64,000 bases of DNA, taken from positions 434,319 to 498,318 of the forward strand of contig OZ220720.1 of assembly GCA_965116655.1 (NCBI GenBank), read 5' to 3'. The DNA comes from Dehalococcoidia bacterium (GTDB taxonomy: Bacteria > Chloroflexota > Dehalococcoidia > Lucifugimonadales > VXLM01). Under the pieces are notes generated by a model, which worked only from the letters and a program-made list of their open reading frames with translations, made no database searches and was not told where the DNA came from. The position numbers and the translations under genes are program-made. This document shows positions 1 through 64,000 of the stretch, in pieces. The first letter of the stretch is position 1; every line of letters starts with the position of its first letter.

Positions 1-1
1 T

Positions 2-685
2 GATACCACCGACAGCGGCTGGGCCGATGAGGTGAATTCCGCCGTGAGCTACCGTCCCGCGTCCTGGACAAACATGAGAGCTGAAGAGGGCAACCCTCTC
101 CATTCATTTGAGGTAGCTGAGGCAATTCAGACATACCTCGATGAAGACCCGAACTCCGTATTCATTTGCGACGGCGGCGAGTGGGGTCAGTGGGCACAGG
201 CCTGCATCTCCGCTCCTACGAGAATCCTCAACGGTCCCGCGGGCTCCATCGGGACCTCCATCCCCTTCGCTCTAGCCGCCCGACTGGCGCGGCCCGATGC
301 CCGGATCGTAACCGTCTTGGGCGACGGCACCGCGGGGTTCCACGTCATGGAGTATGACACCGCTGTCCGATACGACATCCCCTTCATCGCCGTAGTCGGA
401 AACGACGCGGCCTGGAACGCGGAGTTTCAGATTCAGTTGCGGGAGTACGGCGACGAGCGTCTCGTGGGCTGCGAGCTTCTACCCTCCCGGTACGACCGCG
501 TTGCGGAGGCCCTCGGCGGCCACGGAGAACACGTCGACTCGGCTGGCGACTTGGCCCCGGCCCTTCACCGCGCCGGAGCATCAGGCCTCCCTGCCCTCGT
601 CAACGTCAATCTCGCCCGCGACGCGGCTCCCGTTGTGCGCAGGGGAACCGACACGCCTCAAGCCAGCTCCGCAGTGCTGCACTAG
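2..685 (+). CDS. Thiamine-diphosphate-dependent enzyme, C-terminal TPP-binding domain (5' partial; acetolactate synthase / oxalyl-CoA decarboxylase-like)
   Basis: The frame is open from the window edge, with no stop between nt 2 and 32. TPP motif VLGDGTAGFHVMEYDTAVRYDIPFIAVVGNDAAWN (GDG...NN). Confidence 0.8.
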   Translation, partial: DTTDSGWADEVNSAVSYRPASWTNMRAEEGNPLHSFEVAEAIQTYLDEDPNSVFICDGGEWGQWAQACISAPTRILNGPAGSIGTSIPFALAARLARPDARIVTVLGDGTAGFHVMEYDTAVRYDIPFIAVVGNDAAWNAEFQIQLREYGDERLVGCELLPSRYDRVAEALGGHGEHVDSAGDLAPALHRAGASGLPALVNVNLARDAAPVVRRGTDTPQASSAVLH

Positions 686-799
686 TGGCTCAACATCCTG
701 GTATTGATGAGTAGCGGGACTGTGACTTTGGTAGGGGCGGGTTTGAAACCCGCCCTGTCGGTGTAAAGCTACCCGTCATTTCAATGATGTTGGAGCACT
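681..799 (+). repeat. MITE/REP-like intergenic element, copy A
   Basis: nt 681-760 align to 47901-47979 (hand alignment: 7 substitutions and one 1-nt indel). Central hairpin GGGGCGGGTTTGAAACCCGCCC. Imperfect terminal inverted repeats AGTGGCTCAACATC... and ...GATGTTGGAGCACT. The element overlaps the TAG stop at 683-685. Confidence 0.7.
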
Positions 800-1234
800 G
801 GAAGTGGGCAACTCCGCGCGATAAGGAACGAAGCCCGTAAAACCCCGATTTGACGCCGGTTTACGGCAAGCCTAAACTGGAATATGGGGTCTCCGAACCG
901 CTGGTTTCGTTACCCATAACGAACTTTGTCCATTCACAGGCCAATGGGCGAATCGACAAAGTTCGGAAGAGGCGAGCGTCTGGTCGTAGTAACACGTCTT
1001 AACTTCGTGACCGCAACTTGACAATAACAAAGGGCGATGGCGCTAAATGGCACTAAATGGCACACATTTCGAGAGGTTTTTTCTTGTCGCGCCCTGGTGC
1101 TTCAAGCCCTCCGCCCCTCTATACAGGGCGATAACGCACTAGAGCACTCCGTGAATACCGCGCCACCGACGCGCCACGTGCGCCATTTTCATCGCCTGTT
1201 GCGACGGCCGCATGGCCACATCCGCAATTCCTGC

Positions 1235-1987
1235 CTAGTCGATAAACGTATCGGGCCACCAATCTGGCCACACCGACTCCCCTTGGTACGGAGAACGAGG
1301 GTCCCAGAAGCTGCGGGTCTGGATCGTTAGCTCCCTGATATTCGGACGATCCAATTCCATCGGCAGCGGAGATATCCTCCCCGGCACTCCGATGACAAAG
1401 CTGCGCGGCGGGATGTCCTTGGTCACGACCGCGCCTCCCGCGATGAAGCTCCCCTCGCCGATGGTGATGTCCGGCATCACCGTCACTCCCCCTCCGATCA
1501 TCACGTGGTCCTCGATGGTCGCCCCGCGAGGCGTTGGCATCGGCTCGATGCGGCCGGGAAATCGGTCGTTCGTGAAGGTGACGCCCGGCCCGATGAACAC
1601 ATGGTCGCCCACCCACGTCCGGGACGGTATGTACACGTGCGACATCACCCGCACCCCGGTGCCGAAGCGAACGATTCCTTCAATCGTCGACTGGTTCATG
1701 AGCGTGCAGTAGTCGCCGATCTTGACGAGCGCGCGGACGACCGAGTTGTACCCCGCCTGGAAGTGGTCTCCTATCCGCGTATCGCCATAGATGACCGTGC
1801 CCCGCCGGATCATGCAGTCTTTGCCAAGCACGGCGGGCCCGCACTCTTCGTGGTATCGCAATCCTATCTCCACGTTCGGCTCGATGATTGTCCCCTCACC
1901 AATCTGTGCGTTGTCAAAGTTGCCTGGGTCGAGTGTCTCCATACCGCCCTCCATGGTTCCATGCATGACATGCCGGAAGCATACCAC
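1235..1987 (-). CDS. Hexapeptide-repeat (left-handed beta-helix) acyl/acetyltransferase
   Basis: Repeated [LIV]-G-x-x-x-x hexapeptides (IGEGTIIEPNVEIG, IGDHVFIGPGVTF, IGGGVTVMPDITIGEGSFIAGGAVV). The start among M1/M8/M12/M16 is ambiguous. Confidence 0.8.
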   Translation of the reverse strand: MVCFRHVMHGTMEGGMETLDPGNFDNAQIGEGTIIEPNVEIGLRYHEECGPAVLGKDCMIRRGTVIYGDTRIGDHFQAGYNSVVRALVKIGDYCTLMNQSTIEGIVRFGTGVRVMSHVYIPSRTWVGDHVFIGPGVTFTNDRFPGRIEPMPTPRGATIEDHVMIGGGVTVMPDITIGEGSFIAGGAVVTKDIPPRSFVIGVPGRISPLPMELDRPNIRELTIQTRSFWDPRSPYQGESVWPDWWPDTFID

Positions 1988-2037
1988 GCAGTCTTGTCTT
2001 TGTTGACTGGCCCCTACCCCGTTGCTACGCTTGGGCT

Positions 2038-3504
2038 ATGAGCACTCGGCTTCGCGCGGTGTCATCGCTGTTATTTGCCCTAATCGCTCTGGCGGCGTGT
2101 GGACGGGAGGATCCGTCCGTAGCGCATGTAGGGGTAGACTCGCCGGACCTCCTAACCATCACATTCGATGGCGAGGGCTTCAGGCCGCTGCGGCTCGAAG
2201 TCGAGGTCGGGCAAGGGGTGGTCTTCACGAATGAGTCTGACACCTTCTTCTGGCCCGCCTCCAACATTCACCCGACCCACCAAATCTACCCGGAGTTCGA
2301 CTCCAAGGTTCCTATCGAGTCCGGCGATTCCTGGACATTCACGTTCGACCGTCCCGGATTCTGGCGTTATCACAACCACCTCGGCCCGGAGCGCAGCGGG
2401 CTGGTCGTCGTGAGCGGCGAGCCAACCGAGCCGCCCGTGCCCCTGGTGCTAACTACGGAAGGCCTCGACTTCGACGAGCCTTCTAACCTATCTCTCGCCC
2501 AGTACATGGAGCTCTACGAGAGCGATAACGCCATGACGAGATTCCTGCGCGAATACGGCCCCTCCAACACGGTGAAGGCTCTTCTCGAAGGCTCGAAGCG
2601 CACGAACGCCGACTGCCACCAGCGCGCCCACGATGCCGGCCGCATGGCTTACGAGCTGTTCGGCGCGGCGGCATTCTACCTTTCGAGTCACGAGTGTCAG
2701 GCAGGGACGTACCACGGAGCGACCGAGGCCCTCTTCCACGATCGTGGCACTATCAACCTTCGTCAGGACGTGTCAGTGCTGTGCAGTTACGCGAGCGTGT
2801 CGTTCTACTACCTGCAATGCCTCCACGGTGTCGGACATGGCCTCATGGCGTGGACGAGCTACGAGCTCCACGACGCGCTCGCTCTGTGCGAGGAGCTCGA
2901 CGCCCCGGCAGACCACCGCGCCTGCTACTCCGGGGTCTTCATGGAGAACGTCATCGGCGGTCTGTCGGGACTGATGGGCCACGTGACCGAGTATCTGTCC
3001 GACGATCCCCACTTCCCCTGCAACGCCCTTGACGAGTCGTATGTCCAGATGTGCTACTTCTATCAGAGCACCCGCATGATGATCCTCTACGAAAATGACT
3101 TCGGCAAGGTTGCCGAGACCTGCGCCGCAGCCCCCGAAGAGGCCCACCACTACTGCTTCCGCAGTCTTGGCCGGGACGTGGGCGGCTTCACCGTCGGAGA
3201 TCCCGGACGCGCCATCGAGCTGTGCGGCCTGGCAGAGGAACCGACCAACCGCGCCTACTGCATAGAAGGAGCCGTGCAAAACCGCTTTTGGGAGGTCTCC
3301 GGTGCCGACGAAGCGCTCTCGATGTGCGCGATGTCGGCCGACCAGGGCGACCGGTTCGCCTGCAATCAGACCATCGTCTTCCGCGCTCAGGAACTCTACG
3401 AGACCCAAGAGGCATTTTCGGCTTTCTGCAATCGTGTGGACGAGAGCTTCAGGCCCTGGTGCCACAGCAAGGAGATCACGCGGGTGGGCAGTGAGTCTCC
3501 ATAG
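2038..3504 (+). CDS. Lipoprotein with N-terminal cupredoxin-like domain and C-terminal Cys-containing helical repeats (function unknown)
   Basis: Signal peptide with lipobox LIALAAC. Cupredoxin-like stretch VEVGQGVVFTNES...GDSWTFTFDRPGFWRYHNHLGPERSGLVVV. About seven spaced C-x3-[GH]-type repeats follow. Confidence 0.6.
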   Translation: MSTRLRAVSSLLFALIALAACGREDPSVAHVGVDSPDLLTITFDGEGFRPLRLEVEVGQGVVFTNESDTFFWPASNIHPTHQIYPEFDSKVPIESGDSWTFTFDRPGFWRYHNHLGPERSGLVVVSGEPTEPPVPLVLTTEGLDFDEPSNLSLAQYMELYESDNAMTRFLREYGPSNTVKALLEGSKRTNADCHQRAHDAGRMAYELFGAAAFYLSSHECQAGTYHGATEALFHDRGTINLRQDVSVLCSYASVSFYYLQCLHGVGHGLMAWTSYELHDALALCEELDAPADHRACYSGVFMENVIGGLSGLMGHVTEYLSDDPHFPCNALDESYVQMCYFYQSTRMMILYENDFGKVAETCAAAPEEAHHYCFRSLGRDVGGFTVGDPGRAIELCGLAEEPTNRAYCIEGAVQNRFWEVSGADEALSMCAMSADQGDRFACNQTIVFRAQELYETQEAFSAFCNRVDESFRPWCHSKEITRVGSESP

Positions 3505-3575
3505 AAGCCCCGTTCGACCGAGCGACAGCAATCCACTCCCGCTCGATCACATCCTGCCAGGATCCCGAATGCGTG

Positions 3576-3604
3576 TTGACAGCCTCCTCCTCCGTTCATA
3601 GACT
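3576..3604 (+). promoter_or_regulatory. Candidate sigma70-type promoter (TTGACA-N17-TAGACT) upstream of the DUF502 gene
   Basis: Hexamers read directly, 67 nt upstream of the ATG at 3671. Confidence 0.35.
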
Positions 3605-3670
3605 TACGTCGAACGACTACGCTCGGACTCTTCGACTCTCCCGCAACGGACTATCTCCGCGAGGCCCTCG

Positions 3671-4429
3671 ATGACGGAAGACCCTCAAAAAACGTCCTTC
3701 GCCAAGAAGATCGCCGGGCACGTTCGCGCTACGCTCATCGCGGGCGTGCTGATCCTCGTGCCCATTGCCATCACCTACATTCTGGTGAAGTGGGTCTTCG
3801 ACAACATCGACGGACTGCTCGCGCCGGTCGTCGATAGGTTCACTGGTCAGCACATTCCGGGGCTGGGCCTGCTCGTACTGCTCATCATTGTCTATCTCCT
3901 CGGCCTGATCTGGACGAAACGACTCGGCCGCCGCAGCATCCGCACTCTTCAACTCTTTCTCCTCAAGATTCCACTTATCGGCGCCATATACGGCCCCGCC
4001 AGAAAGCTCATCGAGTCGTTCACCGGCGAAAGCGCGGCGGGCTTCAAGCGCGTAGTGGTCGTCGAGTACCCAAAGCAGGGCACCTGGATGATCGGATTCC
4101 TCACGGGGATATCGAACGTCGTGCCGGGCACCACCATGGGCGTGATCTATCTTCCAACTGCGCCTACTCCCAACTCCGGCTGGGTGGCGATGGTGCCGAT
4201 TCAGAACATCTACGACACCACGATGACCGTACAGGAAGCTATGTCGATGGTGCTCTCAGGCGGGATATCCTCACCGGCGCAGATCGACCTCAAGCCGATG
4301 GATCCCGCGGAGGTGGCCGAGTTCGCAACCGTGGGCCCACCGGGAACTTGGTCGTCGGTACGCCCGGAATCCGGGGTGTTCAACCTGCCGTTCATTGGCA
4401 ACCGAGACGATGAAGAGGAAAATAGGTGA
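3671..4429 (+). CDS. DUF502 family membrane protein
   Basis: Two N-terminal TM helices, IPLIGAIY motif, VVVEYPKQGTWMIGFLTG and LPTAPTPNSGW typical of DUF502. Confidence 0.75.
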   Translation: MTEDPQKTSFAKKIAGHVRATLIAGVLILVPIAITYILVKWVFDNIDGLLAPVVDRFTGQHIPGLGLLVLLIIVYLLGLIWTKRLGRRSIRTLQLFLLKIPLIGAIYGPARKLIESFTGESAAGFKRVVVVEYPKQGTWMIGFLTGISNVVPGTTMGVIYLPTAPTPNSGWVAMVPIQNIYDTTMTVQEAMSMVLSGGISSPAQIDLKPMDPAEVAEFATVGPPGTWSSVRPESGVFNLPFIGNRDDEEENR

Positions 4430-4435
4430 CCTGCT

Positions 4436-5032
4436 ATGGGAGTTGACGCTAACAAAGTCCGACTGACCGGAGAGAACTCATTCCTGCGATTGAGCGAGTC
4501 GGCCGATGCGGAACCCACGACCAGCAACAGCCACTGGCGAATCGTCCACTCGCCCAAGGGACCGGGACACGTGCTCTTTACGAAGGGCGAGTTGACCGGC
4601 GGCGAGACCCGCATCTACTCCGACAACATCGACATGGCGCGGTGGCTTCAAGAAGGCGTGCAGGCGTCCATGGGCGACCAGTACGCCGGCGATATCCCCA
4701 TTATCGAGGCCGACTTTTGGAAGTCGGGCGACACGCTGTCCTTCTGGACTGAGTACATCGAGTCGCGTGATGACCACATCACCCTGACGTGGTACGACCT
4801 CGGCGAGCCGGTGATGATGGCGAATCCGCCTGGCGAGAAGGAAGGCCAGCCGCACGGCGTCTACAGCCTGCTCATCCCGGCGGCGCGAGCGCAGATGACC
4901 GTGAACGGCGTCGTCGCGTCAGGCAAGGCGCATCCCCGCCCGCTGGACGATACGACCGCCATCAGCACCTGCTGCATCGCCCTTTCGGAGACGTGGACCA
5001 TCCCGCGAGACCACGAGTGGGCCTCAGCCTGA
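4436..5032 (+). CDS. Hypothetical protein (distant paralog of 40610-41212)
   Basis: Starts 7 nt after the DUF502 stop. Genome-like codon usage. Shares colinear motifs with the 40610 ORF. Confidence 0.6.
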   Translation: MGVDANKVRLTGENSFLRLSESADAEPTTSNSHWRIVHSPKGPGHVLFTKGELTGGETRIYSDNIDMARWLQEGVQASMGDQYAGDIPIIEADFWKSGDTLSFWTEYIESRDDHITLTWYDLGEPVMMANPPGEKEGQPHGVYSLLIPAARAQMTVNGVVASGKAHPRPLDDTTAISTCCIALSETWTIPRDHEWASA

Positions 5033-5042
5033 GAGCGGCGTT

Positions 5043-6224
5043 TTAGGTAGCTGCACTCCGCTCCGGCCGCCTTCGCTGCGCTTCCAGCCATTTCCGCTTC
5101 TGCTCCCTTCGAGTCTTCTCATCCGGCGGAACGAACCTTGCATGAAACGCCGCTCGATACTCCTCGAATGTGCCCTCGCGAATGGCGGCCCTGATCTCTT
5201 CCATGAGACGCAGCACGAACCGGACGTTGTGGACTGTCGCCAACCGGAACGCCAGCAGCTCGTTCGCCTTGAAGAGATGGTGAACGTACCCTGCCGTGAA
5301 CGTCTCGCAGGTATAGCAGTCGCAGTCCTCTTCGATTGGCGTCTGCCGGTCTCTAAAGCGCGCCGTATCGACGTTGATGCGTCCGTCGCGAACGAAGAGC
5401 GCCCCGTTGCGCGCAATTCGCGTCGGCAGGACGCAATCAAACATGTCTATGCCTCGCGCCACGCTCTCAACGAGGTCCTCCGGCGAACCGACGCCCATGA
5501 GGTACCGAGGCCGCTCGGAGGGCAATAGCGCGGTGGTATGCCCCACGGTGTCGTGCATGTCCTGCTTGGATTCGCCGACGCTCAGACCGCCTAATGCGTA
5601 CCCGGGAAAGTCCAAGCCCGTGATCTGTTCCGCTGATACCTCCCGTAGGTCAGAAAATGTCCCGCCCTGAACGATGCCGAAGAGCATCTGGTCGTCACGA
5701 GTCTGCGCCGCGCGGCATTGTTCTGCCCATCGCGTCGTCAGTTCGACCGCTTCGACCACGCCGGCGCGGTCGCTGCCACCCGGAGCGCAAATGTCGATCG
5801 GCATGATCACGTCCGCCCCGATGCCTTCTTGATGACGGATGACCGACTCGGGACTGAACATGTGCTTGCTGCCGTCGATGTGCGACCTGAACTCGATCCC
5901 TTCGTCGCTGATGTTCCGCAGATGCTCGAGGCTGAAACCCTGGAAGCCTCCGCTGTCGGTCAGCGTAGGCCCGTTCCACGCCATGAACGCCGCGAGACCG
6001 CCCGAATCCCGGACCGACTCCACCCCCGGCCTGAGATACAGGTGGTAGGTATTGCCCAGCAGGATCGTCGCCCCCATCCGGCGAAGGTCGTTCGGATCGA
6101 CCGCCTTCACGGAACCCTGTGTAGCGACCGGCATGAACGCCGGGGTCGGCACGTCGCCATGGGGCGTGTGAAGCGTCCCCAGACGGGCGTCGCCGTCGGT
6201 CTTGTGAAGAGTGAATTTGCTCAT
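5043..6224 (-). CDS. tgt: tRNA-guanine transglycosylase (queuine tRNA-ribosyltransferase)
   Basis: MSKFTLHKTDGDARLGTLHTPHGDVPTPAFMPVATQGSVK and LGGLSVGE motifs, plus Zn-site CxCxxC (CDCYTC). The ORF is open to a GTG at 6275, but homolog-like N-termini start at MSKF (6224). Confidence 0.93.
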   Translation of the reverse strand: MSKFTLHKTDGDARLGTLHTPHGDVPTPAFMPVATQGSVKAVDPNDLRRMGATILLGNTYHLYLRPGVESVRDSGGLAAFMAWNGPTLTDSGGFQGFSLEHLRNISDEGIEFRSHIDGSKHMFSPESVIRHQEGIGADVIMPIDICAPGGSDRAGVVEAVELTTRWAEQCRAAQTRDDQMLFGIVQGGTFSDLREVSAEQITGLDFPGYALGGLSVGESKQDMHDTVGHTTALLPSERPRYLMGVGSPEDLVESVARGIDMFDCVLPTRIARNGALFVRDGRINVDTARFRDRQTPIEEDCDCYTCETFTAGYVHHLFKANELLAFRLATVHNVRFVLRLMEEIRAAIREGTFEEYRAAFHARFVPPDEKTRREQKRKWLEAQRRRPERSAAT

Positions 6225-6283
6225 GGAGTATGTGGCGCGTGAGCCGGTCCGTTCCCAGATAGCTGATGTTCGCACCCATCGTC

Positions 6284-6338
6284 ATTATATGCCAGTCCGG
6301 GCGAAATCATTCTTGGGCCGAACCTGATTGAGTATAAT
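6284..6338. promoter_or_regulatory. Divergent promoter region with two perfect TATAAT hexamers (minus strand 6284-6289 for tgt; plus strand 6333-6338 for alaS)
   Basis: Hexamers read directly in the 150-nt tgt/alaS intergenic region. -35 elements are weak. Confidence 0.4.
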
Positions 6339-6374
6339 GTTGCTTTGAGCTTGACCAAGAGAAGGCGGGCGACG

Positions 6375-9029
6375 ATGAACTCCAACGAGATACGCGAACG
6401 ATTCCTCAGCTACTTTGAGTCACAGGGTCACTCACGGGTTGCCAGCTCCTCGCTGATTCCGGTGGGCGACCCTACCCTGCTGCTCACCACCGCGGGAATG
6501 GTGCAGTTCAAGCCCTACTTTTCGGGAGAGGCAACACCCCCGAATCGCCGCCTGACCTCCTCGCAGAAGTCCTTCCGATCCGTCGATATCGACGAGGTAG
6601 GCGACTCGACTCACCTGACCATGTTCGAGATGCTGGGGAACTTCAGCTTCGGAGACTACTTCAAGGACGGGGCTATGGGATTCGCGGTCGACTGCCTCGA
6701 GTCCGCCATGGGCCTGCCGAGGGAAAACTTCGCCGCGACGGTACACGAGAGCGACGACGAGGCCTACGACCTGTGGCAGAAACACGGCATCCCCCCGGAA
6801 CGCATCTATCGATTCGGCGACGCGGACAACTGGTGGGGGCCTGCAGGCGAGGAAGGTCCTACCGGGCCATGCGCCGAGCTTCACTACGACTTCGGCGACG
6901 CGCGGCCGGGCTGCGGAGACGATGACTGCGGCCCCAACTGCGAGGACGTTAACCCCGAGACCGGTCTCGTCTGTCAACGCTATGTAGAGCTGTGGAATCT
7001 CGTGTTCATGCAGTTCTACCATAACCTGGACGGCAGCCGCCCCCCTCTGCCACAAACCGGCATTGACACGGGAATGGGATTTGAGCGGCTTGTGGTCGTT
7101 CTGCAGGACGTCAAGGACATCTATGGTACTGACCTGTTTCTCCCGCTCATCCTCAAAGTGGAGCAGATCAGCGGCCACGACTCGGAGGAGAGTGACGAGG
7201 TGAGGCAGGCGATGCGGGTCGTCGCCGAGCACGGGCGTAGTTCAGCCTTCCTCATAGCAGACGGTGTTGTTCCTTCCAACGACGGGCGGGGCTATGTTTT
7301 GCGCCGTCTCATAAGGCGTGCCATCCGACACGCCCGCAGACTCGGCATGGACGAGCCGTTCTTGGGCGAAATCGCCGATGCCGTCATCGAGATCATGGGA
7401 GACGCCTATCCCGAACTCAGAAACAACCGCGAATTCGTCCAGACCGTCATCAAGCTGGAGGAGGAGCGCTTCCTGGCGGTCTTCCAGAACGGCTACGCGA
7501 TGCTGAACGACGCCATCAAGGACGCAGAGTCCCTGTCCGGCGATGCAGCCTTCCGTCTGTGGGACACGTACGGATTCCCAGTTGAGATGACCCAGGAGAT
7601 CGCGGCGGAGAGCGGTGTCGGCGTTGATATGGAGGGGTTCGAGCGGCACATGGCCGAGCAGCGTGAGCGTGCTCGCGCCGGCGCGACGTTCGGGGCAGAC
7701 CGCACGAAGATACGACAGTATGAGAGCTTGGGCGTCGGCGGAGTGAAATTCCTCGGCTATGAGTCGCTGGTGTCGCACACCGTCGCCGTCGGATTGATTT
7801 CCGGCGATGAGGTCGTGGGCGAGGCAGCCGAAGGTGACGAGGTAGAGATCGCGCTCGTGGAGACTCCCTTCTACCCCGAAGGCGGCGGTCAGGTCGGTGA
7901 TGCCGGCGAGCTCGTCGGCCCTGAGGGCAAGATCCTCGTTCACGACACACAGCGAGTCATGCCCGATCTCATCATGCACTTCGGCAAGGTCGTACAGGGC
8001 AAGATAGCATTGGGCCAGTCCATCGACGCCTACGTCGATCCCGTGCGCCGGGAGGACACCGCGCGGAACCATACCGCCACCCACTTGCTCCATGCGGCCC
8101 TACGAGAGGTGCTCGGCGCGCACGTGCGGCAGGCCGGTTCGCTCGTCGCGCCGGACAGGCTCCGTTTCGACTTCTCCCATGTCGAACCGGTAACAGACGA
8201 TGAGATGCGCCAGATACAGTTTCTCGTCAACGAGAAGATTCGCCACAACGCCACGGTGAGCAAGTCGGAGGACAGGTACTCCAACGCCATCAAGCGCGGC
8301 GCTCTCGCGTTCTTTGGCGACAAGTACGAGGACACGGTACGGCTTATCGAGATTGCGAACGGCGCGACCTTCAGCTTCGAGGTCTGCGGCGGAACGCACG
8401 TCGCTCGGACGGGCGAGCTTGGCTCCGTCTTCGTGCTCGGCGAGTCGAGCATCGGTGCGGGAATGCGCCGAATCGAGGCCACGAGCGGGCGTGGAGCCGA
8501 GCGCGTCGTGAACGAGCGGATATATTCCACTAATGCCGTCGCCGCCAAGCTCCAGACACCCGTTGCCGACATCGAGGGACGGATCGATGGCTTGCTTGAA
8601 GAGCTGACCAGTCTGCGCCGTGAGAAGGAGAACCTTGAACGCAAGCTATCCCTCACGTCCGCAAGCGATCTCCTCGAACGGCGGCAAGACGTTGGCGGAG
8701 TCTCAGTGCTCTCGGCCAGGGTGGACGCCGCGAACGTGGATTCCATGCGGGAGATGGGCGACTGGCTCCGGGACAAGATGGGCAGCGGGGTCGTCGTGCT
8801 CGGCGCGGTCATCAACGACCGCCCTTCCCTCATCTCCATGGTCACGCCCGATCTGCGTTCAAGCGGACTGGACGCCGCCGGTATCGTTCGAGGCGCCGCC
8901 AAGGTGATCGGCGGCGGCGGCGGCGGACGACCCGATGCCGCGCAGGCGGGAGGCCGGGACGCCTCGAAGCTCGATGACGCGCTCAACCTCGTGCCGAGCC
9001 TCGTCCAAGAGCAGTTGGGCCAGGCTTGA
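6375..9029 (+). CDS. alaS: Alanine--tRNA ligase
   Basis: Class II AlaRS motifs (FKPYF, FEMLGNFSFGDYFK, WGPAG), editing-domain HxxxH (HTATHLLH), C-terminal DHHA1-like GGGGG(R). ATG at 6375 is preferred over TTG at 6345. Confidence 0.97.
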   Translation: MNSNEIRERFLSYFESQGHSRVASSSLIPVGDPTLLLTTAGMVQFKPYFSGEATPPNRRLTSSQKSFRSVDIDEVGDSTHLTMFEMLGNFSFGDYFKDGAMGFAVDCLESAMGLPRENFAATVHESDDEAYDLWQKHGIPPERIYRFGDADNWWGPAGEEGPTGPCAELHYDFGDARPGCGDDDCGPNCEDVNPETGLVCQRYVELWNLVFMQFYHNLDGSRPPLPQTGIDTGMGFERLVVVLQDVKDIYGTDLFLPLILKVEQISGHDSEESDEVRQAMRVVAEHGRSSAFLIADGVVPSNDGRGYVLRRLIRRAIRHARRLGMDEPFLGEIADAVIEIMGDAYPELRNNREFVQTVIKLEEERFLAVFQNGYAMLNDAIKDAESLSGDAAFRLWDTYGFPVEMTQEIAAESGVGVDMEGFERHMAEQRERARAGATFGADRTKIRQYESLGVGGVKFLGYESLVSHTVAVGLISGDEVVGEAAEGDEVEIALVETPFYPEGGGQVGDAGELVGPEGKILVHDTQRVMPDLIMHFGKVVQGKIALGQSIDAYVDPVRREDTARNHTATHLLHAALREVLGAHVRQAGSLVAPDRLRFDFSHVEPVTDDEMRQIQFLVNEKIRHNATVSKSEDRYSNAIKRGALAFFGDKYEDTVRLIEIANGATFSFEVCGGTHVARTGELGSVFVLGESSIGAGMRRIEATSGRGAERVVNERIYSTNAVAAKLQTPVADIEGRIDGLLEELTSLRREKENLERKLSLTSASDLLERRQDVGGVSVLSARVDAANVDSMREMGDWLRDKMGSGVVVLGAVINDRPSLISMVTPDLRSSGLDAAGIVRGAAKVIGGGGGGRPDAAQAGGRDASKLDDALNLVPSLVQEQLGQA

Positions 9030-9442
9030 GGACTCTCGCGCTCGACGTAGGAGACAAGCGCATCGGTGTCGCGGTCAGCGACCCGCTGGGCATCCTCGCG
9101 ACTCCTCTCACTGCAATCGAGCGCACGTCCGACGTCAAGGCCATCGACGCAATACTGGAAATCGCCGGCGAGCAGGAAGCGGGAGAGATCATTGTGGGCC
9201 TCCCCGTCTCGCTCAGCGGCGGGTACAGCGAGCAGACAAAGACCGTGGCCGCCTTCACTGGAAAGCTGGAGGAACGATCGCCGATTCCCGTGAAGACGGC
9301 GGATGAGCGGTACTCCACGATAGAGGCCGAGCGGCTCTTGAGTCAGTCCAAGCCGAAGCGGGCGCGGAGCCGAGGCGAAATAGACGCGGCGGCGGCGGCA
9401 GTCATACTTCAATCGTACTTGGACGCGGTCTCCTCCGGGTAG
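9026..9442 (+). CDS. ruvX: Holliday-junction resolvase-like / pre-16S rRNA nuclease YqgF
   Basis: MRTLALDVGDKRIGVAVSD motif. 4-nt overlap with the alaS stop. Confidence 0.9.
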   Translation: MRTLALDVGDKRIGVAVSDPLGILATPLTAIERTSDVKAIDAILEIAGEQEAGEIIVGLPVSLSGGYSEQTKTVAAFTGKLEERSPIPVKTADERYSTIEAERLLSQSKPKRARSRGEIDAAAAAVILQSYLDAVSSG

Positions 9443-9559
9443 CGATCAGGGCCTGCCTCACCGCTCTTTCTCGCTCCCCTGCCCCATAGCGTTTCAGTCC
9501 CGGTCCGTCAAGATCGCCGTATGCGTCTGATATACTAGGGCCACCTTCGTCCGGGACCC

Positions 9560-10396
9560 ATGATGACCAAGCAGCTCGGCGTCATTGGATATCCGCTCTC
9601 TCACACGCTGTCGCCGGTCTTCCAGCAGGCGGCGCTCGATTACCACGCGATCCCGGTGACCTACTCGGCCTGGCCGACCCCGCCCGAAAGCCTCCCACAG
9701 ACCGTCGAATGTCTGCGAGGAGCCGAGTACATGGGGTTCAACATAACGATTCCTCACAAAGAGCAGTTGCTGGATCTCGTGGATGACGTGAACGACATGG
9801 CGCGCAACGTCGGGGCCGTCAACACGGTCGTAAATCGAAACGGGGTGCTGACCGGCCACAACACTGACACCTATGGGTTCGTCAGGAGCCTCAAGGAGAA
9901 GGCCGACTTCGATCCGAGAGGCAAGAGCGTTCTCCTACTGGGTGCCGGAGGCGCGGCACGTGCGGCTGCCTATGCCCTGGCTGGCGAAGGCGTGGAGCGT
10001 CTGACCATCGCAAACAGGACGGTCGCGCGGGCGGAGTCGCTTGCGAAGGATGTAGGTGAGGTACTTGGGAAGGTCAGCGTCGTTTCATTGGAGCACGTAA
10101 CCGGAGACGCTGATCTCATCGTCAACTCGACTTCCGTTGGAATGGCATCGGGCGACGGAGCGGGACAGACCCCGATCAAGGCGGCTTCGATACCGCGCGA
10201 CGCGCTCGCGTACGACATGGTGTACACTCCGGCTGAGACGCCCTTCCTTCACAGCGCTAGGCAAGCAGGCGCTCCCGTACTGGGCGGGCTGTGGATGCTG
10301 ATCTACCAAGGGGCGGCGGCGTTTGAGCTCTGGACGGGGAAGCAAGCCCCCGTCGATGTGATGCACCAAGCCGCTCAGCAAGCCTTGGAACAGTAA
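9560..10396 (+). CDS. aroE: Shikimate dehydrogenase
   Basis: VIGYPLSHTLSP, NITIPHK, NTDTYGF, LLGAGGAARA motifs. Confidence 0.92.
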   Translation: MMTKQLGVIGYPLSHTLSPVFQQAALDYHAIPVTYSAWPTPPESLPQTVECLRGAEYMGFNITIPHKEQLLDLVDDVNDMARNVGAVNTVVNRNGVLTGHNTDTYGFVRSLKEKADFDPRGKSVLLLGAGGAARAAAYALAGEGVERLTIANRTVARAESLAKDVGEVLGKVSVVSLEHVTGDADLIVNSTSVGMASGDGAGQTPIKAASIPRDALAYDMVYTPAETPFLHSARQAGAPVLGGLWMLIYQGAAAFELWTGKQAPVDVMHQAAQQALEQ

Positions 10397-10406
10397 GCGA
10401 GACCGC

Positions 10407-12059
10407 ATGGGACCGAACATCTATCTGACCGGATTCTCCGGCAGCGGCAAGACCACGGTAGGCAAGCAGGTCGCCGCCATGACGGGCTGGACCTATCGCG
10501 ACACCGACGACGAGATCGTCGCCGCGACCGGTCGCGCCATCGAAGACATCTTTCGTGAAGACGGCGAGGCGGCGTTCAGAAAGCTCGAACGGAGTGCCTT
10601 GGAGTCCGTCGCGCAGGGCGAACGGCAGATAGTCTCCACCGGCGGAGGCATTGTCGTTGACGAACGCAACCGCCGCACCATGGAGGCGACCGGCATCATC
10701 GTCTGCCTTGAAGCTCGTGCCGACACGATCTACCGTAGGCTGTCCGGGCCGGAGGAGACGCACGACGAGCAGGTGGTCCGACCACTCCTGCAGGACTCTG
10801 ACCCCCTGCGCCGCATCCTCAGCCTCAAGGCCGAGCGACAGGCGCTGTACGCTCTCGCCCACTGGACGGTGCATACCGACGAGTTGTCGATTACCGAGGC
10901 AGCATCCGAGGTCGTGAGAGCGAGGGACATCTGCTCGAACCGGGCAAACACAGCCTCAAACCATGACGCCGACCTTGCGGCAACGGTGCGCACATCCTCA
11001 GGCGACTACCCCGTATGGGTCGGCTGGGGTCTCTCCGATACCGTTGGTGAGCGCGTCAAGTCCCTGATGGACCCCGGCGCTGCCTACGTCATTACCGACA
11101 ACTTCGTCCACCGACACGCCCGCACCATTCAGATGTCGATGGAGGCGGCGGGGATCCCCAGCCACATCTTCGTCATGGAGTCGGGCGAACGGCACAAGAG
11201 CCTCGACACCCTGTCGCACATCTACCGGTGGCTGGCGGAACGCAAGGCGGAACGCCGTCACCTCATCGTCGCGGTCGGCGGTGGAGTCGTCGGCGATGTC
11301 GCCGGGTACGCGGCAGCGACCTATCTGCGCGGAATGCCGGTCGTGCAGGCCCCCACCACACTCGTGGCGATGATGGACGCAGCGGTCGGGGGCAAGACCG
11401 CCGTCGACCTGCCTCAGGGCAAGAATCTCGTTGGCGCGTTCAAGCAGCCGGAGTTCGTTCTCGCCGACGTGGAAGCCCTGTCCACCCTGCCCGAACGGGC
11501 CCTCGTGTCCGGTTGGGCCGAGGCTATCAAGCACGCGCTGATCTTGGACGAGCCGCTGCTCCGCGTCTTCGAGGAGAACGTGGACTCGATAAGCTCCCTT
11601 GAACCGGAGACGGCGAGTGACGCGCTCCGCCGGAGCGTTGCCATCAAGGCCGACGTGGTATCGCGCGATGAGCGGGAGACGCTCGGCATTCGCGCCTTGC
11701 TCAACTACGGTCACACGACCGCCCACGCGCTCGAGGCCGTAACCGGCTACGAACGCTACCTGCACGGAGAGGCGGTGAGCATAGGCATGATGGCCGCGGC
11801 CGATATCTCAAAGAATATGGGTTTGTTGAGTGACGATGACGTTGTTCGGCAGCGCTCCGTGCTCGCGGCCTACGGACTGCCGCTCAAGTACCGGGACGCC
11901 GATCCGTCAGCCATCAGAGACGCGATGAGCATGGACAAGAAGACGGTGGGCGGACGAATCCGATGGGTGCTGCTTGACGGGATTGGGAACGCCGTGACGC
12001 GAAGCGATGTTCCGCCCGAATACATAGACCAAGCGTTACGTGAGGTGTCAGAGCAGTGA
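10407..12059 (+). CDS. aroB: Bifunctional shikimate kinase / 3-dehydroquinate synthase (AroK-AroB fusion)
   Basis: N-terminal P-loop GFSGSGKTTVGK with DTD. C-terminal DHQ synthase motifs VAVGGGVVGDVAGYAAATYLRGMPVVQAPTT and GHTTAHALE. Confidence 0.9.
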   Translation: MGPNIYLTGFSGSGKTTVGKQVAAMTGWTYRDTDDEIVAATGRAIEDIFREDGEAAFRKLERSALESVAQGERQIVSTGGGIVVDERNRRTMEATGIIVCLEARADTIYRRLSGPEETHDEQVVRPLLQDSDPLRRILSLKAERQALYALAHWTVHTDELSITEAASEVVRARDICSNRANTASNHDADLAATVRTSSGDYPVWVGWGLSDTVGERVKSLMDPGAAYVITDNFVHRHARTIQMSMEAAGIPSHIFVMESGERHKSLDTLSHIYRWLAERKAERRHLIVAVGGGVVGDVAGYAAATYLRGMPVVQAPTTLVAMMDAAVGGKTAVDLPQGKNLVGAFKQPEFVLADVEALSTLPERALVSGWAEAIKHALILDEPLLRVFEENVDSISSLEPETASDALRRSVAIKADVVSRDERETLGIRALLNYGHTTAHALEAVTGYERYLHGEAVSIGMMAAADISKNMGLLSDDDVVRQRSVLAAYGLPLKYRDADPSAIRDAMSMDKKTVGGRIRWVLLDGIGNAVTRSDVPPEYIDQALREVSEQ

Positions 12060-12082
12060 GATTGCGGACATAAGCTCGCTAG

Positions 12083-12913
12083 ATGGTTGAATGGCTGGCG
12101 CTGGTGATACTTGGCTGCGCGACGGCCACCTTCGGTGTCATGGTCGGCACCGGCGGAGGTATCATCTTTGTTCCCATGCTGCTGCTTCTCTTCGATTTCG
12201 ATCCTGAGATCGCAGCCGGCACGTCTCTGACCCTTGTTGCTTTGAACAGCTTTGCGGGCTCGTACACCTACACGCGCTTGAGGTTCGTGGACATTCGGAG
12301 CGGGATTCTCTTCGCCGCCGTCGCGATTCCGGGCTCCATGATTGCCCCTTTCGTTGTCGCAAACATAGGCGGCAGTCTGTTTCGCATCCTCTTCGGCCTG
12401 CTCCTGGTCGTTCTTGCGGCCCAACTGCTTTTGCGGTCCTATATGCCAAGACGAGTCAAGAGGCCAAAGAGAATGGGGACTTTCAGATCGTTCATAAAGG
12501 AACGCCGTATCGAAACCAAGCGCGGCCAGCGGTTCCGCTACCACTTCAACGAACCGTTGGCCACCTCGATAAATTTCGCCATCGGATTCGTATCCGCCTT
12601 TTTCGGCACGGGCGGCGGATTCCTGAGAACTCCCCTGCTCGTGGGCGCCTTCAACTTCCCCGTTCGAGTGGCGGTGGCGACCTCGGTGTTCGCCCTCTCG
12701 TTCTACGCGACCGTAGGCTCTGTGGTCCACGCCTCGCTTTTGCACGTCCAATGGTTCCCTACGGTGCTATTCGCCGGGATTGGCATCCTCATCGGCGGAC
12801 AGATCGGGGCGCGGCTCGCTGTGAGAATTCAGGGCGTCTGGCTCGTCAGGCTGCTCGTCCTGCTTCTCTTCGTGATGGGCAGCCAGGTACTCTACGAGGG
12901 CATACGCGGCTAG
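12083..12913 (+). CDS. TauE/SafE family sulfite/anion exporter-like membrane protein
   Basis: Two GTGGG-containing halves (GTGGGIIFVP; GTGGGFLRTP), polytopic hydrophobic profile. Confidence 0.8.
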   Translation: MVEWLALVILGCATATFGVMVGTGGGIIFVPMLLLLFDFDPEIAAGTSLTLVALNSFAGSYTYTRLRFVDIRSGILFAAVAIPGSMIAPFVVANIGGSLFRILFGLLLVVLAAQLLLRSYMPRRVKRPKRMGTFRSFIKERRIETKRGQRFRYHFNEPLATSINFAIGFVSAFFGTGGGFLRTPLLVGAFNFPVRVAVATSVFALSFYATVGSVVHASLLHVQWFPTVLFAGIGILIGGQIGARLAVRIQGVWLVRLLVLLLFVMGSQVLYEGIRG

Positions 12914-12944
12914 AGAGAAGAATCGACTTTCGTGAGGGAGAGAC

Positions 12945-14075
12945 ATGAACATCAGCAAAGAAGCGAAAGATATCCACTACTCGGCGCTCGTCGTCGATAC
13001 GCACTCCGACAGCCTTGCGTGGCCCACCCGCCATGGCGTGGACATCGGGCAGCGTCAAGAAGACACGCACATGGACCTGCCACGCATGAAGGAGGGGAAT
13101 CAGAACGTCCAGTTCTTCGCCTGTTTCGCTTCCCCAAGCTGGATCCAAAAGAAGAAGGTCGTCCAGGTGACCCTCGACTACATGGACTCGTTCCACACTC
13201 TCATGCGCAACTATCCCGATCAGATCGAGCAGGCCACGACGGCGGACGACGTGCGACGAATCATCGACGCTGGCAAGCTCGCCGGCATCCTGTGCGTCGA
13301 GGGCGGACATTCCATCGACGATGACCTGTCCATCCTGCGAATGTACCACCGGCTCGGCGCGCGTTACATGACGCTCACCTGGAACAACACCAACAACTGG
13401 GCCGACGGTGTGCTCGACGAACCGAGGCACGGGGGGCTCAATCACTTCGGCAAGGAGGTCGTCCGTGAGATGAACCGGCTCGGAATGCTGGTCGACATCT
13501 CGCACGTCGCTCCCGCCACCTTCTGGGACGCCGTCGCGACGACAACCAAGCCCGTCATTGCTTCCCACTCCTCGGCCAAATCCATCTGCGCCGCTCCTCG
13601 CAACTTGGAGGACGACCAGATCAAGGCGGTTGCCGATAACGGGGGCGTGATCGGTGTCAACTACGAGATCACCTTTGTCGGCGAGGCCTACCGCGTTGCC
13701 AATGCCGCCCTCGACGATGAAAAGACTGAGGCTGTCAAAAGAGCCGAAAAGGACAATCCGGCACACTCGGACGGCCTGAAGAGTGCCCTGCGGGAAATTG
13801 ACGATCTCCAAGACGAGAAGGTCGCCGAACTACGCAAACCCCACTATACCGAAATCGTCGACCACATCGACCACATGGTATCGGTCGCGGGAGTCGACCA
13901 CGTGGGACTCGGCTCCGACTTCGACGGCGCGACCATGCCCGAGGGCATGGAGGACTGCACCAAAGTACCACTAATCACCGACGAACTCGTCAAACGCGGC
14001 TATGACGAGACTGATATACGAAAAATTCTCGGAGAGAACTTCATGAGGGTCATGAAAGAAGTCCTCGCCGACTAG
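12945..14075 (+). CDS. Membrane (renal-type) dipeptidase, peptidase family M19
   Basis: VVDTHSD (HxD), CVEGGHSI, LVDISHV, VIASHSS, HVGLGSDFDG motifs are all present. Confidence 0.9.
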   Translation: MNISKEAKDIHYSALVVDTHSDSLAWPTRHGVDIGQRQEDTHMDLPRMKEGNQNVQFFACFASPSWIQKKKVVQVTLDYMDSFHTLMRNYPDQIEQATTADDVRRIIDAGKLAGILCVEGGHSIDDDLSILRMYHRLGARYMTLTWNNTNNWADGVLDEPRHGGLNHFGKEVVREMNRLGMLVDISHVAPATFWDAVATTTKPVIASHSSAKSICAAPRNLEDDQIKAVADNGGVIGVNYEITFVGEAYRVANAALDDEKTEAVKRAEKDNPAHSDGLKSALREIDDLQDEKVAELRKPHYTEIVDHIDHMVSVAGVDHVGLGSDFDGATMPEGMEDCTKVPLITDELVKRGYDETDIRKILGENFMRVMKEVLAD

Positions 14076-14178
14076 GATGGGGCCTGCCTCTCGGCAGTGT
14101 AGGTCTACAGCCTCGTCGGCTCCATGTGCGTCACGTCACGCTGTAGAGAGTCGGGAGAGTAGACGCGCGGTGCGTACC

Positions 14179-14412
14179 CTACCCGACCGTCGCGTGCGGG
14201 TTGCGCTCCGCAAGCTCCTTGACGACCGTGTCCTTGTCGGTCTCGCCGGTCCAGGGCGTGGGGAGACGGTTCGTACCGAAGATGCGCGTCATTATCGGGT
14301 CGTCGTTCCCCTCGCCGTCGGAGTGGACCGTATACCAGACGCTCTCTTGCTCGTCCAACTCGACTTTGATATTTCGTACTTCGCCTGTCCAACCGAAGCT
14401 AACGTATCCCAT
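14179..14412 (-). CDS. Small hypothetical protein (77 aa)
   Basis: Acidic, non-repetitive translation with genome-like codon usage. It fills the gap between convergent neighbours. No recognised family. Confidence 0.45.
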   Translation of the reverse strand: MGYVSFGWTGEVRNIKVELDEQESVWYTVHSDGEGNDDPIMTRIFGTNRLPTPWTGETDKDTVVKELAERNPHATVG

Positions 14413-14453
14413 GTCGAACCCTCAGTCGATTTCTTTATGTCGGTTTCGGCGAA

Positions 14454-15881
14454 CTATGATACTCCAAGGCGTTGCGTTTGCAAACCGGAGATGCCCAGCG
14501 CTTCCAGTCCTCCGCGGGCCTTATCGAGCGTCTCTTGGTACTCGGCATCGGGATCGGAGTCGGCAACGATGCCGCCACCGACCTGCAAGTAGACCCGCTG
14601 TCCCTTCGCTACCATAGTGCGTATGGGGATGGACAATTGCATGGAGCCGTCGAATCCGATGTAGCCGATGGCGCCGCAGTAGACGCCTCGCTGCACAGGC
14701 TCGATTTCATCGATTATCTCCATCGCCCGAATTTTCGGCGCGCCGGTAACCGACCCGCCGGGAAAGCACGCCTTCAGCAGATCGATCGCATCGTGCTCGG
14801 GGCGGAGCCTACCGGTCACTGAAGATACGAGTTGATGCACGTTGGGATACTTCTCAACGGTGAAGAGCTCCGGCACCCGGATGGTTCCCGGCAGGCAGAC
14901 CCTGCCGAGATCGTTACGAAGAAGATCGACGATCATGATGTTCTCGGCGCGGTCCTTTTCGCTGTTCGCGAGTTCCCTTGCGAGACGGATGTCTTTTTCG
15001 TTTGTAACTCCCCTCGGGCGCGTGCCCTTCATGGGACGGGTTTCTACGAAGTCGCGTTCTACACGCAAGAACTGTTCCGGGGAGGCGCTCAACACACTAG
15101 ACTCAGGGAACCTTAAGTAGGCCCCGAACGGAGCGGGAGCCGTGTTTCGTAGGGATTGGTAGAGCGTCCATGCGTCCGTATCGACGGTCGCTTCGAATCG
15201 CTGAGAGATGTTCGCTTGATAGATGTCGCCGGCGGCGATGTACCTTTTCACTCGCTTCACCGCCTCGACGTACTGCTCGCGCGTGAAGTTCGACCGGAGA
15301 TTCGACGTAATGGTGGGTAATCCGTTCCTAGAGGTTGAGGTATCGCACCCCTTTGCGATGCGGTCCCTCACCCACTGGATCCGCCCTTCCCTACTGAACT
15401 TGGTAGTAACAAGCCACGACCGACCATTTGCATGGTCGAATGCGATAACCCAGTCGTAAAACCCGATGCTCATGTCTGGCAGGCCCATGTCATCCACGGC
15501 CTTTCCCGGCAGTCGTTCGAGGAGCCGTCCCAATTCATAGCCGAAATAGCCTATCGCGCCTCCCTGAAACGGCGGCCCATCCTCGCGGCGGCTCGTCGCA
15601 AACTCGGCCAGCAATCGCTGGATTACCGAAAACGGACTGTCATGCTGTTCAGCAACGTCACCGTGCTCGATCACCACTACTTGCCTGCCCTTCGAGCGCA
15701 CGACAAGAAACGGGTCGGCGGTAACGTAGGAATACTGCCCTAGCCCCGGTCGCACAAGGGCGCTATCCAACAGGACCGGGTAATCGACATCCAGAAGACC
15801 GGACATTACCCCAATTGGATCAAGGTGCGATTCCAGCTCTTCTATCCTGGTTTCGGTTGAGGTGGGCTGAAGAGTCTGCAA
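14454..15881 (-). CDS. pabB: Aminodeoxychorismate/anthranilate synthase component I (PabB-like)
   Basis: Chorismate-binding motifs FQGGAIGYFGYE, GDIYQANISQR, PGGSVTGAPK, RGVYCGAIGY. Confidence 0.85.
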   Translation of the reverse strand: MQTLQPTSTETRIEELESHLDPIGVMSGLLDVDYPVLLDSALVRPGLGQYSYVTADPFLVVRSKGRQVVVIEHGDVAEQHDSPFSVIQRLLAEFATSRREDGPPFQGGAIGYFGYELGRLLERLPGKAVDDMGLPDMSIGFYDWVIAFDHANGRSWLVTTKFSREGRIQWVRDRIAKGCDTSTSRNGLPTITSNLRSNFTREQYVEAVKRVKRYIAAGDIYQANISQRFEATVDTDAWTLYQSLRNTAPAPFGAYLRFPESSVLSASPEQFLRVERDFVETRPMKGTRPRGVTNEKDIRLARELANSEKDRAENIMIVDLLRNDLGRVCLPGTIRVPELFTVEKYPNVHQLVSSVTGRLRPEHDAIDLLKACFPGGSVTGAPKIRAMEIIDEIEPVQRGVYCGAIGYIGFDGSMQLSIPIRTMVAKGQRVYLQVGGGIVADSDPDAEYQETLDKARGGLEALGISGLQTQRLGVS

Positions 15882-15953
15882 GGGCGGTTCTGACGGCGAG
15901 AATGTGGATTCAGCCCCGGTCCTCTACGTGGGCGATTCTGCTGAATGCGTCGG

Positions 15954-15978
15954 CAACAATACTGTATAGTATTTGTTG
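15954..15978. promoter_or_regulatory. Near-perfect 10/11-bp inverted repeat (CAACAATACT-GTAT-AGTATTTGTTG) overlapping a TATAGT -10-like hexamer upstream of metV-metF
   Basis: Read directly in the pabB/metV divergent intergenic region. TATAGT lies at 15965-15970. Confidence 0.45.
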
Positions 15979-16017
15979 CATCCGACACCACTGAACAGCT
16001 TCTGCACGTCAATCGCC

Positions 16018-16479
16018 ATGGCCCTTCGACGGCTTCAAGACCGTCCTCGCATCCTCGAAATCGCGTATATAGCGACACTTGCCGCTCTGCGTCTTTTTCG
16101 TAAAGGACTGAATCCTGGAGGACTGGTCGAGAAAATCTTCGTACCCGGCGAGAGAGTTACGAAGGGCCTCATCTTCGACTGCAAGATGTGCGGGGATTGC
16201 GTCTTGCACAACACGGGCATGACGTGTCCCATGACCTGCCCCAAGAACCTCCGAAACGGCCCGTGTGGAGGCGTTCGTCTGAATGGGAACTGCGAGATCG
16301 AGCCCGACATGCGCTGCGTGTGGGTGGCGGCTTGGGAGCGGTCGCAGAGGATGCCGCAGTTCGGCGCAGGGATCCACGAGGTCCTCGCGCCAACCGACCG
16401 ACGGCTTGAAGGCACTTCATCGTGGATCAACGACATCAGCCCGAACGTCACCAAGCGACCGATTGGGTGGGCTGAATGA
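16018..16479 (+). CDS. metV: Methylenetetrahydrofolate reductase C-terminal-domain protein (MetV-like Cys-rich small subunit)
   Basis: CKMCGDCVLHNTGMTCPMTCPKNLRNGPCGG motif. ATGA overlap with metF. ATG at 16018 is preferred over TTG at 15973. Confidence 0.8.
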   Translation: MALRRLQDRPRILEIAYIATLAALRLFRKGLNPGGLVEKIFVPGERVTKGLIFDCKMCGDCVLHNTGMTCPMTCPKNLRNGPCGGVRLNGNCEIEPDMRCVWVAAWERSQRMPQFGAGIHEVLAPTDRRLEGTSSWINDISPNVTKRPIGWAE

Positions 16480-17453
16480 AGTCGGGTTCCCAACTGGAAC
16501 GAGTCCTCAGGGCGGGCCACTTCGCGGTAACTGCGGAACTCCTGTCCCCAGACAGCGCCGACCCGCAAGCCGTGCTCGACCACGCACAAGTCATCGGTGA
16601 TTCGTGCGACGCAATCAACGCAACCGACGCATCGGGCGCGACCACGCACATGTCGAACGTCGCCGTAGCCGCCCTCCTCCGCCGGGCCGGATACGACGCT
16701 GTCGTCCAACTGGCTTGCCGCGACCGGAACAGGATCGCCATGCAGGGCGACCTGCTGGGCATTGCCGCTCTCGACGTCCGAAACGTCCTGTGCCTGACCG
16801 GCGACGGTGTCGCCACGGGGGATCATCCCGAGGCGAAGCCCGTGTTCGATATGGACTCCATCACGCTGCTCCAAACGGCCCGCATTCTCCGTGACAAAGG
16901 ACAGTTCCTCAGCGGTCGCCCCATTGACTCACCGCCACGCCTGTTTCTCGGAGGGGCTAGCAACCCATTCGTCCCGCCCTACGATTTCCGTCCGCTGCGA
17001 CTAAAAAAGAAGATCGAGGCGGGCGCGGACTTCATTCAGACGCAATACTGCTTCGACGTTCCGCGCTTGAGGTCGTTCATGGAGCGTGTTGTCGACATGG
17101 GGCTGCACGAGCGAGTGTTCATTCTCGTGGGCGTCGGACCGCTTCGGTCGGCAAGAGTGGCCTACTGGATGCGAGAGAACATCCCTGGTGTCGTCATCCC
17201 GGACACCGTGATCAGACGTTTACTCGGCGCAGGGAAGCGTTCACGTACCGAGGGCAAGCGCATCTGCATCGAGATGATCCAGCAGATCAAGGAGATTCCG
17301 GGCATCGCGGGCGTGCACATCATGGCCTACCGACAGGAGCACCTCGTACCGGAGATTCTCAATGAAGCGGGCTTGCTCCCCAGACCGGAACCCGAACTCC
17401 TTGATGATGTTCATACGCCCGAGTTTGATGTCGTGGAATCGGGTCTGAGCTAA
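16476..17453 (+). CDS. metF: Methylenetetrahydrofolate reductase
   Basis: MTHFR-type TIM-barrel motifs (FAVTAEL, INATD, LACRDRNR, NVLCLTGD, FIQTQYCFD). Confidence 0.88.
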   Translation: MKSGSQLERVLRAGHFAVTAELLSPDSADPQAVLDHAQVIGDSCDAINATDASGATTHMSNVAVAALLRRAGYDAVVQLACRDRNRIAMQGDLLGIAALDVRNVLCLTGDGVATGDHPEAKPVFDMDSITLLQTARILRDKGQFLSGRPIDSPPRLFLGGASNPFVPPYDFRPLRLKKKIEAGADFIQTQYCFDVPRLRSFMERVVDMGLHERVFILVGVGPLRSARVAYWMRENIPGVVIPDTVIRRLLGAGKRSRTEGKRICIEMIQQIKEIPGIAGVHIMAYRQEHLVPEILNEAGLLPRPEPELLDDVHTPEFDVVESGLS

Positions 17454-17543
17454 GCGCTCCCGATTCGGAACACCGACTTCCCGCACACGGTGCCTGATGC
17501 GCCAAACACAGTCTGAGGAAAAACGCCCTACCCTGTTTGTCAT

Positions 17544-18083
17544 TCAAGTACGGGGAGAATTCAACACGACTTTGGTGCCAGCCAAGTAGTCGTGGACGCA
17601 CCTGCGATTCTTGGCGAAGATGAGCAGATGGTCGATGAGGACGTACGGCGGGATCAGGGTCAAGAGCCAGTTGACGAAATACCGCAGCACAATGCTCTTG
17701 AACACAGTTCCCTTCACTCCCGACTCTTCGTCGACGATTCGGATGTGCAGCAAGAGTTTTCCTACGGTCTGCCCTTCGCGTCGGAGGAGGACAACCTGGT
17801 AAGGCACACCGAAGATGCCGAGTACGAGGAGCGCCACGGTCGCTATCGCCGGCCCGCCCATGTCGGCCGAGAGGATACCCACGACGAATGCGGCCGGAGA
17901 CAGCGGCAGATCGATAATCCAGGCCACCAGACGTCTCCACCTTTGGGCGGGATACAGGATGTCCAAGGGTTCATCGGTCGAGCCGCCCAGCGGAGTCCTG
18001 CACCGGCGACACCAGCGTGAGTTTCTCGCATTCCTCGTCTGACATCGGGGACAATTGATGTCCTCAAGCGGTTGACGGGCCAT
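17544..18083 (-). CDS. RDD family membrane protein with N-terminal zinc ribbon
   Basis: CPRCQT...CRRC zinc ribbon, then RWRRLVAWIIDL and TM segments typical of the RDD domain. Confidence 0.75.
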   Translation of the reverse strand: MARQPLEDINCPRCQTRNARNSRWCRRCRTPLGGSTDEPLDILYPAQRWRRLVAWIIDLPLSPAAFVVGILSADMGGPAIATVALLVLGIFGVPYQVVLLRREGQTVGKLLLHIRIVDEESGVKGTVFKSIVLRYFVNWLLTLIPPYVLIDHLLIFAKNRRCVHDYLAGTKVVLNSPRT

Positions 18084-18100
18084 TGTCCTCCCCGCCGTTG

Positions 18101-18129
18101 TTGACCGACCTAGGGGGCGAGACTACAAT
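18101..18129 (+). promoter_or_regulatory. Candidate sigma70-type promoter TTGACC-N17-TACAAT
   Basis: Read directly, 40 nt upstream of the ATG at 18169. Confidence 0.45.
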
Positions 18130-18168
18130 ATCGCCTCAGTCGAGACGCCTTTCGAGAGGGATCGAACT

Positions 18169-18669
18169 ATGGCGGAGCTTACCCTAAGTCCCACTGCCGT
18201 TCAAGCGGAGCTGCACAAGAACGGTGTGACGGACGTGGTCTGGCTGCCCGACACCGAGAGCGGGCACATGTACAACCTGCTGCAGGCGGACCCAGCCCTG
18301 CGGATCATCCCTATCGCCCGCGAGGCCGAGAGTATGCCCATTGCCACCGGCCTGTGGATAGGAGGGCGCAAACCTGTCGTCATGATCCAAAACACCGGGT
18401 TCTTCGAGTCGGGCGATTCGGTTCGCGGGATGGCCGTAGATGTCGCCGCGCCGCTCGTCATCTTCATCGGGTATCGAGGATGGACTCGCCGGGGCGTCAC
18501 GACCGACTCCGCGGCCCTCATCACCGAGCCTACCCTTCATGCTTGGAGGATGGCCTACTACCTCGTCGAGCACGACGAAGACGCGGAGCGAATCTCAGTA
18601 GCGTTCGAGGAAGCTGAGAGAATGCAGCGACCGGTCGGCGTCCTCATCGGCGGCGAGTATTCGGCCTAA
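18169..18669 (+). CDS. Stand-alone TPP-enzyme N-terminal (pyrimidine-binding) domain protein, sulfopyruvate/phosphonopyruvate decarboxylase alpha-subunit-like
   Basis: 166 aa. VVWLPDTESGHMYNLL...IPIAREAESMPIATGLWIGGRKPVVMIQNTG resembles ComD-type alpha subunits. Confidence 0.6.
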   Translation: MAELTLSPTAVQAELHKNGVTDVVWLPDTESGHMYNLLQADPALRIIPIAREAESMPIATGLWIGGRKPVVMIQNTGFFESGDSVRGMAVDVAAPLVIFIGYRGWTRRGVTTDSAALITEPTLHAWRMAYYLVEHDEDAERISVAFEEAERMQRPVGVLIGGEYSA

Positions 18670-18701
18670 ATTCAACCCCCATCAGGGGATGCTAAGCCGC
18701 T

Positions 18702-19157
18702 CTAGGAGTTTCGTCGCTCGATATCGAGGACTTTACTTAGCCGGCGCACGTACTTCTCCTCTTCCTCGGTGAACCTCGCCGACAGAAATGCCGTGACAAC
18801 CTCTTTCGCTAACTCCTCCCCGATGATGCGCGCGCCGATGCAGACCACGTTCATATCGTCGTGCTCGACACCCTGTCGCGCGGAGTAGGTGTCGTGACAC
18901 AGCCCGGCGCGAATGCCTCGAACCTTGTTGGCGGCGACGCTCGCTCCAACACCACTTCCACACACGACAAGACCGCGCTCAGCCCTGCCGTCGGCAACCC
19001 GGACCGCGACCGCCTCGGAGAAGTCAGGGAAGTCGTCGAGCGCGTCGTATTCGTATGCCCCTGCATCCACGACCGCGTGGCCGAGCGACTTGACGTGCTC
19101 GACAATCAGGTTCTTCATCTCGAACCCCGCGTGGTCTCCCCCAACGGCTACCCGCAT
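18702..19157 (-). CDS. rpiB: Ribose-5-phosphate isomerase B
   Basis: MRVAVGGDHAGFEMK, VCGSGVGASVAANK, ARQGVEHDDMNV motifs. Confidence 0.92.
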   Translation of the reverse strand: MRVAVGGDHAGFEMKNLIVEHVKSLGHAVVDAGAYEYDALDDFPDFSEAVAVRVADGRAERGLVVCGSGVGASVAANKVRGIRAGLCHDTYSARQGVEHDDMNVVCIGARIIGEELAKEVVTAFLSARFTEEEEKYVRRLSKVLDIERRNS

Positions 19158-19221
19158 TCGTGCTCTCCCGCGTCGTCGGTTCTCGGTTCAAAGCTTATCA
19201 CAGAGGGCGTCTCACCTTTAG

Positions 19222-20019
19222 GTGATAGAATTCAGAAACTCTCTACCCTGCGAACAGGTTCTCGTGGTCAACAGACGTTCAGGCCGTGTCATGGTGTCGG
19301 AGCGCTACTTTGCCGGTCCGGCACGCGTTCGGAGATTGTTGAACGACTTAGGTGAGGGTAACCCAGATGCAGGGACGCTGTATCTTCAACCATGGCACAG
19401 TGGAGAGACCGATAGATTTACTGCGGAGGATCAGATTCGCGAGGTTTTGAGGACGGTGCCCGATTCGGAGACCGGAGCCGCAATCTTCCGGAATAACGGC
19501 AAAGTATGGGTTGTTCTTCCACCCTTCCCAATCGAGGAATATTTGTTCTCCGATGGAATAGACAATTCCGGTATTGAAGAGGTCTTCGAACGCGACGTAA
19601 CAGTCGGAGTCGTGCTCCTGAGGATGGGCAGGTACGCGATAGGCGTCGTTCGAGGCAATGAGCTGCTCGCTTCGAAGACGGATACCCGCCACGTCAAGAA
19701 CCGCCACCGGGCGGGCGGCTCGTCTCAGCGGAGGTTCATGAGAAGTCGCGACCGGCTCATTCGAGAGCTGTACGACGAGGCTTGCACCGTTACCCGGAGG
19801 ATTTTCGAGCCGCATCTCGGCACCGTCGACTTCGTACTAACCGGTGGGGAACGCCAGACAATTAACGGGTTTCTCAAACGGTGCGACTTCTTCGAAAAGT
19901 CGGATCTGCCCGTCATGAAACGGCTGCTGGCGGTCGAGCGACCAAGTCACAAGGCTTTGGAGGGCATCCACCGCGAAGTGTGGAAGAGTCGCGTGCTTGT
20001 GTTCGAGAGGCCCGAATAA
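19222..20019 (+). CDS. VLRF1-type (Vms1/ANKZF1-like, eRF1-fold) peptidyl-tRNA hydrolase candidate
   Basis: VVLLRMGRYAIGVVRGNELLASKTDTRHVKNRHRAGGSSQRRFMRSRD...FVLTGGERQ matches my memory of the bacterial acVLRF1 signature (GG-x-SQ-x-RF). Start ambiguous (GTG 19222 or ATG 19291). Confidence 0.6.
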   Translation: MIEFRNSLPCEQVLVVNRRSGRVMVSERYFAGPARVRRLLNDLGEGNPDAGTLYLQPWHSGETDRFTAEDQIREVLRTVPDSETGAAIFRNNGKVWVVLPPFPIEEYLFSDGIDNSGIEEVFERDVTVGVVLLRMGRYAIGVVRGNELLASKTDTRHVKNRHRAGGSSQRRFMRSRDRLIRELYDEACTVTRRIFEPHLGTVDFVLTGGERQTINGFLKRCDFFEKSDLPVMKRLLAVERPSHKALEGIHREVWKSRVLVFERPE

Positions 20020-20022
20020 CAG

Positions 20023-20793
20023 CTACTGCGCCGTGTACCCACCGTCGACGGGCAGGTACGAGCCGGTCATAAAGGACGACTCATCCGAGGCCATGAAGAG
20101 CGCTGCATAGGCGACCTCTTCAGGTTTGCCAAGTCGCCCCATCGGGTGTCGCTCCTCTATGGACGCCTTCATTTCGGCGTCCTCCGTGAGCGATCTCGTC
20201 AAAGGGGTCTCCGTGAATCCGGGGCCGAGGCAGTTGACGCGGATGTTCTTCGAGGCCATGTCGATGGCGAGGTTGCGGGTGAACTGGAGGACTCCGCCCT
20301 TCGAGACGGGATAAGGATTGAAGCCGCTCTTCCAGCTTGGCGGGTAGCCCACCACGCTCATAATCGAACCAAGGTTCACGATTGACCCACCCCCTCCTGC
20401 CCGCTCCATCTCCGGGACGGCGTGCAGGGCCATGAGATAGGTGCCCTTGAGGTTGACCTCGATGACGCGGTCCCAGACCTCTTCTGGATGCGTCGTCGCA
20501 GGGAGACTCCGGGCGGTGATCCCGGCGCTGTTCACAAGAATGTGCAGTCCACCATAGGCATCGACTGCCCTTTGGACGATACTCAGCGCCTCGTCGGAGT
20601 CCGTAACGTCGCCCGGGACGGGGATGGACTCGCCTCCCCGTTCGACGATTGCGGCTACGGTCTTCTCCGCGCCATCTTGGTCGATGTCGGACGCAACGAC
20701 GCTGGCCCCGTGCTCCGCGAAGAGCAGAGCCGTCGCCTCTCCGATGCCGGAGGCGGCTCCGGTGACGATTGCGACCTTATCCTGGAGTCTCAT
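20023..20793 (-). CDS. SDR family oxidoreductase (3-oxoacyl-ACP reductase-like)
   Basis: TGAASGIGEA cofactor motif, NSAG, catalytic YxxxK (YPVSK). Confidence 0.88.
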   Translation of the reverse strand: MRLQDKVAIVTGAASGIGEATALLFAEHGASVVASDIDQDGAEKTVAAIVERGGESIPVPGDVTDSDEALSIVQRAVDAYGGLHILVNSAGITARSLPATTHPEEVWDRVIEVNLKGTYLMALHAVPEMERAGGGGSIVNLGSIMSVVGYPPSWKSGFNPYPVSKGGVLQFTRNLAIDMASKNIRVNCLGPGFTETPLTRSLTEDAEMKASIEERHPMGRLGKPEEVAYAALFMASDESSFMTGSYLPVDGGYTAQ

Positions 20794-20805
20794 CGCGCCC
20801 TCTCG

Positions 20806-21675
20806 TCAGTTGAGTTCGACGCCGATCTCGCGGGCCACACTGCGGATGTACTGCTGTCCCTGTACCGTCTGCGGGTATGGAAAGTGCTCGGCGTGAACCG
20901 TTACATCGTGGTCGAGGGCGTCCAAACGCCTCAAGATCGTGTGGTAGTCCATCGTTCCTTCGCCCGGAACGGCCTCGCCGACGTGGCTGACGATCTTGCC
21001 TCCCCCACTGACGGCCACGTCCTTCGCGTGGAGCCCGACGATTTCGCCGCCGAGCTCGTCGAATATCTCCTCAACCAGCTCCGTCGTGCGGTACGCCATA
21101 TGTGGATGCACGAGGTTTACCGGGTCCATGAGAATCTTTAGCCGGGGAGAAGCTACGGTGTCGAGCATCTGCTTGAGGCGGTCCACCGAGTACAGGCAGG
21201 TCATGACGTGAGGATGCGCCCCGATGTCCATCCCTGCTTCCTCGGCAAGATCGGCCAGTTCCCGGATGCCGTCGAGTACCTGCCGCCATGTGTCTTCCTC
21301 CCACATCTTCGGTGTTCCGCGTCCGACCAGCGTGCCGAAACCTACGAGATGCGCGCCAAGAATCTTCGCGTGCCGCAGTTGGCGTTCGTAGAGTTCTAGC
21401 GTGTACCGGTGGTCCTCGCGGTCATAGCCGCCCAGACCACCCCAGGGCCTCGTACCCTTGTAGAAACCGGTGAACTCGCCGACGCTCAGGCCGTTGTCAT
21501 CGAGAAACTCCCGAAGCTCGTACACGTCGTCGTCGTCGTACTCGGGACGAACCCTCTGGACGGTTATTGTCGTAACATCCATCGTGGCCGTGCATTTGAG
21601 CAGTTCACGTCGGTCGGCCTCACCTTCAGGACCGACGGTAAGGAATTGGCCGAGCGGGGGACTCATGATAATCAT
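20806..21675 (-). CDS. Sugar phosphate isomerase/epimerase (xylose isomerase-like TIM barrel)
   Basis: Length and pattern (GAHPH, HAKD, EHFPY) typical of the AP endonuclease 2 / XylA-like TIM family. Confidence 0.7.
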   Translation of the reverse strand: MIIMSPPLGQFLTVGPEGEADRRELLKCTATMDVTTITVQRVRPEYDDDDVYELREFLDDNGLSVGEFTGFYKGTRPWGGLGGYDREDHRYTLELYERQLRHAKILGAHLVGFGTLVGRGTPKMWEEDTWRQVLDGIRELADLAEEAGMDIGAHPHVMTCLYSVDRLKQMLDTVASPRLKILMDPVNLVHPHMAYRTTELVEEIFDELGGEIVGLHAKDVAVSGGGKIVSHVGEAVPGEGTMDYHTILRRLDALDHDVTVHAEHFPYPQTVQGQQYIRSVAREIGVELN

Positions 21676-21755
21676 TGCGTTCCTCCGAGTGCTGATCTGC
21701 GAGCGCTAGTACCGTTCCCATTTGAATATGACAGCTGGATAGAGAGGCGCGTATT

Positions 21756-21792
21756 CCCTCTCCCGTCGTGGGAGAGGGCTAGGGTGAGGGTG
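21756..21792. repeat. CCCTCTCCC...GGGAGAGGG...GGGTGAGGGTG palindromic repeat
   Basis: Hairpin CCCTCTCCC-GTCGT-GGGAGAGGG followed by CTAGGGTGAGGGTG. Related copies at 48193-48256 and 44711-44737. Confidence 0.6.
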
Positions 21793-21893
21793 TTTCGAGT
21801 AAGTTACCAAAACTATATGGAACCGGTACTACGTGTTTGCTGCTAGGGTGATTGTACCCGAATATCGCCGAATCGTCCGATACCTCGACTGAA

Positions 21894-23213
21894 CTATTCA
21901 ACCTCCACAATTGCCGACTGCCCGTTTAGTCCGACGATTCGCGCCCACGTGATTTCATTCGCCAGATCGCGGTCGGAGCCCGCAATCACCCGGATATAGT
22001 TGTCAGTGAGTCCTGCCCACTTTTCCGTCTTGTGGGACTCCCACAACACCTGTCGGCTCGTTCCGAGGAAGCGGCTACGATAATTTGTCCCCAGTTCCTG
22101 CGACAACTCAATGAGCCGCCCTACCCGCTCCGACTTGACTTGCGGCGGTACGTCGTCGCGGAAATGCGCAGCGCTGGTACCCGGACGTGCCGAGTAAGGG
22201 AACACATGCATCGAAGCGAACCCAACTTCTCCGCACAGACGATAGGTCTGCTCGAAATCGCCCTCCGTCTCGCCGGGGAATCCGGCAATGACATCCGTCG
22301 TGACTGCCGCCTCCGGCACGGCTTGTCGAATAGCATCGACGGCGCGTCGGAACCGATTGCTGTCGTACCGCCGCCTCATGCGCATCAGCACGGCGTTGCT
22401 ACCGCTCTGGAGAGGGAGATGAAAGTGAGGCGCAAGTCTGTCGTCCGACCACAGCGACAGCAGTCCTTCGTCAATCTCATGGGCCTGCAAAGACGACACG
22501 CGGAGCCGCGCCATGTCACACCGGTCCAGCACGTGGCGGATCAGGCCTGTGAGGTCGATCCCTTCAAGATCAAAGCCGTACGAGCCCAGTTGCGTGCCCG
22601 TAAGGACGACCTCCTTGTAGCCCCGGTTCGTGTATTCATCTATAGTGCGAACGATCTCGTCCGGCGGAATGCTTCGCTCGCGCCCTCGCACCTTCGGTAC
22701 GATGCAGTAGGCGCACACCTGGTTGCAGCCCTCCTGTATCTTGACCATGGCGCGCGTTCGAGCGGCGCTCGGACTGATCACCTGCACGTCATCACCGGTG
22801 GCGCAGGGAACGATCTCATCCCCCGCCCAGTCGATCACATGCCGCACCAGTGACGCCTTCTCGGTATTGCCGACCACCAGATCGACCTCGTCGAGCTGTC
22901 GCAGAGTCTCCGGCGAGCGCTGTGCATAGCAACCGGTAGCTACTATGGTGGCGTTAGGATGACGTCGCCGGGCGGAGCGCAGCGCCTGTCTGGCCTTCGA
23001 GTCGGCCACGTGCGTGACGGTGCAGCTGTTCACTACGTAGACGTCGACAGGCGTGTCTTCACCCACGACCTCAAATCCCGCCTGGGTAAACTCAGTGGCC
23101 AGACCGCCGGAATCGGCCTGATTAAGCTTGCAGCCGTGCGTCTCGATGGCCACTCGCGGCATTGGCTGTAGTTCGATGTCAAGCATAGGGAAATCCCAGC
23201 TTGATTCTACCAT
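21894..23213 (-). CDS. mtaB: tRNA (N6-threonylcarbamoyl-A37) methylthiotransferase, radical SAM
   Basis: UPF0004 N-domain (VAIETHGCKLNQAD), radical SAM CNQVCAYC, TRAM-like C-terminus. Start chosen at M25 (GGGAGGG Shine-Dalgarno upstream); 23285, 23186 and 23162 are also possible. Confidence 0.9.
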   Translation of the reverse strand: MVESSWDFPMLDIELQPMPRVAIETHGCKLNQADSGGLATEFTQAGFEVVGEDTPVDVYVVNSCTVTHVADSKARQALRSARRRHPNATIVATGCYAQRSPETLRQLDEVDLVVGNTEKASLVRHVIDWAGDEIVPCATGDDVQVISPSAARTRAMVKIQEGCNQVCAYCIVPKVRGRERSIPPDEIVRTIDEYTNRGYKEVVLTGTQLGSYGFDLEGIDLTGLIRHVLDRCDMARLRVSSLQAHEIDEGLLSLWSDDRLAPHFHLPLQSGSNAVLMRMRRRYDSNRFRRAVDAIRQAVPEAAVTTDVIAGFPGETEGDFEQTYRLCGEVGFASMHVFPYSARPGTSAAHFRDDVPPQVKSERVGRLIELSQELGTNYRSRFLGTSRQVLWESHKTEKWAGLTDNYIRVIAGSDRDLANEITWARIVGLNGQSAIVEVE

Positions 23214-23323
23214 GCCGACCGCCCTCCCAAAGGAAGAGCCGTGTCGTTTGATAGCATGGGCGACTGCGTTGTACGATGATGGCAAGCGGCCCCGCGCCGC
23301 ATGATTGCCGAGGAGGAGAACGC

Positions 23324-23572
23324 ATGGAGCAAGCAGGAATCACCGTTTACGGCACGACGTGGTGCGGCGATTGCAGGCGGGCCAAGCTCTTCCTCGATAC
23401 CCGAAAAATCGGCTACGACTGGGTTGATATAGAGGCGGACGCTGAGGCTGCCCTCAAGGTCATGGAGATCAACGGTGGTTATCGAAGCGTCCCGACTATC
23501 GTTTTCGAGGACGGCTCCATTCTCGTCGAGCCCAGCAACGCCGAACTCGCCCAGAAGTTCGCCGACCGCTAA
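23324..23572 (+). CDS. Glutaredoxin-like (NrdH/mycoredoxin-type) small redox protein
   Basis: YGTTWCGDCRR active site (CxxC), SVPTIVF motif, AGGAGG Shine-Dalgarno before the ATG at 23324. Confidence 0.8.
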   Translation: MEQAGITVYGTTWCGDCRRAKLFLDTRKIGYDWVDIEADAEAALKVMEINGGYRSVPTIVFEDGSILVEPSNAELAQKFADR

Positions 23573-23584
23573 ACGTATCGACGT

Positions 23585-25213
23585 ATGACAGCGGCTAACC
23601 GTACGGTAGGCGATATCTTTGCCGAGGCCCTAAAGCGCGGCGGGGTTCCGTGCGTATTCGGCATTCCCGGCGGCGGAAGCGCGATAGACCTCATCGAGGC
23701 CTGCCGAACCGTAGATATTCCTTTCGTTCTCGTACAGCACGAGACTACCGCGGCGATGTCTGCCATCGTCGCGGGCGAGTTGACCGGTTCTTGCGGGGTA
23801 TGTATGTCGATAATGGGCCCCGGTGCAGCCAACCTTGTCGGCGGAGCCAGCTTCGGGCTGTGGGAACGTCACGCCGTCCTGAGCCTCACGGAGTCCTACC
23901 CTGCTGCTCAGGCCCCGCGCATGTCGCTCCAGCTCATGGACCACTCCCAGATGTTCACGAGCTTCTCAAAGGCGTCCGAAGTGCTGAACGACGATCACCC
24001 CGGCGAGCAGGCATCGAGGCTGATGAGTCTCTCCCTCGCAGAGCGTCCGGGCCCCGTGCACCTCGACATCCCTAACGATCTACTTACCCGACAGGCGTCG
24101 TCGCCGAAGCGGTTCCCTTCCGATGTACAAGATGATGCATCCGATATTGCCGGCGATCTCGATGCCATCACCGACACAATTAACAATGCTGTCAAGCCCG
24201 TTCTCGTCGTCGGTCCGTCCGTCGTTCGAGCAAACGCCTTTGAGGAGCTTCGAATGCTTGCCGAGCGTCTTGGAGCGGCGGTAGTAACGACTTCGAAGGC
24301 GCGGGGCGTAATCCCGGAAGATCATCCTCTGGCCGCCGGTATCGTTACCGGCGTATACGGCGACACGACATTCGAGGGACGGATCATCGGTCAAAGCGAC
24401 CTGATCGTTGGTGTTGGTCTCGATCGCATGGAGCTGCTTTCTCCTTGGAATTTCTCGCAGCCGCTCGTTTGCATAGACTCAATCGACACTTCCACAGAGC
24501 AGGTCGGCAGTCCCACGCACACCGTGCACGGGCCGCTCGACCACATTCTCGCCCAGCTCACGGAGGCCGTTCAGCCTGCTGAGGCTTGGAGTATGGTGGA
24601 ACTGAGCGAATTCCGCGACTACGTGCGTTCGGCGCTCCTCGCGGACTCGGATGACCTGAACTCGGCCACCTTGCTGAAACGCGCCCAAACTATGGCGCAT
24701 CCCGACACGATGCTTGTCACCGAGACAGGCATATATAACGCGGTAAATCTGTTCACTTGGCAGGTCCACGCGCCCGACCTCTATTTCGGCTCCAGCGGCG
24801 CGAACACGATGGGGTTTTCCCTACCTGCCGCGCTGGCGTCATCGCTCATTCGGCCCGAACAGAAAACGGTTGCCCTTGTCGGTGACGGCGGGTTCCTGAT
24901 GAAGGCTTCCGAGTTGGAGACCCTTGCGCGAGAGAAGCTCGCTCCAATCATCATCGTGTTCAATGACCGATCGCTCGGCCTGATCAGGATCAAGCAGGCC
25001 GCGAAGGGGTATGAGCGTGACGCCGTCGATCTGGCGCCTGTCGATTTCGCTCGGCTTGCTCAGGGCTTCGGGGGGCGAGGTGAGCGAGTCGGCACTCTTG
25101 CAGCGTTTGATGCTGCCTTCAAGGGAGCGCTGGACGAAGACCGATTCACCGTAATCGACGCCCGGCTTGACCCGGACGTGTACGCCTCACACATGGCGCC
25201 GATCAGGGGATAA
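23585..25213 (+). CDS. Thiamine-diphosphate-dependent enzyme (acetolactate synthase large-subunit-like)
   Basis: Three-domain architecture. N-terminal GIPGG...HETTAAM and C-terminal GDGGFLM...FND TPP motif. Confidence 0.85.
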   Translation: MTAANRTVGDIFAEALKRGGVPCVFGIPGGGSAIDLIEACRTVDIPFVLVQHETTAAMSAIVAGELTGSCGVCMSIMGPGAANLVGGASFGLWERHAVLSLTESYPAAQAPRMSLQLMDHSQMFTSFSKASEVLNDDHPGEQASRLMSLSLAERPGPVHLDIPNDLLTRQASSPKRFPSDVQDDASDIAGDLDAITDTINNAVKPVLVVGPSVVRANAFEELRMLAERLGAAVVTTSKARGVIPEDHPLAAGIVTGVYGDTTFEGRIIGQSDLIVGVGLDRMELLSPWNFSQPLVCIDSIDTSTEQVGSPTHTVHGPLDHILAQLTEAVQPAEAWSMVELSEFRDYVRSALLADSDDLNSATLLKRAQTMAHPDTMLVTETGIYNAVNLFTWQVHAPDLYFGSSGANTMGFSLPAALASSLIRPEQKTVALVGDGGFLMKASELETLAREKLAPIIIVFNDRSLGLIRIKQAAKGYERDAVDLAPVDFARLAQGFGGRGERVGTLAAFDAAFKGALDEDRFTVIDARLDPDVYASHMAPIRG

Positions 25214-25279
25214 CTTCTCTGGCTTCCACCGCGTTAAGATAAGCGATCACCATCTGCGCTTGTTCGGGATTCCCACGGC

Positions 25280-26089
25280 ATGCCGTACATCACAATAGCA
25301 TCCGGGACACAGCTCTACTACGAACGCATCGGCTCGGGCCCTCCCCTCCTGCTCATCATGGGCACCGGCCTCAACCACTCGGTGTGGGACGCACAGGTCG
25401 AGGCTTACCGAAATGAGTTCGAGTGCATCGTCTTTGATAACGCGGGAACGGGTAAGTCCGGGCGACCGGAAGAGAAACTTACCGTGAAGTCCATGGCCGG
25501 GGACGCGATTGGGCTGCTGGAAGCGCTCGGCATCAAGCGTGCTCATGTTTCCGGCGTGTCGCTAGGGTCGTGCATTGCGCAGGAACTAACGTTGGCCAGG
25601 CCCGACATGGTCGCGTCACTCCAGCTTCACGGGACATGGGCGAGAACCGACGGATACGCCGGGAGAAAATTCCGGGCGCAGATTCGGCTCATAGAGATGC
25701 TGGACATGCGGGAATTCTATGAGATCAATGTCCTGTGGTTCATTACCCCGGAGTTCTTCGACGCGCACCCGGAACGGGTCGAGGCCCAGATCGAAGCTAT
25801 TGTTGCCAATGCGCCGAGCCGCGAGTCGCTGATCGAGCAGTACCAGGCCGACATCGAACACTACACGCTCGACCGGTTACCGCACATTAAAGCGCCCACG
25901 CTCGTGACGGTCGGGAGCTTCGACGTTGCCGTTCCCCCGATGTACGGACGAGAAGTGGCTGATGCGATTCCCCGGGCGGAGTTTGTGGTGATCGAAGTTG
26001 GAGGGCATCTCTACAACATGGAGAACCCCGATGATTTCAACCGAGTGACATTGGATTTTCTCCGGCGTGCAGGGAGGGTCGCTGAATAG
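25280..26089 (+). CDS. Alpha/beta hydrolase
   Basis: LLLIMG oxyanion region, nucleophile elbow GVSLGS, C-terminal GGH. Confidence 0.85.
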   Translation: MPYITIASGTQLYYERIGSGPPLLLIMGTGLNHSVWDAQVEAYRNEFECIVFDNAGTGKSGRPEEKLTVKSMAGDAIGLLEALGIKRAHVSGVSLGSCIAQELTLARPDMVASLQLHGTWARTDGYAGRKFRAQIRLIEMLDMREFYEINVLWFITPEFFDAHPERVEAQIEAIVANAPSRESLIEQYQADIEHYTLDRLPHIKAPTLVTVGSFDVAVPPMYGREVADAIPRAEFVVIEVGGHLYNMENPDDFNRVTLDFLRRAGRVAE

Positions 26090-26219
26090 GTATACTCGAC
26101 GCCCCAGGGTAAGCACCTACTGCCTGTGAGAACGAAGATGTTTGATAGGCGCGAACTAAATCATCTGATACTATGTGTAAATTAAAGAAATGACAATTCG
26201 AGAAGCCGAAAGGACCCAT

Positions 26220-26924
26220 ATGAAAATCGAGAGAAATCTCATTCCGATATTGGTCATTGTGACCAGCATCCTGTTGGTTGTGCCCGCGGTGGGAATGGTC
26301 GTCGGGATGGCTTTAGCCTCCGATCCCGGGGACGATTCTTCGGCCGCGAAAGGCGAACCCGAATTAGCGCCCTTCGAACTTCCGCCGCTGCCGGAAAAAG
26401 AGTTCCAGCCGGATAATTCGCCTCCCAACGTGTCCTCTATAGGTTCCCGCTCCGACTCGGACGGTTTTACCAATCAGGGAGAAATCTACACGTATGAGGA
26501 CGGCGACAGAACCATGAGGGTTGTCTTGCAGGGCGATCTAGTTCTCAAAACGAACTCAACCGTAACTTCCGACGACAGGGTGGTCATGTTGGGTCCAGCT
26601 CAGAGCATCGTCAAGAGTGCGGATGGTGGCGGACAGGGAGGACTTCCCGTATTTCGTTCCGAATCGGGAGGAGCGTTGATGACGCTTCCAGGGGGGGTCC
26701 TGCTGGCGCTGGATCCCGAATGGGACAAGGCCCAAGTTGACAGTTTCCTCTCCGATAACGGCATCTCGCCGGAGCAGGTTTCCGAGTTGGGATTCATGCA
26801 GAACGGCTTCCTGGTGGAGACAGAGGCCGGCTTCCCATCGCTGGAACTGGCCAATTCGCTGGCTGGTCAGGATGGAGTAGAAGCCTCAACGCCCAACTGG
26901 TGGAACGAGGTCAAGTCAAGGTGA
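26220..26924 (+). CDS. Secreted/membrane-anchored hypothetical protein; C-terminal half resembles a subtilase propeptide
   Basis: N-terminal TM/signal LIPILVIVTSILLVVPAVGMVVGMALA, low-complexity linker. The C-terminus ends ...GFLVETEAGFPSLELANSLAGQDGVEASTPNWW. Lies immediately upstream of the S8 protease. Confidence 0.6.
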   Translation: MKIERNLIPILVIVTSILLVVPAVGMVVGMALASDPGDDSSAAKGEPELAPFELPPLPEKEFQPDNSPPNVSSIGSRSDSDGFTNQGEIYTYEDGDRTMRVVLQGDLVLKTNSTVTSDDRVVMLGPAQSIVKSADGGGQGGLPVFRSESGGALMTLPGGVLLALDPEWDKAQVDSFLSDNGISPEQVSELGFMQNGFLVETEAGFPSLELANSLAGQDGVEASTPNWWNEVKSR

Positions 26925-26989
26925 GGACGATGTCCCCACAGGCTTATCCTCCAAGCGTCCGCATACTATAGTTCTGGAGAGAATCACTC

Positions 26990-37416: not shown

Positions 37417-38178
37417 ATGCCAAAGAGTGAATACGTCGGTGTGGATGGCTGTCCGGCGGGCTGGTTCAGCGTAGGGTTCGACACCATTGGTGGCTATGAG
37501 TTGAAGGTGTTTCCTGCGTTCAGCGAACTGGTCGACTATTATCAAGACGCCAAGCTGGTGCTGGTTGATATTCCGATTGGGCTGCCTGAGGGACCGGACG
37601 GACGAGAGTGTGACTCCAAGGCTCGTAAAGTGCTTGGAGATCGCAGGTCGAGTGTGTTCTCGGCGCCGACACGGCAGACGGTAAGGCAGGCGGCGGAGTC
37701 TCCGGGAGACTACGACTTTGCCAAGAAGGCCGAGCAATGCGCTACCAAGACCAAGTCTCGTCCTGAAGGAAAAGGAATAAGCAAACAGGCCTTTGCCATA
37801 GCGCCCAAGATAGCGCAGGTCGACAGGTTGCTACGGGACCGAGACGCAAACGCGACTCCGAGGGTGCGAGAGGTGCATCCTGAGGTCTGTTTTTGGGCTT
37901 TGAACGGTCAGAAAGCCATGGAGTTCAACAAGAAAGAGCCAGAGGGTGAGAAGCAGCGGATTCACATCCTCGAACGGTTCGAGCCTCGGACTCATGCGAT
38001 GTACCGCGAGGCTTACCGCAGGTTTGTTGGGGGTGGTGTTGGCAAGGACGACATTCTCGATGCACTGGTGGCAGCGGTGACGGCACGTTGCTGTCATGGG
38101 CGGCTTCGGAGGATACCCGAATGTCCGCCAGAGGACTACAAGGGGCTGCCGATGGAGATGGTGTACTGGGAGGTGTAA
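37417..38178 (+). CDS. DUF429 domain protein (predicted RNase H-fold nuclease)
   Basis: GVDGCPAGWF, LVDIPIGLPEG, RECDSKARKVLGDRRSSVFSAPTR, HPEVCF, DDILDALVAA match DUF429 hallmarks as I remember them. Confidence 0.7.
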   Translation: MPKSEYVGVDGCPAGWFSVGFDTIGGYELKVFPAFSELVDYYQDAKLVLVDIPIGLPEGPDGRECDSKARKVLGDRRSSVFSAPTRQTVRQAAESPGDYDFAKKAEQCATKTKSRPEGKGISKQAFAIAPKIAQVDRLLRDRDANATPRVREVHPEVCFWALNGQKAMEFNKKEPEGEKQRIHILERFEPRTHAMYREAYRRFVGGGVGKDDILDALVAAVTARCCHGRLRRIPECPPEDYKGLPMEMVYWEV

Positions 38179-38283
38179 AAGGGGTGTCCCCTTTCGCTCC
38201 TGTCCTCTCAATAGTATCGAGAAGACTGTGATGCTTGCAGAACACTTGCAATGCTGTCATAATGCATTCAAGGGAGTTATGAC

Positions 38284-38520
38284 ATGGCAGTTCAGATCAC
38301 CATAAGGGGCGTCCCCGAAGCCGTCCGCGACGAGCTCGCGGTTCGCGCGTCGCTCCAACGTCAGTCCATGCAAGAGTTTCTGCGCGGAGAGTTAGAGCGC
38401 ATAGCGTCGCGCCCTTCGGTTGACGAATGGGTGCGCGAAATACGCGAACGCAAGGCAGCCTATAGGACTCAAGTCCCAACCTCAGCAATTCTGGCCGCCC
38501 GCGACGCTGACAGGACTTGA
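38284..38520 (+). CDS. vapB: Type II antitoxin, ribbon-helix-helix (FitA/VapB-like)
   Basis: MAVQITIRGVPEAVRDELAVRA N-terminal RHH pattern. 4-nt overlap with the PIN gene. Confidence 0.75.
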   Translation: MAVQITIRGVPEAVRDELAVRASLQRQSMQEFLRGELERIASRPSVDEWVREIRERKAAYRTQVPTSAILAARDADRT

Positions 38521-38933
38521 CCAAGGTCGTCGACTCATGTGTCCTAGTCTCGGCCCTTGTGGATTCGGGTCCAGATGGCGAGTGGTCGGAAGCAATCGTA
38601 ACTGAAGGCCCGTTGGTCGCCCCCGAACTGGTTCTGGTCGAGACCAGCAATGTTCTCCGTCGCTTGCAACGATCTCACGAGATATCCGAAATCGAGGCCA
38701 CTTTAGCGCACGCCTCCATGCTGCGCCTCGAACTCGAACTGTTCCCGTTTACGCCGTTTGCAGAGCGGGTATGGGAATTGCGACAGAACCTCACCAGCTA
38801 TGACGCATGGTACGTGGCGATGGCGGAATCATTTGATTGTCCGTTTGCTACTCTTGACCGGAAGCTCAGTCGGGCGAGCGGTCCCAAGTGCGAGATGATT
38901 ATCCCGCCCGGGGTGAGTCGCACGGCAGACTAG
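38517..38933 (+). CDS. vapC: PIN-domain toxin (VapC)
   Basis: VVDSCVLVSAL (first acidic residue), EVSNV-like ETSNVL, YDAWYVAMAE, TLD motifs. TTG start overlaps the antitoxin stop. Confidence 0.8.
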   Translation: MTKVVDSCVLVSALVDSGPDGEWSEAIVTEGPLVAPELVLVETSNVLRRLQRSHEISEIEATLAHASMLRLELELFPFTPFAERVWELRQNLTSYDAWYVAMAESFDCPFATLDRKLSRASGPKCEMIIPPGVSRTAD

Positions 38934-39199
38934 CCAGAGTGGTTCCAACCGCTTATGAACATTTGAGTAACGACATTGGTCGATAGGGTTACAGAAGGAT
39001 TTTCCTCGCTGCGGTAGACTTATGAGCTATGGGTCGATACCCTATTTGTAGTTTGGCGGCATCCTCGATAACCGACGCTTAACAGACGCTACTTTGATAG
39101 CCACATTCCCGAATAGACGACTATATTGTCGAACTGAAAGCGTTCGTAAGGGATCGTCAGGCTAGGCAGACCATCTCTATTCAATGCAAGACCAGTCAC

Positions 39200-40588
39200 A
39201 TGCAGAACCCCATCGACATCGGTATCAATCGACAGCTATTTCTCGACGACTTGATCCTCGACACGATGAGCGGGGCGAAGCGAACCATGCACTCCCCCAC
39301 TCGGCGAGAGACGGTTCTGGTGGGCGACAAGCCCTGGGACAGGTCGAGCGTCGCCTATATGTCGGTAATCCGCGACGGCGACCTGTACCGTGGCTACTAC
39401 CGATGCGATCACGAAGGCTCCGACGTAAGAGCGGCCAGCCCGCGTCACACGGCATATGCGGAGAGTGAGGATGGCATCTGCTGGAGGAAACCCAACCTCG
39501 GTCTGGTCGAGTTCGACGGCTCAAAGGACAATAACCTCATCTGGATGGAGCCGGGGGCGAATCTCTGCGTGTTCATCGACACCAATCCGGCGGAGCCTCC
39601 CGAACGGCGGTACAAAGGCGTCGTGCGGACGGGACGTGTGGAGGGAGAGCAGCTCGGCGCGCCCGGTCCCTGCGTTCTCGCGCTGTCGTCGTCGGACGGG
39701 ATCAACTGGGACCTGATGCAGGACGCTCCGATTCTCACGGACGACCCCTTTGATTCATTCAACATCGCCTTTTGGGACGAGTGGACGAATCAGTACGTGA
39801 TCTATACGAGGGGCGTCGGCGGGTCGGACGGCCCATTCAAGGGGGGAGTTCGCTGGATCAGGCGCGCTATGTCCGACGACTTCGTCAACTGGAGCGGCCT
39901 CGAGCTGATAGATACCGGAGAAGTGCCTGACGAGCACCTGTACACCAACGCCTGCGTCCCTTACGAGCGGGCACCGGGCACGTACCTCATGTTCCCTTCC
40001 CGCCTAGTGCTCGAGCACACGCCTGAACCCGACTGGGTGGGCGGTCCCGGTGTCAACGACATCGCCTTTATGAGCAGCCGGGACGGTATCACGTGGGATC
40101 GCACGTTCAAAGAGGCGTTTATCCGTCCGGGGCTGGATATGGAGAACTGGCATGAGCGGGGGATATACTTCGAGCGGGGAATCTTCCAGACTTCGGAAGA
40201 CACGCTGAGCATGTACTGTTCCGACCACTGGCGCTACCCCACGACTCGCATATCGCGTTACACACTGCGAACGGACGGCTTTGTTTCCGTCAACGCGGGC
40301 TATAGAGGTGGTGAGTTCATCACGAAACCGATTGTATTCGAGGGCAGCGAGCTGGAAATCAACTACTCGACTTCGGCGGTGGGTTCGGTGCAGGTCGAAA
40401 TCCAGGACGATCAGGGTCGGCCACAGCAGGGATTCACCCTGGCTGACTCGCCGGAGCAGTACGGCGACAAGTTCGACTATCGCGTCTCGTGGGCCGGTGG
40501 CCCCGATGTCAGCTCGTTCCAGGGCAGCCCGGTGCGTTTGAGGTTCGTGCTGAAGGACGCGGACCTGTACGCCTTCAAGTTCAACTAG
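39200..40588 (+). CDS. Hypothetical protein, probable glycoside-hydrolase-like beta-propeller with C-terminal beta-sandwich
   Basis: N-terminal RQLFLDD, repeated W/D-rich blade-like segments, C-terminal ...VRLRFVLKDADLYAFKFN typical of GH32/43-like accessory sandwiches. Family not firmly recognised. Confidence 0.4.
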   Translation: MQNPIDIGINRQLFLDDLILDTMSGAKRTMHSPTRRETVLVGDKPWDRSSVAYMSVIRDGDLYRGYYRCDHEGSDVRAASPRHTAYAESEDGICWRKPNLGLVEFDGSKDNNLIWMEPGANLCVFIDTNPAEPPERRYKGVVRTGRVEGEQLGAPGPCVLALSSSDGINWDLMQDAPILTDDPFDSFNIAFWDEWTNQYVIYTRGVGGSDGPFKGGVRWIRRAMSDDFVNWSGLELIDTGEVPDEHLYTNACVPYERAPGTYLMFPSRLVLEHTPEPDWVGGPGVNDIAFMSSRDGITWDRTFKEAFIRPGLDMENWHERGIYFERGIFQTSEDTLSMYCSDHWRYPTTRISRYTLRTDGFVSVNAGYRGGEFITKPIVFEGSELEINYSTSAVGSVQVEIQDDQGRPQQGFTLADSPEQYGDKFDYRVSWAGGPDVSSFQGSPVRLRFVLKDADLYAFKFN

Positions 40589-40609
40589 GATTTCACTGAG
40601 GTATTTGAT

Positions 40610-41212
40610 TTGGGCGCAGAACGAGTTGCGGAAGACAAGGCGCTGGTTTGGTCGGGCGAACACTGGATCGCTTATCTCAAGAACCACGATAACCAGGCGG
40701 ACGTTGGGCGCGTCAGTCTCTATCGAGTCGCATACAGCTCCGCCGGTGAAGGACACGTGGCGTTCATTGATATTCCTGATGAGGCTTTCACAGGCATATA
40801 TACGGACAGCGTAAAGTTGGCGGAGTTCATAACCGAGACGGTCGCACGGGGCCCGAGCAATAACAATTTCTACCGGCACGACATGCCGATCTTGGAAGCC
40901 GAGATCACACGCAGCGGAGACGTGCGAACCATGCCGTCGTGGACCATCGACGCGGAAGGCGGGGCGGTTGAGGCAGTGTGGACGAGCATTCATCCACCGG
41001 TGATACTCGAAGGACCGGGACCGGACAATAACGGCGCGGTCGTAACACATTCCCTGCTGTTCTTCGCCAACGAGGCTACGATATCCTTCAACGGCAAGTC
41101 CATTGGCGGAGTGGTGTACGTGCGCGACGATTGGATCCGCGCGATAGGCAGGCAAGGGACCTCGGCGGTCTTCGCGATTGCCGAGACAACAACGACTACG
41201 ACGAACGATTAA
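40610..41212 (+). CDS. Hypothetical protein (distant paralog of 4436-5032)
   Basis: TTG start after a GAGGT Shine-Dalgarno. Shares colinear motifs with the 4436 ORF (IY-D, D-PI-EA, SGD). Confidence 0.55.
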   Translation: MGAERVAEDKALVWSGEHWIAYLKNHDNQADVGRVSLYRVAYSSAGEGHVAFIDIPDEAFTGIYTDSVKLAEFITETVARGPSNNNFYRHDMPILEAEITRSGDVRTMPSWTIDAEGGAVEAVWTSIHPPVILEGPGPDNNGAVVTHSLLFFANEATISFNGKSIGGVVYVRDDWIRAIGRQGTSAVFAIAETTTTTTND

Positions 41213-41226
41213 TCGGAGGAAAGAAT

Positions 41227-42024
41227 ATGGACGTTTCTGACCAGGTCGCCATCGTAACGGGCGGTGGACGAGGCATCGGACGCGCCATCGCACACGTGCT
41301 GGCGAGCAATGGGGCGGACGTGGTGGTCGCCGACATCAACGAGGGCGATGCTCAGGCCGTTTGCGGGGAGATCGATGAGCATGGAGGTCGTTCCATCGCG
41401 GTCTCGGTGGACGTGACCGACAGTGATTCGACGGAAAACTTGGCCGCACAAACGCTCGGCGAGTACGGACGCATTGACATCTTGATCAACAATGCCGGGA
41501 CCATAGGAGCGCCCGGCTGGGAAGGACGCGACCGCCCGAACGATGACGATTGGAGCTACATACATGAGGTGAACGTCCACGGCATAGCCAGGGTCACTGA
41601 CGCCGTGGTCGAGCACATGAAGCCCCGCAAGTACGGCAAGATCGTAAATATCGCGTCGGTCGCGGGCCGCACGGGAACGCGGACGAATTTCGCGTATGGG
41701 GCGTCAAAGGCGGCGGCGATCAACCTGACGCGGTGCTACGCCACGGATCTCGCTCCGTACAGCATTCATGTGAACTGCGTGTGCCCTGGCCTGGTGTGGA
41801 CGAAGATGTGGGAGCGCATTGCCAGCCGACGGATCGGGCAAGGCATCGACGATGAGATGACGACCCGCGAGTCGTTCGATCAGTTCGTGGCGGGCAATAC
41901 GCCCCTAGGCAGAGAACAGACTCCTGAAGAAATCGCGAACGCAGTCGTATTCCTGGCGTCCGACGCCGCGAGTGGCATAACAGGGCAGGCCCTGAACGTG
42001 GACGGCGGGTATGCGATGAACTAG
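41227..42024 (+). CDS. SDR family oxidoreductase
   Basis: TGGGRGIGRA, NNAG, YGASK (YxxxK). GGAGGA Shine-Dalgarno before the ATG at 41227. Confidence 0.88.
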   Translation: MDVSDQVAIVTGGGRGIGRAIAHVLASNGADVVVADINEGDAQAVCGEIDEHGGRSIAVSVDVTDSDSTENLAAQTLGEYGRIDILINNAGTIGAPGWEGRDRPNDDDWSYIHEVNVHGIARVTDAVVEHMKPRKYGKIVNIASVAGRTGTRTNFAYGASKAAAINLTRCYATDLAPYSIHVNCVCPGLVWTKMWERIASRRIGQGIDDEMTTRESFDQFVAGNTPLGREQTPEEIANAVVFLASDAASGITGQALNVDGGYAMN

Positions 42025-42081
42025 GGCGATTGTGTGCAGAACCCTGCGAATCCGGGAACACGGAAAGAGAAACTACGCCTA

Positions 42082-43050
42082 ATGAAAGCGATACGGATGA
42101 CAAGAACCGGAGGGCCGGAGGTGCTCGAATACGTGGATGTCCCCGACCCCGTTCCGGAGGTGGGTGAGGTGCTCATCGACGTTGAGCGCATCGGGATCAA
42201 CTTCATCGACACTTACGTACGGCGCGGGATGTATCCGCGACCGCTTCCTCTGATTCCGGGATACGAGGTGGCAGGAACGGTGACTGAGATCGGAGCGGAT
42301 GTCACCGACCTTGCGGTAGGAGACCGTGTCGCTATGGCGGGCCTGTCGCTGGGTTCGTATGCCGAAAAGATGGTCATCCCGGAGTGGCAGGTCGTTCGCG
42401 TACCTGACAGCGTGAGCATGGAAGAGGCGGCGGCCGTGCTGGAACAAGGGATGACGGCCCACTATCTTTGCTATTCCACCTACCCCCTGGGTTCGGAGGA
42501 TACCTGCTTGATTCACGCAGGAGCCGGCGGGGTTGGGCGGCTGCTGATTCAGATGGCGAAGCAGTTGGGAGCTACCGTGATCACGACCGTCTCGACGGAG
42601 CAGAAGGCGGAAATGGCGCGATCCGTCGGGGCCGATCACGTTGTGTTATACACCGAGCAGGACTTCCGCGAAGAGACGATGAAGATTACGGACGGTCGGG
42701 GCGTCGACGTCGTCTACGACTCCGTGGGCCAGGCGACGGCCGATGACAGCCTTGCGAGTCTACGACCACGAGGGATGATGGCGCTGTATGGGGCCGCGAG
42801 CGGGGCGGTGCAGTCACTGCCGGTGTCGGTCATCAACGCCAAGTCCCTGTTCTTCACGAGGCCGGGACTGAACGACCATGTCGCCACGCGAGAGGAACTG
42901 GCGTGGCGGGCGGGTGACGTGTTGGGGTGGGTGGAATCGGGCGAGTTGTCACTACACATCCATGATACGTATCCGCTTGCCGACGCGGGACGCGCGCAGG
43001 ACGACCTCGAGAATCGTCGGACGATGGGCAAAGTGCTGCTAGCGCCTTAG
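42082..43050 (+). CDS. qor: NADPH:quinone oxidoreductase (zeta-crystallin/MDR family)
   Basis: MKAIRMTRTGGPEVLEYVDVPDP, PGYEVAG, HAGAGGVG, MGKVLL motifs. ATG at 42082 is preferred over 42034. Confidence 0.85.
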   Translation: MKAIRMTRTGGPEVLEYVDVPDPVPEVGEVLIDVERIGINFIDTYVRRGMYPRPLPLIPGYEVAGTVTEIGADVTDLAVGDRVAMAGLSLGSYAEKMVIPEWQVVRVPDSVSMEEAAAVLEQGMTAHYLCYSTYPLGSEDTCLIHAGAGGVGRLLIQMAKQLGATVITTVSTEQKAEMARSVGADHVVLYTEQDFREETMKITDGRGVDVVYDSVGQATADDSLASLRPRGMMALYGAASGAVQSLPVSVINAKSLFFTRPGLNDHVATREELAWRAGDVLGWVESGELSLHIHDTYPLADAGRAQDDLENRRTMGKVLLAP

Positions 43051-43056
43051 GAAGAG

Positions 43057-43133
43057 TGGAGGCGACGGGCGGATTCGAACCGCCGAATAGAGGTTTTGCA
43101 GACCTCCGCCTTAGACCACTTGGCTACGCCGCC
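43057..43133 (-). tRNA. tRNA-Cys(GCA): tRNA-Cys (anticodon GCA), CCA encoded
   Basis: Acceptor GGCGGCG/CGTCGCC, anticodon stem GAGGT/ACCTC with loop CTGCAAA, T arm GGCGG-TTCGAAT-CCGCC, discriminator U73, A13-A22 mismatch in the D stem. Confidence 0.9.
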
Positions 43134-43147
43134 TCATCCTGTAGACA

Positions 43148-43234
43148 TGGTGCCGAGGGAGGGACTCGAACCCTCACAGCCTTGCGGCCACAGCGCCCTC
43201 AACGCTGCGCGTCTACCAGTTCCGCCACCTCGGC
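43148..43234 (-). tRNA. tRNA-Leu(GAG): tRNA-Leu (anticodon GAG), long variable arm, CCA encoded
   Basis: Acceptor GCCGAGG/CCTCGGC, anticodon stem CAGCG/CGCTG with loop TTGAGGG, variable arm GGCC-GCAA-GGCT, T arm GAGGG-TTCGAGT-CCCTC. Confidence 0.9.
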
Positions 43235-43279
43235 CAGGGTCCTCAGCCGCAAGCTATCAGCCGAGGTTGGTGTCTTCAT

Positions 43280-43308
43280 ATTATAGACAAGCGCCGTTGC
43301 CCTGTCCA
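43280..43308 (-). promoter_or_regulatory. Candidate promoter TGGACA-N17-TATAAT for the tRNA-Leu/tRNA-Cys pair
   Basis: Read on the minus strand. The -10 lies about 45 nt upstream of the tRNA-Leu 5' end. Confidence 0.45.
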
Positions 43309-43350
43309 TAAGGATGAGAGCGATGGAGTTTGGTTCAACACCGCAGCACC

Positions 43351-43380
43351 GTCATTCCGGCGGAGGCCGGAATCCAGAGG
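43351..43380. repeat. GTCATTCC-hairpin-GGAATCCAGAG palindromic repeat, copy 1
   Basis: GTCATTCCGGCGGAGGCCGGAATCCAGAGG. Second copy at 48783-48811. Confidence 0.6.
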
Positions 43381-43442
43381 GGTTTGGGATCCGGGGGCAC
43401 AGTTTGGCATGCATCGCACACCTGTGGATGATGGGCCGGGGA

Positions 43443-44039
43443 TCACCCTTCGCGAGTATCGGATGTGCGTCGAAGTCGCCGGAAGAACAGCACCAAGAGG
43501 GCACCTGAGAGAAGTATGCCAGCTGTCCAACCTCCTATGAGGAGCCAAGTCAGCAGGCCTCTGCTGTCGCTTGGCAGGACTTCAAGGGGGACTTTCGTCG
43601 TGATGCCTCCAAGAGGACCTGAGACATCGAGGGTGAAGGTCCACTGCCCTTCCTGGCCTACGGGTATGCGTACATCGAAATGGCTGAATCCCGGCAGCAC
43701 GGTCTGAGGCTGGAAAGGCCCTACCGTCGCATCAGATGGCCCTTCACCGCGAAGGGTCAGATCGGAGGAAATGGGAGCGAGGTGGGCCTCATCGCCGCCG
43801 TTGGTGGACGCGACGGCCTGGATGAGCACGGTGAAGACCAGTAGCCCGGTCTTCGGCTCCGGCGGCCATACGGTCACAGCGATGTCGTACCCACCCTGCT
43901 GCTCGCGGTGGACGAGCATTCCGCCGTTGGCCGTCGTGCTGGTGACGACTAGGGCGAAGAGGAAAATTCCTAAAGCGAGAACCGTGAGAAGTCGCACCTT
44001 CTCATAGTATCTGATGAAGGTTGACGGTGACAAAGGCAT
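43443..44039 (-). CDS. Hypothetical membrane-anchored protein (N- and C-terminal TM helices)
   Basis: TM LLTVLALGIFLFALVV near the N-terminus and LTWLLIGGWTAGILLSGALLVLFF near the C-terminus, with a beta-rich middle. Confidence 0.55.
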   Translation of the reverse strand: MPLSPSTFIRYYEKVRLLTVLALGIFLFALVVTSTTANGGMLVHREQQGGYDIAVTVWPPEPKTGLLVFTVLIQAVASTNGGDEAHLAPISSDLTLRGEGPSDATVGPFQPQTVLPGFSHFDVRIPVGQEGQWTFTLDVSGPLGGITTKVPLEVLPSDSRGLLTWLLIGGWTAGILLSGALLVLFFRRLRRTSDTREG

Positions 44040-44148
44040 CGGGCATGACCCGAAAACATATCTACAAGACCGGAGTAATCGATAGACTGGTAAGTAGTCG
44101 CCTGCAAGTCAGGCTACGTCCCATTCAACCAGTGGAGAGTCGTAACTC

Positions 44149-44691
44149 ATGCCGGATGAACACCCTGTATTACAGACCAAGCGCCTCACGCTGCGCCGGT
44201 TTCGTCTGACGGATGTGGACGATGTAGTTGCGTTCGCGAACGATGAGGAGTGGCAGCGATACCTGCCTCTACCCTACCCGTATGAGCGCGTACACGCTGA
44301 GCAGTTCGTCGCCGAGTCATTTCTCAAGGACTGGAAGTCACACCCAACATTCGCAGTCGTGCTCGACGATACGGTGATCGGCGGCATCAATCTGAGTGTC
44401 GACAAGAGACGTCAGACTGCGGAGATGGGGTACGCCATCGCGCGAGTGCATTGGGGGAACGGCTACGCCACGGAGACGGTCCGCGCCGTCGTTGACTGGG
44501 CCTTCGAGACGTTCTGCCTAGCCAAAATTCATGCAGTAGCGATTGTCGAAAACAAACGGTCGTGGCGCGTGATGGAGCGTATCGGCATGACCAGGGAGGG
44601 CATTCTGCGAAGTGAAGTGCCCGGCACGGACTCAAGCCAAAGACATGACATGGTGTACTACGGGATACTTCGTGAGGAGTGGGAGCGGTAG
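44149..44691 (+). CDS. GNAT family N-acetyltransferase (RimJ/RimL-like)
   Basis: LQTKRLTLRRF, GYAIARVHWGNGYATE, N-x-RS-x-RVMERIGM motifs. Confidence 0.85.
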   Translation: MPDEHPVLQTKRLTLRRFRLTDVDDVVAFANDEEWQRYLPLPYPYERVHAEQFVAESFLKDWKSHPTFAVVLDDTVIGGINLSVDKRRQTAEMGYAIARVHWGNGYATETVRAVVDWAFETFCLAKIHAVAIVENKRSWRVMERIGMTREGILRSEVPGTDSSQRHDMVYYGILREEWER

Positions 44692-44710
44692 GAAGCGCCC
44701 CCTCTCTGTA

Positions 44711-44750
44711 TCTCTCCCACGCCGAACGGGGGAGAGACTGTTGTGTCTTG
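44711..44750 (+). terminator. Hairpin (TCTCTCCC / GGGAGAGA, 8 bp) followed by a U/G-rich tract; possible terminator
   Basis: Lies 20 nt after the GNAT stop. It belongs to the CTCTCCC/GGGAGAG repeat flavour. Confidence 0.35.
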
Positions 44751-44849
44751 AACGCCTTCACGAACACCGACTTAGGAAAACGGAATCCCCGGACCGTGTT
44801 GGAGAACGATCCGGGGATTTTAGTTAACTTCGGTAGCCCGTCTTGCCCG

Positions 44850-46127
44850 TTAGCTGCCGACCGTGACGCCCTTCGGAGTTGCCTGAGCGGGAGCCCTGTC
44901 CGCTCCTCGTCGTCTCAGGACATCCACGATGACTTCTGCCGCGTCGGCGATCGTCATCCGATCGAGATTGACCGTGATGTCGAACTTGCTTGAATCGTCG
45001 ATCTCGCAGTCGAACAGTCGCCTGAATATCTCACGGTGCTCCTTGTCGGCGCGTTGGAGGCGCTTGAGCGAGGCTTCTGGCGTGTCCCTGTACTGGGCGA
45101 GGTGGACGGACCGCGATTCTGCTGACGCCGACACGAATACCGTGAGACCGTCGACCTGATCGGGTAGGAAGAGGTGAGTCCCGTTCCCATGGAGCACGGC
45201 ATTGCCCTCCGCCGCGCGCCGCCGGACGATTCGCCGCAGCTTCTTGACGTACTGTCGCTTGGAGAGCGGCTCGTGGAGCAGTTCGTCGTACTCGTACGGC
45301 CTGCTGGGAACGTAGGCGTGATAGCCGCTCTCGTAGGCCGTGGTGACCTCCGTAGGCACGACGATGGAAGCAAGCATGCGCATCCAGAAGGACTTGTGAC
45401 TGGTCTCGAACGACTCAAGCTCCGCCCTGGAGCACTGGAGCCTCTCGCTGAGCGGGTCCTTGATCTCGTCGCCGATGAACTCGCTGTCGAGCAGGCGGGC
45501 GATCTCTTGGCCCAGCGCCTCGCTTTCGCTTCCGGGAAGTCCCGTAATCGCCACGACCGGCGTGATCTCCTGTTCCTTGTGCGCCCGAGAGTCCTTTGCC
45601 GAATACCGGGCGGACGAAACGGCCATGTGGGCTACGTCTATCTCGCCGTGCTTGACGTTGCTTCCGCTGGCTATCACAAAGCCAAGCTTCTCGAATAGAC
45701 CTATTGCCGGCCTATTTTCGATGGGAACCGTCACCCACGCGGATTCCAGTCCCATGGTGTTGAAGACCCTGTCCAGCAGTTCCAGCATCGTGGCTGTACC
45801 GTAGCCGTGGTGCCACAGGTCCTTCCTCCCGATGAGGACGGACAACTCCGCGCCACCCTCCCCGTCTAGCTGCACCTGGCACTCACCGACATGCTCGTCG
45901 ACGACGTTGTAGATGGAAAATATGGCCCGGCGCGGGTCGCTGAAGGTCCTGCGCCACTCCCAATCGCTAGCCTCGAGCATATGCCGCGGGTCATACCCCG
46001 GGTGTACGGGGTCGTCAGCGCCGTACTGACCGAACCATCGGCTGGACAAATCGTCATCCTGCAGCCACCACGCAATCCTGTCAATATCATCTCTCGATAC
46101 GCTCTTGAGCGTTACCTCTGGCAGCAT
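44850..46127 (-). CDS. Fusion protein: N-terminal GNAT acetyltransferase domain + C-terminal cytidylate-kinase-like (AAA-type) domain
   Basis: N-terminal WHHGYGTATMLELLDRVF...NRPAIGLFEKLGF. C-terminal VVAITGLPGSESEALGQEIARLL resembles the K-less P-loop of the cytidylate-kinase-2-like family. Confidence 0.65.
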   Translation of the reverse strand: MLPEVTLKSVSRDDIDRIAWWLQDDDLSSRWFGQYGADDPVHPGYDPRHMLEASDWEWRRTFSDPRRAIFSIYNVVDEHVGECQVQLDGEGGAELSVLIGRKDLWHHGYGTATMLELLDRVFNTMGLESAWVTVPIENRPAIGLFEKLGFVIASGSNVKHGEIDVAHMAVSSARYSAKDSRAHKEQEITPVVAITGLPGSESEALGQEIARLLDSEFIGDEIKDPLSERLQCSRAELESFETSHKSFWMRMLASIVVPTEVTTAYESGYHAYVPSRPYEYDELLHEPLSKRQYVKKLRRIVRRRAAEGNAVLHGNGTHLFLPDQVDGLTVFVSASAESRSVHLAQYRDTPEASLKRLQRADKEHREIFRRLFDCEIDDSSKFDITVNLDRMTIADAAEVIVDVLRRRGADRAPAQATPKGVTVGS

Positions 46128-46497
46128 GTCATCCTCCTTTCCCTATTGATATAAAGCTATAAATAACCACTACCTTTCCAAGCCAATCCACCCGATTGGG
46201 TACAACGTACATGATGGCCTGATGTCGTGTCAACTTTCCCTTTCATTTACCTGATTTCGTAAGAATTCGCACGATAATACACATAATACAATTCACGCAT
46301 GTGGAATACTGAAAACTATTTCGTATATCATGATACATGTAAATCGGGGCATTCTGAGGGCTTTCAGGCCTGTAGGTAAGGCGTCCTGAAAGCGTCGTTG
46401 ACACCCCTTTAGAGCGTGGGATACCATCGGATTCGCGGTTGCGGGCAGGCATTTTTTCTGTGCTTCCCAGGCCCAACGAGGAGTAGGCTAAATCGCC

Positions 46498-46845
46498 ATG
46501 ATAACCTTGAACATGCGGCTGACGGCCAAGCCGGGGTGTGAAGCCGAGTTGGAGTCCGCGATATGCGACAAGTGGATGAAGGCAATGGCTCGACAGCCCG
46601 GTTTCATTCGCGGCGTCATGCTCAAGCCGTACGAAGGAGAGGCCGCGGCCAAGGTCGGACTGCCGGAGCAGGACTTCACTGTCGAAGTGGTCTCGTTTTG
46701 GGAAAGTGAAGAACGGCGGGCTGCATGGGCGGCAAGCGACATTCACGCAGAGGTGATCGCGTACGTCAACGACGCGATCTTGCCGGAAACCGGCAAGAAG
46801 GCCGTCATGTTTACGATTGAGAAACATTGGGAGCCATCACCGTAA
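46498..46845 (+). CDS. Antibiotic-biosynthesis-monooxygenase (ABM/Dabb) domain protein
   Basis: About 100-aa ferredoxin-like pattern MITLNMRLTAKPG...GFIRGVML...VVSFWESEERRAAW. Confidence 0.65.
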   Translation: MITLNMRLTAKPGCEAELESAICDKWMKAMARQPGFIRGVMLKPYEGEAAAKVGLPEQDFTVEVVSFWESEERRAAWAASDIHAEVIAYVNDAILPETGKKAVMFTIEKHWEPSP

Positions 46846-46916
46846 TTCGATCGCAAATGCCTGTAGGATTATGACAAAGAAGGAAGGCAACTCTTAATCA
46901 CGAGGAGTAACGGAGA

Positions 46917-47864
46917 ATGACGGAAGGACGATTGGTCTACATGAGCGGCGATTTCGTACCGGAATCGGAGGCGCGAGTGTCGATTTTCGACACGGCCCTG
47001 ATGTTCGGCGACATGGTGTTCGAGATGACGCGGAGCTATAACATGGAACCGTTCCGGCTACGGCATCACCTCGAGCGACTGTACGCGGGGATCAAGATCC
47101 TGGAGATCGACTGCGGTCTGGACATCGACGAGATGGAGGCCGCGACAATGGAGACGATCGAGATCAACAAGGACCGGATGCCGGAAGGCGTCGACTACCA
47201 GATCATGCACAACGTCTCCAACGGGCCACTGGGGCTGTATTCGTCAGTATTCCCCGAAGGAATCAAGCCGACGATATCGATCAACGTCTGGCCGCTGACG
47301 TGGCATCTCGCCGGGATCGCCGACTACTACGACACGGGCGTCCACTCCATACTGACGCAGCAGCAGTCGGTGCCCGCGAGGTACATAGATCCGAAGATCA
47401 AGAACCGCAGCCGGGTCTTCTACCAGGTGGCGAACCTGCAGGCGCATAAGATCGACCCGAAGGCCTATGCCCTTCTGAGCGACGAGGATGGCTTCATCAC
47501 CGAGGGGACGGGCAACAACTTCTTCATCGTCAAGGACGGTGTGATCTACACGCCGGAGGGTCGAAACATTCTGCGGGGAGTCACGCGCGGCGCGGTTATC
47601 GACCTCGCCGCCGAGCTGGGGATACCGCTGCAGGAAACGAACCTCGAGGCCTACGACGTTCATGGGGCCGACGAGGCGTTCGTGTCGAGCACATCGATGT
47701 TCATCCTGCCTGTGACGAAATTCAACACGCTGCCGGTCGGCGACGGCGAGATCGGCCCGACGGTACGGCGGCTCACCAATGCCTTCAGCGGAATGGTCGG
47801 CTTGGACATCGTCGCCCAGGCGAAGCAGTATAAGGCCGAAGCGGAGGCTATGCCGGCGGGATAG
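46917..47864 (+). CDS. Class IV aminotransferase (branched-chain / D-amino-acid aminotransferase family)
   Basis: FGDMVFEMTRSY, KIKNRSR, ITEGTGNNFFIV, ILRGVTR motifs. Confidence 0.85.
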   Translation: MTEGRLVYMSGDFVPESEARVSIFDTALMFGDMVFEMTRSYNMEPFRLRHHLERLYAGIKILEIDCGLDIDEMEAATMETIEINKDRMPEGVDYQIMHNVSNGPLGLYSSVFPEGIKPTISINVWPLTWHLAGIADYYDTGVHSILTQQQSVPARYIDPKIKNRSRVFYQVANLQAHKIDPKAYALLSDEDGFITEGTGNNFFIVKDGVIYTPEGRNILRGVTRGAVIDLAAELGIPLQETNLEAYDVHGADEAFVSSTSMFILPVTKFNTLPVGDGEIGPTVRRLTNAFSGMVGLDIVAQAKQYKAEAEAMPAG

Positions 47865-47900
47865 CTCTACTCTACCCTGCCCCCGGCCTACAAGCTTTAG

Positions 47901-47994
47901 ACTAGTGGTCCAACATCATAGTATTGAAGAGTAACGGGACTGTGACTTGGTAGGGGCGGGTTTGTAACCCGCCCTGTCGTTGCGCTTCTACCCG
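47901..47994 (+). repeat. MITE/REP-like intergenic element, copy B
   Basis: Aligns to copy A (681-775). Central hairpin GGGGCGGGTTTGTAACCCGCCC. The 3' arm has diverged. Confidence 0.7.
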
Positions 47995-48018
47995 CCACTC
48001 CTCTGAAGACAACCTCAC

Positions 48019-48045
48019 GTAGGGGGATTCGCGAATTCCCCCTAC
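48019..48045. repeat. Palindromic hairpin GTAGGGGGATTCGCGAATTCCCCCTAC
   Basis: Read directly; near-perfect self-complementarity with one unpaired base. Confidence 0.55.
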
Positions 48046-48139
48046 TGCCATTCTCGTGATTGGTGGTGTCGGTGGCAACCGACATGAGCGATTTCTGGGA
48101 ATTCGGTCTGCTAGCACCCTGCACCCTTCTTCCCCCGAC

Positions 48140-48168
48140 TTGACATCAAAGAACACATGTCCTATCCT
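48140..48168 (+). promoter_or_regulatory. Candidate promoter TTGACA-N17-TATCCT
   Basis: Read directly, about 135 nt upstream of the HTH gene ATG. Confidence 0.35.
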
Positions 48169-48192
48169 ACTCACATGCGGCAATCCAACCTA

Positions 48193-48256
48193 CCCCCTCT
48201 CCCGTCTTGGGAGACGGCCTGCCCCGTACTCCGATACGGGGGTTGGGGTGAGGGTG
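48193..48256. repeat. CCCCTCTCCC...GGGAGA...GGGGTGAGGGTG repeat with nested CCCCGTA/TACGGGG hairpin
   Basis: Same family flavour as 21756-21792. Contains an inserted 7-bp hairpin at 48221-48241. Confidence 0.55.
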
Positions 48257-48290
48257 AATACCCGCCGCAAAACTTTACAATAACGAGGGA

Positions 48291-48320
48291 AATGTCACAA
48301 AATGTCACAGGACGTCACAA
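48291..48320 (+). promoter_or_regulatory. Three tandem 10-bp direct repeats (AATGTCACAA / AATGTCACAG / GACGTCACAA) spanning the HTH gene start codon
   Basis: Exact 10-bp phasing read directly. The ATG at 48302 lies in the second unit. Confidence 0.45.
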
Positions 48321-48772
48321 ATTCCGAAAAAGAACTCTCCGAAAAACAGGTGCTTGCAATCCCCCATCTGGTCTCCGCCAAATCGGTCAGTGAGACCGCC
48401 GAGCTCGTTGGCGTGACTCGCAGGACCGTCTACCGCTGGATGGACGATCCCACCTTCCGCGAAGAGTACGATAGGCAGCGAGACGCCGTCGCCAGCTTCG
48501 CTCGGTCCGGCATGAGGGCACTCATGCTCAAGGCCCTGGTGATCCAGGCCGAGCGCTTCGATTCCAACAACGCCAGAGAGAGCGCACGCGCCGCAAAGGT
48601 CATCATGGACTACGACGCAAAGCCGGCCCCAAACACGAGAGCCAAAAGCTCCTCAACCTCCTGCACAGCGTCATCTACAGTACTGACAACCGGGTACTGG
48701 ACCAACCCACGATCAATTCCGAGCTCGAACAATACCTGCATTCCCATGAGCGCCAATGACCCCGCCTTCTAA
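48302..48772 (+). CDS. Helix-turn-helix protein (phage/mobile-element-like), probably frameshifted near codon 111
   Basis: HTH SVSETAELVGVTRRTVYRWMDDPTF. The C-terminal 45 aa in this frame are S/T-rich junk, while the other frame reads KHESQKLLNLLHSVIYSTDNRVLDQPTINSELEQYLHSHERQ* ending at 48759. Confidence 0.55.
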   Translation: MSQDVTNSEKELSEKQVLAIPHLVSAKSVSETAELVGVTRRTVYRWMDDPTFREEYDRQRDAVASFARSGMRALMLKALVIQAERFDSNNARESARAAKVIMDYDAKPAPNTRAKSSSTSCTASSTVLTTGYWTNPRSIPSSNNTCIPMSANDPAF

Positions 48773-48782
48773 AACCCATCCC

Positions 48783-48811
48783 GTCATTCCTGCGAAGGCA
48801 GGAATCCAGAG
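48783..48811. repeat. GTCATTCC-hairpin-GGAATCCAGAG palindromic repeat, copy 2
   Basis: GTCATTCCTGCGAAGGCAGGAATCCAGAG. Confidence 0.6.
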
Positions 48812-48894
48812 AACCTGATAAGGCGAATGCACAGCCATGTTGCTCCAATCTCGCCTACCCCTCATTTCAAAGATTTCGGTCCACTAGCGCTTCG

Positions 48895-49941
48895 TTACAA
48901 CGCGCTCTCGACTCGTGCTCGTAGACGTTTCGTCCACGACGCAAAGAACGCATTCGACCACGCGCATGGGACGGAGCGGACCATCATCCCATAGACCCAG
49001 GGGCGCGAGACTCTTATTCGCATGTCGGGGTCGAGCCATTTTGGGCTGCGTAATAGCAGGTCCAGCGTCGCGAGTCCGATGAGAACCGGCCAGATCATGG
49101 CCAGCCGAAGCCGCACACTTCGCCTGGGCGTGGCCTGTATGTATTCCTCGGCGGAGACATAGAAGCCGAGGGCACGACGCACGAGGGTGGATCGCAAAGG
49201 TCCGGCCTTTTCTATTACATCGGGACTCAGCAAGTCCTCCGGCGTGAGGCCAACAGACTCCAGCAACTCGCGAGGAACGTAACACCGCCCTACCCTCAAG
49301 TCCTTTGGAACGTCTCGGATGATGTTCGTCATCTGCAGGGCTTTTCCGAACCTGACTCCGAGATCTACCATGCGACCTCGATCCCACTCCCGAACCGCGG
49401 GATCGTGGGTGATCACGACGTCGGTCCAGAACTCGCCGACGCATCCGGCCACGAGGTAGGTATACAGATCGAGATCGTCGAGGGTGTCGAGAGCGCCGAT
49501 CCGGCCCGATTCAGGAGCCGGAAAGGTGGTCAAGTCGAACTCCATGCCACGGACCAGGGTATCGACGGTGCGCCTCACGTTTCGTTGGTCTTTCTCCGGC
49601 AAGTTGTCGAGCAGAACGAACAGACGGGGAAGGGCTTCTAGGAGTTCAGTCTCAGGGCCATCCGGTCCAAACCGCGTATCAATGAGGCTGGCTACCACGC
49701 CGATAGGCTCAGTGTCCCTGCTTGCCAACCGAGCGCGAAACCGTTTCAGGTGCTCGTAGCGGGTATCCGAAGGCAGCGCATCGGTGTCGGCAATCGTATC
49801 CGCCGCGCGCGCCAAAAGATATGCAAGCTGAATCGGTTCTCGAACCGGTCGGAGAAGGACACGAATCGTGAGATAGAACGACCGAGATACCCCCTTCAGG
49901 AGGCCGGCCGGGATGTCGCTGCGATTGTCCAAAGAGGTCAT
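48895..49941 (-). CDS. Squalene/phytoene synthase family protein (squalene-synthase-like)
   Basis: VSRSFYLTIRVL, first Asp-rich motif ARAADTIAD, second region NIIRDVPKDLRVGRCYVP. Confidence 0.8.
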   Translation of the reverse strand: MTSLDNRSDIPAGLLKGVSRSFYLTIRVLLRPVREPIQLAYLLARAADTIADTDALPSDTRYEHLKRFRARLASRDTEPIGVVASLIDTRFGPDGPETELLEALPRLFVLLDNLPEKDQRNVRRTVDTLVRGMEFDLTTFPAPESGRIGALDTLDDLDLYTYLVAGCVGEFWTDVVITHDPAVREWDRGRMVDLGVRFGKALQMTNIIRDVPKDLRVGRCYVPRELLESVGLTPEDLLSPDVIEKAGPLRSTLVRRALGFYVSAEEYIQATPRRSVRLRLAMIWPVLIGLATLDLLLRSPKWLDPDMRIRVSRPWVYGMMVRSVPCAWSNAFFASWTKRLRARVESAL

Positions 49942-50025
49942 GGTAGTTCGGCGGCGGACGCGGCTATGGTATGCTTCGCCCCTACCCTCGTCAACGACCC
50001 CTAGCCGGACGAAAGGAGGAGTAAC

Positions 50026-50442
50026 GTGCCTGCAACTCCCTCAAAGGAAGACCTCTCTCGCCTAAGCGAGTTCCTCGCGCCAACGAAGATCGCCGTTGTC
50101 GCCACCATTGGGCGGGACGGTATGCCGCAGCTAACCCCGAACTGGTATGTGTACCTAAACGACAGGATCGCCATATCGACGACCAAGCAGAGGGTGAAGT
50201 ACGGAAACCTCGTTCGTGACCCCCGATTAGCCGTGTGCGTGCTGACGGACCCGCTGGCGCAGGAGTACGTGGCGGTTAGAGGGACTGCGGAAGTCATCGA
50301 CGACGATTCGATCTGGCCTGTCACTGAGGCCATCGTTCGCCGCTATGTCCGCCCTGAGCGGGTGCAGGCCCGCATGGAGCAGCTTCGCACCGAGGACAGG
50401 ATCATCATTAGCCTGAAACCCGAAAGGGTCCATTTCCGCTAG
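50026..50442 (+). CDS. PPOX-class (pyridoxamine 5'-phosphate oxidase-like) probable F420-dependent oxidoreductase
   Basis: VATIGRDGMPQLTPNWYVY...TKQRVKYGNLVRDPRLAVCV...YVAVRGTAEV pattern. Confidence 0.7.
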   Translation: MPATPSKEDLSRLSEFLAPTKIAVVATIGRDGMPQLTPNWYVYLNDRIAISTTKQRVKYGNLVRDPRLAVCVLTDPLAQEYVAVRGTAEVIDDDSIWPVTEAIVRRYVRPERVQARMEQLRTEDRIIISLKPERVHFR

Positions 50443-50488
50443 GGCTGGACTTCGTTCTCCGAATCTCTCGCCCGGCAGGAAAATGCAA

Positions 50489-50524
50489 CGGGGCCGGTCG
50501 ACTTTCGACCGGCCCCGCTTTTTG
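50489..50524. terminator. Bidirectional rho-independent terminator
   Basis: 13-bp perfect stem CGGGGCCGGTCGA/TCGACCGGCCCCG followed by CTTTTT. The complement is flanked by TTGCATTTT. Lies between convergent genes. Confidence 0.8.
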
Positions 50525-50568
50525 TCCCTAGCCAGTAAGACCGCCGGGGGCTATTTCTTGTTCAGCGA

Positions 50569-53037
50569 TTAGTCCCAGTAGTTCGCGTCGAGGAAGTTCA
50601 CGCTGCTGTAGCGCTTCGACCTGTTGCCCGGGTGATTGAGGTTGTCAATCCCGTCCTCGAAGTAGAACCACTCCATCGGGTGACCGCCTGCGGGCGACCA
50701 GTTCTTCGGCACATTGCGCATGTTGTTGCGCTTGATCTTCAGTGCGCGGAACAGGCCGGCGTAGGCGAGGCCACCGATCTTGTACTTCTCTTCCGCGTTG
50801 ATGCGGAACAGACCTTGCCCGGCTTCGATGCGCTTCGGCGACAGCAGGGAAACCGTCCATCCCTCGGTAATCAGCTCCTGAAGCCTGAGCATGTTGCCGC
50901 TGATGTCAGCGGGGTACGTGCCGTCGGGGGCCATGTTGCCGTACACATCGGTGTACTTCTCGTCCGGACCCGTCGGGGGCATTCCCTCTTCACCGCGGGT
51001 CGCGTAGTACTGGCCGATGGCGGGACCCTGTGGGTCCTTCGTCGTCGGGGCCACGCGGTTCCAGGCGTTGGACCACGGGTTCGTTCCACCCTCGGTGGAG
51101 GAGAAGAACTCGAAGTACTCGGTCGGCGGGATGCTGGTGTTGCCGGCGCGAGAAGACTGGTCGGCAATGCTCAGCTTAATTCCCAATGCCCTGAAGTCGC
51201 TCTGCAGCCACTCTACGAACGGGTAGTGCGAGCTCGACTGGAAGAACATGGACAGAGGTCCGGAGCCGTCCTTCTTGTCCAGGTAGCCGTCACCGTCCGC
51301 GTCCGTGTAGCCCATATCTTCCATGAGGGCCTTGGCGCGGTCGAGGTCGTACTCGGTGTCCAATGTCCTGTACTCCTCACCCGGGAAGTACGGGGTCGAA
51401 GGATGGGGCATCATGTTCTGCGGAGTCCCGAGCCCTGCGGCGAGGGACTGGTTGGTGCCGTTCCTGTCCCACGCAAGGGAGAGGGCGACACGGAAGTCGT
51501 GTGTTCGGAGCAACTGTCCGAGCTCAGGGTCATCCACGTACTCTTGGTTGTTGATGAACGTCGAGTCCGAACCGTCGGGCGAGTCGTGTTTCAGCACGCT
51601 GTAGTCGCCCTTCTCGGAGTTGGCGAGATAGAGCGGCATTTCGGCGGTGTTGAGGTCCCAGCGAGACCAGTCGCTCTCACCGTTCATGGTGCGGAAGATG
51701 CCGACCTCTCGGCTCTCGGTGCGAATGCCTATCCACTCGTCCATGTACGGAAGCTGGTTACCCTCAGGGTCGATGGACGGGTGGTAGTGGTTGCGCTCAA
51801 ACTCGGTCGACTCCGCTCCCGGCACCTGACTACGCGCCCAGAAACCGCCGAGCACAGGGTTGTAGTGGTTATCGCCCCTGTAGATGTAGTTGATGTCGAA
51901 CTCGGTCGGGATAGGCTCCGACGGCGGACCCTGGAATCCACGGACGTTCCTGATGTACGAGAAGTTCTTCACCCAGTTCGGCTGGTTGTTCGCCTCAAGA
52001 ATCGCCGGAATCTCAGCATTGTTGTACTTGATGTGGTACCGCTTCTGAATATGCGAAGGCGAGATGAAGCACCTCGGGCATCCCTTGATGCCGGAGAAGA
52101 TGTTCATCGCCGTCGACTCCATGAAGCTGAAGTTCGGGTCGTCGAAGAAGACCTTGAAGGTCGAATCGTCGACGATCTGCACTCTCATGTCGTTGCCGGT
52201 GATCGGCGACCTGAGCACGGCGGGAAGACCGGGCATCAGCTCTTTGTTGAGCATCAGGTCCTCGAGGGCGAACCGTATATCCTCCATCGTGTGGGGATGT
52301 CCGTCCGACCAGCGCGCGCCGTTACGCATCATGAAGGTGAACTCGTCACCCGCGTCGTTCGACTCGAACACGCGGAAGACGCTGGGTACGAGAAGAAGTC
52401 CGTCGGGGGACATCTCAAGGCCATAGCCCATGCCCATATCTGTCTGGGTGATGTTGCCCCTGCGAGTCGTCCTCAGGCTTCCGCCGTACACTCCGATCTC
52501 GTCACCTGGCGGGAGGATGAAGACGTTCTGCCAGTCGGGAAGTCGCTGATCAACCGGCAGGATCGTACCGGCCTTCACAGCGGCTGCCGACATAGGAGAC
52601 TCCTTGTACGGCACCTGCGGGAAGTTCTCGTTGGACGTGCCCGAAATGATATGGAACGCCCGACCGAACGAACCCGGCTCGATCTTCTCAGGCATGTACA
52701 TGGCGGCTTCCATCGTATCCATCATACTGTCGTCGCCCGTGCGAGCTGCCACAGACGATGTGGAGCCGCCAACTGCCTGTGGCGCCATGGCGGCTTCAGG
52801 CTGCTGTGGCGCCATGGCGGGCGCTGCAGGAGCCGGCTGCTGCTGGACCTGTGACGGTGCCTCAGGAACAGCTTGGTCCGTCGGGTATGCTGCCTCCGCC
52901 GCCGGGGCAGCCGCTCTGGCAGCCGCCGGTTGCGCCGGGTCGTCCGGTTCCTCGGCAGCGCAGGCAATGCCCACGACAGCCAGAATCACAGCCGCGAAGA
53001 CGGCAGCGATACTATACTTCCAATACCTAGTTTTCAT
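50569..53037 (-). CDS. ABC transporter substrate-binding lipoprotein, family 5 (peptide/opine/nickel type), with long Pro/Ala-rich tether
   Basis: Lipobox VVGIAC, about 100-aa PA-rich linker, SBP_bac_5-like body. No permease or ATPase genes are adjacent. Confidence 0.8.
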   Translation of the reverse strand: MKTRYWKYSIAAVFAAVILAVVGIACAAEEPDDPAQPAAARAAAPAAEAAYPTDQAVPEAPSQVQQQPAPAAPAMAPQQPEAAMAPQAVGGSTSSVAARTGDDSMMDTMEAAMYMPEKIEPGSFGRAFHIISGTSNENFPQVPYKESPMSAAAVKAGTILPVDQRLPDWQNVFILPPGDEIGVYGGSLRTTRRGNITQTDMGMGYGLEMSPDGLLLVPSVFRVFESNDAGDEFTFMMRNGARWSDGHPHTMEDIRFALEDLMLNKELMPGLPAVLRSPITGNDMRVQIVDDSTFKVFFDDPNFSFMESTAMNIFSGIKGCPRCFISPSHIQKRYHIKYNNAEIPAILEANNQPNWVKNFSYIRNVRGFQGPPSEPIPTEFDINYIYRGDNHYNPVLGGFWARSQVPGAESTEFERNHYHPSIDPEGNQLPYMDEWIGIRTESREVGIFRTMNGESDWSRWDLNTAEMPLYLANSEKGDYSVLKHDSPDGSDSTFINNQEYVDDPELGQLLRTHDFRVALSLAWDRNGTNQSLAAGLGTPQNMMPHPSTPYFPGEEYRTLDTEYDLDRAKALMEDMGYTDADGDGYLDKKDGSGPLSMFFQSSSHYPFVEWLQSDFRALGIKLSIADQSSRAGNTSIPPTEYFEFFSSTEGGTNPWSNAWNRVAPTTKDPQGPAIGQYYATRGEEGMPPTGPDEKYTDVYGNMAPDGTYPADISGNMLRLQELITEGWTVSLLSPKRIEAGQGLFRINAEEKYKIGGLAYAGLFRALKIKRNNMRNVPKNWSPAGGHPMEWFYFEDGIDNLNHPGNRSKRYSSVNFLDANYWD

Positions 53038-53253
53038 ATGTACTCCCTTCTGTTTTTCAACCTCTTTACTTTGCTAATGGTCCACTTTTACCAAAAACGG
53101 CATGGACTATATCTTCCTATTCGGCAAATGTCAATACTGCATCGGCACTCTATGGATGACCAAAGCGAGAATCGCACATCTCAGGATAGTCGGCTTGGCA
53201 CATGAATACCAGATATAAGTCTCTTACAGCAAGGACCGTTCTCGAAGCCATGG

Positions 53254-53297
53254 CACGACGGCACCAGGATGTCGGACTCAGCCCTGGTGCCGTCGTG
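53254..53297. repeat. Perfect 15-bp inverted repeat CACGACGGCACCAGG-N14-CCTGGTGCCGTCGTG
   Basis: Read directly in the 716-nt intergenic region between the SBP gene and the RraA-like gene. Confidence 0.7.
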
Positions 53298-53753
53298 GCC
53301 CGGGATACTCATGTCATGTCGTGCGTGAAGCCGTCCAGTCCTTGTCCGGCCCGTTCGGCCAGGAGTTGAAGGTCGTCGCAGTGTTCACCGTGGATCAGGA
53401 GAATACCGGCTCCTGCACCGGTGAGCCTGTCGAGCCATTGGGACATCACGTTCGGCTTTTACCTCAGTGATGCAGGGTCGCGACTACGTCCTACGCTTGA
53501 GTAGGAATTATGCAGAGGGTCGTTTCGCCACCGGAAGTCGGCTCCGGATTCAGGTTGCACAGGATATCTTCGTTCTCTGAGTGCAGGGTATAAGGCTGCC
53601 AAACCTCACGAATATACTGTCTTGATTCACTGTCGGACACTGCTGCGCTTCACCTCGATTCTCTTTAGCCCATTAGCAACTCGCCCACAATTGTTTCAAG
53701 CGCTATGTTTGAATACAATAGCGCCCCGCGAGAACGAGACCGGGAGGCAACAC

Positions 53754-54479
53754 GTGACTCAGGACGCACAAATCACTGATGAGCAACTGGAGGTGCTAAG
53801 AGGCATCCCCACCCAGACGATTATCGACGCCCTATGGGCCCAGGGCTACCCTCCGACGATGATAGAGGGAGCGCGGCCCTTGCAGACGGGCCAGCACATG
53901 GCGGGACGGGCAGTCACGCTGCGCTACGTCCCCCACCGGCCCGATCTTGCCGAAGACAAGCCGAAAGGGGATCAGTCGGCGGAGTACGTGGCCTTCGAGC
54001 AATGTGGCCCGGGCACGGTGCTGGTCATCGACGCCATGGGATGGAAATACAGCTCCGTGGGCGGCGACATTAAGTTTTTCCGCCTCCTCCAGAGGAAGGT
54101 GGGAGGCCTTGTGACCGACGGCTCAGTGCGGGACAGCGTTGCGCTCAAGGAATACGGATTCCCCGTGTATTCCTATTCGACTACCGCGAAGCAGGGCCCC
54201 TCCGATTTCTGGCCGTGGCAGGTCAATGACGCGATACAATGCGGCGGTGTGCTCGTAAGGCCGGGGGACGGCGTGGTAGGCGACGACGACGGCGCGGTGG
54301 TGGTTCCCCGTGCTATGGTGAATGAGGTGATCAGAATAGCCGAGGAACGACACGCGGTCGAAGAGGTCGTCAAGGCGCAGTTAGCCATCGAGAACGTCTC
54401 GCCGGGCAAGTACTACCCCTTCAATGACCGCACATGGGAACTCTACGAGCGGAAGACCGGAAAGAAACGGGGCGAGTAA
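53754..54479 (+). CDS. RraA family protein (HMG/CHA aldolase / oxaloacetate decarboxylase-like)
   Basis: GGDIKFFRL...VTDGSVRD...VGDDDGAVVVP motifs. GTG at 53754 follows a GGGAGG Shine-Dalgarno; the TTG at 53622 would add a non-homologous extension. Confidence 0.8.
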   Translation: MTQDAQITDEQLEVLRGIPTQTIIDALWAQGYPPTMIEGARPLQTGQHMAGRAVTLRYVPHRPDLAEDKPKGDQSAEYVAFEQCGPGTVLVIDAMGWKYSSVGGDIKFFRLLQRKVGGLVTDGSVRDSVALKEYGFPVYSYSTTAKQGPSDFWPWQVNDAIQCGGVLVRPGDGVVGDDDGAVVVPRAMVNEVIRIAEERHAVEEVVKAQLAIENVSPGKYYPFNDRTWELYERKTGKKRGE

Positions 54480-54533
54480 GAGATCTGCGATTAGTTAAAG
54501 AAACGAAAGATAAAGGACTAGAAGGAGATCTAG

Positions 54534-54902
54534 ATGGAATTCATAGGATCAAACCTCGATAGACCGTTTAGTTCAGCCGTGATCCACAGCGGCAGAACTT
54601 TGGAAACGGTTTTGACCGGCATGAAGCCCGGCACCACGACTCCGGTTGAGGGCGGAGCGGCCATGGAGCTGCGTGAGATATTTCGGCAGCTCGACGAGAT
54701 ACTGGCGACGGCAGGAGTCGATAAGACGAGCGTGTGCTCCGCTCGTATATACCTGCAGCACGTGAACCGCGACGTGGGCGAGATCAACATAGTCTGGAAG
54801 GAATACTTCGGCACACATCCCCCAAACCGACGCTGCTACGGCGTAGAGCTTCAGTCGGGAATGCTTGTGGAAGCCGGGTTCGTGGCGGAACTGCCGGACT
54901 GA
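54534..54902 (+). CDS. RidA/YjgF family protein
   Basis: About 120 aa. ELREIFRQLDEILATAGVDKTSVCSARIYL...PNRRCYGV pattern. Confidence 0.75.
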   Translation: MEFIGSNLDRPFSSAVIHSGRTLETVLTGMKPGTTTPVEGGAAMELREIFRQLDEILATAGVDKTSVCSARIYLQHVNRDVGEINIVWKEYFGTHPPNRRCYGVELQSGMLVEAGFVAELPD

Positions 54903-55013
54903 CCTACCCGCGAAGTCTCCATTCAAGAGCAGGCGATCGTCGCACTGTGGTTGTCTAGTTACGTCGGCTGACGGTATCCTGAAAGCTAATCTTGCGGGTT
55001 AGGAGGACTAGCT

Positions 55014-55250
55014 TTGGTCCGAGCATTCATCTTGATTGAGGTCGCTGCAGGCTACTCGACGGCGGTCGTCGACAGCCTATCCGGGCAAAACGGCATAGTC
55101 GACGTGGTTCGAGTGACGGGGCCTGTGGACGTAATCGCGATCGTTACTGCTCCCACCATCAAAGGGGTGAGTGACCTCGTAGGCGAGAAGATCCACACAC
55201 TCCAGGGCGTCATCCGCACGACGACGTGCGTGGCGCTGCAGGGATCGTAG
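55014..55250 (+). CDS. Stand-alone Lrp/AsnC ligand-binding (RAM) domain protein, no HTH
   Basis: 78 aa. RAFILIEVAAG...VVRVTGPVDVIAIV pattern. AGGAGG Shine-Dalgarno 7 nt before the TTG start. Confidence 0.7.
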   Translation: MVRAFILIEVAAGYSTAVVDSLSGQNGIVDVVRVTGPVDVIAIVTAPTIKGVSDLVGEKIHTLQGVIRTTTCVALQGS

Positions 55251-55321
55251 TTCCCTTAAAACGCGCTGCCCTATTCCGGCTTCATCAAAAGCAGTAGGGA
55301 GAAGTATCGGGACGAACTAGG

Positions 55322-55993
55322 CTAGGAGGACTGCTCGGTCGCCCCGGTTGAGTCTGCCACCTCGTCCCATTCCTCGTCGGTCTGCCATTCATCACCGGCT
55401 CGTCTGCGACGGCGATGACCGAGCAGCGCGTGGGCGAGAACGAGTCCACAGAGACCGCCCATGCCGAACACAAGCGTCGTGTCGCCGTTGAAGTAGACCG
55501 TCAGCCCCGCCAGCGTGGCATACCCGAAAACCACATTCAATAGCGATGAGTAAGGCAGCTTCTGGCCACCGAGCGCCACTATCGACGCCACCGCCATGCT
55601 GATGAATCCGTACACCGGGAACAGCGCGAAGATCGAGCCTCCCAGGGTGACGAGGCCGTCACCACCCCGAAAGCCGGTGAACATCGACTTCCAATGACCT
55701 AGGACCGCCACGCCAGCAGGAAGAAGCAGCCAGGGACTCTCAACGCCCATGACATTACCTAAAAGGATCGCAAGGGCCCCTTTAGCCATGTCGCCGAGGA
55801 AAACCATGACCGCGGGCAATTTGCCCACGTTGCGCATGACGTTTGACGCGCCCGGCAACCCCGTGCCTACCTCGAAGATATCAACACCGCTGTGACGCTT
55901 GCTGATGAGGTAAGCCAGCGGGATGGAGCCTAGCAAATAGCCGCCGGCAGTCGCTATTAGCACCGTCGGCAGGCCACCAAGGAAATCACCCAA
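55322..55993 (-). CDS. plsY: Glycerol-3-phosphate acyltransferase PlsY
   Basis: YLLGSIPLAYLISK, GTGLPGASNVMR, FRGGDG (KGG-like) motifs, polytopic. Acidic/basic C-terminal tail. Confidence 0.88.
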   Translation of the reverse strand: MGDFLGGLPTVLIATAGGYLLGSIPLAYLISKRHSGVDIFEVGTGLPGASNVMRNVGKLPAVMVFLGDMAKGALAILLGNVMGVESPWLLLPAGVAVLGHWKSMFTGFRGGDGLVTLGGSIFALFPVYGFISMAVASIVALGGQKLPYSSLLNVVFGYATLAGLTVYFNGDTTLVFGMGGLCGLVLAHALLGHRRRRRAGDEWQTDEEWDEVADSTGATEQSS

Positions 55994-56199
55994 GACCGAT
56001 CACTCCTCGCTGGGGGTCTTGTCGTGATTATATATCCGGTCTTGCCGGATGCGCTATAGGTTACAGGTGGTAAATCGGCGACATCTTTTGCTCGCGACAA
56101 AAGTTGCCTGCCCTTCTTGGTGTCATCGCGCACATGCCGACGAGTACGGGCTATAATGGTTATCGAACCGAGTCTCCTTCCGAGGTGGAATGGAAACGA

Positions 56200-56544
56200 A
56201 TGGCAAGGGTGCGCGTAATGTATTGGAAGGAAATTCCCGTGCAGGTGCAGGCTGCGGATGGGCCGGAGCAGGTGTCCAAGCCCCTCGATGAGCGATTCCA
56301 GCATGGAGCGGACGCGATCTCAATGTTCGACGGCAGCGCCGGAACAGACGACTACTTGATGGCCTGGAACTGGGGTGAACACTTCGAGGTCGAGGGAACG
56401 GCCGAGGAGGCAGCGACTCAGACTGCGGCGCGGTACAACAGCGGGTTTCCAACCGATTTCGTAGCGCGTATCCGCGACCTCCACAACGCAGGCAAGCGCG
56501 ACACCGCTCCCGGCGCGATCGACGACTGGATGAAGGGCGGTTGA
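56200..56544 (+). CDS. Small protein resembling the 'virulence factor' domain that accompanies split MetH/MTHFR genes
   Basis: VRVMYWKEIPVQVQA...GTDDYLMAW resembles the YW-x-IP-x-QV pattern I recall for that family. TATAAT at 56152-56157 and a GAGGTGG Shine-Dalgarno support the ATG at 56200 over the TTG at 56104. Confidence 0.45.
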   Translation: MARVRVMYWKEIPVQVQAADGPEQVSKPLDERFQHGADAISMFDGSAGTDDYLMAWNWGEHFEVEGTAEEAATQTAARYNSGFPTDFVARIRDLHNAGKRDTAPGAIDDWMKGG

Positions 56545-56553
56545 GGAAGACCG

Positions 56554-57474
56554 ATGGAACAACCGACCATACTCGAACGACTGGCAACGGGAGACGTCCT
56601 TATCTCTGATGGCGCAATGGGCACCTATCTCCAAGCACGCGGCCTTGAACCGGGCGGGTGCCCGGAGGCGTTCAATGCCGATCATCCGGAGATCATACGG
56701 AGAATGGCCGCTGACTATTTCAACGCAGGGTCCAACATGGTGCTGACTGCTTCCTTCGGAGGCTCCCGTTTCATGCTGGATAAATATGGGTACTCCGGCC
56801 AGGCGCGAGAGTTCAACCGTTTGGCCGCGACACACGCAAGGAGCGTGGCCTCACCGTGGCACTTCGTGGTCGGTTCCATCGGACCTACGGGTGAAATCCT
56901 CCAGAGCAACGGAGGCACGACCGCCGATGACGAGATGTATGACGCCTTCGTCGACCAGGTGACCGGCCTGGAAGAGGGTGGGGCCGACGCGGTCGTCATC
57001 GAGACGATGATCTCGGTTGAGGAAGCGCTCCTCGCGCTCAGGGCCGCGAAGGAGCACACGGATTTGGTCGTCATGTCCACGATGATGTACGACAAGGGTC
57101 CACGCGGCTGGTTTACGATGATGGGCGACACTCCCGCCTCGGCCACCAAGCGACTCCGCGACGCAGGCGCGGACGTGGTTGGCACGAACTGCGGCAACGG
57201 CAGCGACCGCATGGTCGAGATCGCAGAGATAATCAGAGAAACCTACGACGGCTACATGCTTATCCACTCGAACGCCGGCATCCCGGAGATACGACAAGGC
57301 CAGATCGTCTATCCGGAGACACCGGAGTACATGACCGAGCGCTTCCTGAAGTTGGCCGACATCGGCATCAATATCATCGGCGGCTGCTGCGGCACGACTC
57401 CCAAGCACATCGAACGGTTTGCCGACGCGATCCATGAACGCACTACCGTCGGTTACCCGGTAGGCGCTTCTTAA
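56554..57474 (+). CDS. Homocysteine S-methyltransferase domain protein (MetH N-terminal module / BHMT-like)
   Basis: LISDGAMGT, Zn-ligand contexts GTNCG and IGGCCGTTPKHI. Confidence 0.88.
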   Translation: MEQPTILERLATGDVLISDGAMGTYLQARGLEPGGCPEAFNADHPEIIRRMAADYFNAGSNMVLTASFGGSRFMLDKYGYSGQAREFNRLAATHARSVASPWHFVVGSIGPTGEILQSNGGTTADDEMYDAFVDQVTGLEEGGADAVVIETMISVEEALLALRAAKEHTDLVVMSTMMYDKGPRGWFTMMGDTPASATKRLRDAGADVVGTNCGNGSDRMVEIAEIIRETYDGYMLIHSNAGIPEIRQGQIVYPETPEYMTERFLKLADIGINIIGGCCGTTPKHIERFADAIHERTTVGYPVGAS

Positions 57475-57504
57475 AACACGCGATTCGTAGGGAGGGAACA
57501 CAGA

Positions 57505-58182
57505 ATGACCAGTCTCAAGAACGCCAAGAGGGGAAGAGTCCGTGAGGTGATTGCCACGTACGGCAAGTGCATGGAACTTATCCCCATGGACCCCAACTTC
57601 CACGAAATCACCGTAGGGCTGTATGTCAAGGACGGCATAGGCACGGTCTGGACGTTCAGCGGGAAACCCGGGGTCGAGAAGCGTGTAGAGGAAATTCGCG
57701 GGCAGCTCGTCGAGCTTGGTGGCATGATCCCCGTCGAGGGTACTCACAATCAAGCCAAGTTCCCCGACGGCGAGATGTACGACCGACCGCTCCGCTTCCT
57801 ATTGCGACAAGCTGTGGAGAAACCGTATGGCACGCAACACCCGGAAGGACGCATCGAAATCAAGGACCTCCGCTCGCCGCTCCAGATCATCGCCACGCCC
57901 GAGGAGATTGACGGGCGATGTATCTATCGCATCACTGCCGAGGGCGAGTACAAGAACCCGACAATGCGCGTCCGCGCCGTCACGCAGGGGTTCGTCCGCT
58001 ACGGAGAAATGGAGAAGGTCGACGTTGACGCCGTAACCTTCACTCACGGAGGCCGCAGAGACGGACTGATCCGCCTCGTCCTGCCCTACGCCCGCAACGT
58101 CACCGGCACCGCCGACATGCTCGAAGCCGAAGCCCTCCGCGGCCAGATGACGACCGGCACCCTTGGCTTCGCGCAGACGTAG
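57505..58182 (+). CDS. Hypothetical protein (225 aa) inside the corrinoid methyltransferase cluster
   Basis: GGGAGGG Shine-Dalgarno, 30-nt spacing from the upstream gene, genome-like codon usage. No family recognised. Confidence 0.6.
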   Translation: MTSLKNAKRGRVREVIATYGKCMELIPMDPNFHEITVGLYVKDGIGTVWTFSGKPGVEKRVEEIRGQLVELGGMIPVEGTHNQAKFPDGEMYDRPLRFLLRQAVEKPYGTQHPEGRIEIKDLRSPLQIIATPEEIDGRCIYRITAEGEYKNPTMRVRAVTQGFVRYGEMEKVDVDAVTFTHGGRRDGLIRLVLPYARNVTGTADMLEAEALRGQMTTGTLGFAQT

Positions 58183-58240
58183 GGAGGTTCTGCGAATCAG
58201 ATGGTAGAACTAGCGGCTTAGGAGGCAATGGAGGCGCGCC

Positions 58241-58705
58241 ATGCAGCAGACAAGCGAGACCCGTGCAAAAGTAATCGTAATCAAGCCGGGCGATCCCATC
58301 CCTCCCCTTGTCGACCTCGACGAGGTGTCCAGGGACGGCCCCATATTCGAGGGAACGGACGTGCCTGTGCAGTACATGTTCGAATATCTGGACCGAGTTC
58401 ATAACCTGCACGCCTTCTTGGACGATTTCCCGGAGGTAAGCATCGGACAGGCGCTGAAGGCGATCAGAGAGCGCGTAAAGGCAAACAACGTAATTCACAG
58501 CAACACGGACTACGTGAGCGGCACACCCGTCTTCAAGGGAACACGTGTGCCGGTTGATACTCTATTCGATTTCCTGGTAGCGGGGGACAATCTTGACGAA
58601 TTCCTTGAGGGCTTTCCCACGGTAAGCCGTGAGCAGGCGATCGAAGCTCTCAACCTTGCCAGGCACGTCTTGGAAAGTACCGCCTATGAAGCTGCTCATA
58701 GATGA
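58241..58705 (+). CDS. Tandem-DUF433 protein (antitoxin-like)
   Basis: Two copies of the DUF433 pattern: GPIFEGTDVPVQYMFEYL...FPEVSIGQALKAI and GTPVFKGTRVPVDTLFDFL...FPTVSREQAIEAL. Confidence 0.75.
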   Translation: MQQTSETRAKVIVIKPGDPIPPLVDLDEVSRDGPIFEGTDVPVQYMFEYLDRVHNLHAFLDDFPEVSIGQALKAIRERVKANNVIHSNTDYVSGTPVFKGTRVPVDTLFDFLVAGDNLDEFLEGFPTVSREQAIEALNLARHVLESTAYEAAHR

Positions 58706-59015
58706 ATCTCTAGATGTTCGGCTAAGGCATCGGCTTCCTGAACATGACACTCGGACAGTTGAATACATGGGTTGGAAGAGCATCGGAAATGGTGAACTCC
58801 TAGCGTTAGCGCGGCAGGATTTTGACGCTTTCATCACGCGGGATCAGAACATACCAGACCAGCAGAACATCACACCGGAAGAAATTCCAATCATCGTGCT
58901 TCATACTCGATCAAATCGCATGAGTGACTTAGAACTATTGGTGCCCCAAATCCTTGAAGCGTTGCAAAGCATAGAGCGCGGGCAGGTTGTCCGCATTCCA
59001 CATCTCCCCGATTAG
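58686..59015 (+). CDS. DUF5615 family PIN-like (Mut7-C-type) protein (toxin-like)
   Basis: MKLLIDESLDVRLRHRL N-terminus and overall ~110-aa pattern. 20-nt overlap with the DUF433 gene. Confidence 0.7.
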   Translation: MKLLIDESLDVRLRHRLPEHDTRTVEYMGWKSIGNGELLALARQDFDAFITRDQNIPDQQNITPEEIPIIVLHTRSNRMSDLELLVPQILEALQSIERGQVVRIPHLPD

Positions 59016-59039
59016 GGGACTGAAGAAAGGAGACACACC

Positions 59040-60098
59040 ATGCCACTCCAAGAGACGATGACCCCCAGAGAGCGGGTGCTGAATGCGCTCACGGGCAAGC
59101 CGGTGGACAGGACGCCCGTGTCGAATCCCACGAACGTGGCGACCGTGGAACTGATGGACATGGTGGACGCACCGTTCCCGGACGCCAACCGCGACCCGGA
59201 GATGAACGCTCGCCTCGCGGCTACGGGCTACACCGAGCTCGGTTACGACTCGATCATGCCGTACTTCTCCATCATCCAGGAGTCCTCGGCGCTCGGTTGC
59301 GAGATGCAGTGGGAGGAGAAGGACAACTGGCCCACGGTGCGGATGAGTAACCCGATCTGGGACGGGCCGGACGACGTCCACATCCCCAGCGGGTTCCTGG
59401 AACACAAGGACAACGTCGCAATCACGCGCTCCCTATCCATCCTGAAGCGGGAGTTCGGCGACGAGGTCGCCATCATCGGCAAGACCATGGGCCCATGGAC
59501 CCTCGCCTACCACGTCTTCGGCGTGGAGAAATTCCTGCTCATGTCGATCGACGATCCCGACATGACCTTGGAGACACTCCATAAGCTCAAGGAAATTTCC
59601 GTCCTCTTCGGGCAGGCGCAAATCGACGCCGGGGCTGACGCCCTCACCTTCCCCGACCACGCGACCGGTGACCTCGTCAGCGGGGCCTACTACGACCGCT
59701 TCCTATTGGAGATTCACCAGGAGATGGCGGAGCGCCTGAGAGTGCCCCTGATCCTCCACATCTGCGGCAGGACCGTTGACCGCATGGAGGGCATCGCCAA
59801 GAGCAACATGGCCGCCTTCCACTTCGATTCCAAGAACGATCCGCAGGAGTCTATGGACGCCGTCGACGGCGGAATCCGGCTCGTCGGCAATATCAACAAT
59901 CCCGTCACTCTGTATTCGAAGGGGCCGGAGGAGGTTCGCGCCGAGGTCTATCGCGCCCTCGACGCCGGTGTTGAACTTATCGCGCCTGAGTGCGCCATTC
60001 CGCTCGCGACGAAGCTCGAAAACCTCTTGGAGATACCGCAGGCCGTCAAGGACTGGCATGAGGAACATGACGGCGAGGACGGTAACGGCACGGGTTAA
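59040..60098 (+). CDS. URO-D superfamily methyltransferase, MtaA/MtbA/CmuA-type (methylcobamide-dependent)
   Basis: TPRERVLNALTGKPVDRTPV N-terminus (no HemE-type MRQAGRY). Zn-ligand contexts LHICG and APECA. Confidence 0.8.
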   Translation: MPLQETMTPRERVLNALTGKPVDRTPVSNPTNVATVELMDMVDAPFPDANRDPEMNARLAATGYTELGYDSIMPYFSIIQESSALGCEMQWEEKDNWPTVRMSNPIWDGPDDVHIPSGFLEHKDNVAITRSLSILKREFGDEVAIIGKTMGPWTLAYHVFGVEKFLLMSIDDPDMTLETLHKLKEISVLFGQAQIDAGADALTFPDHATGDLVSGAYYDRFLLEIHQEMAERLRVPLILHICGRTVDRMEGIAKSNMAAFHFDSKNDPQESMDAVDGGIRLVGNINNPVTLYSKGPEEVRAEVYRALDAGVELIAPECAIPLATKLENLLEIPQAVKDWHEEHDGEDGNGTG

Positions 60099-60162
60099 GC
60101 GGAGAATTGCCTCGTTGTACTGAAGTCCCTTTGGGAATCATACGCCCGCATAATTGAGTAAA

Positions 60163-60187
60163 GGCGGGTTTCAAATCTACCCCTATC
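60163..60187 (-). repeat. Degenerate fragment of the GGGGCGGGTTTGAAACCCGCC hairpin repeat (inverted orientation)
   Basis: The reverse complement GATAGGGGTAGATTTGAAACCCGCC compares with GGTAGGGGCGGGTTTGAAACCCGCC in copy A. Confidence 0.4.
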
Positions 60188-60262
60188 GGATCGGCTAGGG
60201 GCTATTATGTTTCGATACCGAGGCGAACACGCCATACAAACCGAAGGAAATAACTAGAAACA

Positions 60263-61306
60263 ATGCCAAGAGTCATCGATTCACCGGAAGAGTTCACCAT
60301 CGTCGGGGAGAACATCCACGCAACACGCGTGCTGCTCAGAAACGGGCGTCGCGCCAAGACACTCGACGACGGGACGGAGGTCGTGCCGTTTAGAGGACCG
60401 GGCGGGGAGCAGCGATTGCTCACCGTCCCCGAGTGGTACAAGTCCACGCAGCCCTACCAGCAGAACCAGATCAAGCACTTCCTCATCGCCATGCGGAAGG
60501 GCATCGAGGACGATGCCGACGAGCGCGAGGAGGGCAGAGCGTACATCCAGTACGAGGTGCGGCGACAGGTGCGGGCGGGCGCCAAGTACCTCGACATCAA
60601 CCCCGACGAAGTGCACTACGACCTCGAGACGCAGAAGGCGTGTATGAGGTTCGCAGTCGAGGCGGTACAGGAGATATCCCCTATTCCGCCGTCCATAGAC
60701 TCATCCAACTCGGAGATCATACAGGCAGGACTGGAGACATACGATGGCTCCGCCGGGCGGCCAATGATAAACTCGGTCGCCGCCGAGCGCCTGGAGGCCC
60801 TCGACATGGTTGTCGAGCACAACGCCCGCATGGTCCTCATGTGCACCGGCCCCGACGGCATGCCGCAAGACGATGGGGAACGAGTCGAGAATCTTAACTT
60901 CATCATGGAGCACGTGCAGTCGAAGGGCATCCCCATGAACGACATCTACGTCGACGGCATCATCTTCCCTATCTCCGTAGACCCGCAGTATGGGAACCAT
61001 TACTTCGACGCCGTCCGCACCATTCGCGAGCAGTACGGCAACGAAATCCATATCGGCATGGGCTTAAGCAACGTCTCGTTTGGAATGCCCGAGCGAAGGC
61101 TCCTCAACGACACGTTCATCTACCTGTCCATCGAAGCGGGAATCGATGCGGGCATCCTCGATCCCATTGCGACGAAGCTTGAGAAGGTATTCGCTCTCGA
61201 CACCGGATCGGAGCCGGTGAAGCTCGCCCTCGACACTCTCGAAGGGCGCGACGACTTCTGCATGAACTACATCATGGCCTACCGCGACGGCAGGCTGAAA
61301 ACGTAG
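60263..61306 (+). CDS. Pterin-binding methyltransferase (methyltetrahydrofolate:corrinoid methyltransferase, MetH pterin module / MeTr/CmuB-like)
   Basis: VGENIH, LDINPD, SIDSS, MINSV, GLSNVSFGMPERRLLN, GILDP motifs of the DHPS-like pterin-binding barrel. Contains a ~55-aa insertion after the first strand. Confidence 0.85.
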   Translation: MPRVIDSPEEFTIVGENIHATRVLLRNGRRAKTLDDGTEVVPFRGPGGEQRLLTVPEWYKSTQPYQQNQIKHFLIAMRKGIEDDADEREEGRAYIQYEVRRQVRAGAKYLDINPDEVHYDLETQKACMRFAVEAVQEISPIPPSIDSSNSEIIQAGLETYDGSAGRPMINSVAAERLEALDMVVEHNARMVLMCTGPDGMPQDDGERVENLNFIMEHVQSKGIPMNDIYVDGIIFPISVDPQYGNHYFDAVRTIREQYGNEIHIGMGLSNVSFGMPERRLLNDTFIYLSIEAGIDAGILDPIATKLEKVFALDTGSEPVKLALDTLEGRDDFCMNYIMAYRDGRLKT

Positions 61307-61431
61307 TGCCTTCAAATATCACGGTTTTTCATGCTGACGATAGCAAAAACCAGTGATTTGCTGAGCACGTCTGCCAGTACGACCATCCCATCTCGCTAGG
61401 TTCGTTTGCCCCTTGAGCGTAACGCAATAAT

Positions 61432-61461
61432 TTGACAAAGTGCCGTATCTGGCCGAATAAT
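61432..61461 (+). promoter_or_regulatory. Candidate internal promoter TTGACA-N18-AATAAT upstream of the corrinoid protein gene
   Basis: Read directly in the 193-nt gap, 39 nt upstream of the ATG at 61500. Confidence 0.4.
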
Positions 61462-61499
61462 ACGTACCTTGTGACACAGACCTTTGAACGGGGTGGTGT

Positions 61500-62234
61500 A
61501 TGCCAACGACGGAGCATGAAGGGCTGGAGAGGGAATTCCTCTACGTAACCGACCAGTTTGAAGCAAAGCACATCAAGAGCCTCTACGAGGGTAAAGACCC
61601 TCTCATGCACGAGGTCGCCTACGCCCTGATTACGGGCAACGACGGCGAGGTGAGCAGACTGGTCGAACAGGCGCTGTCCGACGGCTGGGAGGCCAACGAC
61701 GTGCTCGACGATGGCCTGATCGCAGGCATGGCGGTGGTAGGCGTCAAGTTCCGCGACAACATCATCTTCGTGCCGGAAGTGCTCATCTCCGCCCGCGCCA
61801 TGAAGGCCGGGATGGCCCACATCGAGCCGATTCTCTCGGCGTCCGGCGTGGAGCCTATCGGCACCGTCATCATGGGCACCGTCAAGGGCGACCTGCACGA
61901 CATCGGCAAGAACCTGTGCATCATGATGCTTCGAGGCGCAGGATTCGTGGTACACGACCTGGGGGTGGACACCAAGAACGAGGAGTTCATCGACGCCGTC
62001 ATGGAGCATGAGGCCAAGGTGCTCGGCATGTCCGCCCTGCTCACGACGACCATGCCCAACATGGGCCGTGTCATCGAGGCATTCGAGGACGAGGGAATGC
62101 GGGAAGAGGTCAACATCATGGTCGGCGGCGCTCCCGTGACTCAAGAATTTGCCGAGGACATGGGGGCCGACGGCTACGGCGAAAATGCAATTGCGGCGGT
62201 GGATCTGGCTAAGAGCTTCGTGAGTTCGAGCTAA
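61500..62234 (+). CDS. Corrinoid (cobalamin-binding) carrier protein, B12 cap + Rossmann B12-binding domain
   Basis: DxHxxG motif in GTVKGDLHDIGKNL, SALLTTTM, MVGGAP motifs. Confidence 0.9.
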   Translation: MPTTEHEGLEREFLYVTDQFEAKHIKSLYEGKDPLMHEVAYALITGNDGEVSRLVEQALSDGWEANDVLDDGLIAGMAVVGVKFRDNIIFVPEVLISARAMKAGMAHIEPILSASGVEPIGTVIMGTVKGDLHDIGKNLCIMMLRGAGFVVHDLGVDTKNEEFIDAVMEHEAKVLGMSALLTTTMPNMGRVIEAFEDEGMREEVNIMVGGAPVTQEFAEDMGADGYGENAIAAVDLAKSFVSSS

Positions 62235-62251
62235 CACTGGCTACCTGTCAC

Positions 62252-62518
62252 ATGACGTCTAAGAAATCAGGCATGGCACACCAGACGATCGACAAACGGC
62301 GCTATGAGGCCAGCCTCGGCCGTCTGTACGACATCTTCAAGGGCATGTCGGAAACGGCGGACGAGGTCTCGCAGTGGCGCTGTCCTTACAAGAATGTCGA
62401 GTCGCGCTGCACCGCCAAGTTCTCTTGCCGAAATCAGCACTTCACGAACATACCCGATGATCTGCCCATCTGCACCGGAAGCGACAAGCTCGACTACCGG
62501 AGCGCGTGGGAAGTCTAG
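62252..62518 (+). CDS. Small 4-Cys protein (88 aa) of unknown function
   Basis: Starts 17 nt after the corrinoid gene. WRCPYKNVESRCTAKFSCRNQHF...PICTG. GC3-rich codon usage like its neighbours. Confidence 0.5.
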   Translation: MTSKKSGMAHQTIDKRRYEASLGRLYDIFKGMSETADEVSQWRCPYKNVESRCTAKFSCRNQHFTNIPDDLPICTGSDKLDYRSAWEV

Positions 62519-62615
62519 CGAAGCGCCGATCTTCGCCCCAGGCGGCGTGAGACTTGGAGACCTGATGCCCGAACGAGAGCTCAGGCGCGGGTAACCGGAT
62601 GGCCTTCTCACAAAG

Positions 62616-63137
62616 ATGAATGACATAACGGTCCGCTCACTGAACGAGAACGACGCCCACTCCTTCCAAGAACTGCGGCTCAAAGGGCTGCAGGAACATC
62701 CCGATGCATTCGCCTCCACGTACGAGCGCGAGATTGCATACTCCATGGAATTTGTAGCGGAGCGACTTCGCCGTACCGCGGAATCGACGAACAACTTCAC
62801 CCTCGGCGCTTTCCATGAGGAGGAGTTGCTGGGAGTGGTCGGGTTCTACAGGAAGACCGGGGAGAAAGAGGAGCATCGGGGCCACATCTGGGGCATGTAC
62901 GTCCGGTCCGATGAGCAGGGAAAGGGAATAGGGAAATCCCTCTTGGCCGACGCAGTCGAGCGTGCCAAGTCGCTTCCCGGACTTGTGCAAATCGAGCTTT
63001 GCGTAGTCACTCGCAACAAGCAGGCACGAAACCTCTACGCTTCGCTCGGTTTCTCCTCGTGCGGCATCGACCCGCGCGCGCTCTTCGTTGACGGGGAGTA
63101 CCTCGACGAGGAGCGAATGGTCCTTATCCTCGATTGA
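62616..63137 (+). CDS. GNAT family N-acetyltransferase
   Basis: IWGMYVRSDEQGKGIGKSLL (Q/RxxGxG/A), NKQARNLYASLGF motifs. Confidence 0.85.
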   Translation: MNDITVRSLNENDAHSFQELRLKGLQEHPDAFASTYEREIAYSMEFVAERLRRTAESTNNFTLGAFHEEELLGVVGFYRKTGEKEEHRGHIWGMYVRSDEQGKGIGKSLLADAVERAKSLPGLVQIELCVVTRNKQARNLYASLGFSSCGIDPRALFVDGEYLDEERMVLILD

Positions 63138-63186
63138 TGTTGGCAGAATAGGACGAATTCCCCTCCGACTGCGCTAAACTATCCGC

Positions 63187-64000
63187 ATGTCACCTATCCG
63201 ACACGACAACCGCAGGCTCGATTCGGTTGTCGGCAAGACCATCTTCGAGTACGCGGACACCCTCCGCGTGCGCGTGCCCACCTCCTGCAATCGCAGCGGG
63301 GAATGCCACGAGTGCATAGTCGAGATCAGGCAGGGCGAGGACGCCCTCAACTCCCCCACTCACGAGGAAGCGTTTCTCCGCGACAACTATCGGTTGGCGT
63401 GCCAAGCACACGTGACCGACCCGGATGCGGACGTGGAGTTCGTCATCCTCCGGCGCCAGCCGCGCATACTCACACAGACCATCAAGCGTTCCGTGCCGCT
63501 CGTTCCCTCGGTTACACGCCGTGACGACGGAGTCTATTACCTCGACAACCGCATCGACTCGTACAAGGGCAGAATCTACGGCCTGGCCATAGACGTGGGC
63601 ACGACGACCGTGGTGATGAACCTCGTCGACCTCGAATCGGGCGACGTGCTCCACACCGCCTCGTTCGAGAACCCCCAACGGTTCGGCGGCAGCGACATCA
63701 TGCACCGCATCTCGTACGACGGCAGCGAGTTCCACGGCGAGTTGCAACAGGTCATGCTCTCGTCGCTCAACTTCGAGATCGGGTGGATGGCCCGCGAGCT
63801 GGGCTTCCACCGCCGGAACATCTACGAGGTGGTGATCGTCGGAAACTCGACGATGCGGGAAATCCTATTCGGGATCGACGTGCAGTCAATCGGGGAGAAG
63901 CCGTACAAGTCGATGGTCGAACACGAGATGCTCCGGGGCGAACGGGAAACGACCGCCATCCACACGACCGCGTCCGAATTGGGTCTTCGCGTCTTTCCTC
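63187..64000 (+). CDS. Corrinoid reductive-activation protein (RACo/RamA-like): N-terminal plant-type 2Fe-2S ferredoxin + ASKHA (DUF4445) ATPase domain; 3' partial
   Basis: Not in the ORF track because there is no stop before the window end. My translation from the ATG at 63187: MSPIRHDNRRL...VPTSCNRSGECHECIVEI...YRLACQAHV...IYGLAIDVGTTTVVMNLVDLESG...VVIVGNSTMREILFGID. It contains Cx4Cx2C...C and the DVGTTT phosphate-1 motif. Confidence 0.85.
   Translation, partial: MSPIRHDNRRLDSVVGKTIFEYADTLRVRVPTSCNRSGECHECIVEIRQGEDALNSPTHEEAFLRDNYRLACQAHVTDPDADVEFVILRRQPRILTQTIKRSVPLVPSVTRRDDGVYYLDNRIDSYKGRIYGLAIDVGTTTVVMNLVDLESGDVLHTASFENPQRFGGSDIMHRISYDGSEFHGELQQVMLSSLNFEIGWMARELGFHRRNIYEVVIVGNSTMREILFGIDVQSIGEKPYKSMVEHEMLRGERETTAIHTTASELGLRVFP

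Follow-up and report, generated by a model that had tools for sequence, protein, structure and literature searches.

The concept of a branched corrinoid hub has already been published for the MtgBCDE system of Ruegeria pomeroyi and Sinorhizobium (Mausz et al., 2025; PMC12478193), and genetics showed that this proteobacterial Mtg-type system serves both methionine synthesis and demethylation. In Phaeobacter inhibens, a three-part split MetH is found together with a RamA-like protein and a DUF1638 protein (Price et al., 2018; PMC5764234). The MtpA/MtpC and MtsA/MtsB pairs of Methanosarcina are methylthiol:CoM systems (10.1101/548461), and Type 1 mlp clusters were proposed to function in methyl-S/Se metabolism (Kountz and Balskus, 2023; PMC10418091). 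According to the latter study, His-Cys-Cys marks the S/Se-methyltransferases of the UroD superfamily, whereas O-methyltransferases replace the Cys residues. No paper on the URO-D variant of the branched hub described below was found in a literature search.

The window analyzed here, a stretch of 64,000 nucleotides from a Dehalococcoidia bacterium, carries an operon of marine Dehalococcoidia/SAR202-type bacteria that probably combines methionine formation with methyl exchange with a predicted small sulfur compound. A sequence-only reading had listed five components, namely a homocysteine methyltransferase (HcyMT), a pterin-binding methyltransferase, a corrinoid carrier, a RACo-type activator and a URO-D superfamily methyltransferase, and all five were recovered on the + strand with strong profile-HMM support (PF02574, PF00809, PF02607/PF02310, Fer2/Raco_middle and PF01208, respectively; Table 1). 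The MetV/MetF pair was likewise identified where that reading had placed it, 40 kb upstream and unlinked from the operon. Its parts list was incomplete and lacked VirF, U225, S88, the DUF433/DUF5615 pair (58241-59015) and a GNAT gene.

Table 1. Predicted features of the corrinoid operon and of the distant MetV/MetF pair (positions within the window).
Feature	Position	Strand	Evidence
MetV	15973-16479	+	PF12225 E 7e-28
MetF, methylene-THF reductase pair with MetV	16476-17453	+	PF02219 E 3e-29
VirF, opens the operon; 114 aa with PF13769 'virulence factor' domain	56200..56544	+	Pfam E 2e-15
Homocysteine S-methyltransferase module (HcyMT), MtgE/MetH-N-terminal type, Zn Cys3	56554..57474	+	PF02574 E 5e-63
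U225, conserved orphan, 225 aa	57505..58182	+	no match in Pfam, NCBIfam
DUF433 x2 protein, antitoxin-like, inserted element	58241..58705	+	PF04255 E 7e-20
DUF5615 protein, inserted element; PIN-like toxin of the DUF433 pair	58686..59015	+	PF18480 E 2e-7
URO-D superfamily, MtaA/SCMT-like Zn (His240-Cys242-Cys318) methyltransferase	59040..60098	+	PF01208 E 7e-62
Pterin-binding methyltransferase, CH3-THF:corrinoid, MtgD/MeTr type	60263..61306	+	PF00809 E 1e-20
Promoter-like site TTGACA-18-AATAAT, upstream of corrinoid gene	61432..61461	+	consensus match 11/12
Corrinoid carrier, B12 cap + B12-binding, MtgC type	61500..62234	+	PF02607 + PF02310
S88, 88 aa, four invariant Cys	62252..62518	+	no match in Pfam, NCBIfam, PDB
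GNAT acetyltransferase, lineage-specific insertion	62616..63137	+	PF00583 E 1e-19
RACo-type ATP-dependent reductive activator, 2Fe-2S + ASKHA	63187..64000	+	Fer2 + Raco_middle

Two sets of loci were compared, 84 genome loci retrieved with URO-D as bait and 40 metagenome loci retrieved with HcyMT as an independent bait. Both revealed a stable same-strand unit in the order VirF (PF13769), HcyMT, U225, URO-D, corrinoid protein, S88 (4-Cys) and RACo. HcyMT accompanied the URO-D gene in 81/84 and 39/40 loci, respectively, a linkage in relatives that speaks for the idea of the sequence-only reading; strand, order and short gaps were maintained in equally many loci of each set, with protein identities of 51-98%. 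Within the operon, URO-D showed the highest conservation (76-98% identity) and is a core gene, not an optional extra. The pterin-binding gene is a variable member, present at 49 of the 117 evaluable loci and missing from 58%. Because URO-D is core and the pterin gene variable, the earlier description of the locus as a split MetH plus an extra methyltransferase inverted the emphasis and is not the best one. None of the loci compared contained an MttB-family gene, which leaves URO-D as the sole candidate for acting on a substrate other than folate and homocysteine. A transporter, regulator or downstream catabolic gene conserved beside the operon was not observed in the loci examined.

Among the accessory genes, VirF has homologs of 114 aa. 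Its PF13769 domain also turns up in the corrinoid methyltransferase clusters found in Azoarcus, S. meliloti, Gemmatirosa and the distantly related locus L092, and the AF2 model of VirF (pLDDT 95) had no structural neighbour in the PDB. U225 was present in 81/84 genome loci and 39/40 HcyMT-retrieved loci. Its 523 homologs, as far as named, are 'hypothetical proteins' of Chloroflexi/SAR202, the C-terminal RGQMTTGTLGF is invariant, and with the AF2 model (pLDDT 85) the best Foldseek match reached only E 0.065 and TM 0.2. S88, with the motif RCPYKN..RCTAxFxCRNQ..CTGSDxLDYRSAWEV, follows the corrinoid gene in 69/84 genome and 36/40 HcyMT-retrieved loci. The DUF433 gene occupied the same position in 37/84 genome loci and the GNAT gene was found in only 15/84, both being absent from the 80 metagenome loci. 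The DUF5615 gene was taken to start together with its Pfam match, at the ATG of residue 20 in the 58629 ORF. The promoter-like site upstream of the corrinoid gene is weak evidence, as the number of such sites across the region was not above chance.

The URO-D protein matched the NCBIfam model PRK06252 (methylcobalamin:CoM methyltransferase) with 252.5 bits (cut-off 244) and scored slightly below the cut-off of TIGR01463 mtaA_cmuA (230.9 versus 235.4 bits). The hemE model, with its cut-off of 303 bits, gave only 63.6, which rules out a HemE identity, as the sequence-only reading had expected. Comparison with the MtaA structure 4AY7 (E 1e-47, 30% identity) aligned the zinc ligands, with LHICG and APECA of URO-D at the MtaA positions as had been supposed, and His-Cys-Cys was kept in 84/84 primary URO-D orthologs of the genome loci. 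Identity was 22% to CmuA, 30% to MtaA and 41-49% to bacterial relatives of uncharacterised function. By its ligands, the site is of the S/Se type described in PMC10418091, which makes methanol, methylamines and methoxy-aromatics less likely as donors. The candidate donors listed earlier can thereby be narrowed down. Two distant relatives, L089 and L092 (two of the contexts read), have URO-D as the sole non-folate methyltransferase in stand-alone corrinoid/pterin/RACo clusters, in L092 fused to the corrinoid domain.

The HcyMT translation contains GTNCG and GGCCGT, and Cys213, Cys278 and Cys279 were invariant in 20 orthologs. Its best NCBIfam matches were partial ones to YitJ-N, BHMT/PRK07534 and metH. 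The pterin-binding protein, in whose translation GLSNVSFG was found, scored 199 bits with the MeTr-type model PRK07535 and is 32% identical to a protein of the Azoarcus cluster. The corrinoid carrier has the DxHxxG motif as DLHDIG and is 46-55% identical to corrinoid proteins of the Azoarcus, Sinorhizobium and Gemmatirosa MtgC-type clusters, whereas its identity to MetH and to the C-terminal part of CmuA is 35-37%. Together with VirF, the carrier links the locus to the Mtg-type system of Proteobacteria. The window holds the N-terminal 271 residues of RACo, whose gene runs past the window end at 64000; a full-length ortholog (L005) has 540 aa and additionally RACo_C_ter. The MetV/MetF pair is inserted within the cluster in three other loci (L146, L176 and L177).

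We tentatively favour, at a little under even confidence, a multi-component corrinoid methyl-transfer system around one MtgC-type carrier in which URO-D would most likely act on the donor side. By homology, RACo would use ATP and its 2Fe-2S cluster to hold the cobalt as Co(I), the PF02574 protein would transfer the methyl group of the methyl-Co(III) carrier to homocysteine, yielding methionine, the pterin-binding protein would exchange methyl groups between tetrahydrofolate and the carrier, and MetVF would be a source or sink of CH3-THF. The zinc site of URO-D may coordinate a small thiol or thioether through its sulfur (or selenium), and the methyl group of that compound would be exchanged with the same carrier. 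The likeliest direction would be from a methyl-thioether, for example methanethiol, DMS or methylmercaptopropionate, to Co(I), and from the carrier to homocysteine, or to THF if the pterin enzyme is present. VirF, U225 and S88 are putative conserved accessory subunits. The logic would be that of Methanosarcina MtpA/MtpC with a second methyltransferase and of Ruegeria MtgB/C/D/E, with a different donor enzyme family. Of the branched one-carrier system envisaged in the sequence-only reading, the predicted sharing of the carrier by homocysteine, folate and MtaA-type methyltransferases was upheld; the direction of flow through URO-D is tentative.

Alternatively, URO-D could be a further enzyme that methylates a thiol or selenol from methyl-Co(III), next to a split methionine synthase whose only methyl source is CH3-THF; the pterin methyltransferase feeding it could be encoded at the locus or at another site in the genome. 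Biosynthesis or detoxification would then be the purpose of methylating sulfide, methanethiol, mercaptopropionate, selenide or a CoM-like cofactor. Transfer from a thioether to Co(I) is thermodynamically uphill, and with MtpA it was observed only when the substrate was highly concentrated. The reverse transfer, from methyl-Co(III) to a thiolate, is downhill, which makes the acceptor side chemically easier. Characterised MtaA and MtbA run in this direction, as in the top NCBIfam model, and ClMlp2 was assayed as a methylcobalamin:selenide/sulfide methyltransferase (PMC10418091). The strong conservation of URO-D suits a housekeeping role; a catabolic enzyme with a specific substrate would not usually be so conserved, which counts against the donor side, as does the lack of a transporter, regulator or downstream catabolic gene conserved beside the operon. 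However, aerobic Dehalococcoidia have no known need for a second methylated thiol, known bacterial corrinoid systems apart from MetH are demethylases, and the pterin gene that would supply the methyl group is absent from most evaluable loci. Moreover, tandem paralogs of URO-D are found together with the pterin gene and MetVF, the pattern expected of a catabolic branch. An acceptor-side role is considered rather unlikely.

A split chloromethane or methyl-halide dehalogenase, made up of URO-D and the corrinoid protein encoded apart from it, is improbable; it would pass the methyl group of CH3Cl, CH3Br or CH3I via the carrier to THF or homocysteine. Because CmuA has the same H-x-C...C, the zinc site alone would also be compatible with a halide substrate, and methyl transfer from a halide to Co(I) is strongly favourable. 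The near-cut-off mtaA_cmuA score, the corrinoid gene directly after URO-D in many loci (the CmuA domain order) and a fused URO-D–corrinoid relative of 595 aa point the same way. The low identity to CmuA and a corrinoid protein nearer to MtgC-type clusters argue against it. CmuB is MtrH-like; the methyltransferase II of the locus belongs to PF00809, and an MtrH-type gene was not noticed there. In addition, methyl halides are present in sea water at picomolar concentrations.

It is very unlikely that URO-D itself transfers methyl groups from methyl-Co(III) to homocysteine, or that it is a non-catalytic scaffold for the carrier; the PF02574 protein would then use a different donor, for example S-methylmethionine or AdoMet. 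Both proteins are Zn-thiol methyltransferases, and the folate-independent methionine synthases MesA-D use the methyl group of a corrinoid protein (PMC7857596). The PF02574 protein, however, scored 167-244 bits with MetH/YitJ/BHMT-type models versus 79 bits with the SMM-type PRK09485, and is 40% identical to the Gemmatirosa HcyMT, which adjoins a corrinoid protein and RACo without URO-D; a scaffold role is disfavoured by the invariant catalytic ligands. Chance adjacency of a URO-D gene from an unrelated pathway to a split MetH is contradicted by the strand, order and short gaps conserved across protein identities of 51-98% and can practically be dismissed.

Compared with known systems, the donor-side arrangement favoured here would resemble MtpA/MtsA in that a Zn enzyme of the MtaA family moves methyl groups between a corrinoid protein and a thioether, a likeness judged at family level through the solved member MtaA (~30% identity). 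As with MtpA, a second methyltransferase would relay the methyl group to another thiol. In the anaerobic archaeon the methyl group ends up on coenzyme M, whereas homocysteine and/or THF would be the final acceptor in the operon described here. CmuA/CmuB of Methylorubrum extorquens CM4 also combines a URO-D-type methyltransferase having H-x-C...C with a corrinoid module and passes the methyl group to THF, but CmuA is a fusion and the system has no homocysteine methyltransferase. Type 1 mlp clusters share soluble CoM methyltransferase homologs with His-Cys-Cys, a corrinoid protein and an activator (there RACE), but are found in strict anaerobes and have two or three Mlps and neither a THF methylase nor HcyMT; the operon here usually combines one URO-D with HcyMT and often with a pterin methyltransferase.

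As in the split MetH of P. inhibens, PF02574, PF00809 and PF02607+PF02310 are separate proteins, and a ferredoxin/ASKHA reactivation protein replaces the AdoMet reactivation domain. That system has no URO-D partner and requires DUF1638, whereas the locus here lacks DUF1638 and its relatives mostly lack the pterin gene. With MtgBCDE, the operon shares an MtgC-type carrier (46-50% identical) used in common by a substrate-specific donor methyltransferase and the MtgD and MtgE enzymes. Both systems also have a RACo/RamA-like activator, a PF13769 gene inside the clusters and an aerobic bacterial setting. It differs from MtgBCDE in the absence of DUF1638, in U225 and S88, which are specific to the Dehalococcoidia operon, and in the tight linkage of HcyMT, mtgE being mostly unlinked there. 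The donor enzyme there is MtgB of the MttB family (pfam06253), acting on quaternary amines, whereas here it would be a URO-D/MtaA-type Zn His-Cys-Cys enzyme.

From 56.2 kb to the end of the window, 11 plus-strand genes separated by short gaps were identified (table). The corrinoid methyl-transfer cluster that a sequence-only reading had placed here was confirmed and all motifs quoted in that reading were found in the translations, but its gene list was incomplete. The activator had been described as RACo-type, which agrees with the Fer2 and Raco_middle domains; the C-terminal domain (RACo_C_ter) lies past the window end and was found in 94-96% identical orthologs. Canonical MetH is absent from the window. 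No Rfam match for a riboswitch or other RNA control element was obtained in 55200-64000, even at E ≤ 1, and an RNA search of the window returned only three tRNAs. Just upstream of the corrinoid gene lies a near-consensus sigma-70-like promoter (TTGACA-18-AATAAT), a site that is also the point of operon rearrangement in other lineages.

Positions of features in the window and in the compared loci
Feature	Sequence	Position	Strand
VirF, PF13769 'virulence factor' domain	window	56200-56544	+
HcyMT, PF02574 homocysteine S-methyltransferase	window	56554-57474	+
U225, 225 aa, without family	window	57505-58182	+
DUF433/DUF5615 toxin-antitoxin-like pair	window	58241-59015	+
URO-D superfamily protein	window	59040-60098	+
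PF00809 pterin-binding methyltransferase	window	60263-61306	+
Sigma-70-like promoter	window	61432-61461	
CorP, corrinoid carrier protein, B12 cap + B12-binding	window	61500-62234	+
S88, 88 aa, four Cys	window	62252-62518	+
GNAT acetyltransferase	window	62616-63137	+
RACo-type activator, first 271 residues	window	63187 onward	+
MetV and MetF, methylene-THF reductase pair	window	15973-17453	
ORF without Pfam match, 488 aa	window	2038-3504	
TauE/SafE exporter and M19 dipeptidase genes	window	12083-14075	
acVLRF1/baeRF family gene	window	19222-20019	
Subtilase/LRR protein, 1260 aa	window	26990-30772	
Second M19 dipeptidase gene	window	31671-32852	
ORF without Pfam match, 462 aa	window	39200-40588	
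DUF433/DUF5615 pair	L006-L084	~9100-9650	
MetV-MetF inside operon	L146	12830-14300	
Tandem URO-D paralog	L004	8929-10014	
Tandem URO-D paralog	L018	8948	
Tandem URO-D paralog	L055	2	
Tandem URO-D paralog	L065	8818	
Tandem URO-D paralog	L146	8598	
Tandem URO-D paralog	L176	2049	
Tandem URO-D paralog	L177	8582	
Corrinoid cluster with PF13769 gene	L085 (Azoarcus pAZKH)	7660-13805	
Corrinoid cluster with PF13769 gene	L086 (S. meliloti pSymB)	2956-14467	
Corrinoid cluster with PF13769 gene	L088 (Gemmatirosa, Gemmatimonadota)	9001-13986	
Stand-alone corrinoid cluster	L092	1694-7637	
Second fusion-gene copy	L092	9355-11142	

Elsewhere in the window, the 1260-aa ORF was rejected as a candidate for canonical MetH, as its product combines subtilase and proprotein-convertase P domains with fn3 and numerous leucine-rich repeats. 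A gene for a TauE/SafE sulfite exporter adjoins one for an M19 membrane dipeptidase, another M19 gene is found 18 kb off, and two long ORFs gave no Pfam match. The release-factor-like acVLRF1/baeRF gene fits a Chloroflexi origin of the window, which comes from an uncultured organism.

The URO-D protein is a TIM barrel of 352 residues (PF01208, E 7e-62, residues 8-339). It passed the methylcobalamin:CoM methyltransferase subfamily model PRK06252 of NCBIfam (252.5 bits, cut-off 244), narrowly missed TIGR01463 mtaA_cmuA (230.9 bits, cut-off 235.4) and failed the equivalog models MtaA_Meth (225, cut-off 400) and MtbA (195, cut-off 600). Taken together, these profiles would place the protein within the MtaA/CmuA-type subfamily, though outside the orthologs of methanogen MtaA and MtbA. 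A HemE identity is contradicted by 63.6 bits against TIGR01464 (cut-off 303) and by E-values of 5e-13 or worse for HemE entries in the PDB. The best solved relative is MtaA of Methanosarcina mazei (E 1e-47, 30% identity). H240, C242 and C318 of the URO-D protein (LHICG, APECA) align to the motifs LHICG and APGCG of MtaA (4AY7), which bears out the zinc-ligand proposal of the sequence-only reading; we take the aligned positions to be the MtaA zinc ligands His240/Cys242/Cys319 in the published numbering. The ligands are invariant in 20 aligned orthologs, and His-Cys-Cys is present in 84 of 84 primary orthologs. This triad marks S- or Se-methyltransferases of the superfamily, while O-methyltransferases replace the cysteines (Kountz and Balskus, PMC10418091). 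A search of a plasmid collection gave only four remote URO-D matches (25-29% identity), none of them informative.

One genome per species was scanned, which gave 498 URO-D relatives. The top 80 are 76-98% identical and all belong to Dehalococcoidia, SAR202 or Chloroflexota MAGs, except four labelled Entotheonella or Entotheonellaceae; the nearest relatives share 87-90% nucleotide identity with the window. These 80 and four metagenome contigs made up a set of 84 loci, in which genes with conserved strand and order were counted. HcyMT and U225 were each present in 81/84 loci, VirF in 73, the corrinoid protein in 71, S88 in 69, RACo in 49, the pterin methyltransferase in 42 and GNAT in 15. Since this set had been chosen through URO-D, a reverse test was performed in which an HcyMT ortholog alignment was scanned over metagenome contigs, and the 40 loci that had 4.5 kb or more of sequence beyond HcyMT on its downstream side were evaluated. 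Here, U225 and URO-D were each found in 39/40 loci, the corrinoid protein in 37, S88 in 36, RACo in 32 and the pterin gene in 9. The URO-D gene is linked to HcyMT in both directions (HcyMT in 81/84, URO-D in 39/40 loci), in line with the grouping seen from sequence. From the counts in both sets it follows that the stable unit is VirF-HcyMT-U225-URO-D-CorP-S88-RACo, of which URO-D is the most conserved protein.

The variable genes are the pterin gene, the toxin-antitoxin pair and GNAT. The pterin gene, which is located either after URO-D or upstream of VirF, was detected at 49 of 117 evaluable loci and is missing from the locus in the other 68. Among complete MAG chromosomes that hold the operon, OY762443.1 and OZ244816.1 carry it at the locus, whereas OY282375.1, OZ250173.1 and OZ243964.1 do not. 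The cluster had been interpreted as a three-part split methionine synthase; the three separate proteins are indeed encoded in the window, but the PF00809 gene is not a constant part of the locus in relatives. Conserved flanking genes were rejected as a clue to the substrate, as the neighbours vary from locus to locus. The DUF433/DUF5615 pair occupies the same site between U225 and URO-D in 37/84 genome loci, whose lineages are quite divergent (33-94% identity), and was found in 0/80 marine or lake metagenome loci; the retention of a toxin-antitoxin pair within a metabolic operon is odd. An alternative order, U225-URO-D-HcyMT-CorP-S88-RACo, was observed in L168-L170, L179 and L180, which have more divergent proteins (U225 ∼30% identical), and among the long loci with HcyMT only L117 lacked both U225 and URO-D. 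The MetV-MetF pair, 40 kb from the cluster in the window, is inserted in some marine metagenome operons, between the corrinoid gene and S88 (L146, L176, L177).

Eight loci have a tandem URO-D paralog (67-72% identical) immediately before the main gene. The pterin gene was present in 8/8 of these loci and in 41/109 others (p ∼7e-4, with kinship ignored and one duplicated contig counted), and a MetF match was found at four of them (L055, L146, L176, L177). In the tandem paralogs of L004/L051 and L065, Gly takes the place of Cys as third zinc ligand, a hint that these copies are inactive or act on another class of substrate.

Beyond the operon clade of Dehalococcoidia, the next URO-D relatives of full length share 41-49% identity. 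Two of these belong to stand-alone corrinoid clusters that encode no non-folate methyltransferase other than URO-D. One (L089) has the order RACo, pterin methyltransferase, MTHFR, corrinoid protein, URO-D and CobW. The other (L092) has a URO-D protein fused to a corrinoid domain, followed by DUF1638, VirF, an 83-aa gene, pterin methyltransferase and RACo; the fusion protein of 595 aa (URO-D, B12-binding_2 and B12-binding) is CmuA-like in its domain layout and shares 41% identity with the URO-D protein of the window. The fusion gene occurs again 6 kb downstream, with transposase genes around. Other distant relatives that were inspected have unrelated contexts.

Three conserved partners, VirF, U225 and S88, are orphans. 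For U225 only 523 homologs were retrieved, the named ones being hypothetical proteins of Chloroflexi/SAR202, and the peptide RGQMTTGTLGF at its C-terminus does not vary and should be disordered according to prediction. The AF2 models of U225 (pLDDT 85) and VirF (pLDDT 95) are confident but had no significant structural neighbour in the PDB by Foldseek. That U225 is a divergent DUF1638 was rejected (hhalign probability 0.5%). S88 contains four invariant cysteines; its sequence had no match in the PDB, and homology to the small gene of the S. meliloti cluster was rejected as the two did not align. Domain fusions of VirF were uninformative, the best 120 homologs all being stand-alone proteins of ∼114 aa. 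PF13769 genes also occur within corrinoid clusters of Azoarcus, S. meliloti and Gemmatirosa (table). The name 'virulence factor' is probably a misnomer: PF13769 looks like a recurrent subunit or accessory of corrinoid methyltransferase enzymes. Since the proteobacterial system has it too, a role general to these enzymes is probable. No mention of PF13769 was found in the literature search. Cofactor loading, docking or electron transfer are guesses at what the three orphans might do.

Based on homology, RACo would reduce the carrier cobalt, HcyMT would transfer the methyl group from the methyl-Co(III) carrier to homocysteine and the pterin enzyme, where present, would equilibrate the carrier with the MetVF-fed folate pool. 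The URO-D zinc may bind a thiolate or selenolate and exchange methyl groups with the same carrier. Our favoured reading is that URO-D is the donor-side enzyme for a methyl-thioether, whose methyl group would pass to Co(I) and on to homocysteine or THF. This is favoured because bacterial corrinoid systems other than MetH are demethylases, because no protein other than URO-D is a candidate for handling a third substrate, and because the tandem URO-D paralogs always occur with the pterin gene and often with MetVF. Precedent is offered by MtpA of the MtaA family, which is specific for methylmercaptopropionate and relies on another methyltransferase to hand the methyl group on (10.1101/548461). Against a donor role, the step from thioether to Co(I) is uphill, the conservation of URO-D is unusual for a catabolic enzyme and no transporter or catabolic gene linked to the operon was found among the loci inspected. 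An acceptor-side role, with URO-D as a second thiol methylase, is a serious rival. URO-D may also act on a methyl halide, between which and a thioether the zinc motif alone does not discriminate. The proposal that URO-D serves as the CH3-THF methyltransferase in loci without pterin gene was set aside: MtvA, MtqA, OdmD and bacterial MtaA (methylcorrinoid:THF) were analyzed with AcsE and MetH as MT II CdmA relatives (PMC13222342), which we read as placing the known enzymes in the pterin-binding family and not in URO-D, and the invariance of the Cys ligands likewise speaks for a thiol as substrate. A more far-reaching form of the donor-side reading is a tentative and rather unlikely scenario, in which SAR202-type Dehalococcoidia would possess a folate-independent, B12-dependent thioether:homocysteine transmethylase: the MtaA-like enzyme would demethylate DMSP-derived methanethiol, DMS or MMPA onto an MtgC-type carrier and the dedicated HcyMT would form methionine from it directly, assisted by the three orphan families.

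About 500 Dehalococcoidia-type species-level genomes encode this URO-D clade. The named relatives of the locus belong to the SAR202 group, which ranks with the most abundant bacteria in the deep ocean and in sponge microbiomes, and the best-matching marine metagenome loci of the HcyMT scan carry the same operon. The locus is likely the methionine synthase of these bacteria, which would make them cobalamin dependent. The 2025 finding that one corrinoid carrier serves both biosynthesis and demethylation would then apply in a new phylum and with a new family of donor enzymes, the methanogen MtaA type, which suggests methyl-sulfur or methyl-selenium substrates in oxic sea water. If it exists, the transmethylase would give the dark ocean and sponge symbionts an unrecognised methylated-sulfur sink and a need for cobalamin. 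The three orphan families (PF13769, U225, S88) gain a concrete biochemical setting.

Both a branched corrinoid hub and split MetH are already published. In the searchable literature, no description was found of a Dehalococcoidia-wide operon coupling an MtaA-type His-Cys-Cys methyltransferase with an MtgC/MtgE-type carrier and HcyMT, nor of its three conserved orphan partners, and no paper connected the cluster with SAR202 or Dehalococcoidia. The corrinoid protein shares 46-50% identity with those of the Azoarcus and Sinorhizobium clusters, 55% with that of Gemmatirosa and 35-37% with CmuA and MetH; for the pterin protein, identity to its Azoarcus cluster counterpart is 32%. These clusters have the order corrinoid protein, DUF1638, 'virulence factor', MetV, MetF, pterin methyltransferase and ASKHA activator, adjoin glycine-betaine transporters or an MttB-family gene, and are the MtgBCD(E) system of Mausz et al., which overlaps with the split MetH of Phaeobacter (PMC5764234). 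With MtgBCDE (Mausz 2025) the operon of the window shares the MtgC-type corrinoid protein. The domain types of MtgD (pterin) and MtgE (homocysteine) are both encoded in the window; HcyMT scored 231.5 bits against the BHMT/MtgE-type model PRK07534, below the cut-off of 338. In contrast, the MtgB donor methyltransferase has no counterpart, as tblastn with one S. meliloti query of the MttB family (pfam06253) gave no match in the window or in any of the 164 loci. Like the split MetH of Price 2018, the window encodes separate PF02574, PF00809 and PF02607+PF02310 proteins and a ferredoxin plus ASKHA (DUF4445/RACo) reactivation protein; it differs in the DUF1638 partner, for which tblastn with one Azoarcus query gave no match in the window or in the 164 Dehalococcoidia-type loci. 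CmuA of M. extorquens CM4, to which URO-D is 22% identical (E 5e-6), has its N-terminal methyltransferase fused to a C-terminal corrinoid domain, whereas the two are separate genes in the window. Finally, a type 1 mlp cluster (Kountz and Balskus) comprises at least Mlp2 and Mlp3, a corrinoid protein and RACE without THF methylase, whereas the window and most loci have a single URO-D, and the window operon contains a THF methylase and HcyMT.
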